Origin: Balneolia bacterium
GTDB taxonomy: Bacteria; Bacteroidota; Rhodothermia; Balneolales; Cyclonatronaceae
Length of the DNA: 42,512 nucleotides
Direction: 5' to 3'
Assembly (NCBI GenBank): GCA_003567135.1
Contig: PXAI01000332.1
Coordinates: 1-42,512, forward strand
Part shown: piece by piece, positions 1 through 42,512 of the stretch
How the letters are laid out: the number at the start of each line of letters is the position of its first letter
Numbering within the stretch: the stretch's first letter is position 1
Translations under genes and position numbers: made by a program
Notes under the pieces: model-generated
Databases searched by the model: none
Seen by the model: the letters and a program-made list of their open reading frames with translations, nothing else
What the model was told of the DNA's origin: nothing

Positions 1-1
1 A

Positions 2-112
2 TTCACCAGGGAAAATCTCCAGAAAACGTACGGCGGCAGGCTGAATATTCTGACGGATGTGATCGAACTCACACGAAAATCTGAATTTGTCAGAGAAAAA
101 GGGCATGATTGA
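2..112 (+). CDS. C-terminal fragment of a metal ABC transporter ATP-binding protein (5' end outside the window)
   Basis: Frame 2 is open from the window edge (FTRENLQKTYGGRLNILTDVIELTRKSEFVREKGHD*). The TGA at 110-112 overlaps the ATG at 105 of the next gene (ATGATTGA coupling). The ..ENLQKxYGG.. C-terminus and the two ABC-3 permeases downstream fit a ZnuC/MntB/TroB-type ATPase. Confidence 0.5.
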   Translation, partial: FTRENLQKTYGGRLNILTDVIELTRKSEFVREKGHD

Positions 113-1427
113 TCTTTTCTTTGAATTTTTCTCATTAGCTGATCCGAACGTCCGGTACGTGCTGGCCGGCACTATTCTGCTCGGCCTTTCTGCCGGTTCG
201 CTGGGCTGTTTTGCGGTTTTGCGGGAGCGCGCGCTTGTGGGCGATGCGGTTGCCCACGCGGTTCTGCCCGGCGTTTGTCTGGCGTTTATCGTGGCGGGGG
301 ATAAAAATCCGTATTGGCTGCTCATGGGATCGCTATTTTTTGGATGGCTCAGCATGCTCGTTATGGATATCGTAATCCGGAACAGCAAAATTTCCCCGGA
401 TGCCTCAATCGGGATGGTGCTTTCGGTTTTTTTCGGCCTTGGCGTGGTGATGCTCACCTATATTCAGTCAACCGGAAATGTTAACCAGAGCGGGCTGGAC
501 GCATTTTTGTTTGGAAACGCCGCCTCCATGCTTCCTGAAGATGTGTACGTTTTCGGCTTTGTGAGCCTGATTGTGCTGATTTGCATCGCTGTGGCTTACA
601 AAGAATTAAAAATGGTGAGCTTCGATCCGCAGTTTGCTAAATCGCTTGGCTATCCGGTAAAACGCCTGGAATTTTTGATTGCGACGCTGCTCGTTGTCAC
701 CATCACCGCCGGATTGCAAGCGGTAGGCGTGGTATTGATGGCATCCATGCTGATTATTCCGGCCGCCGCCGCGCGGTACTGGACCGACACGCTTCATGTT
801 ATGGTAATCACAGCAGGCGTTTTTGGCGCGCTGGCCGCCGTCAGCGGTTCTTGGATTAGTTATTCGGCGCCCGCCATGCCAACCGGACCGTGGATGGTCG
901 TTTCCGCCGCCATTATTTTTGCAGCATCGTTTTTATTTGCGCCAAAACGCGGCGAAGTCGGCCAGTGGTTTATGAAGCGGAAGAACTCCCGAAAAGTAAA
1001 TGAAGAGAACGTTCTCAAAACACTCTACCATCTGGAAGAAGCAGACGGAAATCAGGGGCGGATCAGAACTGAAAAGGATGTACTGAAGCGCAGAAATATG
1101 AAGGAATCCACCCTGAGAAACATCCTTAAAAAACTCGAGGCAAAAAAGCTGGTAACCTGCTACCAGGGTTCACCCAACGGATATCTGCTTACGGAAAACG
1201 GTCGACAGGAAGCCGCCAGAGTTGTGCGCGTGCACCGGTTGTGGGAGCTTTATCTCACCGAACGCCTGGAAATAAAAGGTGATCACGTGCATGATGATGC
1301 CGAATCGATGGAGCACGTTATCACACCGGAAATTGAAGAGAGGCTGGCCGAACTGCTGGGGCATCCGGTGCTTGATCCCCACAAAAGCCGGATTCCGTAC
1401 GGAAACCCAAAACCAAAGGAGGGATAG
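105..1427 (+). CDS. ABC-3 family metal (Mn/Zn) permease fused to a C-terminal DtxR/MntR-type metalloregulator domain
   Basis: The N-terminal ~290 aa is polytopic with ABC-3 motifs (DAVAHAVLPGV, SFDPQFAKSLG, MLIIPAAAARYW). The C-terminal ~145 aa has a winged-helix part (LRNILKKLEAKKLV...LTENGRQEA) plus a DtxR dimerisation/metal site (RVHRLWELYLTERL...DHVHDDAESMEHV). The track starts at TTG 87; I prefer ATG 105, which overlaps the upstream stop. Confidence 0.9.
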   Translation: MIDLFFEFFSLADPNVRYVLAGTILLGLSAGSLGCFAVLRERALVGDAVAHAVLPGVCLAFIVAGDKNPYWLLMGSLFFGWLSMLVMDIVIRNSKISPDASIGMVLSVFFGLGVVMLTYIQSTGNVNQSGLDAFLFGNAASMLPEDVYVFGFVSLIVLICIAVAYKELKMVSFDPQFAKSLGYPVKRLEFLIATLLVVTITAGLQAVGVVLMASMLIIPAAAARYWTDTLHVMVITAGVFGALAAVSGSWISYSAPAMPTGPWMVVSAAIIFAASFLFAPKRGEVGQWFMKRKNSRKVNEENVLKTLYHLEEADGNQGRIRTEKDVLKRRNMKESTLRNILKKLEAKKLVTCYQGSPNGYLLTENGRQEAARVVRVHRLWELYLTERLEIKGDHVHDDAESMEHVITPEIEERLAELLGHPVLDPHKSRIPYGNPKPKEG

Positions 1428-1428
1428 G

Positions 1429-2352
1429 ATGTCAGCTGCATTTTGGGTCATTCTTACCGGGTCATTTGCCGCTGCCGCGTGCGCGCTGGTGGGGTCGTTT
1501 TTGGTTCTCCGCAAACAGGCGATGCTCTCCGACGCCATTTCACACGCCGTATTGCCCGGTATCGCCATCGCGTTTCTGCTCACCGCATCCCGAAACACCT
1601 TCCCGATGCTGATTGGCGCCGGAATGTTCGGGTTACTGACGGTATATCTCACCGAATTTCTGCACAAAAAAGGTCGACTGAAGCACGATTCATCGATGGG
1701 CATCGTGTTTACCACGCTGTTTGCCATCGGGGTGATCATCATCACCATGTTTGCGGGGCAGGTAGATCTTGATCAGGAATGCATCCTGTATGGCGAAATC
1801 GTCTACGTGCCCTGGGATCGCTGGATTTGGTTCGATATGGATATGGGCCCCAGAGCAGTCTGGATTCTCGGTTTTGTGCTCACGCTGAACGTAATGTTTG
1901 TCTCATTCTTTTTCAAGGAGCTGAAAGTCTACAGTTTTGATCCGCAGTTTGCGGCCGCAATGGGGATTCCGGTTACGCTGATTCATTACATGCTGATGGG
2001 CTCGGTTTCATTTTCAACGATAGCCGCCTTCGAGAGCGTTGGCGCCATTCTGGTCGTTGCCCTGCTGATAGTGCCGCCGGCCACAGCCTATCTCCTGACG
2101 ACCGATCTCAAAAAAATGTTGCTTTTATCTGTATTGATTGGAGTTCTGAGCGCAATTTCAGGATATTACCTTGCCGTATTTATAAACGGCTCGGTAGCAG
2201 GCGCAATCGCCGTAATGACGGGCTTTTTCTTTGCGCTTGCCTTTTTATTTAATCCGGAATCCGGCTTTTTCTATCGGATTTTCCTTAAATCAGAGCAAAA
2301 GAAAATGATCCTGGAAATGGGAAAGCCGTCTTTGGCAAAAAAACAGAGTTGA
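1429..2352 (+). CDS. ABC-3 family metal permease, second subunit
   Basis: The ATG at 1429 lies 2 nt after the upstream stop and follows GGAGGGATAGG. MSAAFWVILTG...DAISHAVLPGIAIAF...SFDPQFAAAMG...LLIVPPATAYLL is paralogous to the preceding permease. The track ORF from 1279 is an upstream over-extension. Confidence 0.9.
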   Translation: MSAAFWVILTGSFAAAACALVGSFLVLRKQAMLSDAISHAVLPGIAIAFLLTASRNTFPMLIGAGMFGLLTVYLTEFLHKKGRLKHDSSMGIVFTTLFAIGVIIITMFAGQVDLDQECILYGEIVYVPWDRWIWFDMDMGPRAVWILGFVLTLNVMFVSFFFKELKVYSFDPQFAAAMGIPVTLIHYMLMGSVSFSTIAAFESVGAILVVALLIVPPATAYLLTTDLKKMLLLSVLIGVLSAISGYYLAVFINGSVAGAIAVMTGFFFALAFLFNPESGFFYRIFLKSEQKKMILEMGKPSLAKKQS

Positions 2353-2763
2353 ATGATTTCAACGCCTCAGAAAATTTTACTGATAGCTTCCGGTGGCGCT
2401 CTCGGCGCGGGTTTGCGGTATTCGTTTATCCTGCTGAGTCAGTACCTGGGATATTCCGGAGATCTGGCCTGGGTGATCATGGCCGAAAATATCATCGGAT
2501 CGTTTTTACTGGGCTCACTCTCCGGGTGGCTGCTGATGCGCAAAGGCCAGGCAGACAGTAAACGGATGCTTTTCCTCGGAACCGGACTGCTCGGTTCATT
2601 TACCACCTTTTCCACGTTCAGCCTCGATATCATTTACCTTTTTGAGGATTCCGTGGCGCTGATGCTCGCCTATACCATTGGAAGCCCCGCTTTGGGACTG
2701 ATTTTCGTTTTTGCGGGAATCGGGTTGGTGAGGAAAATCCTGCCGAAAAAGGGGGGTATATGA
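2353..2763 (+). CDS. crcB: Fluoride ion channel CrcB/FluC, subunit 1
   Basis: A ~135-aa four-TM protein with CrcB signatures (GGALGAGLRY, N..GSFLLG, GLLGSFTTFSTF). The ATG immediately follows the TGA of the permease. Confidence 0.9.
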   Translation: MISTPQKILLIASGGALGAGLRYSFILLSQYLGYSGDLAWVIMAENIIGSFLLGSLSGWLLMRKGQADSKRMLFLGTGLLGSFTTFSTFSLDIIYLFEDSVALMLAYTIGSPALGLIFVFAGIGLVRKILPKKGGI

Positions 2764-3131
2764 TTTTTGCCCTCGTAGTACTGACGGGCGCGTTTGGTGC
2801 GCTGACCAGATATTTTGTAAACGACTGGGTTTCAGGATGGTTCAAACACTCATTTCCGCTGGGCACGATGATTGTAAATGCCAGCGGATCGTTTCTGGCC
2901 GGATTTATTGCCGGATGGGTGATTCAATCAGGAGCGCAGCCGTTATGGGTGATTCCGATTCTTACCGGTTACCTCGGCGCATATACCACATTTTCGACCT
3001 GGATGGTGCAAAGTGCGTTTCAGATTGAGTCGGCGGAGTATATGCGCGCATTTCTCAATATTCTTGGGGGCATAGTCACAGGCGTAATTTGTGCTCTGGC
3101 CGGGATTTATCTGGGAGGAGGGCTCGCCTGA
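2760..3131 (+). CDS. crcB: Fluoride ion channel CrcB/FluC, subunit 2
   Basis: A 123-aa protein with GAFGALTRY, GTMIVNASGSFLAGF and GYLGAYTTFSTW. ATGA start/stop overlap with crcB subunit 1 points to a heterodimeric Fluc pair. Confidence 0.9.
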   Translation: MIFALVVLTGAFGALTRYFVNDWVSGWFKHSFPLGTMIVNASGSFLAGFIAGWVIQSGAQPLWVIPILTGYLGAYTTFSTWMVQSAFQIESAEYMRAFLNILGGIVTGVICALAGIYLGGGLA

Positions 3132-4604
3132 TCAGAACGGGAACTGCCGTTCGAGCACGTGCCCGCTCAGCCAGTCCTGAACCCGCTGATACTGAACGTT
3201 GTGGTAAAAACTCTGCCTCTCAAGGGTAAAATGATTAAACGGAAAACGGTCACTTCCGATTCGTGTTTGCCTGAATAAAAAAACGCGAGTCGGATCGGTT
3301 GAATCGTAACCATACGTCCATCTGATGCCTGATGATCCTATGCGTTCAGCATAAAAAGGTGGGCCGAAAAGAATAAAGATCATCCCCAGATCGGTTTTCC
3401 AGCCTTCTTTGAAGGTGGTAAATCTCCTGTTGGCGTTAACCACGCGTTCGTAGTATAGCGCCATCACGCGACGCGCTTTTTCGGTACTACCAAGATTGCT
3501 CACCCAGAAATACTCTACCGCACGAAGAAGCTCTTCCGGATCATCTCTTTTTTTCATCAGTTCGCGATAGCGGCGGTTGTTCATCAGGTAAATAAGGGGG
3601 GCGGCCAGCTCGTAAGGCTCAACTACTTCGGGGAAAAACGATGTTCGCACGCCGAAATCGCGGGCAACAAACCGAAGAGCATCAGCGCGGCCTTGGTCCT
3701 CATCCTGCGTAACAAAAACTTCAAATCGGTAATTTCCAATTTCCGGAAGCGGCACATTAAAGTTGATTTCGATAGCTCCCGTTTCACCGGTGAATTCTCG
3801 GATCTGCTCGCTGATAATTTCAGCATTACCGTAATTAATGCCCCGCCGCTCAAGTGATGATACTGACCTGTTGATTTCGGACAAGCCTCCGGCCGGTCTG
3901 AGATCAGACTCAAACCGAATCAGCCGCATATTGAGTATAAAACGTCCGGAATCATCAGGATTAATCACAAAAAAACTGAAGTCAAGGCTGTCGATACTTG
4001 ACGGGATATTATACGTGCCCACTCCGTAGGGATCCTCATCGCGATCGATCGGAATCCCTTTTATATTGATGTCAGAAACGCGAATCCGGTTTGATTCGCT
4101 GTCTGGCAGTGAAACGTTTCGCACGCGGGTATTCTGCTGGTTGGAGGTCTGATCATGCACCGTAACCTGAAGCACGTAATCACCCGGATCAATGGCAAAA
4201 CGATTGTCAACCCGTTCGCGCTGGTAACCAGGGATAATGGAATTTGACGACGGTGAAAAGCTGAACTCCTCGCTTTTCCGGATGACGTTTACCGGTTCGG
4301 CTTCATCGCCGGCATCCTGCGGTAACAGGGTATAGGTGATGACCACATCGGCGGCCTGTCCGTTGTCATCGCTTCTGCGGAAAATCAGGCTGGAGACCAG
4401 AAGATCAACGGTTGTACTAAGATAAGCGGTACCATCCTCACTGTAAGCCGGATTGGCAGCGATCACGAAATCGGGGCCATCCGGGATAAAGCCGAATTCC
4501 GAGCCGGTGTCCACGCGATCCGGTAAATAGGATGGAGAACAAGCGGCGGCCCATAAAATCAGCGCCAAAAACAGAGTGGTATGTTTTATCCGGATATAAC
4601 TCAT
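3132..4604 (-). CDS. GWxTD domain-containing lipoprotein (paralog 1)
   Basis: Lipobox LILWAAAC. The C-terminal region reads ...YFWVSNLGS..YYERVVNANRRFTTFKEGWKTDLGMIFILFGPP...DWLSG. It aligns over its full length with the ORFs at 12734-14104 and 14105-15565. Confidence 0.85.
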   Translation of the reverse strand: MSYIRIKHTTLFLALILWAAACSPSYLPDRVDTGSEFGFIPDGPDFVIAANPAYSEDGTAYLSTTVDLLVSSLIFRRSDDNGQAADVVITYTLLPQDAGDEAEPVNVIRKSEEFSFSPSSNSIIPGYQRERVDNRFAIDPGDYVLQVTVHDQTSNQQNTRVRNVSLPDSESNRIRVSDINIKGIPIDRDEDPYGVGTYNIPSSIDSLDFSFFVINPDDSGRFILNMRLIRFESDLRPAGGLSEINRSVSSLERRGINYGNAEIISEQIREFTGETGAIEINFNVPLPEIGNYRFEVFVTQDEDQGRADALRFVARDFGVRTSFFPEVVEPYELAAPLIYLMNNRRYRELMKKRDDPEELLRAVEYFWVSNLGSTEKARRVMALYYERVVNANRRFTTFKEGWKTDLGMIFILFGPPFYAERIGSSGIRWTYGYDSTDPTRVFLFRQTRIGSDRFPFNHFTLERQSFYHNVQYQRVQDWLSGHVLERQFPF

Positions 4605-4672
4605 GTCATCAATTTAACGTAACCTTTCATCAAATAATATTTTAATTAATGGTAGCTGTACCGTTAATATGG

Positions 4673-4711
4673 TCAAAAAAAAGGCTTTATCCCCATAAAG
4701 GATAAAGCCTT
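4673..4711 (-). terminator. Rho-independent terminator of the protease gene
   Basis: Perfect 12-bp stem (aaggctttatcc 4681-4692 / ggataaagcctt 4700-4711) with a 7-nt loop. On the minus strand it is followed by a T-run (A-run 4673-4680 on plus). It lies 20 nt past the stop at 4731. Confidence 0.75.
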
Positions 4712-4730
4712 GCATAACGTTCCGATGGTG

Positions 4731-6443
4731 TTACTTGAGCATCAGGAGTTTTTTTGTTTCGGTGTAATCCCCGGAAACCATTCTGTAAAAGTACACACCG
4801 CTGGAAAGGCCTGTTCCGTCGAATACAACTTCATGCGGCCCCTCGGTAACAACTTCGTTGATAACCGTTTGAATAAACTGCCCCTGCGCGTTGAACACAT
4901 CAATCCGGACTCTCCGCGTGCTGTTGATTACGAATGGAATCGTAGTCTGCATATTGAACGGGTTAGGATAGTTTTGCGCAACGTCGGCGGATCTGTTTTC
5001 GGGCAGCGCAACACCTGAGAGCGGAATCACCAGAGGGTTCGGCTCGTTTTCAGCATTATGAGTGATAACGAGCTCTGCTTCGTGTGATGATGCATCAACC
5101 GCATCATAGAGCAGGCGCACGATCCGGTTCTGGCCCGGAGATACGCTTCCTGCTGATGTTTCAGGATTGGCGATATCAAAACTGGCATCGCCTTCAATGG
5201 AAATAGTGTAATCCAGATCATTTTGAGCCAGTCCGTCGTTGATAATCACAAAAGAAACCTCGACTGGTGAACCCACGTTTGCGACTCCGTAGTCGACAGA
5301 CCTGTCGCTGACTCTGAGAAATACGTCGCGATCAAGGAAATCAGCGCAGTTAAAACCAAGTGGCCATCCCCAGTCGCCCAGTTTGCCGCAAAAAACGGGC
5401 CCTGGGGAGTGAATAGCGAAGTTTGCAGCAACCTGCGGCCTCATCAGCGCATTAGGCGTATTTGTGTAGGTACCCTGATCCAGGTGAGAATAACTTGATC
5501 CGGGGCTCCAGCTGGCCGGTGTAAAAATAGGTACTCTTTCGTTGGCATTTACGCTAACGGCGTTTTCACCAATTGCAAAAACACCGCCACGTGCGCCGGT
5601 TACCGCCTGATACAGTGCGTTTGAGTTGTTTGGGTATTCGCTGGTATCGGTAATGGAGACACCGTCGGCATCAACGTTAAAGCGATCGTAAACGGTTGGC
5701 TGTCCGCCAATTCCGTAAGCAGCGGTTTGCTGGCTCACGTTTGCCTGGATACTTCCGATGAAACCAATGCCGTGGCCAATTTCATGCAGTGCAACGGTAA
5801 CGAAGTCAAACTCGCCGGATCCGGGGTTTGCGTCTGTACCGTAGTACCAGTTATCCCGGTTACAGTTCATATTAATATTTATATCAAAATCCTCACCGGC
5901 AATCTGTGAAACATAGTCTGTACCCGTCATTGCACTGGCCTGGGCAATAGAGTACCAGGTATTGGGGATGGCTCCCTGAAAGTTTTGGATTACTCTGGTC
6001 GGGCCGGCGCTTCCCAGCGTAGTACCACCAAGATCGGCCCAGTTGGCACGAATTCGAATGGGAACAGAGGAGCTTAAGTGCGAACCCCAGAGCGCTCCGG
6101 AATACTCCATAGCAGCACGCGCCGCTGCCGGCCACTGATCGCCGCCGCAATTACTAACAAAGGTCCATTCAATATTTGCAGACTGAAGGCTGGCATCCAT
6201 CAGGTCGGCTTCGTTTTGCGGCCTTACGAAATAGTTGGCATCGTAATTACCTGGCTCAAGCGTACAGATTTCTTCAGACGGAGGAGCTTCCATTATAATT
6301 GCGCCGTCGTCGAGCACGATTTGCGCCCAGGCGGAAGAGCTGATTAACAGAATCAGAAACAATGTAAGGGCAGTTGCGGTTAGTGTCCGAATTGCTGCGG
6401 AGTGATAGTAGAGGTATGAATTCATAGATTGGTTGTTTCGCAT
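4731..6443 (-). CDS. Secreted zinc metalloprotease (HExxH) with a T9SS C-terminal sorting domain
   Basis: Signal peptide ...SSSAWA-Q and zinc motif VALHEIGHGIGFIGS. The C-terminal ~80 aa (NYPNPFN..TTIPF....RIDVFNAQGQ.....GPHEVVFDG.GLSSGVYFYRM......TKKLLMLK) matches a typical Por_Secre_tail CTD. Confidence 0.85.
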   Translation of the reverse strand: MRNNQSMNSYLYYHSAAIRTLTATALTLFLILLISSSAWAQIVLDDGAIIMEAPPSEEICTLEPGNYDANYFVRPQNEADLMDASLQSANIEWTFVSNCGGDQWPAAARAAMEYSGALWGSHLSSSVPIRIRANWADLGGTTLGSAGPTRVIQNFQGAIPNTWYSIAQASAMTGTDYVSQIAGEDFDININMNCNRDNWYYGTDANPGSGEFDFVTVALHEIGHGIGFIGSIQANVSQQTAAYGIGGQPTVYDRFNVDADGVSITDTSEYPNNSNALYQAVTGARGGVFAIGENAVSVNANERVPIFTPASWSPGSSYSHLDQGTYTNTPNALMRPQVAANFAIHSPGPVFCGKLGDWGWPLGFNCADFLDRDVFLRVSDRSVDYGVANVGSPVEVSFVIINDGLAQNDLDYTISIEGDASFDIANPETSAGSVSPGQNRIVRLLYDAVDASSHEAELVITHNAENEPNPLVIPLSGVALPENRSADVAQNYPNPFNMQTTIPFVINSTRRVRIDVFNAQGQFIQTVINEVVTEGPHEVVFDGTGLSSGVYFYRMVSGDYTETKKLLMLK

Positions 6444-6739
6444 CGTATAATTAAACAGAGCGATTAATGGGTATCTGAGTACTTAAAGAGGTTGAGGGTT
6501 AATCGCTGCATGGTCATAAATCAAGGTCAAAATAACAAATACTTTAATTTCAACGAACATTAATTTGATTATGTTCAGTTAGCACCGGAAAAGATGAACA
6601 GCTCAGCAAATGTGGGGAGCATAATCAGGCCTGAGCTTCTGAAGAAAACGAGGGGAACAGAGGGTGAAATTCGGGGTTCAAAAAAAGCTCCTATATATAG
6701 AGTGTAAAAATACTGGTAGGAAGCCGCCGGTCTGAGTAA

Positions 6740-6752
6740 CCCGGATTATTCA
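6740..6752. repeat. Left arm of a 13-bp perfect inverted repeat (CCCGGATTATTCA)
   Basis: It is the exact reverse complement of 6879-6891 (TGAATAATCCGGG), 126 bp away. A third near-copy, AGTAATCCGGG, sits at 6993-7003. Confidence 0.8.
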
Positions 6753-6878
6753 CCAAAGCCTGCCCCGACTAATTCGGGAAAAAGTCGCCGTCTTTTGATA
6801 CACCCAAATTTGAGAGAATACATATTTGTTCAAGGTTTTAATATATCAAATACTTATGTCGCATATCTTACTGCTTCC

Positions 6879-6891
6879 TGAATAATCCGGG
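6879..6891. repeat. Right arm of the 13-bp perfect inverted repeat (TGAATAATCCGGG)
   Basis: See 6740-6752. It lies inside the 954-bp ORF-free region between the protease and SusC genes. Confidence 0.8.
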
Positions 6892-7397
6892 CTAACCGGA
6901 AGATGGTAAATTATGGTTGATATCAATCAACGGAACACACAGGAGACAATTCGGGTACAGTGCTGGCGGTGTTATCAGATCTGCAGCTGATCAGTAATCC
7001 GGGAAAACTCTGATTTTACCTTAAGCGACGACACTTTTTTAGAAACGATTTCAAAAAAAATAAATCAGGGTTAGATTTTTGGGATGTTATTCTTCGATCC
7101 TTATAAAAATGTGAATCCCGCAGAAGAATTTTCTCTTTTCCTTTCAAATTATTGATAATGGATTGAATTCAATGGTATTGGCGGTATGAGATGTGCCGGT
7201 TACGGAACTGGGTTTACGGCCAAAGCAGGCTTTAGAAAGGGCATTGCGAGTTAAGGAAAAACAAAATTATTTTTTTTTGAATATCTATCCTTATATTTTG
7301 CTTTGAGCATTAATCTGCAATACTGCTTCGTGATACCTTCACCTCCAATGGAGCCTACGGGCAGTATGTTGAATTGTAATAACAACTAATCAAATCC

Positions 7398-10300
7398 ATG
7401 ATCAACATGATAAGAAAGCTACTAAGTTTAGCCGTGATCTTGTTGTTTCCGGTGTTTGCTATCGCACAGACAGCAACAATTTCCGGTACAATAACGGACG
7501 CTGCAACTGGTGAACCGCTCATCGGTGCTTCAGTCCTGGTCACCGAACTCGGCACAGGTGCTTCGTCTAACCTTGACGGTGAATACACGATTACTAATGT
7601 ACCCTACGGTTCATATAATCTTCGCATTTCATTCGTCGGTTATACAACACTTCGTGAAACAATCGAGGTAAATCAAGCCACTATAGAGCGCAATTTCGAA
7701 CTTCGAGTAGACCCAAGAGGTCTTGAAGATGTCGTTGTAACCTCTCAGGCTATTGAAAGAGAATCCCGTTCACTCGGTTACTCCATTTCTTCCGTTTCTG
7801 GTGAAGAAATTTCCGCAGTTAGAGACGCGAGCGTTATCAGCTCCCTCTCAGGCCGCGTACCGGGTCTGGACGTAACCCAGCAATCAGGTAACCTCGGCGG
7901 TTCAACCCGTATTGTTCTTCGTGGTGTATCCTCACTTGCGGGCGACAACCAGCCACTATTCGTAGTAGATGGTGTGCCTATTTCTAACTCAAACATTAAC
8001 GACGAGCGTCTTTCCGGTACCGTTGATGTTGGTAACCGTGCCAATGACATCAACCCTGATGACATTGAGTCTGTTACTGTACTTCGTGGCGCTGCTGCTG
8101 CTGCTCTCTACGGCCAGCGCGCGCGTAACGGCGTTATTATGGTTACAACAAAAAGAGGCCAGGATGTTCCAAATGCGAATATCTCTATTAATTCTTCTGT
8201 TCAGTTCAGCGACGTTGCAAAACTCCCTGACTTCCAGAATGAATTCGCAGCCGGTATTGATGGTCAATACAGCACTGGCCTTGGCTCAAGCTGGGGACCG
8301 AGAATCGAAGGGCAGGAAGAAGAAGATTTCCGTGGTGAAATCGTTCGCCTTGAAGCTTCACCTGATAACGTTCGTGATTTCTACGATACCGGTGTTAACC
8401 TGATCAACAGCGTTTCAATTTCCAACGCTGATGCTAACAGTGATTACCGTCTTGGCTTTACATCTCTGAACCAGACCGGTATCATTCCTGGTGCTGAACT
8501 TGACAGATTCACCCTGAACTTTAACTCAGGTACACGTCTTGCTTCCAATATCAATGCTCGTATTGGTGCAAACTATGTTACCTCAACTTCAGAAGGTAGA
8601 GCTGTTGCCGGTGGTAACGACCCGAACGTTCTTACTTCACTGCTCAACACACTGCCAAGAACGGTTTCTAATGCCCAGCTTCGCGATTATATCAATCCGG
8701 ACGGAACGCAGAACCCGCTTACCAACTTTACAAATAACCCGTACTGGTTGGTTAGAGAGAATACCTGGAGCAACGAAGTTGAAAGACTTTACGGTTTCGC
8801 TCTTGTTGAGTACAACCCTTATGAGTGGCTTGGCTTCTCTGCACGTTTCGGTACCGATGGCGTAACTGAAACCAGAAGAAGAATCAACCGTCCTGGTACA
8901 ATTGGCCGTGAAGGCGGTGGTTGGACAGACAATACCATCATCGAGCGTCAGTTCAACAGTGATATCATGATGAACGTTGAACGCGACATTACCGATGAAA
9001 TCAACTTCAGAGGTATTATTGGTCACAACATCAACACAAGAAGAGTTGAGCGTACCAACAACACAGCGAACACGCTGACGATAGACAGGCTATACTCTTA
9101 CGCTAACGTTGAGAGCAATAGCCCAAGCAACAGCTTTGTTGAGCGCCGTCTCGTTGGTGTTTACGGGGATGTAACATTTGGTTTCAGAAACTACCTCTTC
9201 CTTAATCTTACAGGTAGAAATGACTGGAGTTCAACACTTCCAACTGATTCCAACTCTTTCTTCTATCCGTCAGCTAACCTGAGTTTTGTATTCACCGAGG
9301 CGTTTGACCTTGCAGGTGATATCCTTTCTTATGGTAAGTTAAGACTTAACGCTGCTCAGGTAGGTTCTGATGAGAGCCCGTACCAGCTTCAGTTTACGTT
9401 CTCACCGGTTAGCTCAATCTTCGGGCAGTACGGCACAGGTAGTACCTTCCCATTCGGTGGTCTGACAGGTTTCTCTGCTCAGGGTACTGTTCCTCCGACA
9501 GATCTTAAGCCACAGCGCCAGACTCAGTATGAGATTGGTGGTGAGTTCCAGTTCCTCGACGGACTCTTCGGTCTTGACGTTACTTACTACAACACAGTAA
9601 CTTCAGATCAGATTATCTCACTTCCAAGACCTCCATCCACAGGTTTCGGTGCACTTCGTACCAACGTGGGTGAAGTTTCAAACAAAGGTATTGAGCTTGT
9701 ACTTGATGCATCTCCATTCCGCGGACGTGACTTCGCGTGGACTCTTACTACAAACTTCGCGAAAAACACCAACCGTGTTGAGTCGCTCGCAGACGGTGTA
9801 GACGAAATCGTTATCGCATCCGGTTTCAACGGCCTTCAGGTTGTTGCTGAACCAGGTGAGAGCCTCGGCCTCTACGGTCTTGGATGGCTTACTGATGATG
9901 ACGGCAACTACATCATCGACGAAAACACCGGTCTTCGTCGCGCAGGTGAGCGTCAGCGTCTTGGCAGCACCGACCCAGATTTCCGGGTAGGTTTAAACAA
10001 TGCATTCCGTTTCAGAGACTTCGATTTCAGCTTCCTCATCGACTGGAAGCAGGGTGGAGTTGTTTTCTCACAGACAGTTAACTCTCTCCGTAGAGCGGGT
10101 GTTTCTGAAGAGACTGCTACAAACCGTTTTGGTTCCTTCATTGATCAGGGTGTTATCATCACCGGAACAGATGACGATGGCAACATCACATCTACACGTC
10201 CGAACGATGTACCTGTTCAAAGCATGCAGGCTTTCTGGCAGAACATTGCCCGTGCCGATGTAATGCAGGGTGGAATCTACGAATCAACTTACGTTAAACT

Positions 10301-10532
10301 GCGTCAGGTTAGAATTGGCTACACACTGCCAAGAAGTCTCCTCGAGAACACGTTCCTTGGAACGGCTTCTGTAGGTTTTGAAGCAAGAAACCTCTTCACG
10401 CTGTTTACAACCGTACCACACATCGATCCTGAAACAAACCTGTTTGGTTCAGCTTCTGATGGTCAGGGTATTGAGTGGAATAACCTTCCATCTACCCGTC
10501 AGTATGGTTTCAACGTCAGATTCACTTTCTAA
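7398..10532 (+). CDS. SusC/RagA-family TonB-linked outer membrane transporter
   Basis: 1044 aa with a signal peptide. N-terminal carboxypeptidase-regulatory-like domain (TISGTITDAATGEPLIGASVLV..G..S..DG.Y.I.NVP.G.Y.L..SFVGY). Plug motifs (SLSGRVPGL, RGVSSL...PLFVVDGVP, ESVTVLRGAAAAALYG.RA.NGVI). Terminal ...GFNVRFTF. The start could instead be ATG 7407. Confidence 0.95.
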   Translation: MINMIRKLLSLAVILLFPVFAIAQTATISGTITDAATGEPLIGASVLVTELGTGASSNLDGEYTITNVPYGSYNLRISFVGYTTLRETIEVNQATIERNFELRVDPRGLEDVVVTSQAIERESRSLGYSISSVSGEEISAVRDASVISSLSGRVPGLDVTQQSGNLGGSTRIVLRGVSSLAGDNQPLFVVDGVPISNSNINDERLSGTVDVGNRANDINPDDIESVTVLRGAAAAALYGQRARNGVIMVTTKRGQDVPNANISINSSVQFSDVAKLPDFQNEFAAGIDGQYSTGLGSSWGPRIEGQEEEDFRGEIVRLEASPDNVRDFYDTGVNLINSVSISNADANSDYRLGFTSLNQTGIIPGAELDRFTLNFNSGTRLASNINARIGANYVTSTSEGRAVAGGNDPNVLTSLLNTLPRTVSNAQLRDYINPDGTQNPLTNFTNNPYWLVRENTWSNEVERLYGFALVEYNPYEWLGFSARFGTDGVTETRRRINRPGTIGREGGGWTDNTIIERQFNSDIMMNVERDITDEINFRGIIGHNINTRRVERTNNTANTLTIDRLYSYANVESNSPSNSFVERRLVGVYGDVTFGFRNYLFLNLTGRNDWSSTLPTDSNSFFYPSANLSFVFTEAFDLAGDILSYGKLRLNAAQVGSDESPYQLQFTFSPVSSIFGQYGTGSTFPFGGLTGFSAQGTVPPTDLKPQRQTQYEIGGEFQFLDGLFGLDVTYYNTVTSDQIISLPRPPSTGFGALRTNVGEVSNKGIELVLDASPFRGRDFAWTLTTNFAKNTNRVESLADGVDEIVIASGFNGLQVVAEPGESLGLYGLGWLTDDDGNYIIDENTGLRRAGERQRLGSTDPDFRVGLNNAFRFRDFDFSFLIDWKQGGVVFSQTVNSLRRAGVSEETATNRFGSFIDQGVIITGTDDDGNITSTRPNDVPVQSMQAFWQNIARADVMQGGIYESTYVKLRQVRIGYTLPRSLLENTFLGTASVGFEARNLFTLFTTVPHIDPETNLFGSASDGQGIEWNNLPSTRQYGFNVRFTF

Positions 10533-10560
10533 TTTTTAAACCTACTTGTATAGTTTTCAT

Positions 10561-12003
10561 ATGAAAAAATTAATCACATTTCTTTTAGCAATTGGCGTCT
10601 TGTTTGCTTTTCAGGCTTGCGACAGCTTCCTGGACGTAAATACTGACCCTAACGCTGCTACGGAAGTACCGGGAGACGTTCTTTTCCCAACGGTGCAGGC
10701 CAATATGGCAGCGAGAACGATTGAAAGTGGCCCTGGCGGACTGTTCTTTTCACAGCTCTGGGGTCCCAGAGGCTCGACAGGTGTATTCCTTGAGCCAGAC
10801 AGATACCAAATCAGTGAGTTTACTACTGGTAACACTTGGTCAGGTATGTATGGTACCGTTCTTCGTAATATTACCATTATGATTGAGCAGGCTGAGGAAG
10901 CTACTCCTCCCAATAATAACGCTGCGGCACAGGGCAAAATCCTTGCAGCAAGCGTTTATTACATGTTGACCACCCTCTTTGAGGACATCCCTTTCTCACA
11001 GGCTAATAACCCTGAGTTCGAAAACCCTGAGTTTGATTCTCAGCGTGACGCTCTCTTCGGGATTATTGAGCTTGCGCAGGAAGGAATTGACCAGCTTGAT
11101 TTCGAAGAAGATGTTTTTGTTGGTGTAGTTGATGGTGACCTCATCTATGGTGGTGACCTTCAGAACTGGGCGCGCTTCGGCCGTTCACTCCAGCTCAAAG
11201 CATACATGCTTCTGAGAAACGGTGGCGAAAACGTTGATTCTCAAATCACAACTCTCCTTCAGGGTGATCTGATTCGTCAGAACAGCCAGAATGCGAAAAT
11301 TCCATTCTTTGATAATGACGACAATGCCAACATGAAGTGGAATCTTATGAACCTTTTCAGTGGTGGCGATAACGTATGGTGGGCCGGTGGTGCTGCTCTC
11401 GTTGACCTCATGAATGAATATGAGGATCCACGCAGAGCTACTTTCCTGTATCCACTTACTGATTCTGATCCTCCGGCGTATGCTGGTGCTCTTCCGGGAA
11501 CAACCGGCGGTGTGAACCGTGCAGTCGTTTCAGCGGTACATTTGAATGTACTTCAAAGAGACTGGCCGGAAAGGCTTATAACGTCTTCAGAAGTAGTATT
11601 GCAGGAAGCTGAGTTTTACCACAGAACCGGTAACACCGGTGCTGCCCGTCAGGCTTTTGAAGATGGGGTAAGATTGAGCATGGGCTTCTTTAATGGAAAA
11701 GATGGTGAAATCCCTGCTGCAACGCAGGATGCATTCATCGCCCAACTCCTTGCTGACTATGACAGCCGCGACAATGCTGGTCAACTGCGGATGATTCATG
11801 AACAACAATACATTGACCTGTTCGAAAGAGGGCAAGATGGCTGGACACAGTGGAGAAGAACCAAGGTGCCTGAGCTTACAATGCCTCAAAACGCTGTATT
11901 GGGTGACTTCATCAGAAGATATAACTACCCACCGGCTGAGAGAAACTCTAACCCGAACACCCCAGCACCTGTTTCAGGTGACACACCAATGTGGTTTGAA
12001 TAA
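10561..12003 (+). CDS. SusD/RagB-family outer membrane lipoprotein
   Basis: MKKLITFLLAIGVLFAFQAC lipobox followed by DSFLDVNTDPN, a typical SusD N-terminus. It sits immediately downstream of SusC and has TPR-like helical content. The track start at 10546 (TTG) is probably an over-extension. Confidence 0.9.
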   Translation: MKKLITFLLAIGVLFAFQACDSFLDVNTDPNAATEVPGDVLFPTVQANMAARTIESGPGGLFFSQLWGPRGSTGVFLEPDRYQISEFTTGNTWSGMYGTVLRNITIMIEQAEEATPPNNNAAAQGKILAASVYYMLTTLFEDIPFSQANNPEFENPEFDSQRDALFGIIELAQEGIDQLDFEEDVFVGVVDGDLIYGGDLQNWARFGRSLQLKAYMLLRNGGENVDSQITTLLQGDLIRQNSQNAKIPFFDNDDNANMKWNLMNLFSGGDNVWWAGGAALVDLMNEYEDPRRATFLYPLTDSDPPAYAGALPGTTGGVNRAVVSAVHLNVLQRDWPERLITSSEVVLQEAEFYHRTGNTGAARQAFEDGVRLSMGFFNGKDGEIPAATQDAFIAQLLADYDSRDNAGQLRMIHEQQYIDLFERGQDGWTQWRRTKVPELTMPQNAVLGDFIRRYNYPPAERNSNPNTPAPVSGDTPMWFE

Positions 12004-12026
12004 TCTAACTCAATTTATTGAATAAC

Positions 12027-12533
12027 ATGAAATATCTGTCATATATACTCTTTTTCGCCGTTCTTGCCTTTGCATACGGCTGTGAAGACATCACGGAAGA
12101 CTTTGACATTGACAATGAGGCACACGATGCGTTCGTATTGTTCGCTCCGGCTTCAAGTCAGGATGTCAGCGCTACTCCTTCCGCAACCGATCCTGTTATT
12201 GTGAACCTGAATGTTCAGGTAAGACCTAATTTCAGGGTTCGTGAGAGCCTTACTGTGAACCTCAACATTGGTGGAACAGCTACTCTTGGTAACGATTTCG
12301 TTCTCGAAAGCACGTTTGTACAAGAGCCGCCAACAACTACTGATGAAGAAACTGGTGAAGTTGAAATCGATCCGATTCAAACTTTCCAAATTCCGGTAGA
12401 AATTCTGCCAAATGCTGCTGCAGGTTCAACAATTGAAGTAACCCTTTCATCTGCAACTGTTTCAAGTGGACTTGATATCAGTGTTAATGAAGGCAGCTTC
12501 AACCAGACTCGTGTAATTCAGATTGGCGGATAA
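12027..12533 (+). CDS. Small lipoprotein with a Calx-beta-like domain, third gene of the SusC/D operon
   Basis: MKYLSYILFFAVLAFAYGC lipobox. LTVNLNIGGTATLGNDFVLES resembles the Calx-beta GTAxxGxDF signature, with beta-rich flanks. A terminator follows directly. Confidence 0.7.
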   Translation: MKYLSYILFFAVLAFAYGCEDITEDFDIDNEAHDAFVLFAPASSQDVSATPSATDPVIVNLNVQVRPNFRVRESLTVNLNIGGTATLGNDFVLESTFVQEPPTTTDEETGEVEIDPIQTFQIPVEILPNAAAGSTIEVTLSSATVSSGLDISVNEGSFNQTRVIQIGG

Positions 12534-12569
12534 TCCCCAAAGCTGATACACAGTTAAAAAACTGAATAA

Positions 12570-12603
12570 GGGGCAGGCCATTTTTGGTCTGTCCCTTTTT
12601 TGT
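12570..12603 (+). terminator. Rho-independent terminator of the SusC-SusD-lipoprotein operon
   Basis: An 11-bp stem (ggggcaggcca / tggtctgtccc, with two G-U pairs), a 4-nt loop, then TTTTTTG. Confidence 0.75.
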
Positions 12604-12733
12604 TTGATAAATATGCGAACAGGCTGAACTTTACGTTAAAATTATGTATTGTTTCATATATGGAAATAAACTGAGCAGCATTCGCTCTGAATTTACTCTT
12701 CTATAACCAAGCTTTGAAAACACTATCCGCTTC

Positions 12734-14104
12734 ATGAAGTATTTGGCCATTGCCCCCTTATTTATGTTGTTACTTGCCTGTTCATCCGCTGATCAGGCCA
12801 CGCAACAGTCAGCCTCACAGGTTAGCACATCTGAAGGGCCACAGTTTTTCGCCAGGGCTAATTATCAGATTGATGACGACCTCAACACTATACTTGTAGT
12901 CCATTTATCATTGCAGGACAACAGCATTATAACTTCCTATGCAGATGGTCAGGCCAGCCAGCGATTTGAGTTTTCAGTGCGAATATCAGACGAAACCGGT
13001 AACACGGTTTTTAGTGATAAGCAGGTTATCTCGCTTGATACGGATGAAATTGGGCGCAACAGCCAGATTCAGAAAAAAGTCCCGGTTCCTCATGGCGCCT
13101 ATAATGCGGAAGTAACGGTAACGGATAAAAGTAATAACAACAGTAATACAGTTGCGCTCTATAAAGAAATTCCTAATCTCGAAGAAGAGACCATAATTCT
13201 CAGTAATGTGATTGTCTCTACAGTTGAAGACACGCTATCTTCGGTACAGGGAGATACCGTAAACATTCAGTACCAGCTTGTCAACCGGTCTGATCAGGAG
13301 TTGTCTGTTTACGCCAGATTGTACCAGATCTCTACAGATAACCAGCTGCCGCGCAGAATGGGGCTCAGGTCACCAAGCCGTGGCAGTATTCAGTTTCAGG
13401 GGATTGACCTGACAGATCGCACACTGCTTGAATCTGACAACTACACGATAGATTACGGTGACTATGTCCAGACGAAATCACTCAGCCTCGATATCGAGGA
13501 AACCGGCTATTTCGTTGTCAGGGTTACCGTAGAGGACGATAACCGCGAAGTACTTGCCAGTAATGAAGAATCATTTACCTATTTCGGTCAGTCTTTTCCG
13601 TATGTGAATACCGTAAAAGATATGGCAGACGCTCTCTTTTATTTGATGACACGAAGCGAATATCGTAATCTTCTTGCCGCAGAAACCGAAGAAGACATGA
13701 AGCAAAAAATGGATCAGTTCTGGCTGAGCAACATTGAAGACCGTGCCCAGGCTGCAGAGGTAATCAACCTTTATTTTACAAGGGTAGAGCAGGCGAACAG
13801 GTTTTTCTCCGGCTACAAACAGGGATGGATGACCGATAAAGGCTACGTTTACATTCTCTTTGGAGCTCCGATGTACATAGAGAAATATTTCGATCGGGAA
13901 ACCTGGGTATACGGGCCGAATCGCTATACCGACAATACTGTATTCCAGTTCCGCCGCGGACAGGTCAGAAGTTCAATCTATGATCATTCACACTACATTC
14001 TTGAGAGAAGAGGCCACAGCTTTACCAACAACTACGAAGCGATTGAGTACGACAGAATCAGTGAGTGGCTGAGCGGATATATTCTCAGAAAAAGAGACTA
14101 CTGA
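12734..14104 (+). CDS. GWxTD domain-containing lipoprotein (paralog 2)
   Basis: Lipobox MLLLAC. The C-terminus reads ...QFWLSNIED..LYFTRVEQANRFFSGYKQGWMTDKGYVYILFGAP...EWLSG. It has the same two-module N-terminal architecture as paralogs 1 and 3. Confidence 0.85.
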   Translation: MKYLAIAPLFMLLLACSSADQATQQSASQVSTSEGPQFFARANYQIDDDLNTILVVHLSLQDNSIITSYADGQASQRFEFSVRISDETGNTVFSDKQVISLDTDEIGRNSQIQKKVPVPHGAYNAEVTVTDKSNNNSNTVALYKEIPNLEEETIILSNVIVSTVEDTLSSVQGDTVNIQYQLVNRSDQELSVYARLYQISTDNQLPRRMGLRSPSRGSIQFQGIDLTDRTLLESDNYTIDYGDYVQTKSLSLDIEETGYFVVRVTVEDDNREVLASNEESFTYFGQSFPYVNTVKDMADALFYLMTRSEYRNLLAAETEEDMKQKMDQFWLSNIEDRAQAAEVINLYFTRVEQANRFFSGYKQGWMTDKGYVYILFGAPMYIEKYFDRETWVYGPNRYTDNTVFQFRRGQVRSSIYDHSHYILERRGHSFTNNYEAIEYDRISEWLSGYILRKRDY

Positions 14105-15565
14105 TCAGTTGCGCCTTGTGAGGACTGCACCGGTAAGCCAGTCGTTAATCCGCTCAAATTCTATGCTCTGGTAAAACCGGTTACGAACCAGCACGTAATG
14201 GGAAAAAGGGAAAGATGTTCCCGTAACGCGTGCGCGGTCAAACCGGAAAATCATCCGGGGATCCATCTGATTAAATCCGTAGTACCAGATATGTGAATCG
14301 ATGGTATTTTCCACAGATACTGGAGGGCCAAATAGTATGTAAACCATCCCCATATCCGTTTTCCAGCCTTCTTTGAATGTGGAAAACAGGCGGTTTGCTT
14401 CCTCAACGCGGTTATAATACATCTCGATTACATCACGTGCCTTATTTCTGTCCCGGATATTTTCAAGCCAGAACGTATCGATTGCGCGTTTGAGAGAGTC
14501 AGGATCGTTAATCGTGTTAAGTTTTCTAAACTCACGGGGCGACATCAGATAGTACAAAGGCGCAGCCAGCTCCTCCGGCGTTCCGATTTCGGGGTAGTTA
14601 GGGCTCATCAGGCTGAAATCCCTGAATTTCGACGGAGAAACATCTTCACCCAGACTTTCATCCAGCCTGACTTCAAACCTGTACACACCCTGGCGGGGAC
14701 GCGGAATGATGTACTCAATCAAAACGGGTCCGGTTTCATCATCGAAAGTGCGGGTTTGCTGCTGAACGAGCGTCGTGTCGCTGTAGTCGATGCCCCGATA
14801 GGCTAACGATCCGGTGGTAAGCGGTAAGGCGCTCATCGCTCTCGGCGGCTCGTCATCCGACCTGAAGCGAATCAGGTTCATGATCAGCTCATCAGTTTGA
14901 TCTGCGTTAAATCTGTCGACATAAAAACTGAATTTCAGCGAATCGGCTCTCCCCTGAATGGTGTAGGATGAGATATTTTTGATATCTCCGTTACTGAGCG
15001 CGTCCACTTTTATGTCGGAAACCACGGTACCTTCGCTTTCCGGATCAGGAATCTGAACAATCAGCTGTGTTGGGGTTGTGTTTCCTGAAGACTTATCCGT
15101 CACCTGAATGGTAATCTGATATTCTCCCGGTTCGAGCCTCACGCTTCGGTTGTAGATGAAATTCTCGGCTCCGCCTGATCGGCGTTTATCAACCACGGTA
15201 AATTCATCATGGATTCGCTGTACGGTTTCGGTGTCGCCTTCAGTGCCTTTTTTGGAGAAGTAGGATACAATCCGGACATCCGTTTTTCTTTCTCCCTCAA
15301 TATTGCGGAAGATAAGCGCGCGTTTTGGCAGCGTGATTGTCAGATCAATAACGGGCGTATCATCTTCATAAAAACCCAGCGCCCGTGCCATCACTTCGGG
15401 ATACCCGACCCGGTAATTATGGCTTGAACCAGGGTCAGTCCGGTTTTCGGATGTGGTGCCGCACTGAACCAGGAAAAATCCGCTGATCAGGATGATCAAC
15501 AGAATACCTGCTTTACCAAAACTGAACGCGCCGGGGGATTGCAATGATGTATGTGCCTGGGTCAT
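14105..15565 (-). CDS. GWxTD domain-containing lipoprotein (paralog 3)
   Basis: Lipobox FLVQC. The C-terminus reads ...TFWLENIRD..MYYNRVEEANRLFSTFKEGWKTDMGMVYILFGPP...DWLTG. By eye it is closest to paralog 1. Confidence 0.85.
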   Translation of the reverse strand: MTQAHTSLQSPGAFSFGKAGILLIILISGFFLVQCGTTSENRTDPGSSHNYRVGYPEVMARALGFYEDDTPVIDLTITLPKRALIFRNIEGERKTDVRIVSYFSKKGTEGDTETVQRIHDEFTVVDKRRSGGAENFIYNRSVRLEPGEYQITIQVTDKSSGNTTPTQLIVQIPDPESEGTVVSDIKVDALSNGDIKNISSYTIQGRADSLKFSFYVDRFNADQTDELIMNLIRFRSDDEPPRAMSALPLTTGSLAYRGIDYSDTTLVQQQTRTFDDETGPVLIEYIIPRPRQGVYRFEVRLDESLGEDVSPSKFRDFSLMSPNYPEIGTPEELAAPLYYLMSPREFRKLNTINDPDSLKRAIDTFWLENIRDRNKARDVIEMYYNRVEEANRLFSTFKEGWKTDMGMVYILFGPPVSVENTIDSHIWYYGFNQMDPRMIFRFDRARVTGTSFPFSHYVLVRNRFYQSIEFERINDWLTGAVLTRRN

Positions 15566-15870
15566 TTAATCGTTGAGGTCTGAATATGATCCGAAGATAC
15601 AGAAGTCAATATACATAACGCTGAACCGTGGTGCTCCTTGTGCAGATAAATTAATCCTGACAGCCGGATTTTTTTTAAAGTGACACCCTCAACCATAATA
15701 CAGGTAATGATTATTTTACCAGTACAAGCCGTATTACAAAGCATAAAAAATCCATAATGGGAATGATAATTTGTATATTCACGGTGATAAACAAGACATT
15801 AGAATGATCGCCGCGTTTCGGGTTTTCGGCTTGTAATCTGTACCTGAGCGGCACACTATTATTTAAAGTT

Positions 15871-17304
15871 ATGAGAATTTCAGATCGCAGAACTAAGATT
15901 GTTTGCACCATTGGCCCGAGTGTAAACACGAAAGAAGGCATTGAGGGTTTGTTTAAGGCGGGCATGAACATGGCCAGGCTCAACTTTTCGCACGGAACGC
16001 ATGAAGATCACGCCAAAGTTGTTGAGCTGATTCGCGCCACAGCACGAAAATTCAAGTACAGTGTTCCGATCCTGATGGATCTTCAGGGACCGAAAATCCG
16101 TGTGGGCCAGATGAAGGATGGCGGCCAGGTTGTGGAAACCGGTAGCTACCTTACGCTTACGCCCGAAGACGTCATCGGTTCTTCAGAGCTTGTTCCCATT
16201 GACTACGAGTTTCTGGCCAACGATGCCCGTGACGGCGATACCATCCTGCTGGACGACGGACTTCTCGAATTCAAAATCGTAAAAGCCGGAACCAGTAAAA
16301 TCACCGCACGCGTGGTAAACGGCGGATTGCTCAAATCCCGCAAAGGGGTCAATCTTCCCGGGGTAAAACTTTCCATTTCTTCAATCACTGAGAAAGATTA
16401 TGCGGATGTGGATTTTGGAATGACCCAAAACGTGGATTACGTTGCGCTCTCGTTTGTCCGCCGCTCGGAAGATGTGCAGGAACTTGTTTCGCGGATACGC
16501 GCTGCCGGATCCAACGCCGGCGTGATTGCCAAAATTGAGAAGCCGGAAGCGCTGGACGTCATCGATGAAATTATCGAAGAAGTCGACGGCATCATGGTAG
16601 CCAGAGGTGATCTCGGGATTGAGATTCCGAGTGAAAAAGTGCCGATGGTTCAGAAGAAAATTATTGATGCGTGCCGCAGAGCAGGGAAACCCGTTATTAC
16701 CGCCACGCAGATGCTTGATTCGATGATCACGAATCCAAGGCCAACACGCGCGGAAAGCTCCGACGTTGCCAATGCAGTTCTCGACGGAACCGACGCAATC
16801 ATGCTTTCCGGTGAAACCGCGGCGGGAAAGTTTCCATTCGAAGCCGTCAAGGTAATGGATCGTATCTGCCGGAGCGTTGAAACGCAGTCTGATGAAGTGT
16901 ACCGAACGCTTGATTTCATCCAGCCGGAATGGCGCGAAAAGCAGATCGTGGAGTCGATCAGCTACACGTGCGTTGAGTTGGCAGAAAACGTAAACGCCAA
17001 AGCGATTGCCGTAATCACCCACTCAGGAACAACCGCCAAGCGAATTGCGAAGTATCGTCCTCACGTACCCGTTTTTGCCTTCACGGACAGCCGGGAAGTG
17101 CGCCGGCAGCTGAATCTGGTTTGGGGCGTGCAGAGTATCAAACTAAACGAGCTTTTTGATACGGACAGCAGCGTTCAGATTATGGAGGATTATCTTCGTA
17201 AAAGCGGTGTGGTTAAAAGCGGAGAACGGATTGTGATTGCCACAGGCATGCCGATTGCGGAACGCGGACGAACAAATATGGTAAAAATCACTACATTTGA
17301 TTAA
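15871..17304 (+). CDS. pyk: Pyruvate kinase
   Basis: RRTKIVCTIGPS, MNMARLNFSHG, MDLQGPKIR, MVARGDLGIEIP and TQMLDSM are canonical PK motifs. Length is 477 aa. Confidence 0.95.
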   Translation: MRISDRRTKIVCTIGPSVNTKEGIEGLFKAGMNMARLNFSHGTHEDHAKVVELIRATARKFKYSVPILMDLQGPKIRVGQMKDGGQVVETGSYLTLTPEDVIGSSELVPIDYEFLANDARDGDTILLDDGLLEFKIVKAGTSKITARVVNGGLLKSRKGVNLPGVKLSISSITEKDYADVDFGMTQNVDYVALSFVRRSEDVQELVSRIRAAGSNAGVIAKIEKPEALDVIDEIIEEVDGIMVARGDLGIEIPSEKVPMVQKKIIDACRRAGKPVITATQMLDSMITNPRPTRAESSDVANAVLDGTDAIMLSGETAAGKFPFEAVKVMDRICRSVETQSDEVYRTLDFIQPEWREKQIVESISYTCVELAENVNAKAIAVITHSGTTAKRIAKYRPHVPVFAFTDSREVRRQLNLVWGVQSIKLNELFDTDSSVQIMEDYLRKSGVVKSGERIVIATGMPIAERGRTNMVKITTFD

Positions 17305-17388
17305 TCCCGCGATTTCCTCTACACTTAAATAGCCTTTAAGCCGTTCTGGAAAGTAGCAAACCTCAAAAACTGATCTTCAGAAACTGAA

Positions 17389-20211
17389 ATGATTTCAAGA
17401 CCCGGCGGACAGCTTAAACTGTCTGTTTCACTTATCGTTATGGCGGCCAGCCTGATTTTTCTGGCCGGATGTTCGGGTTCATTACGCAGTACGTGGGTCA
17501 ATTTTAATTCGTATTACAACACGTTCTACAACGCCAAGCAGAGCTACGACCGCGGCTACAGGCAGGTAGAAGGCCAGGTCGACCGGATAAATCAGGAGCG
17601 GCCAATCAGGGCGCACAGAGCGCCGGTACGGGTCGGGCGGGATCATTTTGAGGATACCATCGAACGCGGTGCCGATCTGCTAATCCGATTCCCTACCTCC
17701 CGCTATGTTGATGATGCCCTTGAACTGATCGGGAAATCATACTATTACCTCGAAAACTTTTTTAACGCCGAGCAGAAATTTATCGAGCTCTACACCACAA
17801 CAGAATCGAATGACAAGCGTCAGTCGGCAGTGATCTGGCGCGCGCGGGTTATGCTCGATTTGGAGCGCCACAACGAGGGAATCAGTTATCTGACGGCTCA
17901 GTTTGATTCACCCGAAATAGAATGGAGCCGCAGGCAGGAAGCCGAGGCTCAGATTCTGATGGCTCAGTTTCTCGTGAAGACGCAGCAGTGGGAAGAAGCC
18001 TCTGAATGGCTGTACGAAGCGCTGCCAAACACGCGTGACCGAGAAATCCGTGCCCGCGGATATTTTCTCCACGGCCAGATTCTTGAGTATCTCGGCGAAT
18101 ACGATGCGGCATACGGCGCCTATGATAACGTGCGCAGATCAAACCCGGTTTATCAGCTGGTTTATCTTTCCAGGCTGAAAATGGGGATTATGCTCCGGAA
18201 TATGGGCGATTATGAAGAGGCGCGCCGCCATTTTGTGTCCATGACCAGAGATAACAAAAATTACGAGAATATCTCGGAAATGAATTTCCAGATTGCGCGA
18301 ACGATGCAGGCCATGGGGCGCGCTGAGGATGCCAAACGGTATTACCGCGAAGTGCTCTACTTCAGCCAGCGTACGCCGGTCAGAGAGCTTCTGGCAAAAG
18401 CCCACTATGGATTTGCGGAACTGTACAGATTCGATTTCAGGAATTACAATCTTGCCGCCGCGCATTACGATACATCCGCCAGAAATGCCTCCGAGCCGGA
18501 TCTGCTGCCCTACGGATTTGACGCCCGGGAGCTCTCCAGATCGTTCAACGAATTCGCGCGTCTGTCAAATCAGGAGGCCGAGAAAGACAGTCTGCTTTGG
18601 CTGGGATCACTTGAACCTGCTGAATTCGACTCTGTTATTGCGCGCATTCAGCAACAATACGCGGAAGAGATGCGCCGTGAACAGCGTGAGCGCGATCGTG
18701 ACACCGGCGTAATCGTCAGCGTTGATCCTGATGAAATCGAAGAAGCGGCTGAAGTAGGCTCCAACGGATTTTTGAACCATTTGAATCCGCAGCGCTTAGC
18801 GCAGGTCAGCCAGGCTTTTCAGAGTTTGTGGGACGGACGCCCCCTGGTGGATAACTGGCGCCGCAGTGAAGCAGTTCGAAGGGCCACAATTCTTGCTGAG
18901 GAAGCTGAGGACGAAGAAACTGAGGATCTTGACATCATTTACGTGGAAGAAGTTACCATTGATGAGTTCGAGCTGGATCTGAGCAATATTCCCCGAACCA
19001 GAGATGCGCGCAATACGATGTTGAATGAAATGGCGCGAATCAGGTATGAGATAGGAAACGTCTATTTCGTGTCGCTGGCCATGCCCGACAGCGCCAGAAG
19101 CTATTTCCACCGGGTGATTAATGAGCACCCGAATAGCGAATTTGTGCCGCAGGCGATGTATTCCCTGTCAGAATCCTACTACCTCCAGAATGATCTGGAT
19201 ACGGCCCGTGAATGGGCGGAAAGAGTTGTGGCGGATCATCCGAATACCATTTTCGGGCGCAGGCTGGCCGACCGTTTTGGAATTGACGGCGAGTTTGAGG
19301 ATATCGTGGAGAGCCCGGAAGAAAGAATGCTGCAGGATTATCACCAGCTGCTGGCTTCGCTTGATGCGTCTGATTTAACCTACAATGCCTATCGCCTCAC
19401 GAATTTTGCCAAACAGGATACGCTGACCGGACATGCGGCCGATGCACTTTTCAGCGCCGCCACGTTCTATATTCAGGAAGCGCGACAGGATTCTGCATTT
19501 GCAGAACGGGTAAGCATCTGGCAGCAGGAGAATCGCCGCGTTGAGCGGGAGCGGGATGATTTCACGGCGCTGAGGGATTCTGCGCTGGTAGCCGTTGAAG
19601 CCGACACCTTAAGTGAAGAGAAACTGGAATACTGGCAGGGAATCATCGATTCCACCTTCGTTGAGCCTGATCTGCGGGAGCTGTTTCCTTACACGGGAGA
19701 AAAGTGGGATCTGGCTCGGGAAAACCTCGAATTGCTTGCTGAAAAGCACAGCAGTTACTCCCGGATTACGCGGGTGCGCACATTACTCGATGAAATCAGG
19801 CCTCCTGCTGATCCGTCAGAAGATGAAGAAGTGGTGGAGGAAGGCGAAGAATATGTGATTGAGTCCAATACCTATTTATGTGAGGATCTTGAGTTTACGC
19901 CGGAAATTGAAAGTGATTTGAACCAGTTCTACCGGGACAGCGGAATTGTGGATCAGATGATGAATATGAATATTCTGGAGGCCACGTTCAGCTACCGGTT
20001 AACAATCGATCATTTCGGTACGGTGCTAAACGCGCAGTCTTTGCAGGATGAAGATGAATTTGGCCTGGCAACACTGCTTCGCGAAGCGATGATGGAAGAT
20101 CTCAAGTTTGTGGATCCGATGTTTGAAGGCGAACACATCACCGTAATATGCGAAGTGGACTTCCCGATTTCGGTATACGATATCGAAGAAGAAGCGCGTG
20201 ACGAAGAGTAA
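17389..20211 (+). CDS. Large TPR-repeat lipoprotein, possibly a PorW/SprE-like T9SS component
   Basis: Lipobox LIFLAGC followed by W.NFNSYYNTFYNAKQSY, which resembles (from memory) the PorW/SprE N-terminus. There are multiple TPR-like helical repeats, and the C-terminal third is strongly acidic. The CDS is secure; the PorW assignment is tentative. Confidence 0.8.
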   Translation: MISRPGGQLKLSVSLIVMAASLIFLAGCSGSLRSTWVNFNSYYNTFYNAKQSYDRGYRQVEGQVDRINQERPIRAHRAPVRVGRDHFEDTIERGADLLIRFPTSRYVDDALELIGKSYYYLENFFNAEQKFIELYTTTESNDKRQSAVIWRARVMLDLERHNEGISYLTAQFDSPEIEWSRRQEAEAQILMAQFLVKTQQWEEASEWLYEALPNTRDREIRARGYFLHGQILEYLGEYDAAYGAYDNVRRSNPVYQLVYLSRLKMGIMLRNMGDYEEARRHFVSMTRDNKNYENISEMNFQIARTMQAMGRAEDAKRYYREVLYFSQRTPVRELLAKAHYGFAELYRFDFRNYNLAAAHYDTSARNASEPDLLPYGFDARELSRSFNEFARLSNQEAEKDSLLWLGSLEPAEFDSVIARIQQQYAEEMRREQRERDRDTGVIVSVDPDEIEEAAEVGSNGFLNHLNPQRLAQVSQAFQSLWDGRPLVDNWRRSEAVRRATILAEEAEDEETEDLDIIYVEEVTIDEFELDLSNIPRTRDARNTMLNEMARIRYEIGNVYFVSLAMPDSARSYFHRVINEHPNSEFVPQAMYSLSESYYLQNDLDTAREWAERVVADHPNTIFGRRLADRFGIDGEFEDIVESPEERMLQDYHQLLASLDASDLTYNAYRLTNFAKQDTLTGHAADALFSAATFYIQEARQDSAFAERVSIWQQENRRVERERDDFTALRDSALVAVEADTLSEEKLEYWQGIIDSTFVEPDLRELFPYTGEKWDLARENLELLAEKHSSYSRITRVRTLLDEIRPPADPSEDEEVVEEGEEYVIESNTYLCEDLEFTPEIESDLNQFYRDSGIVDQMMNMNILEATFSYRLTIDHFGTVLNAQSLQDEDEFGLATLLREAMMEDLKFVDPMFEGEHITVICEVDFPISVYDIEEEARDEE

Positions 20212-20215
20212 GCGA

Positions 20216-21325
20216 TTATTTGCGCAAATTTTTTCGCCACAAGTCGACCGATCCGAATCCCTCTGAAAACGCTTCATCCCGGATTCGGGCATTTATCTGC
20301 GCAGGAAACATCGGCCCCTCATAAATTAGTCCGGTATAGACCTGCACAAGATCTGCGCCGGCTTCAAGGCGTTCAACGGCGTTATCCCCGGAAGAAATTC
20401 CTCCCACGCCGATAATCAGCTTATCCGGCCCGGCCAGTTCGCGGATTCCCTTTACCAGCTCCGTAGCTTTATCACGAATGGGTGCTCCGCTGAGTCCGCC
20501 GTCTCCCATCTGCTTCAGCTTCAGCCACGGAGTTTTTAACTTATCGCGGGATGTGGAAGTGTTGGTAGCCACAAATCCGGAAATGCCAAAATCAGCGCTG
20601 ATGCTTACGATTTCTGAAAGATTTTCAGAAGTGATGTCGTTGGAAATCTTTACCAGCACGGGAACCGAATTAAACTCCCTGAGGCCGGAGATGGTTTTCA
20701 GAAGTTTTTTCAGCGGTTCCGGATCTTCAAAGGATTTTCCGTCGCCGGTATTCGGGCACGAAATATTTATGGTGATATAATCGGCCACCGGAGCTGCCAG
20801 TCTGAAACTTGTGGCATAATCCTGAATGGCATCATCCCCCGAAAGATTTCCGGTCGGGGATTTCGCGATATTAACGCCGAGGGGCACCTTCAGGCCGGGA
20901 TCATTTCGAAGCTGTTGGATTCGCTCAACAATCGCCTCAGAGCCCGCGTTGTTCAGCCCCATTCGGTTAATCACCGCCTGATCATCCGGCAACCGGAACA
21001 TACGAGGTTTGGGATTACCCGAGGCAGCGCGCGCGGTGATGCTTCCAATCTCAAGAAACCCGAAGCTGCTGTTTTGGAGCAACGGTATCAGAGTAGCGTT
21101 TTTATCAAAACCGGCGGCCAGCCCAACCGGACCAGGAAAACGAAGGTTTTGCCATTCGACGGCATCAGCTTCCTTCTTATTATCAGCAAATAAACCGGTA
21201 ATCTCCCGTACGGCATCCCACTGCTGGACTCTTTTAATCAGATCACACGCTCTGTCGTGCGCTTTTTCTGCATCCATCTCAAAAAGCTGAGGCCGGATCA
21301 GATGTTTGTAAATCGCGGAAATCAT
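20216..21325 (-). CDS. pyrD: Dihydroorotate dehydrogenase (quinone), class 2
   Basis: N-terminal membrane-association helix region (LIRPQLFEMDAEKAH), then GLAAGFDKN, LEIGSIT, PLGVNI, NISCPNT and GVGGI motifs. Confidence 0.95.
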   Translation of the reverse strand: MISAIYKHLIRPQLFEMDAEKAHDRACDLIKRVQQWDAVREITGLFADNKKEADAVEWQNLRFPGPVGLAAGFDKNATLIPLLQNSSFGFLEIGSITARAASGNPKPRMFRLPDDQAVINRMGLNNAGSEAIVERIQQLRNDPGLKVPLGVNIAKSPTGNLSGDDAIQDYATSFRLAAPVADYITINISCPNTGDGKSFEDPEPLKKLLKTISGLREFNSVPVLVKISNDITSENLSEIVSISADFGISGFVATNTSTSRDKLKTPWLKLKQMGDGGLSGAPIRDKATELVKGIRELAGPDKLIIGVGGISSGDNAVERLEAGADLVQVYTGLIYEGPMFPAQINARIRDEAFSEGFGSVDLWRKNLRK

Positions 21326-21417
21326 AACAATAAAATTAGTGTACGGAAATGTACGGGTTTTGAGGGATTCAAAATGCTGAAAATGGCTTTAAAAAAGGTG
21401 TTTGATATTCTCCGGAC

Positions 21418-21449
21418 CTGTAGGGACAGGGCATGCCCTGTCCCTACAG
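21418..21449. repeat. Perfect 32-bp palindrome CTGTAGGGACAGGGCA|TGCCCTGTCCCTACAG
   Basis: Read directly; there are no mismatches. It lies in the divergent pyrD/folC intergenic region. Confidence 0.95.
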
Positions 21450-21592
21450 TATTGATATTTAATGATATGCGTAAATTACAACCTCGGGTACTACCATGAC
21501 AAGGGCAACGAAGAAATTTAGGAGATGATCGCCACACCAGATCAATTCAGATTCAACATCTAAAATTCCCTCCATTTTCCTACATTATCACC

Positions 21593-22909
21593 GTGAAAAA
21601 ACCGATAAAAAACATATCTCAGGCCAAAGAATTTCTGAATCAGATCCCTTTTTTCGGAACACAGGGAGCCGCTGCGGCAAAATTTGGTTTGGAGCGTATT
21701 CGTGATTTTATGGATCAGGCGGGAAATCCACAGAAAAAATATGCGGTGCTGCACGTGGCCGGTACGAACGGAAAGGGCTCGGTGTGCCACTTGGCTGCTT
21801 CGGTGCTGCAGGAAGCCGGGTATCGGGTCGGGTTGTACACCTCGCCGCATCTGATCCACTTCAGGGAGCGTTTCCGCGTTAACGGCCAACCGGTTGATGA
21901 CGCCCTGATTGTAAAGTGGTTTGATCAGCGGTTTTGGGACGCCAGAGAAGCCGGACTTTCATTTTTTGAAATCACCACTGCTGCAGCCTTTGAGCTGTTT
22001 TACTGTTCGGAGGTGGATATCGCCGTAATTGAAACCGGACTCGGCGGCAGGCTTGATGCCACCAACATCGTACAGCCTGCCGCTACCGCAATTACCACCA
22101 TTGGGCTGGATCATACCGACATTCTCGGCTCAGAAATTTCTGCCATTGCCCGGGAAAAAGCCGGAATTATCAAGGATGGCATTCCGGTAGTTCTGGGTAA
22201 TATCTCCGGTGAGGCTGATCATGAAATACGAAAAATCGCCGCTGAAAGAAAGGCGCCTGTCGTGAGTATCTCCGCCTTTGAACCGGAACATTACGGTGAA
22301 GTGACCCGATTAATGCATCCCGCTTTTGGAGAACTGAATTTGGAGCTCGATTTAAAAGGTGAGATTCAGTCGCTGAATGCTGCCACGGCAGCTGCGTTAA
22401 TTGAGCTTATAGCAGGTACTTTCCCGGTAAAGCGGGACCATCTCATTAGCGGGCTTAGCCACACGGCACGAAATACCGGTTTACACGGCAGATTTGAGCG
22501 GCTGCATCCCGGCCTCGACTGGTACTTTGACGGTGCACACAACGAAGATGCCGTATCCGCGTTGATGCATCAGGTAGGCAGGATTTCATCGGGGCGAAAG
22601 AAAACACTCGTCCTTTCGATGATGTCAGATAAAATAAAACCCGAAATAGCATCTAAATTTTCTCAATTTGATGAAATATGGTATTTTGAAGGTAGTTCTG
22701 TAAGGGGAGCATCACTTGAAGCAATTCAGAAACTTATCCCCGGGGCAGAGAAGCTGACTATAGCTGAAAACGGAACTCCCGAAATACTGGATGCCCTTAA
22801 ATCGGAATTAGTAATATTTTCGGGTTCTTTCTATTTTTACAGTCACATTAAGCAGTGGATTTCAACTGTCGTGCAGGGAAGCGGCACCATATTTTCAGGC
22901 AATCATTGA
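21593..22909 (+). CDS. folC: Folylpolyglutamate synthase / dihydrofolate synthase
   Basis: Mur-ligase P-loop HVAGTNGKGS, YTSPHL..F.ERF, ETGLGGRLDATN, and a FDGAHN C-terminal domain. GTG start as given in the track. Confidence 0.9.
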   Translation: MKKPIKNISQAKEFLNQIPFFGTQGAAAAKFGLERIRDFMDQAGNPQKKYAVLHVAGTNGKGSVCHLAASVLQEAGYRVGLYTSPHLIHFRERFRVNGQPVDDALIVKWFDQRFWDAREAGLSFFEITTAAAFELFYCSEVDIAVIETGLGGRLDATNIVQPAATAITTIGLDHTDILGSEISAIAREKAGIIKDGIPVVLGNISGEADHEIRKIAAERKAPVVSISAFEPEHYGEVTRLMHPAFGELNLELDLKGEIQSLNAATAAALIELIAGTFPVKRDHLISGLSHTARNTGLHGRFERLHPGLDWYFDGAHNEDAVSALMHQVGRISSGRKKTLVLSMMSDKIKPEIASKFSQFDEIWYFEGSSVRGASLEAIQKLIPGAEKLTIAENGTPEILDALKSELVIFSGSFYFYSHIKQWISTVVQGSGTIFSGNH

Positions 22910-23049
22910 TCGCAATTTTATCCCACCCCCATTCCAGAATCTGACAAGATACTGCATCATTATGCGAGGGGAACGTTTATACTGCTTTATTTCGATTGTG
23001 CTAAACCATTGAAATTTTAACAAACGCTATTTCTAACAACAGCAACCTG

Positions 23050-24810
23050 ATGGTTGAATTTACATTTTCAGAGGCTGAGCTCCTTGAGCAGAAGACTCTC
23101 AAGGAACTTCAGAACATTGGCCACGCCATGAACTTGAAACCGGTCACCGGATTAAAAAAACAGGTTTTGATTGACCGGATTCGTGAAAAACTCGAACAAT
23201 ACAAAAATGATATGGACGATTCAGGTTCAGATGCATCTGATCAGGAACCGGGTTCCGACAGCCGCAAAGCTAAACTTGCCCGATACAAGAAAAAAACGCT
23301 GAGCGCCGGCAGTCCCGCCAATCAGGGTAAATTATTCGGGGATGATGATTCTGATGAGAGCCGGGAAAAAAACGGTACGTTGAAAAAAAGCCTGCTCAGC
23401 AGCTCATCCTCTTCCGGTTCAGACAAGAAAAAGCCGAAGCCAAGGCCGGAAAAAAAGCAGCGGGCTCCTCAAAAAGAGGAAGCTGTGAAGAAGGAAAAGT
23501 CTCCCAAAAGCCACGATCCGAAGCCAGATAACAGAGCCGCTGAAAACCGGCCGGACACCAGATCAGGCCAGAATGATAACAGAGGTAATGTCCAGAGAGG
23601 GGACTCAGGCTCAGGTGATTCTGTTCAGGACCGTATTCCGGAATCGAATGCCGGTACGCTGGAAGAGCGAATTCAGGAAATTACGCCTGAACTGGGCGGC
23701 TATCTGATTAATGAAGGCACGCTTGAAATACTTCCGGACGGATACGGATTTTTGAGATCTGTGAACTATAATTTTCAGGCCAGCCCGGATGATATTTACG
23801 TTTCACCATCGCAGATCAAGCGATTTTCACTGCGCCAGGGTGATACCGTTGTCGGGATTATTCGTCCGCCGAAAGTAGGCGAGCGCTATTTTGCGCTGCT
23901 TCGCGTAGACGGTGTGAACGGGAAAATCCCACAGAATATGGATTCACGCCCTGATTTTGATGAGCTTCTGCCGGTATACCCCGATGAACGCTACAAACTT
24001 GAGACCAATCCGTTTACGTACACCACACGGATGATTGACCTTTTTGCACCGCTTGGAAGAGGGCAGAGAGGGATCATTGTTGCGCAGCCCAAAACGGGGA
24101 AAACAACCATTCTCCGCCATATGGCAAACGCGGTTGCCAAAAATAATCCCGAAACCAAGATCATCATTCTGCTGATTGATGAAAGGCCGGAAGAGGTTAC
24201 GGAAATGGAGCGCAATGTGGAGTCTGCCGAAGTGCTGGCATCCACGTTTGATATGAAGCCGGAAAACCATATTTCTCTTGCCGAACTCGTTTTTGAAAAG
24301 TGCAAGCGTATGGTAGAGAGCGGCAACGATGTTGTGCTCCTGATGGATTCCATTACCCGGCTTGCCCGTGCGTATAATATCTGCGCGTCCAATAAAGGCC
24401 GCACGATGTCAGGCGGCGTGGACTCAGAAGCACTGAAGAAACCGCGGAAACTGTTTAGTCTGGCGCGAAATATCGAGAATGGCGGTTCCCTTACGATCGT
24501 TGCCACCGCGCTTGTGGAAACAGGTTCAAGGATGGATGATGTGATTTTTGAAGAATTTAAAGGCACCGGTAATATGGAAGTGGTGCTGGACCGCAGAATA
24601 GCGGAGCGCCGTGTTTTTCCCGCCATCGATATATTTAAAAGCGGTACCCGCCGCGAAGAGCTGTTCGTACCCGATACCGAGCGCGAAAAAGTAGTGCTAC
24701 TACGCCGTTTTCTCACAAATATGTCACCCCTTGAATCGATGGAGTTTATCCGCGATAAAATGCGAGGCACGAGGAATAATCAGGAGTTTCTGATTTCGAT
24801 GAATCAGTAG
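23050..24810 (+). CDS. rho: Transcription termination factor Rho with a ~150-aa low-complexity insertion
   Basis: Rho_N ([24 protein letters not shown]), then a K/S/D/P/R-rich stretch, then the OB/CSD domain ([15 protein letters not shown]) and RecA-like ATPase ([40 protein letters not shown]). Confidence 0.95.
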
Positions 24811-24863
24811 GGGGATTGGTTTTAGATTTTTGCGGCTAACGATGGTGCCGGACCCGTTGGCTG

Positions 24864-24996
24864 CGATGGTAAGTGATGGTACGATCCCGGCTCGGGTCTT
24901 TTTTCCCCTGTTCTTCGTCTGCCCCGGGTTGCGATGCCTACGCTGGCGCTTCTTCATCTCTACCCGGGGGATATAATCATGCCATCCCTTCGGGAT
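24864..24996. repeat. Unit A of a degenerate tandem repeat (candidate structured element)
   Basis: It aligns with 25088-25221 at roughly three quarters identity by eye (cgatggYaRgtSatggYacgatc...gccccgggttgcgatg...catctcNacccgggg). It contains a ~48-nt imperfect hairpin at 24922-24969 and a small hairpin ATCCC-ttc-GGGAT at 24984-24996. Confidence 0.7.
24883..24905 (+). terminator. Weak candidate intrinsic terminator downstream of rho
   Basis: gatCCCGgctCGGGtc followed by six T. The stem is short (4-6 bp with a bulge) and the loop is 3 nt. It lies inside repeat unit A. Confidence 0.3.
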
Positions 24997-25087
24997 TTGG
25001 CGGATGTACTAAGATCGAAGTGCGAAAAAATCTTAAATTACAAATCCGCACGTCGCCGATCTGCAATCGCCCCGCGCCCTTCGGTTT

Positions 25088-25221
25088 CGATGGCAGGTCA
25101 TGGCACGATCTAAACTCGAGCCGTTTTTCTCTGGCCTCGTAGCCCCCGGGTTGCGATGTCCGCGCTTGCGCTTGGTCATCTCCACCCGGGGTTACTCGTT
25201 GTTCGACCCGCTCCGGGGTCG
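25088..25221. repeat. Unit B of the degenerate tandem repeat
   Basis: Offset from unit A by 222-224 nt. The equivalent hairpin is at 25144-25191, and a small hairpin CGACCC-...-GGGTCG is at 25204-25221. A further shared 17-mer, CACGTCGCCRATCTGCA, occurs at 25049-25065 and 25356-25372. Confidence 0.7.
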
Positions 25222-25384
25222 GTTCTGCGACCTGCGATTATTTTTAGATCCCCCAAAAAAAGTAGTTCCTGTTTTTCAATCTGTATCACTCATTTTCTGG
25301 CGAACTCAAAAGCTCAACACTCAACACTGGAGCGGAGCGACATCTTTACTAATCACACGTCGCCAATCTGCACTCCCCTCACTT

Positions 25385-27172
25385 TTACTTTATCTCAATA
25401 TGGTACGGCATAATCGCCCAGGCGCCGGGGCGGTTTTGGGATACGGATCTGGCCAGAAACTCAATTTCATCCTGATAGGGCAGGCTGTAGCCGAGCATAT
25501 TTCGGGCGCTGACCTGTGAACTTGCGGTAAGTGACTCGATCAGGGTTTGCTGTCTTGGGTACCGCGTTACGGCCCATCTGTCGATACCTGCGAGTTCGGC
25601 TGCTGCAGCAACGGCATCACTCAATCCGCCAACTGCGTCGGTCAGGCCGGCTTCATACGCGTCTTCGCCGCTCCATACGCGGCCCTGTGCCAGCGCGTGT
25701 ACTTCATCGTAGGTCATTTCGCGGCTGTCGGCAACCCGGTTTACAAACTGCTCATAAGCTTCAGAAATGAAGCGGTCGAAGCGTGTTCGCTGTGCCGGCG
25801 TTAGTTCGGTGGATGGATCAAACCACCCCGCATTTTCGTGGATTTGGATTTCATCGAACGTGAGGCCGATGCGGTCATTCAAAAGATCCGTTGCGGTAAA
25901 GCGCGTGCCAATAACTCCGATTGAACCGGTTATGGTGGTGCGCTCAGCAAATATCTTTTCAGCGCCCATGCTGATATAATATCCGCCGGATGCCGCCACA
26001 TTACCCATGGAGGCCACAACAGGCTTTTTCTCGCGCGCATCACGAATCATTTCCCAGATGACATCAGACGTGGAAGCTGCCCCGCCCGGACTGCTGATCC
26101 GGATTACAATCGCCTTAACGTTGTCGTTATCAAGAGCCGCTTCAAGTGAACGCCCGAACTTGCGAGCATTGATTCCGGAATCACCGTCGAATGGGCCTTC
26201 TGCGCCTGCTGACGGTAAAATGACGCCATCCATGTAAATGATGGCAATCTGATCTGACGGCGCCCGGTCAAGTCCGGCAGTACGGTTGCTCACGCGGCTA
26301 TATCGGCGGTTTGGTACGAGCGACAAACTGCGGTCATCATCAATTTCAAGCTGTGTTTTGATCCGGTTTTTAAGATTATCAAATGAGATGAGCTCATCGA
26401 CGAGTCCCATCTCAACGTACGACTCAATCGCCAGAACTGGCTGATTGTTGAGTATCTCCCGCACTTCGGCCATGCTCATGTTGTTGCGCTCAGCAATCGC
26501 TTCCTCCAGCTCCGCGGCCACATCGTTCATAATAGCCGTTAGCTGCTCGCGGTCTGCATCAGAAAAACGATCTCTGATGAATGGATCACCGGCCGTTTTA
26601 TACACGCCTTCATTGCTGATATACGCCTCAACGCCAATCTTATCCAGCAGATTTCTGAAAAACACGCCCTGAATCCGAAGCCCGTCAAGCTGCAGATAGG
26701 TCATAGGCGGCGCAAAAATGGAATCTGCTGCGGTAGCCAGATAATATCCGCCTTCATTCATACCGATATCGTTTGTGGTGGCATACACAAACTTGCCTGA
26801 TTCCTTTTTGAAACTTTTTATCATGCGGCGCATCTCCTGAAGGTGAGCCCATGGAGTTTGAAGGAAGTCAATTTCCAGAAGCACGCCGTCAATCCGGTCG
26901 TCAACCGCTGCTTTTCTCAGATTGTTTTCAAGCGATTCAAGCGTGGCAAATGCAGGACCCTGTGGTGCAAAAATTTCTTCAAACGGATCTGAAGAATCGC
27001 GTTCACCGACGTTAGCGGTCAGGTGAATATGAAGCACGCTGTTATCTCTGATAAACGGCTCAGAATCGCCAGAGGTGGCGACAATCAGCACAAAGAAAAA
27101 CATGAAAATGAGAAACAGCGCCAGAATAAAGCCAACGAGAGACGCAAGGGCGTTTTTAATAAAATCGAGCAT
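25385..27172 (-). CDS. sppA: Signal peptide peptidase SppA, 67K type
   Basis: N-terminal TM segment and two ClpP/crotonase-like halves. The C-terminal half carries AASGGYY and TGSIGV, matching S49 motifs. Length is 595 aa. Confidence 0.9.
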   Translation of the reverse strand: MLDFIKNALASLVGFILALFLIFMFFFVLIVATSGDSEPFIRDNSVLHIHLTANVGERDSSDPFEEIFAPQGPAFATLESLENNLRKAAVDDRIDGVLLEIDFLQTPWAHLQEMRRMIKSFKKESGKFVYATTNDIGMNEGGYYLATAADSIFAPPMTYLQLDGLRIQGVFFRNLLDKIGVEAYISNEGVYKTAGDPFIRDRFSDADREQLTAIMNDVAAELEEAIAERNNMSMAEVREILNNQPVLAIESYVEMGLVDELISFDNLKNRIKTQLEIDDDRSLSLVPNRRYSRVSNRTAGLDRAPSDQIAIIYMDGVILPSAGAEGPFDGDSGINARKFGRSLEAALDNDNVKAIVIRISSPGGAASTSDVIWEMIRDAREKKPVVASMGNVAASGGYYISMGAEKIFAERTTITGSIGVIGTRFTATDLLNDRIGLTFDEIQIHENAGWFDPSTELTPAQRTRFDRFISEAYEQFVNRVADSREMTYDEVHALAQGRVWSGEDAYEAGLTDAVGGLSDAVAAAAELAGIDRWAVTRYPRQQTLIESLTASSQVSARNMLGYSLPYQDEIEFLARSVSQNRPGAWAIMPYHIEIK

Positions 27173-27381
27173 GGCTGAGGAAAAGGTTTGGTTTTATGAT
27201 TGGTCAAAAAAACGGTATCGGAACACCGGCGTTTTTCTTTTACAGGATTACGCCGGAAATGTTACAAATCATCTGAAAATACGGTATTTCAGTTTAAAAA
27301 AATCAGGAATGAAGTAGATTCGGGAGATGTTTCCGAAAGACGTATCTTCTTTTTTAATCCCGAAGCATTATTCCATAATTC

Positions 27382-28983
27382 ATGCCTGAAATTTTTGATG
27401 CCATCGTCGTTGGTTCCGGCCATAACGGGCTTACCTGCGCGTGTTATCTGGCCAAAGCGGGCCACAAAGTTCTTGTTCTTGAGTCACGCGATACCATAGG
27501 CGGAGCGGTTTGTACGGAAACCATGTTTAAGTCGGATCAGTACCCGGGCGGTTTCCGGATGGATGTCGGATCGTCGGCGCATTTCATGATTCATCAGACG
27601 CCCGTTATCAAGGATCTGAACCTGGAAAAATACGGCCTGGAATATATTGAGATGGATCCGTTCATGTCGTTTCCGGTTCCCGGTCAGCAAAAAGTAATAC
27701 ACTTTTTCAGGGATATCGAAAAAACGATCGAATCGATTGCGCAGGTTTCCCCGCAGGACGCCGTGCGATACCGGGAATTCATCGCATTCTGGAAGAAGAT
27801 CAACAAGGGTGTACTGAAAACGTTTCTGGTGCCGCCAACTTCGGGGAACATTATCAGGGAAATGGCTATAGGGCAGATGCGCGACGGATCGATGTTTGGG
27901 AAAGGCGGTCAGATGGATGGCCTCCGGCAGATTTTCAGCAGCTACGAGCAGGTGGTTAACGAGTATTTCGAAAATGAATCGGTGCGAACCGCGCTTAACT
28001 GGATGGCTGCTCAGTCGGGTCCGCCGCCGGATCAGACGGCTACCGGCGATTTTGTGGGATGGCAGGCAATGCTGCATGAAAGCGGCGGCAAACGGCCGCG
28101 TGGCGGGAGCGGAATGCTCACTCAGGCGATGGCGGCCATGCTTCGCGATCACGGCGGCGAGGTGAAGGCGAACAGTCCGGTCGGGAAAATTCTGGTTTCA
28201 GGCGGGAAGGCCGTGGGCGTCAAACTGGCCAACGGTGATGAATACCGGTCGAAAGTGGTGATTTCCAACGCGCACGTGCAAACGACTATGCTGAAGCTCG
28301 TTGGGAAAGAGCACATCAGCCCGGAGCTGCTGCACCGTGTGAAATCGATAAATGTGGGCAACGGTTTCGGAATGGTGATTCGCTGTGCGGTAAAGGAGCT
28401 GCCCAAATACACAAGCTGCCCCGACGACGAACACGTGCACAACGGCTTGCAGATGCTGTGCCCGGATATGAAGTATATGAAGCGCGCCATCGGCGATTAT
28501 ATGAAGGGCGATCCGCCTGAAAAACCGGCCGTAGTGGCCATGACGTTCTCAAAAATCGATCCGGACCTTTGTCCTGACGGCACACACACGCTTTTTGCAT
28601 GGGCGCAGTGGCATCCGTATGAACTGCGCGACGGCCTCAGCTGGGATGCAATCCGCGAACGTGAAGCACAGAAAATTTATGACGTCGTTTGTGATTATGC
28701 CCCGAATATGAAGGGCAAGCTGATCGACTGGTACATCCAGACCCCGCTGGATATTGAGCGGAAACACGGTCTGCTGAAAGGAAACGTGATGCACGTGGAG
28801 ATGACGCTCGATCAGATGTTCATGTTCAGGCCAACTCCCGAAATGAGCGCGTACGAGACGCCGGTTGAGAATCTGTATCTGTCCAGCGCGTCGTGTCATC
28901 CGGGAGGAGGCGTTTTTGCCGCTGCCGGACATAACGCGGCCGGTGTGGTGCTCAAACATCTCAAAAAGAAAAAATGGTTCTGA
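27382..28983 (+). CDS. FAD/NAD(P)-dependent oxidoreductase, phytoene desaturase (CrtI)-related family
   Basis: N-terminal Rossmann motif DAIVVGSGHNGLTCACYLAKAGHKVLVLE.RDTIGG and C-terminal ...HPGGGV.AAGHNAA. No other carotenoid genes are nearby, so the substrate is unknown. Confidence 0.85.
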   Translation: MPEIFDAIVVGSGHNGLTCACYLAKAGHKVLVLESRDTIGGAVCTETMFKSDQYPGGFRMDVGSSAHFMIHQTPVIKDLNLEKYGLEYIEMDPFMSFPVPGQQKVIHFFRDIEKTIESIAQVSPQDAVRYREFIAFWKKINKGVLKTFLVPPTSGNIIREMAIGQMRDGSMFGKGGQMDGLRQIFSSYEQVVNEYFENESVRTALNWMAAQSGPPPDQTATGDFVGWQAMLHESGGKRPRGGSGMLTQAMAAMLRDHGGEVKANSPVGKILVSGGKAVGVKLANGDEYRSKVVISNAHVQTTMLKLVGKEHISPELLHRVKSINVGNGFGMVIRCAVKELPKYTSCPDDEHVHNGLQMLCPDMKYMKRAIGDYMKGDPPEKPAVVAMTFSKIDPDLCPDGTHTLFAWAQWHPYELRDGLSWDAIREREAQKIYDVVCDYAPNMKGKLIDWYIQTPLDIERKHGLLKGNVMHVEMTLDQMFMFRPTPEMSAYETPVENLYLSSASCHPGGGVFAAAGHNAAGVVLKHLKKKKWF

Positions 28984-28990
28984 TCCGGCT

Positions 28991-30073
28991 ATGTCAAAAC
29001 GCTTGATTGAGTATAAAGGCGGCCAGCTCCATTTCAACGGGCTACGGCTTTCCGTCGATCCGCTGCTGCCGGTCGTCATCCTGATTATGGCCTGGGTACT
29101 CAGCGAGCGTTATTATCCGGGAACGCTGTATCTCGAATCTTCCCTCGAATACTGGCTTTTGGGGGGATTTACCGCACTTTTCATCACCGTCTCGATCGTG
29201 ATTCATGAAATTGGCCACAGCGTGATGGCAACCTGGCTTAAAATCCCGATTGAGCGCGTGCATCTTTATCTCTTTGGCGGAATGGCAGAACTGAAATACC
29301 GTCCTCAGCGTCCGGTGGAGGAGTTTTTTATCGCTCTTGCCGGCCCGGCTGCATCGTTTACGCTGGCGCTGTTTTCGTATTTTTGCTACGCCGTTCTGCT
29401 CTCGCCGGATTATCTGATATACTACTTTTTCCAGTTTCTGGCGCTCATCAACCTGCTTATTACGCTGTTTAATTTACTGCCGATTTTTCCACTCGACGGA
29501 GGCCGGATCGTACGCGCCGTGATCTGGAAACTGAAGAAGAATTACATCAAAGCCTCCTCACTCACACATAAAGGCGCCAGAATATTCATCGCATTTCTGC
29601 TGATTATGACGCTCATCGACTATTTTATTTATGACTCGGGGTACGCGTTTGTAGTTGGGATTCTGGCGCTTTATATGATGTACACGCACCACAACGGCCG
29701 CGGCGAGCTGAAGTACGAACCTGAGCTCGACGACCTGATTTACATTGACAGTGAGATCAAAAGCACGGATCTTCTGATTGACTTTTTGCAGAGCGAAAAT
29801 GAGATCGTGATTGCTGATGCGATCATTCCTGTAATTGAGGATGCGCAAATCAGCCGGGTTATCGACGGTGTGCGCATTAACGGCGCCAGACCTGAAGATG
29901 GTCCCGACAGTCTGCGCGAGATGACGTCCGGAGATTATATTGACCCGCTTGATCAGGCGACCTTCGATATCAGGGTGAGATACCGCGCCGGATGGGTTCC
30001 CGTCATTCAGGACGGCGAATTTGTCGGGATGTGTGATGCCCGTGAAATGCGGTTTTGGCTGCTGCAAAAATGA
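28991..30073 (+). CDS. Site-2 protease family (M50) membrane metalloprotease with a C-terminal CBS-like region
   Basis: HEIGHSVMA in a TM helix, and NLLPIFPLDGGRI (the second M50 motif). The C-terminal soluble part, ...IPVIEDAQISRVID...GWVPVIQDGEFVGMCD, resembles CBS. The track ORF from 28865 overlaps the upstream gene; ATG 28991 is preferred. Confidence 0.85.
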   Translation: MSKRLIEYKGGQLHFNGLRLSVDPLLPVVILIMAWVLSERYYPGTLYLESSLEYWLLGGFTALFITVSIVIHEIGHSVMATWLKIPIERVHLYLFGGMAELKYRPQRPVEEFFIALAGPAASFTLALFSYFCYAVLLSPDYLIYYFFQFLALINLLITLFNLLPIFPLDGGRIVRAVIWKLKKNYIKASSLTHKGARIFIAFLLIMTLIDYFIYDSGYAFVVGILALYMMYTHHNGRGELKYEPELDDLIYIDSEIKSTDLLIDFLQSENEIVIADAIIPVIEDAQISRVIDGVRINGARPEDGPDSLREMTSGDYIDPLDQATFDIRVRYRAGWVPVIQDGEFVGMCDAREMRFWLLQK

Positions 30074-30099
30074 TTTTTGAATAAAAAATAACTTCAGGA

Positions 30100-30153
30100 A
30101 GCGCAGCCCTGTGGTAGAGACGCAATGCATTGCGTCTCTACCACAGGGCTGCG
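30100..30153. repeat. Perfect 54-bp palindrome GCGCAGCCCTGTGGTAGAGACGCAATG|CATTGCGTCTCTACCACAGGGCTGCGC
   Basis: Read directly; there are no mismatches. It sits between the M50 protease stop (26 nt upstream) and the alr start (53 nt downstream). Its core GTAGAGAC...GTCTCTAC resembles the palindrome at 21418-21449. Confidence 0.95.
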
Positions 30154-30206
30154 CGGGACGCTTTTCTGACAAAAGAATTTTTTTGAATAATCGGGACTAA
30201 ACCAAC

Positions 30207-31289
30207 ATGCATACCCAGTTCATACCCAAAAACAGCTCGACCTCCCGCATCGAAATTTCGCGTGAAAACCTGAGGCACAATCTGAAGGTGCTCGCGCATA
30301 AAGCCGGTTATGGCGTCAGGCGTATGGCCGTCGTAAAGGCGAATGCCTACGGGCATGGTACGGAGCTGATTTTGCCTGAAATCAGCGGTGAATGCGACTG
30401 GTTCGGGGTTGCTTCGCTGGAGGAAGGCATTGAGGTCAGATCAATGGGGATTGAGATTCCGGTGTTGGTTTTTGCGCCGGTGAAGGCAGGTTTGCTCGAT
30501 AAGTACCGTGAATTCAGCCTGACCGCGACAGCCGGTTCCATTGAAGAAGTGCAGATGGTGAATTCCGGTACACCGTTTCATCTTGAGTTTGATACGGGGA
30601 TGGGAAGGCTCGGGCTTTATGAGGAGCAAATCCCGGAAATAATTTCCATTCTGGATCAGAAAAACCTGATCCCGTCCGGGCTGATGACGCACTTCTCGAT
30701 GGCTGATCAGCCGGACTCATCCTACACAAAAAATCAGCTGAAAACCTGGAACCGAATTCTGGATCAGCTGCCGGATTCGTGGAAAAAAGGGCTGATTCAC
30801 GCGGCCAATTCAGGTGGTTTGATTCATTATCCGGAAAGCCGCTTCAGTATGGTTCGTCACGGTATTGCGCTGTACGGATACAGTCCGGATGGCGATGAAT
30901 CAGAGCTTAAGCCGGTGCTAAGCTGGAAATCGGAGGTGGTGTCGTGTAAGTTTTTCCGGAAGGGGATGCGGGTCAGCTACGAAGGGGCCTGGACGGCTGA
31001 AAAAGACGGCTGGCTGATCGTTATTCCGGCTGGATATGCGGACGGGATTCCGCGGCAGCTCAGCAATAAAATCGAGCTTTTTGCCGACGGGCGCCGGATC
31101 AAACAGGTAGGAAACGTAACGATGGATTACATCATGGCGTTTTCTGATGTGCCGCTGGTCGCTGGAACGGAAGTGGAGCTATTTGGCCCGAACAGTATGA
31201 ATGCCAACCACTGGGCGGAAAAATCGGGCACAATATCCTACGCGATTTTATGCGGAATTCACCCGAAAATTGAGAGAGAGCTGGTCTGA
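30207..31289 (+). CDS. alr: Alanine racemase
   Basis: PLP-lysine motif VVKANAYGHG plus a typical N-terminal TIM barrel and C-terminal beta domain (..VSYG......IPAGYADG..R). Length is 360 aa. Confidence 0.95.
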   Translation: MHTQFIPKNSSTSRIEISRENLRHNLKVLAHKAGYGVRRMAVVKANAYGHGTELILPEISGECDWFGVASLEEGIEVRSMGIEIPVLVFAPVKAGLLDKYREFSLTATAGSIEEVQMVNSGTPFHLEFDTGMGRLGLYEEQIPEIISILDQKNLIPSGLMTHFSMADQPDSSYTKNQLKTWNRILDQLPDSWKKGLIHAANSGGLIHYPESRFSMVRHGIALYGYSPDGDESELKPVLSWKSEVVSCKFFRKGMRVSYEGAWTAEKDGWLIVIPAGYADGIPRQLSNKIELFADGRRIKQVGNVTMDYIMAFSDVPLVAGTEVELFGPNSMNANHWAEKSGTISYAILCGIHPKIERELV

Positions 31290-31301
31290 ATTATCTTCGG
31301 A

Positions 31302-31763
31302 TCAGTCCAGAATATCAATCAGTTCGATATCGTAGCGAAGCGTGTCATCCCGCTGATGTAAAGCCGGCGGAAGCAGTGCAGCACGAACGCCACCCTGATT
31401 CATCCCGGTAACGATCTGGCGAAAGGTTGGAGAGCGGTTCTCAAGGCTTACGACAATGGGATTGGGATTCGCGTTGGCATAAGAACTTTCCAGCGCCTGG
31501 CCGTTGCCACTGTTAGCCCACACGGAGTAGTACATGCGTCCCTGATCTCTCTCAATAATCCCGCCAAAATCTTCATCGCCGATTTCTACATCGAAAATGA
31601 GGGTTCCGTTGGGAAGCGTATCAGGAACAATTCCTGTGATATCGACAGGATCGGGAACAAGGCTAAAATCCGTACCACGGAAGCGGTCATCTTCGCATCC
31701 GGCGAGGATCAGCAGGGTTACAAAAAGAATGGTTAAAAGAAAAAGGCGAAAGGTCGATAGCAT
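31302..31763 (-). CDS. Small lipoprotein with a divergent FKBP-like fold signature
   Basis: Lipobox LILAGC. FRQIVTGMNQGGVRAALLPPAL....TLRYDIELIDI resembles the FKBP pattern (GM..GG.R.L.IPP.L.....L.F.VEL..I) but is degenerate. Confidence 0.55.
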   Translation of the reverse strand: MLSTFRLFLLTILFVTLLILAGCEDDRFRGTDFSLVPDPVDITGIVPDTLPNGTLIFDVEIGDEDFGGIIERDQGRMYYSVWANSGNGQALESSYANANPNPIVVSLENRSPTFRQIVTGMNQGGVRAALLPPALHQRDDTLRYDIELIDILD

Positions 31764-31867
31764 TGTCGGAGCTGTAATTGTGGTTTTATGAAGACTTATA
31801 AGATACGAAAATATTGACGGAAGATTGTGCAGTGCAATCAGAAAATCGTGAATGCCGGAATGGCGGG

Positions 31868-33184
31868 TCAGATTTTGCCGGTAATTTCCCCGAACAGATC
31901 GAAAGCCTCAACGTCGGTTACGCGTGCGCGGTAAAATTCTCCGGTTTGGAGTGAGCTAACGTCAAATCCGTTTTCGGCTGACTGAATGATGAATTCGTTA
32001 TCCACTTCGGGGCAGTCGTATTCCGTGCGGCCGTAGGCGATGCCGTCCTCAATCCGGTCGATCAGAACGGGCATTTCTTTATCCATCAGCGCCATATTGT
32101 GATCCATGGAAATATCTTCCTGGTCGGACATGATCTGGCGAATGCGGCGCATTTTCTCTTTTTCCGTTACCGGATTTCCAAGCGGGAACGCGGTCGTGTC
32201 ATCTTCCTGCGAGTACGGGAACACGCCCAGACGATCAAAACGAACATCGCGGATAAAATCCCGCATCGACTCAAAATGCTCCAACGTTTCGTTCGGATAA
32301 CCAATAATAAGCGTGGTACGCATTCTGATCCCCGGTACTTCGTCGCGGATCAGCTGAATCAGATCCCGCAGTCGATTTTCGGTAACGCCGCGCCGCATGG
32401 ATTTCAGCACTTCGGTATTGGTATGCTGAATCGGCATATCGAGGTAGTTGCAGATATTCTCCCGCTCGCGGATTACGGACAGAATCTGAACCGGAAACTT
32501 TGCCGGATAGGCGTAAAGCAGCCTGATCCACTCGAAGCCCACATCGCTGAGGCGCTTTAGCAGTTCGTCCAGTTTTCGCTCGCCGTACTGATCGAGGCCA
32601 TAGTACGTGAGATCCTGACCGATCAGAATAAGTTCTTTCACGCCGTTTACACGCAGTTTGATCGCTTCCTGCACGAGTTCATCCATCGAGCGGGAAACGT
32701 GGCCGCCGCGCATAATCGGGATTGCGCAGAATGAACACGGGTTATCGCATCCTTCCGAAATCTTCATATACGCGAAGTGCGGAGGCGTGGAAAGATCGCG
32801 TTCACCAATCAGATTGTACTTGAATTCGCCGCCCAGTTCTTTCAGTATTTCAGGGAGATGGTTGCTCCCGAAATATCGGTCCACCTCGGGAATTTCATTG
32901 GCGAGGTCGTCGGCATAGCGCTGTGAAAGGCATCCCATAACCAGCAGTTTCTGGATTTTGCCCGATTGCTTCAAATCGGCCGCCTGCAAAATGTGTTCGA
33001 TAGACTCTTCTTTCGCCGATTCAATAAATCCGCAGGTGTTGATAACGACTACGTCGGATGACGTGGGCTGATCTGCGATGGTAAAGGCGTTTGCGCGGCA
33101 TTGGGCCAGCAAAACCTCGGAATCCACCTGATTTTTGGAGCAGCCAAGCGTGTGGACGTAAACACTGGGAACTTTCGTTTTCAT
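31868..33184 (-). CDS. rimO: Ribosomal protein S12 methylthiotransferase RimO
   Basis: MTTase N-domain cysteines (LGCSKNQVDSE, INTCGFI, GCL), radical-SAM CDNPCSFCAIP, a C-terminal TRAM-like end, and RimO-typical length (438 aa). Confidence 0.85.
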   Translation of the reverse strand: MKTKVPSVYVHTLGCSKNQVDSEVLLAQCRANAFTIADQPTSSDVVVINTCGFIESAKEESIEHILQAADLKQSGKIQKLLVMGCLSQRYADDLANEIPEVDRYFGSNHLPEILKELGGEFKYNLIGERDLSTPPHFAYMKISEGCDNPCSFCAIPIMRGGHVSRSMDELVQEAIKLRVNGVKELILIGQDLTYYGLDQYGERKLDELLKRLSDVGFEWIRLLYAYPAKFPVQILSVIRERENICNYLDMPIQHTNTEVLKSMRRGVTENRLRDLIQLIRDEVPGIRMRTTLIIGYPNETLEHFESMRDFIRDVRFDRLGVFPYSQEDDTTAFPLGNPVTEKEKMRRIRQIMSDQEDISMDHNMALMDKEMPVLIDRIEDGIAYGRTEYDCPEVDNEFIIQSAENGFDVSSLQTGEFYRARVTDVEAFDLFGEITGKI

Positions 33185-33213
33185 GAAATTACGGAGTAAT
33201 GTTGATCGGTGAG

Positions 33214-34077
33214 TTATTCGGCTGTTTTGCCCGGTGCGCCTTCTGATCCCCAGATTTCGCGGTTACGTTTCCGGTTAACCACGCGGGAGATATAGATACC
33301 GAACTGGTAAAGCAGGATCAACGGGATGGCGATGAGCATCTGCGAAATCGGATCAGGCGGGGTGATGAATGCGGAAACCACAAAGCAGAGTACAATCGCG
33401 ATCCGGCGGTATTTGATCATAAATTCGGGCGTCAGAATCCCGATTTTTGACAGCGTGTAGCTGATCATCGGGAGCTGGAAAATTATACCGCAGGCCAGTA
33501 CCCAGGTCGTTACGGCCGAGAAATAGGCGTTGATATCAATGTCGTTTCGCACAGCATCGCTGATCTGAAACGTGGCGAAAAACTGTACGGCAAACGGCAC
33601 AAGAACCAGATAACCGAACGCAACGCCCATGAGGAAGAGAATGATTATAAAAAATACGGTGAATCCGGTCTGTTTTTTCTCCGATGTTTGCAGTGCCGGT
33701 TCGATAAAGGCGTAAATCTGATAAATAAACAGCGGTGATCCGATGATAAACCCAACGACAATCAGCGTGCCGAAATAGGTAAAAAACTGTCCGGGAAGGC
33801 GCCTGTTCTGCAGTACAAGATCAACCGCTTCGATGCCGACCAGCCGGTAGACGAAAAAGTCGGAGTAGGCGGGCCCGAGCAGGACTTTTTCGATGATGAA
33901 ATTCGAAAAAATAAAAGCGGTGATCATTCCGATCACCACGCCGATGAGCCCTTTTATGATGCGCCACCGGAACTCCTCAAGGTGATCCAGAAACGGCATT
34001 TCATCCGTGTTAATCCGGGGAGATTCTGCCTTCGGGAGTTCCCGATCCATAGTTTGACGCTGGGAAGTGGTTGACAC
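33214..34077 (-). CDS. tatC: Twin-arginine translocase subunit TatC
   Basis: MPFLDHLEEFRWRIIK is the TatC N-terminal signature. Six TM segments. Length is 287 aa. Confidence 0.95.
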   Translation of the reverse strand: MSTTSQRQTMDRELPKAESPRINTDEMPFLDHLEEFRWRIIKGLIGVVIGMITAFIFSNFIIEKVLLGPAYSDFFVYRLVGIEAVDLVLQNRRLPGQFFTYFGTLIVVGFIIGSPLFIYQIYAFIEPALQTSEKKQTGFTVFFIIILFLMGVAFGYLVLVPFAVQFFATFQISDAVRNDIDINAYFSAVTTWVLACGIIFQLPMISYTLSKIGILTPEFMIKYRRIAIVLCFVVSAFITPPDPISQMLIAIPLILLYQFGIYISRVVNRKRNREIWGSEGAPGKTAE

Positions 34078-34083
34078 AGTTTA

Positions 34084-35388
34084 TCAGATCGTTACAAAAT
34101 CGTAGAGAGGAAACCGTTCGCACAGCGCTTTTACATCGCGGATGACCTGCTCCTGTAGGTCTGTGTCCTCTGGTTTGGAAAGAACCTTGTCCATCAGTTC
34201 CACGATGTAGCCAAACTCATCTGGCCCCATTCCGCGGGTGGTCATGGCCGGTGTTCCGATCCGGATTCCGGAGGTTACAAACGGGCTTTGGGTATCGAAC
34301 GGCACCATATTTTTATTTACGGTGATTTCTGCATTTCCAAGCGCGTTTTCTGCAATTTTACCGGTCAGGTTTTTATTGCGCAGGTCAACCAGAACGAGGT
34401 GATTATCGGTGCCACCGCTGACTACTTTATAACCGAGCTCGGTAAAGCGGTTCGCCATAGCTTTGGCGTTGTCGATCACTTTTTTCTGGTAGGACACAAA
34501 CTCAGGACGCAGCGCTTCGCCGAACGCAACTGCTTTTGCGGCAATAACGTGCATCAGCGGGCCGCCCTGCGTGCCGGGGAATACGGCGCCGTCGAGCAGT
34601 TCGCTCCACATTTTTACGCGACCGGATTTCGGGGCTACTTTCCCGAGTGAATTTTCGGAGTCGCGACCTTTCAAAATGATACCACCACGTGGCCCGCGCA
34701 GCGTTTTGTGTGTGGTTGAGGTAACCACATCACACCAGGGGAGCGGATCGTTGAGCAGTTTTGCGGCGATCAGGCCGGCGGTGTGCGCCATATCCATCCA
34801 GAGGAATGCGCCAACCTCATCGGCGATTTCGCGGAACGCTTCGTAATCAATATCCCGCGGATACGCCGAGGCGCCAATGCTGATCATCTTTGGATTCACC
34901 TCTTTCGCCTTTTCGCGAATCCGGTTCATATCCAGCTTGCCGGTTTCTTTTTCCACGCCGTAAAAATGCGCGTCGTACAGAATCCCGCTGAAGTTAACGG
35001 GTGAACCGTGCGTGAGGTGGCCGCCATGCGAGAGATCGAACCCCAGAAGCTTGTCGCCGGGATTCATAAACGTGAGATAAACAGCCGCATTTGCCTGTGC
35101 GCCCGAGTGGGGCTGAACGTTTGCCCAGTCGGCACCAAAAAGCTGCTTCAGGCGATCACGGGCGATATCCTCAACAACATCTACAAATTTACAGCCGCCG
35201 TAGTAGCGTTTTCCGGGAAGGCCTTCAGCATACTTGTTCGTAAGCGTGCTGCCCATCGCTTCCATCACCGCTTTTGATGCGAAATTCTCGGAAGCAATCA
35301 GTTCCACGTTGTGATTCTGACGCTCGGTTTCCTTTTCAATAAGGTTGAAAACTTCCGGATCCTGAATATTGAGTCTGTTGTTGATCAT
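34084..35388 (-). CDS. glyA: Serine hydroxymethyltransferase
   Basis: [30 protein letters not shown], and [12 protein letters not shown] (the PLP lysine motif). Confidence 0.97.
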
Positions 35389-35410
35389 GGTGAGTCAGTA
35401 ATTTCTGAGT

Positions 35411-35842
35411 TTATTCGCATTTGATTTTATTCACGCGGCGTCCGTGGCGTCCGCCTTCAAATTCGGTATCGAGCCAGGTTTCCACAATAACGCGCGCTTC
35501 ATCGGCCGATAGAAATCTTCCCGGGATGCAAAGCACGTTGGAATCGTTGTGTTTGCGGGATAATGAAGCAATTTCCTTTTCCCAGGCAAGCGCCGCGCGA
35601 ACGCCCGGATACTTGTTGGCCGTCATGCTCATTCCCTGTCCTGATCCGCACACGAGAATTCCGCGCTCGTATTCATTTTCTGAAACTGCTCCGGACACAA
35701 GTTTGGCGAAGTCGGGATAGTCAACCGATTCTTCACTGTGCGTGCCGTAATCAACGGCCATTAAGCCGCGTTCTTCAAGGATTTTTTTGATGATTTCCTT
35801 GGTTTCAAAGCCGGCATGATCTGATGCAATTGGTATAATCAT
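35411..35842 (-). CDS. rpiB: Ribose-5-phosphate isomerase B
   Basis: IASDHAGFE.K, VDYPDFA, GILVCGSGQGMSM.ANK..GVRAA and RHGRRV. Length is 143 aa. Confidence 0.95.
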   Translation of the reverse strand: MIIPIASDHAGFETKEIIKKILEERGLMAVDYGTHSEESVDYPDFAKLVSGAVSENEYERGILVCGSGQGMSMTANKYPGVRAALAWEKEIASLSRKHNDSNVLCIPGRFLSADEARVIVETWLDTEFEGGRHGRRVNKIKCE

Positions 35843-35932
35843 AGTCTTTAATTTAAGGCTATTTCCGACGATTCAGAAGTAAGAATCTGTGAAAAGCGAA
35901 TCTGCCGGTAACGATGATTATTCCGGTGGATT

Positions 35933-36910
35933 TCAGGGCAGATCCGGAAAATCGATAAAGACTTCAAACGATATTCCCGAGCGGCTGGCAAACACGCCGA
36001 TGCCGCCATCCACATTCCAGAGCACGTTTTCGATCTGGCCGGGAGAAAGGGTGGAACCTCCGCCCTGAATGTTCACAGAGCGCTGATAATCGTAGAGGTT
36101 GTCATCAATGGTGTAAATGGAAAGCTCGTTTGGCCCGAAATAGGCAATACCAATCCAGGGATATTTCAGAGTAAGGCTTCCATCGGGATTGGTATCGTAG
36201 TTGCCCTCATTCACGATTCCGGATGAAACGCGTACAAACTCGCCTTCTTCACTGTCCTGATCATCCCAGAACGGTGTAAGCGGGAAATTATCGGGATCAA
36301 GAGCCAGAGCTGAGGCCACGAAAATGCTCTGGCGGCCGGGATAATTTCCGGGGATGAAAGTCGCCTCAAACTGATCTGCACCCTGATAAACAAGGTCCGT
36401 GTTATTTACTTCAAGAAGCTGAATGGCCGGCGGAACCAGCGTTGTTGCGGTGATTCGCTCGTTTTCTTGCGCCAGATTTGTGATTTCCAGTTTATACATT
36501 CTCAGCGGCTTCACGACGGCGGTGGTGTCGTCAGCAAAATAATGTCCGCGGGTGAGGTCTGACTCGGAATACGAGTAGGTCGTTTCCACGCTGCCATCAG
36601 GATCAAGCAGATGAACTTGCACATCCGCGCCGCTTACGGCCACATCCTCAAAACGATAGGTTTCAAAGAATGGCACGGTCGTCGAAAGCTTGATCTTGGC
36701 GAGGGGTTCATCGCTGGTAAAAAAGGATTCGATTACGTATTGCTCCACGTAGTCATCCTGCTCATACAGATCGCAGCCGGCGACCAGCCACATCAGCAGA
36801 AAGCCAAAAATAAAGAGGCCCATGCGGCGGACAATGCTTTCCACAAAAAGCCGGTTCTGAAACCAGCCGGGAGATTTTTTTGTGTGGGGTGATGAAGTTG
36901 CAGTTTTCAT
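35933..36910 (-). CDS. DUF4249-like lipoprotein partnered with the upstream TonB-dependent receptor
   Basis: Lipobox MWLVAGC and a beta-rich body. Its position directly downstream of a CarboxypepD_reg-type TonB receptor is the usual DUF4249 context. The first 29 aa look non-signal-like, so the true start may be ATG 36823 (MGLFIFGFLLMWLVAGC). Confidence 0.7.
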   Translation of the reverse strand: MKTATSSPHTKKSPGWFQNRLFVESIVRRMGLFIFGFLLMWLVAGCDLYEQDDYVEQYVIESFFTSDEPLAKIKLSTTVPFFETYRFEDVAVSGADVQVHLLDPDGSVETTYSYSESDLTRGHYFADDTTAVVKPLRMYKLEITNLAQENERITATTLVPPAIQLLEVNNTDLVYQGADQFEATFIPGNYPGRQSIFVASALALDPDNFPLTPFWDDQDSEEGEFVRVSSGIVNEGNYDTNPDGSLTLKYPWIGIAYFGPNELSIYTIDDNLYDYQRSVNIQGGGSTLSPGQIENVLWNVDGGIGVFASRSGISFEVFIDFPDLP

Positions 36911-36923
36911 TTCTCGTTAATGA

Positions 36924-39182
36924 TCAAAAATTTACGGTATAGGTAACAGATGGAACAATGGGAAGCATCCTGACTTCCTCGCGTCTGACCGGGTTTTCGT
37001 CGAAGTCGAACTGGTAGAACCAGACGTTCCGTCTCGAATAGGCGTTGATCAGCTGGAGCTGAAGTTCAGAATCTCCGAGGTTGAAGAACCGGCTGTAGTA
37101 GGTAAACCCGATATCCAGGCGATGGTATGCCGGGAGCCGGGAGGCGTTCACTTTTCCTACGATAATCGGATCGTCGGGCTGGGTACCAAAGGGATTATCA
37201 ACCTGGGTGCGGCCCAGCGGCTGCGTGTAGCTTTGGCCCGTTGCATAATTGAATACGGCGGTTGCCATCCAATTATTACTCAGATTGTAATTCAGCACAA
37301 CATTTACATCGTGAATCCGATCGTATTTTGGCGGATAAAAATTATCGTTGTTGAACGTCGGGAATTTGCGGCGCGTGGTGCCCCAGGTGTATCCGATAAA
37401 TCCGTTGATCTTACCGGTGGTTCGCTGAAGCAGAATTTCCGCGCCGTAGGCAAATCCTTCACCAAACCGGAAGAGTTCGCTGTAGTCGAGCCCTGCGGTG
37501 TCTGGAATGCGGGGATCAAGTTCAAACAACTCGTTCATGGTCCGGTAAAAAAGCTCGAACTCCACGTTCAGGTTACGGCGGGGATTCCATTTTACGCCGG
37601 CCACGAACTGATCGCCCCAGGACGGTGGCACGCCGTCGTCGGTGAGCAGCCAGACGTCAAATCCGGAGAACGCTTCGTTTGTGATAAGCGAGAGGAACTG
37701 ATAGTGACGGCCATAGGCCGTTTGCAGCCTCACATTATCGGCGGCGCGATATTCAAGCTGAAGACGGGGCTCAAGCCGGGAAAAATCTCCGCTGGTGTAG
37801 TAGCTGGCCCGCAATCCCGCGTTTACGCTCCACCGGGGGAGGAATCGCCAGTTATCCTGAATGTATCCGCTGAAATACTGCGACTCAATTCTGGGAGACT
37901 GTGTGGTTAATCCGTCGAACGAATCCTCAAGTTTCAGCAAGATGTTTCCGGCCCATAATCCCGCTTTTACGGTGTGATTTTGTCCTGGTGTCCATTCCAG
38001 ATCTGTTTTGATGGAGAAATCATTAACCGTGTTTCTGCGCTTGATTTCGGTTCCGCCAAACTCAAACTGCGGCCGGTTGAAGTAACGTGATCCGGTGAGC
38101 GTAACCCTGGCAAACAGGTCGCTCGAAACGATTCGGGTATAATTTGCGCTTCCGGTCAGGTTTCCGTAGTTCAGTTTCAGAAGCAGATCATCGGCAGCGG
38201 GAAAAACAACGTCATCCATCCCCGAATAAAAAGTAAAGCTGAGGCGGTCATTCTGGCTCAGGTCGTAGTTCACACGACCGTTGATGTCGTAAAAGTAGAA
38301 GGAATCGGGGATGTTATCCACGCTGCTTCGAAGTGCCCAAAGTACAGGCTCGAGCGTAGAGCGGCGCGCGGTGAACATGTATGATCCGCCGGAATAGGGG
38401 CCTTCCATGGATGCCCGTGAGGATAACAATCCCACGCTGGCCGTTCCGCGCGTTTCGTTTCGGTTACCATCTTTGTTGTACAGATCGACCACAGATCCGA
38501 TCCTTCCGCCGAATTCTGCCGGGAACGCGCCTTTGTAAACGCGGGCGTCGCGAATGGCATCCGGGTTGAAGGTTGAGAAAAATCCGAAGAAGTGCGTCGG
38601 ATTGTAAACGGTGGTGTTATCGAGCAGAATGAGCGTCTGATCCGGACTGCCGCCACGAATGTAGAGGCCGGATGAGAAATCGGAAGCGGCTTTGATCCCC
38701 GGAAGCAGTTGCAGCGAGCGAAATACATCAGCCTGAAGCACGGCGGGCACGTCTTTAATTAACCGTGTTGGCAGGGTGGCAACTCCAACCGCCTGACGCT
38801 CTTCGAGATCGAATGAGTCGGTGGTAACTACCACATCGTCCAGATCAACGCCGGTTTCAGTCATCTCAAAATTAATGCGAAGCGTTTCACCGGCTTCGAG
38901 TGTTACTTCGGTTCGCTGCGATTCGAATCCGATAAAGCTGGCAACGAGCGTGTAGGTGCCGGGCTGCAGCCGGGAAAGCGTGTAGAATCCGCTCTGGTTG
39001 GTGGTGGTTCCGGTTGTGGTTCCTTCAATAACCACGTTGGCTCCCCAGATGGATTCACCGGTTGCTCGCTCGGTAACGGTGCCGTTTACGGTGGCTCTTT
39101 GTGATGATTGTGAGAATGCCGGATCGGAAAAAATCATCCCGGAAAAAATAAGGGCGATTGCCGGCAGCATTAGTTTGAACAT
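36924..39182 (-). CDS. TonB-dependent receptor with an N-terminal carboxypeptidase-regulatory-like domain
   Basis: Signal peptide, then TVNGTVTERATGESIWGANVVIEGT..G..T...G.Y.L..L.PG.YTLVASFIGF. Plug motifs (LQLLPGI, GLYIRGGSPDQTLILLD). A 22-strand-barrel-sized body ending ...SVTYTVNF. Confidence 0.9.
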   Translation of the reverse strand: MFKLMLPAIALIFSGMIFSDPAFSQSSQRATVNGTVTERATGESIWGANVVIEGTTTGTTTNQSGFYTLSRLQPGTYTLVASFIGFESQRTEVTLEAGETLRINFEMTETGVDLDDVVVTTDSFDLEERQAVGVATLPTRLIKDVPAVLQADVFRSLQLLPGIKAASDFSSGLYIRGGSPDQTLILLDNTTVYNPTHFFGFFSTFNPDAIRDARVYKGAFPAEFGGRIGSVVDLYNKDGNRNETRGTASVGLLSSRASMEGPYSGGSYMFTARRSTLEPVLWALRSSVDNIPDSFYFYDINGRVNYDLSQNDRLSFTFYSGMDDVVFPAADDLLLKLNYGNLTGSANYTRIVSSDLFARVTLTGSRYFNRPQFEFGGTEIKRRNTVNDFSIKTDLEWTPGQNHTVKAGLWAGNILLKLEDSFDGLTTQSPRIESQYFSGYIQDNWRFLPRWSVNAGLRASYYTSGDFSRLEPRLQLEYRAADNVRLQTAYGRHYQFLSLITNEAFSGFDVWLLTDDGVPPSWGDQFVAGVKWNPRRNLNVEFELFYRTMNELFELDPRIPDTAGLDYSELFRFGEGFAYGAEILLQRTTGKINGFIGYTWGTTRRKFPTFNNDNFYPPKYDRIHDVNVVLNYNLSNNWMATAVFNYATGQSYTQPLGRTQVDNPFGTQPDDPIIVGKVNASRLPAYHRLDIGFTYYSRFFNLGDSELQLQLINAYSRRNVWFYQFDFDENPVRREEVRMLPIVPSVTYTVNF

Positions 39183-39445
39183 TTACTGAATACTTTGCAG
39201 AATGGATAAAAATTGATGGGGTAAAATGATTTAGCTTGAGAACGTAAGTTTTTGCTAATACGTTTCCGCGAAAAAAAGGATTCCAACTTTTTTTAAAATG
39301 TAACCTTGTAACCTTTTTTTCGTTTCACCGAAGTAAGTAAATCGTGAAAAGTCTCAATTGTCAGGATAAACGAAGGTTAGCTTTGTTTTGTTTTGTTTAT
39401 GACTTTTGCAATATTTCCCAATTACCTTATCACTGAATTTATACC

Positions 39446-40813
39446 ATGTTTTCTCGTAATCGCCGCTATTTATTTGTCGGGCCTCTCCTGATTTTTATGC
39501 TGACTTTCGCTTTGGCGGTAGTTTCGCAAAATGCGGAGCAAACAAGATCGGGCCCGGTTTATGTAGTAAAAGTTGAAGGCCTGATTGATAACGGCCTCCA
39601 CAAATACATCCAGCGGGGAATTTCTGCCGCCGAAGCTGACGACGCAGCCGGATTTATCCTGCACATGGATACTTTCGGCGGACTCGTAGATGCAGCCGAT
39701 AAAATACGCAAGAATCTGCTTGATACGGATATTCCGACGGTCACATTTATTGATAAAAATGCCGCATCTGCCGGTGCGCTGATCTCATTTGCGACCGATA
39801 CGATTTTTATGGCGCCCGGTTCATCCATCGGTGCTGCCACTGTAGTTGACGGCGGCGGTCAGAAGGCGGATGAAAAGATGCAGAGCTATATGCGCGGCCT
39901 GATGCGGTCTACGGCTGAGGCAACAGGCAGAAACGCGAGAATCGCCGAAGCGATGGTGGATGAGTCTATTGAGATTGAGGGTGTAATTCCTGCGGGAAAA
40001 CTTCTTACCCTCAGCACTTCCGAGGCCGTTGAACTCGGTATGGCGGACGGAAGAAAATACAGCCTGGATGATGTAGTTGATGAGATGGGCTGGTCAGAAA
40101 ATCAGCTGATTGTCGTTCAGGAAACCACGCAGGAGCGTATTCTGAGATTTTTTGCCAATCCGGTGATGAGCAGTATTCTCATGCTGATGATGCTCGGCGG
40201 CCTGTATTTTGAACTGCAGAGTCCGGGCGTTGGATTTCCCGGCGCGATGGCAACTGTTGGCGCGCTCATGTTTTTTGCCCCGCTCTATATTATGGGTTTT
40301 GCACAGCCGTGGGAAATCATGGTATTTTTCCTCGGGGTCATATTGATAGTGATAGAAATATTTTTCCTTCCCGGGTTTGGTATATCCGGGATACTTGGGG
40401 TAACATTGCTTATATTCAGTCTGGTCGTTTCCATGATTGGAAATGTTGGATTTAGCTTTCCCGGCCTGGAGCACATGAACCGCGCAATCTGGACCATGGC
40501 AATTACCATGATTTTAGGTATGTTGATGATGTTCTCTCTCGGGAAATATTTACCTCATAACCGTATGTTCAGTAAACTCATTTTAGTGGATTCCATGAGC
40601 AAGGAATCCGGATATAATTCGAATAACAATACCGACGATTACCTCGGCAAGGAAGGTATCGCGCTTACACCGCTGCGTCCGGCCGGAACCGCCATAATCG
40701 ACGACCAGCGCGTGGATGTGGTAACGCAGGGTGATTACATCGAAAACGGTGCCCGGATTAAAGTCGTAAACACGACTTCCAGCCGTGTTGTAGTTACACG
40801 CGCACGCGCCTGA
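39446..40813 (+). CDS. nfeD: NfeD-family membrane-bound serine protease (ClpP-class N-domain, TM core, C-terminal OB)
   Basis: A signal/TM segment and a ClpP-like domain (ILHMDTFGGLVDAA..I, AASAGALISFA), then 4-5 TM helices, then a C-terminal NfeD OB fold (G.ALTPLRPAGTAIIDDQRVDVV..GD.I..G..I.VV). Confidence 0.85.
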   Translation: MFSRNRRYLFVGPLLIFMLTFALAVVSQNAEQTRSGPVYVVKVEGLIDNGLHKYIQRGISAAEADDAAGFILHMDTFGGLVDAADKIRKNLLDTDIPTVTFIDKNAASAGALISFATDTIFMAPGSSIGAATVVDGGGQKADEKMQSYMRGLMRSTAEATGRNARIAEAMVDESIEIEGVIPAGKLLTLSTSEAVELGMADGRKYSLDDVVDEMGWSENQLIVVQETTQERILRFFANPVMSSILMLMMLGGLYFELQSPGVGFPGAMATVGALMFFAPLYIMGFAQPWEIMVFFLGVILIVIEIFFLPGFGISGILGVTLLIFSLVVSMIGNVGFSFPGLEHMNRAIWTMAITMILGMLMMFSLGKYLPHNRMFSKLILVDSMSKESGYNSNNNTDDYLGKEGIALTPLRPAGTAIIDDQRVDVVTQGDYIENGARIKVVNTTSSRVVVTRARA

Positions 40814-40917
40814 TCACGGTATGATTTTATTCACAAACGTTCTATTTTAGGCTGACATCAGAGCCCGGGAATTCCCGCGTGATTTTTAAACAATTTATTT
40901 AACAGGTTTAACCAAAC

Positions 40918-41931
40918 ATGGAAGAACTCTTACCATTATTTTTTATCGGCTTCTCGCTGATATTTGTATTTGTATTTTTTTACTACGTACCAATCGGGCT
41001 GTGGATCACGGCATACTTCTCAGGCGTTAAGATTTCAATTTTTTCTGATCTGGTAGGTATGCGTCTTCGTAAAGTGCCGCCGGCTCCGATCATCAAGGCG
41101 TCGATTACTGCGCACAAAGCGGATATCGAGCTCTCCTTACCCAAACTTGAAGCTCATTATCTTGCGGGAGGTAACGTAAATAAAGTGGTTCAGGCTCTCG
41201 TTTCAGCGGATAAAGCCAATCTGGGCCTGACGTTTGAGCGCGCCGCCGCCATCGACCTTGCGGGTCGTGACGTATTCGAGGCTGTGCAGATCTCTGTAAA
41301 CCCGAAAGTAATTCAAACGCCGATCATTACGGCGGTAGCCAAGGATGGTATCCAGGTGAAAGCGAATGCGCGCGTAACTGTTCGTGCCAACCTCGAGCGA
41401 CTCGTCGGTGGTGCTACGGAAGAAACTATCCTGGCGCGTGTTGGTGAAGGTATTGTAACGACGGTAGGTTCTGCGGATGATCACAAAAAAGTACTTGAGA
41501 ATCCGGATCAGATTTCCCGCGTGGTACTCGACCGGGGACTTGACAGCGGTACAGCCTTTGAAATTCTCTCCATTGATATTGCCGACGTGGATGTCGGAAG
41601 CAACATTGGTGCCGCGCTTCAGATCGATCAGGCTGAAGCTGATCTGAAAGTAGCCCGTGCGAAAGCCGAGGAGCGTCGCGCTATGGCCGTTGCCGCCGAG
41701 CAGGAAAACAAGGCGAAGATCGAAGAGATGCGCGCCAAAGTTGTTCAGGCCGAAGCAGAAGTACCAAAAGCGATTGCCGAAGCTTTCAGAACCGGAAATC
41801 TTGGCGTGATGGATTATTACAACATGAAGAACGTTATTTCCGATACGGATATGCGTGATTCCATTGCCAAAGGCGCCGAGCCGCAGCGCAAAGGCGAGGA
41901 AGAAGACAAGCCAAGACGCAACAGAAAATAA
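40918..41931 (+). CDS. floA: Flotillin-like protein FloA (SPFH / UPF0365 family)
   Basis: [30 protein letters not shown]...I.A.KA....S...[18 protein letters not shown]...[13 protein letters not shown] matches the FloA/YqfA family signature. It is adjacent to nfeD, as is typical. Confidence 0.9.
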
Positions 41932-41950
41932 GTTGCAGGAAATTTAAAAA

Positions 41951-41987
41951 ACGGCTGCTCTGGTAATTCGGGGCAGCCGTTTTTTTG
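41951..41987 (+). terminator. Rho-independent terminator of nfeD-floA
   Basis: A 10-bp stem (acggctgctc / gggcagccgt, one G-U pair), a 10-nt loop, then TTTTTTT. Confidence 0.8.
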
Positions 41988-42147
41988 TACCATATATCCG
42001 GCACGCGCCAACAGGGAAACTTATTTGTATAAACTCTGGTTGGTACTTTTTTAGGTTTCAACTCATCCGTGAATAAGATTCCCGAAGATGATAGTTAACA
42101 ATATTAGCCGTATCTTATACGTTACACTAACCGCTCTTTGATTTAAT

Positions 42148-42512
42148 GGGGATGTACTTGGTTTCGACGGGATGCGTGGAATCTCAGGTTGCATGTCGAG
42201 TTCCCAGTGGTACTCGTAAAAAACATTGGACTTTAAATTGTAAGTGACAACTCTTACTCTTACCGGATGGCCGCCTAACAGCGCCTCCTGCTCCGTTAGC
42301 TGCCTGCCTGTCGGCGGCTCTCCGAGCATCATACTTTGACGGGCTGGCGCTGCACATCGGCCGGATGTGCTCAGCGCGAGACTTTTCCGGCCTGGTTGAG
42401 TGGCGTCGGGTCAGTCGGCAAACCACTCAGCGAGATTTAACACACTGACTACACATGTAGATACTTGGCGGTTTGCCATTTCGGACCCGGGTTCGACTCC
42501 CGGCATCTCCAC
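42148..42512 (+). ncRNA. ssrA: tmRNA (ssrA); the 3' terminal CCA region is cut by the window end
   Basis: The 5' end GGGGATGTACTTGGTTTCGACGGGATGCG... matches the tmRNA consensus GGGGnTG....GGnTTCGACGGG. The 3' end GGACCCGGGTTCGACTCCCGGCATCTCCAC gives a T-arm CCGGG/CCCGG. The acceptor stem GGGGAUG/CAUCUCC has the G3-U pair. The internal tag ORF ...GAC AAC TCT TAC TCT TAC CGG ATG GCC GCC TAA stops at 42276-42278. Confidence 0.92.

Follow-up and report, generated by a model that had tools for sequence, protein, structure and literature searches.

Three GWxTD lipoprotein paralogs around a BT2264-type SusC/SusD unit in a Balneolales genome

Introduction

RagAB of Porphyromonas gingivalis is a peptide-importing SusCD-like system that is fed by T9SS-secreted gingipains, and to our knowledge no GWxTD protein takes part in it. 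The BT2261-BT2264 complex (PUL27) of Bacteroides thetaiotaomicron (PDB 5fq6, 5fq7 and 5fq8) contained an oligopeptide ligand (PMC7782687), and the system is constitutively expressed and has no defined substrate (PMC8121099). The GWxTD family (PF20094/TIGR04514) has a name, but our literature and PDB searches returned no paper, solved structure, structural relative or assigned function for it, in agreement with its description as uncharacterised in an initial annotation of the DNA studied here.

We analyzed a 42,512-nucleotide stretch from a Balneolia bacterium (contig PXAI01000332.1; hereafter the window), in which three GWxTD lipoprotein genes lie around a SusC/SusD pair and a metalloprotease gene. 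The initial annotation had tentatively read this block as one surface harvesting module, in which the protease cuts, the GWxTD lipoproteins capture or tether, and SusC/SusD import the peptides. New for the GWxTD family are a predicted periplasmic orientation, a domain model that matches no PDB fold, and an order-specific enrichment of SusC genes at its side.

Results and Discussion

The SusC/SusD unit compared with described systems

The susC gene (7398-10532, forward strand) encodes a SusC/RagA-type TonB-dependent transporter of 1044 aa (TIGR04056, 592 bits) with an N-terminal carboxypeptidase-regulatory-like domain and a plug. It aligns end to end with BT2264 (5fq6_B; 504 bits, E 7e-150, 33% identity over residues 100-1042), whereas every other solved SusC scored at most 143 bits, and its resemblance to RagA is only family-generic (130 bits, ∼24% identity). 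The SusD-like lipoprotein encoded next to it (10546-12003, forward; 485 aa; PF12771, E 3.7e-65) matched 4q69_A (E 1e-54) and BT2263 (E 1e-17) in the PDB, and the sequence after its cysteine (C DSFLD) is an acidic signal. The last gene of the unit encodes a small lipoprotein of 171 aa (12018-12533, forward), which we predict to be surface-exposed because its post-cysteine stretch (C EDITED) is strongly acidic. This protein had been called Calx-beta-like, a label that we dropped after Pfam returned no family even at E≤10. It also matched no PDB chain, including the accessory lipoproteins of the PUL27 complex, and its homologs were found only directly after orthologous SusC/SusD pairs, at loci L009 (E 3e-10) and L018 (E 2e-5).

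In having adjoining SusC and SusD genes followed by an extra surface lipoprotein, the unit resembles a canonical Sus-like PUL. It differs in that the SusC has no STN domain by domain search, and that the ORF list and profile searches revealed no glycoside hydrolase or other CAZyme, HTCS, SusR, ECF sigma or anti-sigma gene in the block, as initially noted. PUL27 offers a closer parallel, with a small lipoprotein gene after susD and neither CAZyme nor regulator, although for PUL27 neither flanking GWxTD genes nor a T9SS protease have been described, and the host here belongs to the Balneolales rather than to the gut Bacteroides. The likeness to RagAB lies in a CAZyme-free SusCD-like pair near a T9SS-secreted protease, with peptide import plausible, but in our case the protease is not a conserved feature of the locus.

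Assignment of the SusC/SusD pair to a non-glycan, regulator-less type is thus supported at the level of sequence. We propose that SusC, SusD and the small surface lipoprotein would form the functional core of the block, ending at a strong terminator-like hairpin, and that this core may operate as a TonB-dependent 'pedal-bin' importer of the BT2261-64 type, with no CAZyme or dedicated regulator. The transporter type is established by the alignment, and for its cargo we infer, as most likely, oligopeptides or another non-glycan oligomer. A BT2264-like SusC/D pair also adjoins a GWxTD gene, or lies one gene off, at fifteen other Balneolales loci. The peptide seen with BT2264 had co-purified from an unknown source, and the identity of our SusC to BT2264 is only 33%.

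The divergent metalloprotease gene

A candidate secreted zinc metalloprotease of 570 aa is encoded on the reverse strand at 4731-6443. Its sequence combines a signal peptide and an HEIGHGIGF motif with an Ig-like domain and, at the C terminus, a T9SS type-A sorting domain (PF18962, E 6.5e-9; TIGR04183, 41 bits against a cut-off of 23). Profile searches recovered both the SusC/SusD pair and the T9SS-tailed HExxH protein of the initial annotation. The protein reached 64.9 bits with NF038122, under the cut-off of 80, and matched Matrixin only at E 0.02. The protease and susC genes diverge from a 954-bp intergenic region (6444-7397) that contains no regulator gene, no ORF longer than 44 aa wholly inside it and no known RNA (no Rfam match at E≤1).

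Transcribed divergently from susC, the protease could supply the importer with peptides, much as the harvesting module would have it. The type of the SusC, a relative of a peptide binder, agrees with such a module, as do the adjoining T9SS-tailed protease itself and a gamma-glutamyltranspeptidase gene after susD at L046. However, no homolog of its catalytic region turned up at any of the 83 related loci, and the enzyme appears to be a lineage-specific neighbour rather than a conserved component of the locus. Non-homologous T9SS peptidases directly adjoin GWxTD genes in L027 (S8) and L078 (M12), which fits a harvesting module weakly. Also in its favour, another S8 peptidase lies five genes from GWxTD in L001, and in L085, L094 and L097 there are T9SS-tailed M1 peptidases at a distance of one to four genes downstream. 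Overall, T9SS-tailed genes made up 4/168 immediate GWxTD neighbours and 3/600 elsewhere (p = 0.04), a bare enrichment that does little for the association between GWxTD genes and T9SS peptidases envisaged at the outset.

The GWxTD paralogs

GW1 (3132-4604, reverse; 490 aa), GW2 (12734-14104, forward; 456 aa) and GW3 (14105-15565, reverse; 486 aa) scored 120, 132 and 154 bits, respectively, with PF20094 (GWxTD_dom, cut-off 26.9 bits). All three also exceed the TIGR04514 cut-off, making them family members by both curated thresholds, and carry the GW(K/M)TD motif. GW1 and GW3 align end to end by BLASTP (36% identity, E 1e-91); GW2 is the most divergent (25-29% identity to the others), its two alignments giving 25% (E 4e-35) and 29% (E 2e-63). 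The end-to-end paralogy is also visible in a multiple alignment and the ORF coordinates are exact, confirming the three full-length paralogs first reported.

Each protein consists of a lipoprotein signal with a lipobox cysteine, two beta-sandwich domains and the PF20094 domain (residues ∼317-478 in GW1). This architecture, also proposed initially, agrees with the conservation of the cysteine (at least 90% across 39 aligned sequences, and 99 of the 100 locus homologs have it) and with an AlphaFold2 model of GW3 (pLDDT 88.6) that places two beta-sandwich domains before an alpha+beta C-terminal domain. Although the GWxTD domain is confidently modelled, a search of the PDB gave no fold match for it.

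The three genes have different affinities in our tree. GW3 clusters with GWxTD genes that adjoin pyk in L001, L002 and L004, and also with that of L005, though the latter has no adjacent pyk. The nearest relatives of GW1 are GWxTD genes adjoining SusC and crcB in L009-L011 and L027; within this clade the SusC neighbours are BT2264-type in L007 and L009, and crcB is a neighbour in L009, L010 and L027. GW1 accordingly looks like a member of an older paralog clade that adjoins SusC genes and crcB. GW2 sits on a long branch (NJ tree), has no orthologue among the sampled genomes, and appears to be a divergent local copy.

Orientation of the lipoproteins

We counted D/E residues at Cys+1 to Cys+5 and scored two or more as a surface-export signal (PMC5080379). 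By this rule, which was established in Bacteroidota rather than Balneolales and which some surface lipoproteins may escape by using other routes, the signal was present in 0/99 GWxTD proteins, 0/50 PorW and 34/51 SusD-position lipoproteins (means of 0.17, 0.12 and 1.8 acidic residues). Across the family 3 of 313 GWxTD proteins had it (Balneolales 2/116, Bacteroidota 1/108, Rhodothermales 0/89), and GW1 (C SPSYLPD) does not. Lacking the acidic signal, which SusD and the small lipoproteins of the same loci do carry, GWxTD outer-membrane lipoproteins resemble the periplasm-facing PorW and most probably remain at the periplasmic side of the membrane. Such an orientation, which the initial annotation had itself listed among the findings that would refute its model, argues against the surface capture or tethering role given to them in the harvesting module.

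Transcription units

A terminator-like hairpin at 4681-4711 (reverse; 14-bp stem and T-run) lies between the protease stop and GW1 start codons and is followed by promoter-like hexamers at 4676-4639 (reverse), and a second at 12568-12597 (forward; 13-bp stem with 7 G-C pairs, T-run) lies between the small lipoprotein gene and GW2; these terminators and promoters are consensus matches, whose total numbers are not above shuffled-sequence expectation. Because strong hairpins of this kind follow the protease and small lipoprotein genes, GW1 would be separated from the protease gene and GW2 from the SusC/SusD unit, which speaks against a single coherent module. The reading that we favour is not one protein-harvesting operon but a mosaic, with five or more transcription units, of which a BT2264-type importer and periplasm-side GWxTD proteins are part, and our confidence in this explanation as a whole is evenly balanced.

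Genomic context of GWxTD genes

GW3 is divergent from the genes for pyruvate kinase (pyk; 15871-17304, forward; TIGR01064, 573 bits) and PorW/SprE, a T9SS periplasmic outer-membrane lipoprotein (17389-20211, forward; NF052312, 266.8 bits, cut-off 250), both considered here as context only. The block had been described as flanked by housekeeping genes, which overlooks PorW/SprE. Pyk is the immediate neighbour in 56 of 87 Balneolales GWxTD gene clusters, porW comes after pyk wherever the contig extends, and the order PorW-PK-GWxTD is found in most of 82 non-redundant related loci, the core synteny block comprising rho, Mur-ligase, pyrD, porW, pyk and GWxTD. GW3 seems to be the copy conserved throughout the order, with a fixed place next to pyk-porW, and a core gene with such housekeeping synteny counts against a harvesting module.

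The recurrent proximity of porW raises the alternative that GWxTD proteins are accessory T9SS components, partners of PorW/SprE at the periplasmic side of the outer membrane; both are lipoproteins without an export signal, and T9SS cargo genes are often near GWxTD. We consider this most improbable, as a glycolytic gene always stands between GWxTD and porW, the orientation is divergent, the presence of rho, pyrD and a Mur ligase gives the block the look of core-genome synteny, and porW adjoined GWxTD in 0/10 contexts from Rhodothermales and Bacteroidota, both of which have T9SS cargo.

SusC genes accounted for 32/168 (19%) of immediate GWxTD neighbours in Balneolales, compared with 6/242 (2.5%) at a distance of five genes or more (Fisher p = 1e-8), a ∼9-fold enrichment directly beside GWxTD that is derived from related genomes of this one order. 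When only the 79 clusters with both flanks visible were considered, SusC adjoined GWxTD in 28 and lay within four genes in 50. Outside Balneolales SusC was adjacent in 0/10 contexts, and GWxTD genes there occupy housekeeping or outer-membrane-biogenesis settings, with SpoU methylase, tpiA, Omp85 and lpx genes as neighbours. The suggested proximity of GWxTD to SusC/D thus holds within the order and in none of the ten contexts from beyond it, and with this further point against it we regard the harvesting module as unlikely. The location of GWxTD genes beside SusC in Balneolales and beside Omp85, lpx and housekeeping genes elsewhere suggests a barrel-linked envelope role rather than surface capture. 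Our best guess is that GWxTD proteins are periplasm-side envelope proteins linked to SusC-type barrels, where they might act in docking, assembly or stabilisation of outer-membrane barrels.

The adjacency could instead reflect a PUL insertion hot spot beside a core gene, together with local duplication. GWxTD proteins would then be general envelope housekeeping lipoproteins without a functional tie to SusC, and the PUL-rich site downstream of porW-pyk-GWxTD would collect local GWxTD duplications. In keeping with this, the sequence downstream of GW3 orthologues is variable (HMG-CoA reductase, response regulators, several SusC types, T9SS cargo), GWxTD paralogs of one genome are often sister branches in the tree (L034, L058, L032), the adjoining SusCs are of at least two different types, and the settings outside Balneolales are those listed above. 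We nevertheless find this alternative doubtful, though better placed than the other two. SusC is a neighbour of 12 of the 26 GWxTD copies without an adjacent pyk, and these SusC-adjacent copies include separate clades (L041/L061/L082 and L009/L011/L027). Moreover, a GWxTD gene adjoins the orthologous trio of SusC (at 56-59% identity), SusD and the small lipoprotein in each of three different genomic settings, namely the window, L009 and L018.

Sequence and predicted structure of the GWxTD lipoproteins

The initial annotation described three lipoprotein ORFs, GW1 (3132-4604(-)), GW2 (12734-14104(+)) and GW3 (14105-15565(-)), as full-length paralogs sharing a GWxTD domain. The coordinates proved exact and BLASTP aligned the three proteins end to end, with 36% identity between GW1 and GW3 (E 1e-91), 29% between GW2 and GW3 (E 2e-63) and 25% between GW1 and GW2 (E 4e-35). 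HMM searches placed GW1, GW2 and GW3 above the family cut-offs of both Pfam PF20094 (120.1, 132.0 and 154.2 bits; cut-off 26.9) and NCBIfam TIGR04514 (70, 84.5 and 91.8 bits; cut-off 28). The motif itself reads GWKTD, GWMTD and GWKTD in GW1 to GW3; in an alignment of 39 sequences its G, W, T and D are invariant and the lipobox cysteine is at least 90% conserved.

Modelling of GW3 in AlphaFold2 with 39 homologs (pLDDT 88.6, pTM 0.83) bore out the proposed architecture of two beta-sandwich domains and a C-terminal domain: the N-terminal signal helix leads into the two beta-sandwiches (residues ~47-172 and ~186-319), and the last domain, at 330-486, is alpha+beta. PDB sequence searches returned no match for either full-length GW3 or the GWxTD-domain profile, and a Foldseek search with a model of the GWxTD domain only (pLDDT 88.8) gave no PDB fold match (best E 1.7). 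The full-length model retrieved transglutaminase barrels, RbmA and arrestin in Foldseek, but these are generic tandem beta-sandwich matches with TM <0.2 and are uninformative on function. A literature search for GWxTD, TIGR04514, PF20094 and IPR030959 found no paper, and the family is named yet unstudied; what is new for it here is its predicted orientation, the absence of a solved structural relative and an order-specific coupling to SusC genes.

Predicted orientation of the GWxTD proteins

Surface lipoproteins of Bacteroidota carry an acidic export signal just past the lipidated cysteine, which minimally comprises two acidic residues after a polar or basic one (C-X-K-(D/E)2; consensus SDDDD, SDDFE) (PMC5080379). 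Using this Bacteroidota-derived rule, we counted D and E at positions Cys+1 to +5 in the loci fetched for comparison and scored two or more as a signal. Lipoproteins in the SusD position, our positive control, had at least two acidic residues in 34 of 51 cases and at least one in all (mean 1.8), and the small lipoproteins encoded after SusD had at least two in 10 of 19 (mean 1.58). The periplasmic negative control, PorW, had none with two or more among 50 (mean 0.12), and the GWxTD proteins none among 99 (mean 0.17). Across the family at large only 3 of 313 members carried the signal (Balneolales 2/116, Bacteroidota 1/108, Rhodothermales 0/89), and the Bacteroidota proteins are often Lys-rich past the cysteine (for example 'C-GSKKS'). 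The same division was seen within the window, where the signal is present in SusD ('C-DSFLD') and in the 171-aa lipoprotein encoded after it ('C-EDITED') and absent from GW1 ('C-SPSYLPD'), GW2 ('C-SSADQA') and GW3 ('C-GTTSEN').

By this internally controlled sequence criterion the GWxTD proteins probably face the periplasm. The initial annotation had hypothesised that they are surface components that capture substrate or tether the protease, a role contradicted by the predicted orientation.

The SusC/SusD unit and its BT2264-type transporter

The proposed SusC/SusD pair was readily confirmed: SusC (7398-10532(+)) matches TIGR04056 with 591.6 bits (cut-off 368) and the SusC/RagA signature TIGR04057 with 54.1 bits (cut-off 46.2), no STN domain being found on it, and SusD (10546-12003(+)) matches the SusD-like_2 family PF12771 with 220.8 bits and has a lipoprotein signal with the post-cysteine sequence given above. 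A phmmer search of all PDB chains aligned residues 100-1042 of SusC with residues 14-982 of BT2264 of B. thetaiotaomicron (E 7e-150, 504 bits, 33% identity), whereas other solved SusC proteins scored at most 143 bits, including the levan transporter BT1763 (143 bits) and RagA (130 bits). BLASTP gave the same separation (BT2264 484 bits; BT1763 162 and RagA 166), and the window SusC belongs to the BT2264-type subgroup. SusD matches BT2263 at E 1e-17; its best PDB match is an unnamed SusD-like lipoprotein, 4q69 (E 1e-54). The label Calx-beta-like, which had been given to the 171-aa lipoprotein (12018-12533(+)), was unsupported because the protein has no Pfam match at E<=10; PDB sequences likewise gave none at E<=10.

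SusCD systems that lack CAZymes are poorly understood. As had been noted, the locus is of this kind: no CAZyme, HTCS, SusR, ECF or anti-sigma domain was detected in ORFs of at least 120 aa between 2300 and 17400. It shares the SusC/SusD pair with canonical PULs but differs from them in having neither CAZyme genes nor a dedicated regulator. Constitutive expression and a role in fitness in the mouse gut are known for PUL27 (BT2262-64), for which no substrate is defined (PMC8121099). A locus without regulator or CAZymes is therefore typical of the BT2264 transporter type, and the window SusCD is a further member of this poorly understood PUL27/BT2264-like type. The structure of Bt2261-64 held an oligopeptide ligand, known from co-purified density (PMC7782687). 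It is thus reasonable, if somewhat short of probable, to read the window pair as a peptide importer; more broadly, the unit would import oligopeptides or another non-glycan oligomer. As to the earlier proposal of peptide import, the transporter type is established here and a relative held an oligopeptide, but the peptide substrate is extrapolated from that relative.

A BT2264-like SusC/SusD pair adjoins a GWxTD gene, or lies one gene off, in 15 other Balneolales loci. Two of these (L009 and L018 in our numbering of the comparison loci) hold true orthologues (SusC 56-59% and SusD 44-45% identity), and directly after susD the same two loci encode the sole homologs detected for the 171-aa protein. 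Counting the window, three different genomic settings thus preserve the SusC-SusD-small lipoprotein trio beside a GWxTD gene. Metagenome contigs yielded four loci with relatives of the window SusC, the sole close one (L090, 56% identity) starting at a contig end. Finding a BT2264-type transporter next to GWxTD in a free-living Balneolales lineage provides a second, independent handle on this transporter class.

We also observed a gamma-glutamyltranspeptidase gene after a GWxTD-adjacent SusC/SusD pair in L046 (14661-17833), L054 and L066, and two class-III aminotransferase genes after other GWxTD-adjacent SusC units (L021, L083, L049). These neighbours hint at amino-acid or peptide metabolism.

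The metalloprotease candidate and transcription units

The gene at 4731-6443(-) had been described as a secreted HExxH protease with a T9SS C-terminal domain, and its product indeed has a hydrophobic N-terminus ending in AWA-Q (signal peptide), the motif HEIGHGIGF and a T9SS sorting domain at residues 492-567 of 570 (TIGR04183 41.1 bits, cut-off 23; PF18962 36.4 bits, cut-off 27). Since NF038122 (HExxHxLGF-type) scored 64.9 bits, below its cut-off of 80, and M10 matrixin matched only at E 0.02, we regard the protein as a metalloprotease candidate without family assignment. Its place in a module could not be sustained: the catalytic region (residues 1-375) had no homolog in 83 related loci, and T9SS-tailed neighbours are barely enriched. 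T9SS-tailed genes made up 4 of 168 immediate GWxTD neighbours vs 3 of 600 genes elsewhere (p = 0.04), a weak excess that is compatible with chance because T9SS cargo genes are numerous in these genomes; the four, unrelated to the window protease, were an S8 peptidase (L027), an M12-like protein (L078), a BNR/sortilin-like protein (L032) and a fragment (L022). The protease is therefore probably not a conserved component of the locus and would be an opportunistic neighbour. The surface protein- or peptide-harvesting module, although its candidate secreted protease and SusC/SusD pair are both present, is a less likely reading given this result and the predicted orientation of the GWxTD proteins.

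The two strongest terminator-like sites predicted in the region are a hairpin with a 13-bp stem and T-run at 12568-12597(+), between the small lipoprotein gene and GW2, and one with a 14-bp stem and T-run at 4711-4681(-), between the protease gene and GW1. GW2 and GW3 converge on abutting stop codons, and the pyruvate kinase gene (pyk) points away from GW3. On these features the block appears to comprise five or more transcription units, namely GW1, protease, SusC-SusD-lipoprotein, GW2 and GW3. The stop codons abut exactly, with zero intergenic bases, in both convergent pairs, crcB2/GW1 (3131/3132) and GW2/GW3 (14104/14105), which leaves a shared terminator no space. Between the protease gene and the divergent SusC gene is an unusually long non-coding spacer of 954 bp (6444-7397), in which we found no regulator ORF (no ORF >44 aa lies wholly inside) and no Rfam match at E<=1.

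Genomic context of GWxTD genes in the Balneolales

We mapped the window proteins onto 83 loci around GWxTD homologs, 80 of them from genomes, each of a different Balneolales species, and 3 from metagenomes. The nearest homologs of GW3, at 44-49% identity, are from Balneolales metagenome-assembled genomes. In 56 of 87 GWxTD gene clusters the immediate neighbour was a divergent pyk, itself followed by porW. The earlier statement that the locus is flanked by housekeeping genes holds for pyk (15871-17304(+)) but not for the gene that follows (17389-20211(+)), which encodes the T9SS lipoprotein PorW/SprE (NF052312, 266.8 bits over residues 22-630; equivalog cut-off 250). The block continues with genes at 20216-21325, 21593-22909 and 23050-24810, and the farther right flank of pyrD, Mur ligase and rho matches comparison locus L001; there, and in the majority of the 80 genome loci, the order rho, Mur-ligase-like, pyrD, porW, pyk, GWxTD is kept. 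Cultivable relatives with porW, pyk and GWxTD so arranged include Rhodohalobacter halophilus JZ3C29 (L055), Gracilimonas sp. BCB1 (L030) and Balneola sp. EhC07 (L063). With these neighbours, GW3 marks the border of a core-genome block that is conserved, and in a neighbour-joining tree it groups mainly with pyk-adjacent copies. The closeness of porW might suggest a PorW-linked role for GWxTD in type 9 secretion, but we consider this less likely because rho, pyrD and a Mur ligase are part of the same synteny, which is not seen outside the order.

SusC genes are conspicuously frequent on the GWxTD side away from pyk. Among 79 clusters with both flanks visible, SusC was the immediate neighbour in 28 and lay within four genes in 50. 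It accounted for 32 of 168 immediate neighbours vs 6 of 242 genes at least five positions away (odds ratio 9.3, Fisher p = 1e-8), a p value that overstates independence because the genomes are related, although the effect is nonetheless large. The pattern also holds for GWxTD copies that are not beside pyk: SusC adjoins 12 of these 26, including separate clades. The main rival to a functional coupling is that this adjacency is functionally meaningless and marks a hot spot of PULs bordering a core gene.

Other neighbours included 618-806-aa ORFs without Pfam match, directly upstream of and codirectional with a GW1-like GWxTD gene in soda-lake Balneolales metagenome assemblies (L009 7044-9464, L010 1219-3243, L011 79-1935), and FG-GAP/ASPIC-repeat proteins of 1141-1224 aa one or two genes from GWxTD (L047 6129-9791, L068 6395-9820, L073 139-3813).

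The GWxTD family outside the Balneolales

The GWxTD-domain profile retrieved 5,124 clusters at 50% identity (E<=1e-3), 692 of them with E<=1e-30, and the family is conserved in the Balneolales and Rhodothermales and in some Bacteroidota. According to the family description it is present in lineages that lack T9SS or SusCD, such as Acidobacteria. We compared ten contexts outside the Balneolales, six from Bacteroidota and four from Rhodothermales. A SpoU-type methylase gene was immediately downstream of GWxTD in five of the six Bacteroidota loci and one gene off in the sixth; three of the six have an Omp85-family gene just upstream and a T9SS-tailed M1 peptidase 1-4 genes downstream, and lpxD, lpxC and lpxA are near GWxTD in two. 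The Omp85 and lpx genes are outer-membrane-biogenesis neighbours. GWxTD is codirectional with tpiA and lies ~20-100 bp downstream of it in three of the four Rhodothermales loci (L088 9211-11377; L089 9224-11473; L096 7156-9383). Neither SusC nor porW adjoined GWxTD in any of the ten contexts, so the co-occurrence with SusC, enriched within the Balneolales, did not extend beyond the order. From these contexts the family behaves like a core envelope gene, and its link to SusC is characteristic of the Balneolales, where it goes along with recurrent duplication of GWxTD in individual lineages.

Taking orientation and context together, we consider it possible, if rather doubtful, that GWxTD proteins work together with outer-membrane barrels on their periplasmic side. 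A fuller and still less likely version is that GWxTD is a large family of periplasm-facing outer-membrane lipoproteins, whose fold lacks a solved relative, and a hitherto unrecognised periplasmic partner of SusC-type transporters or, more generally, of outer-membrane barrel biogenesis in the Fibrobacterota-Chlorobiota-Bacteroidota (FCB) group, the Balneolales copies each being dedicated to SusCD systems such as the BT2264 peptide type. To our knowledge, the current SusCD model includes no periplasm-side lipoprotein partner of SusC-type transporters. If GWxTD does work with barrels from the periplasm, it would be a missing component for models of nutrient import or envelope assembly in the FCB group; if not, the window holds an ordinary PUL27-like locus beside a core envelope gene. 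The GWxTD-SusCD locus is best taken as a useful lead open to testing, not as a surprising discovery.

The Bacteroidota loci L085 (8376-14431), L094 (4847-16208) and L097 (6187-13063) run UDG, Omp85-family, GWxTD, SpoU methylase and then M1 aminopeptidase, the Omp85 position in L097 being taken by a same-sized ORF without Pfam match; in L095 the SpoU methylase gene is followed by lpxD, lpxC/fabZ and lpxA. A glycolytic gene neighbours GWxTD both in these Rhodothermales loci (tpiA) and in the Balneolales, where the fixed neighbour is pyk.

Other features of the window

In the ORF at 87-1427(+) a metal-transport permease domain of ABC-3 type (residues 22-284) precedes a C-terminal metal-binding/dimerisation domain of an iron-dependent repressor (DtxR-type, 369-437), which suggests a fusion of permease and sensor; its end is overlapped by a further ABC-3 permease ORF (1279-2352). 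At 35933-39182(-) a second TonB-dependent receptor, of non-SusC type (752 aa), has a carboxypeptidase-regulatory-like N-terminus and is followed by a DUF4249 protein. A tmRNA gene at 42148-42512(+) (RF00023, 167 bits) is cut short by the 3' end of the window.
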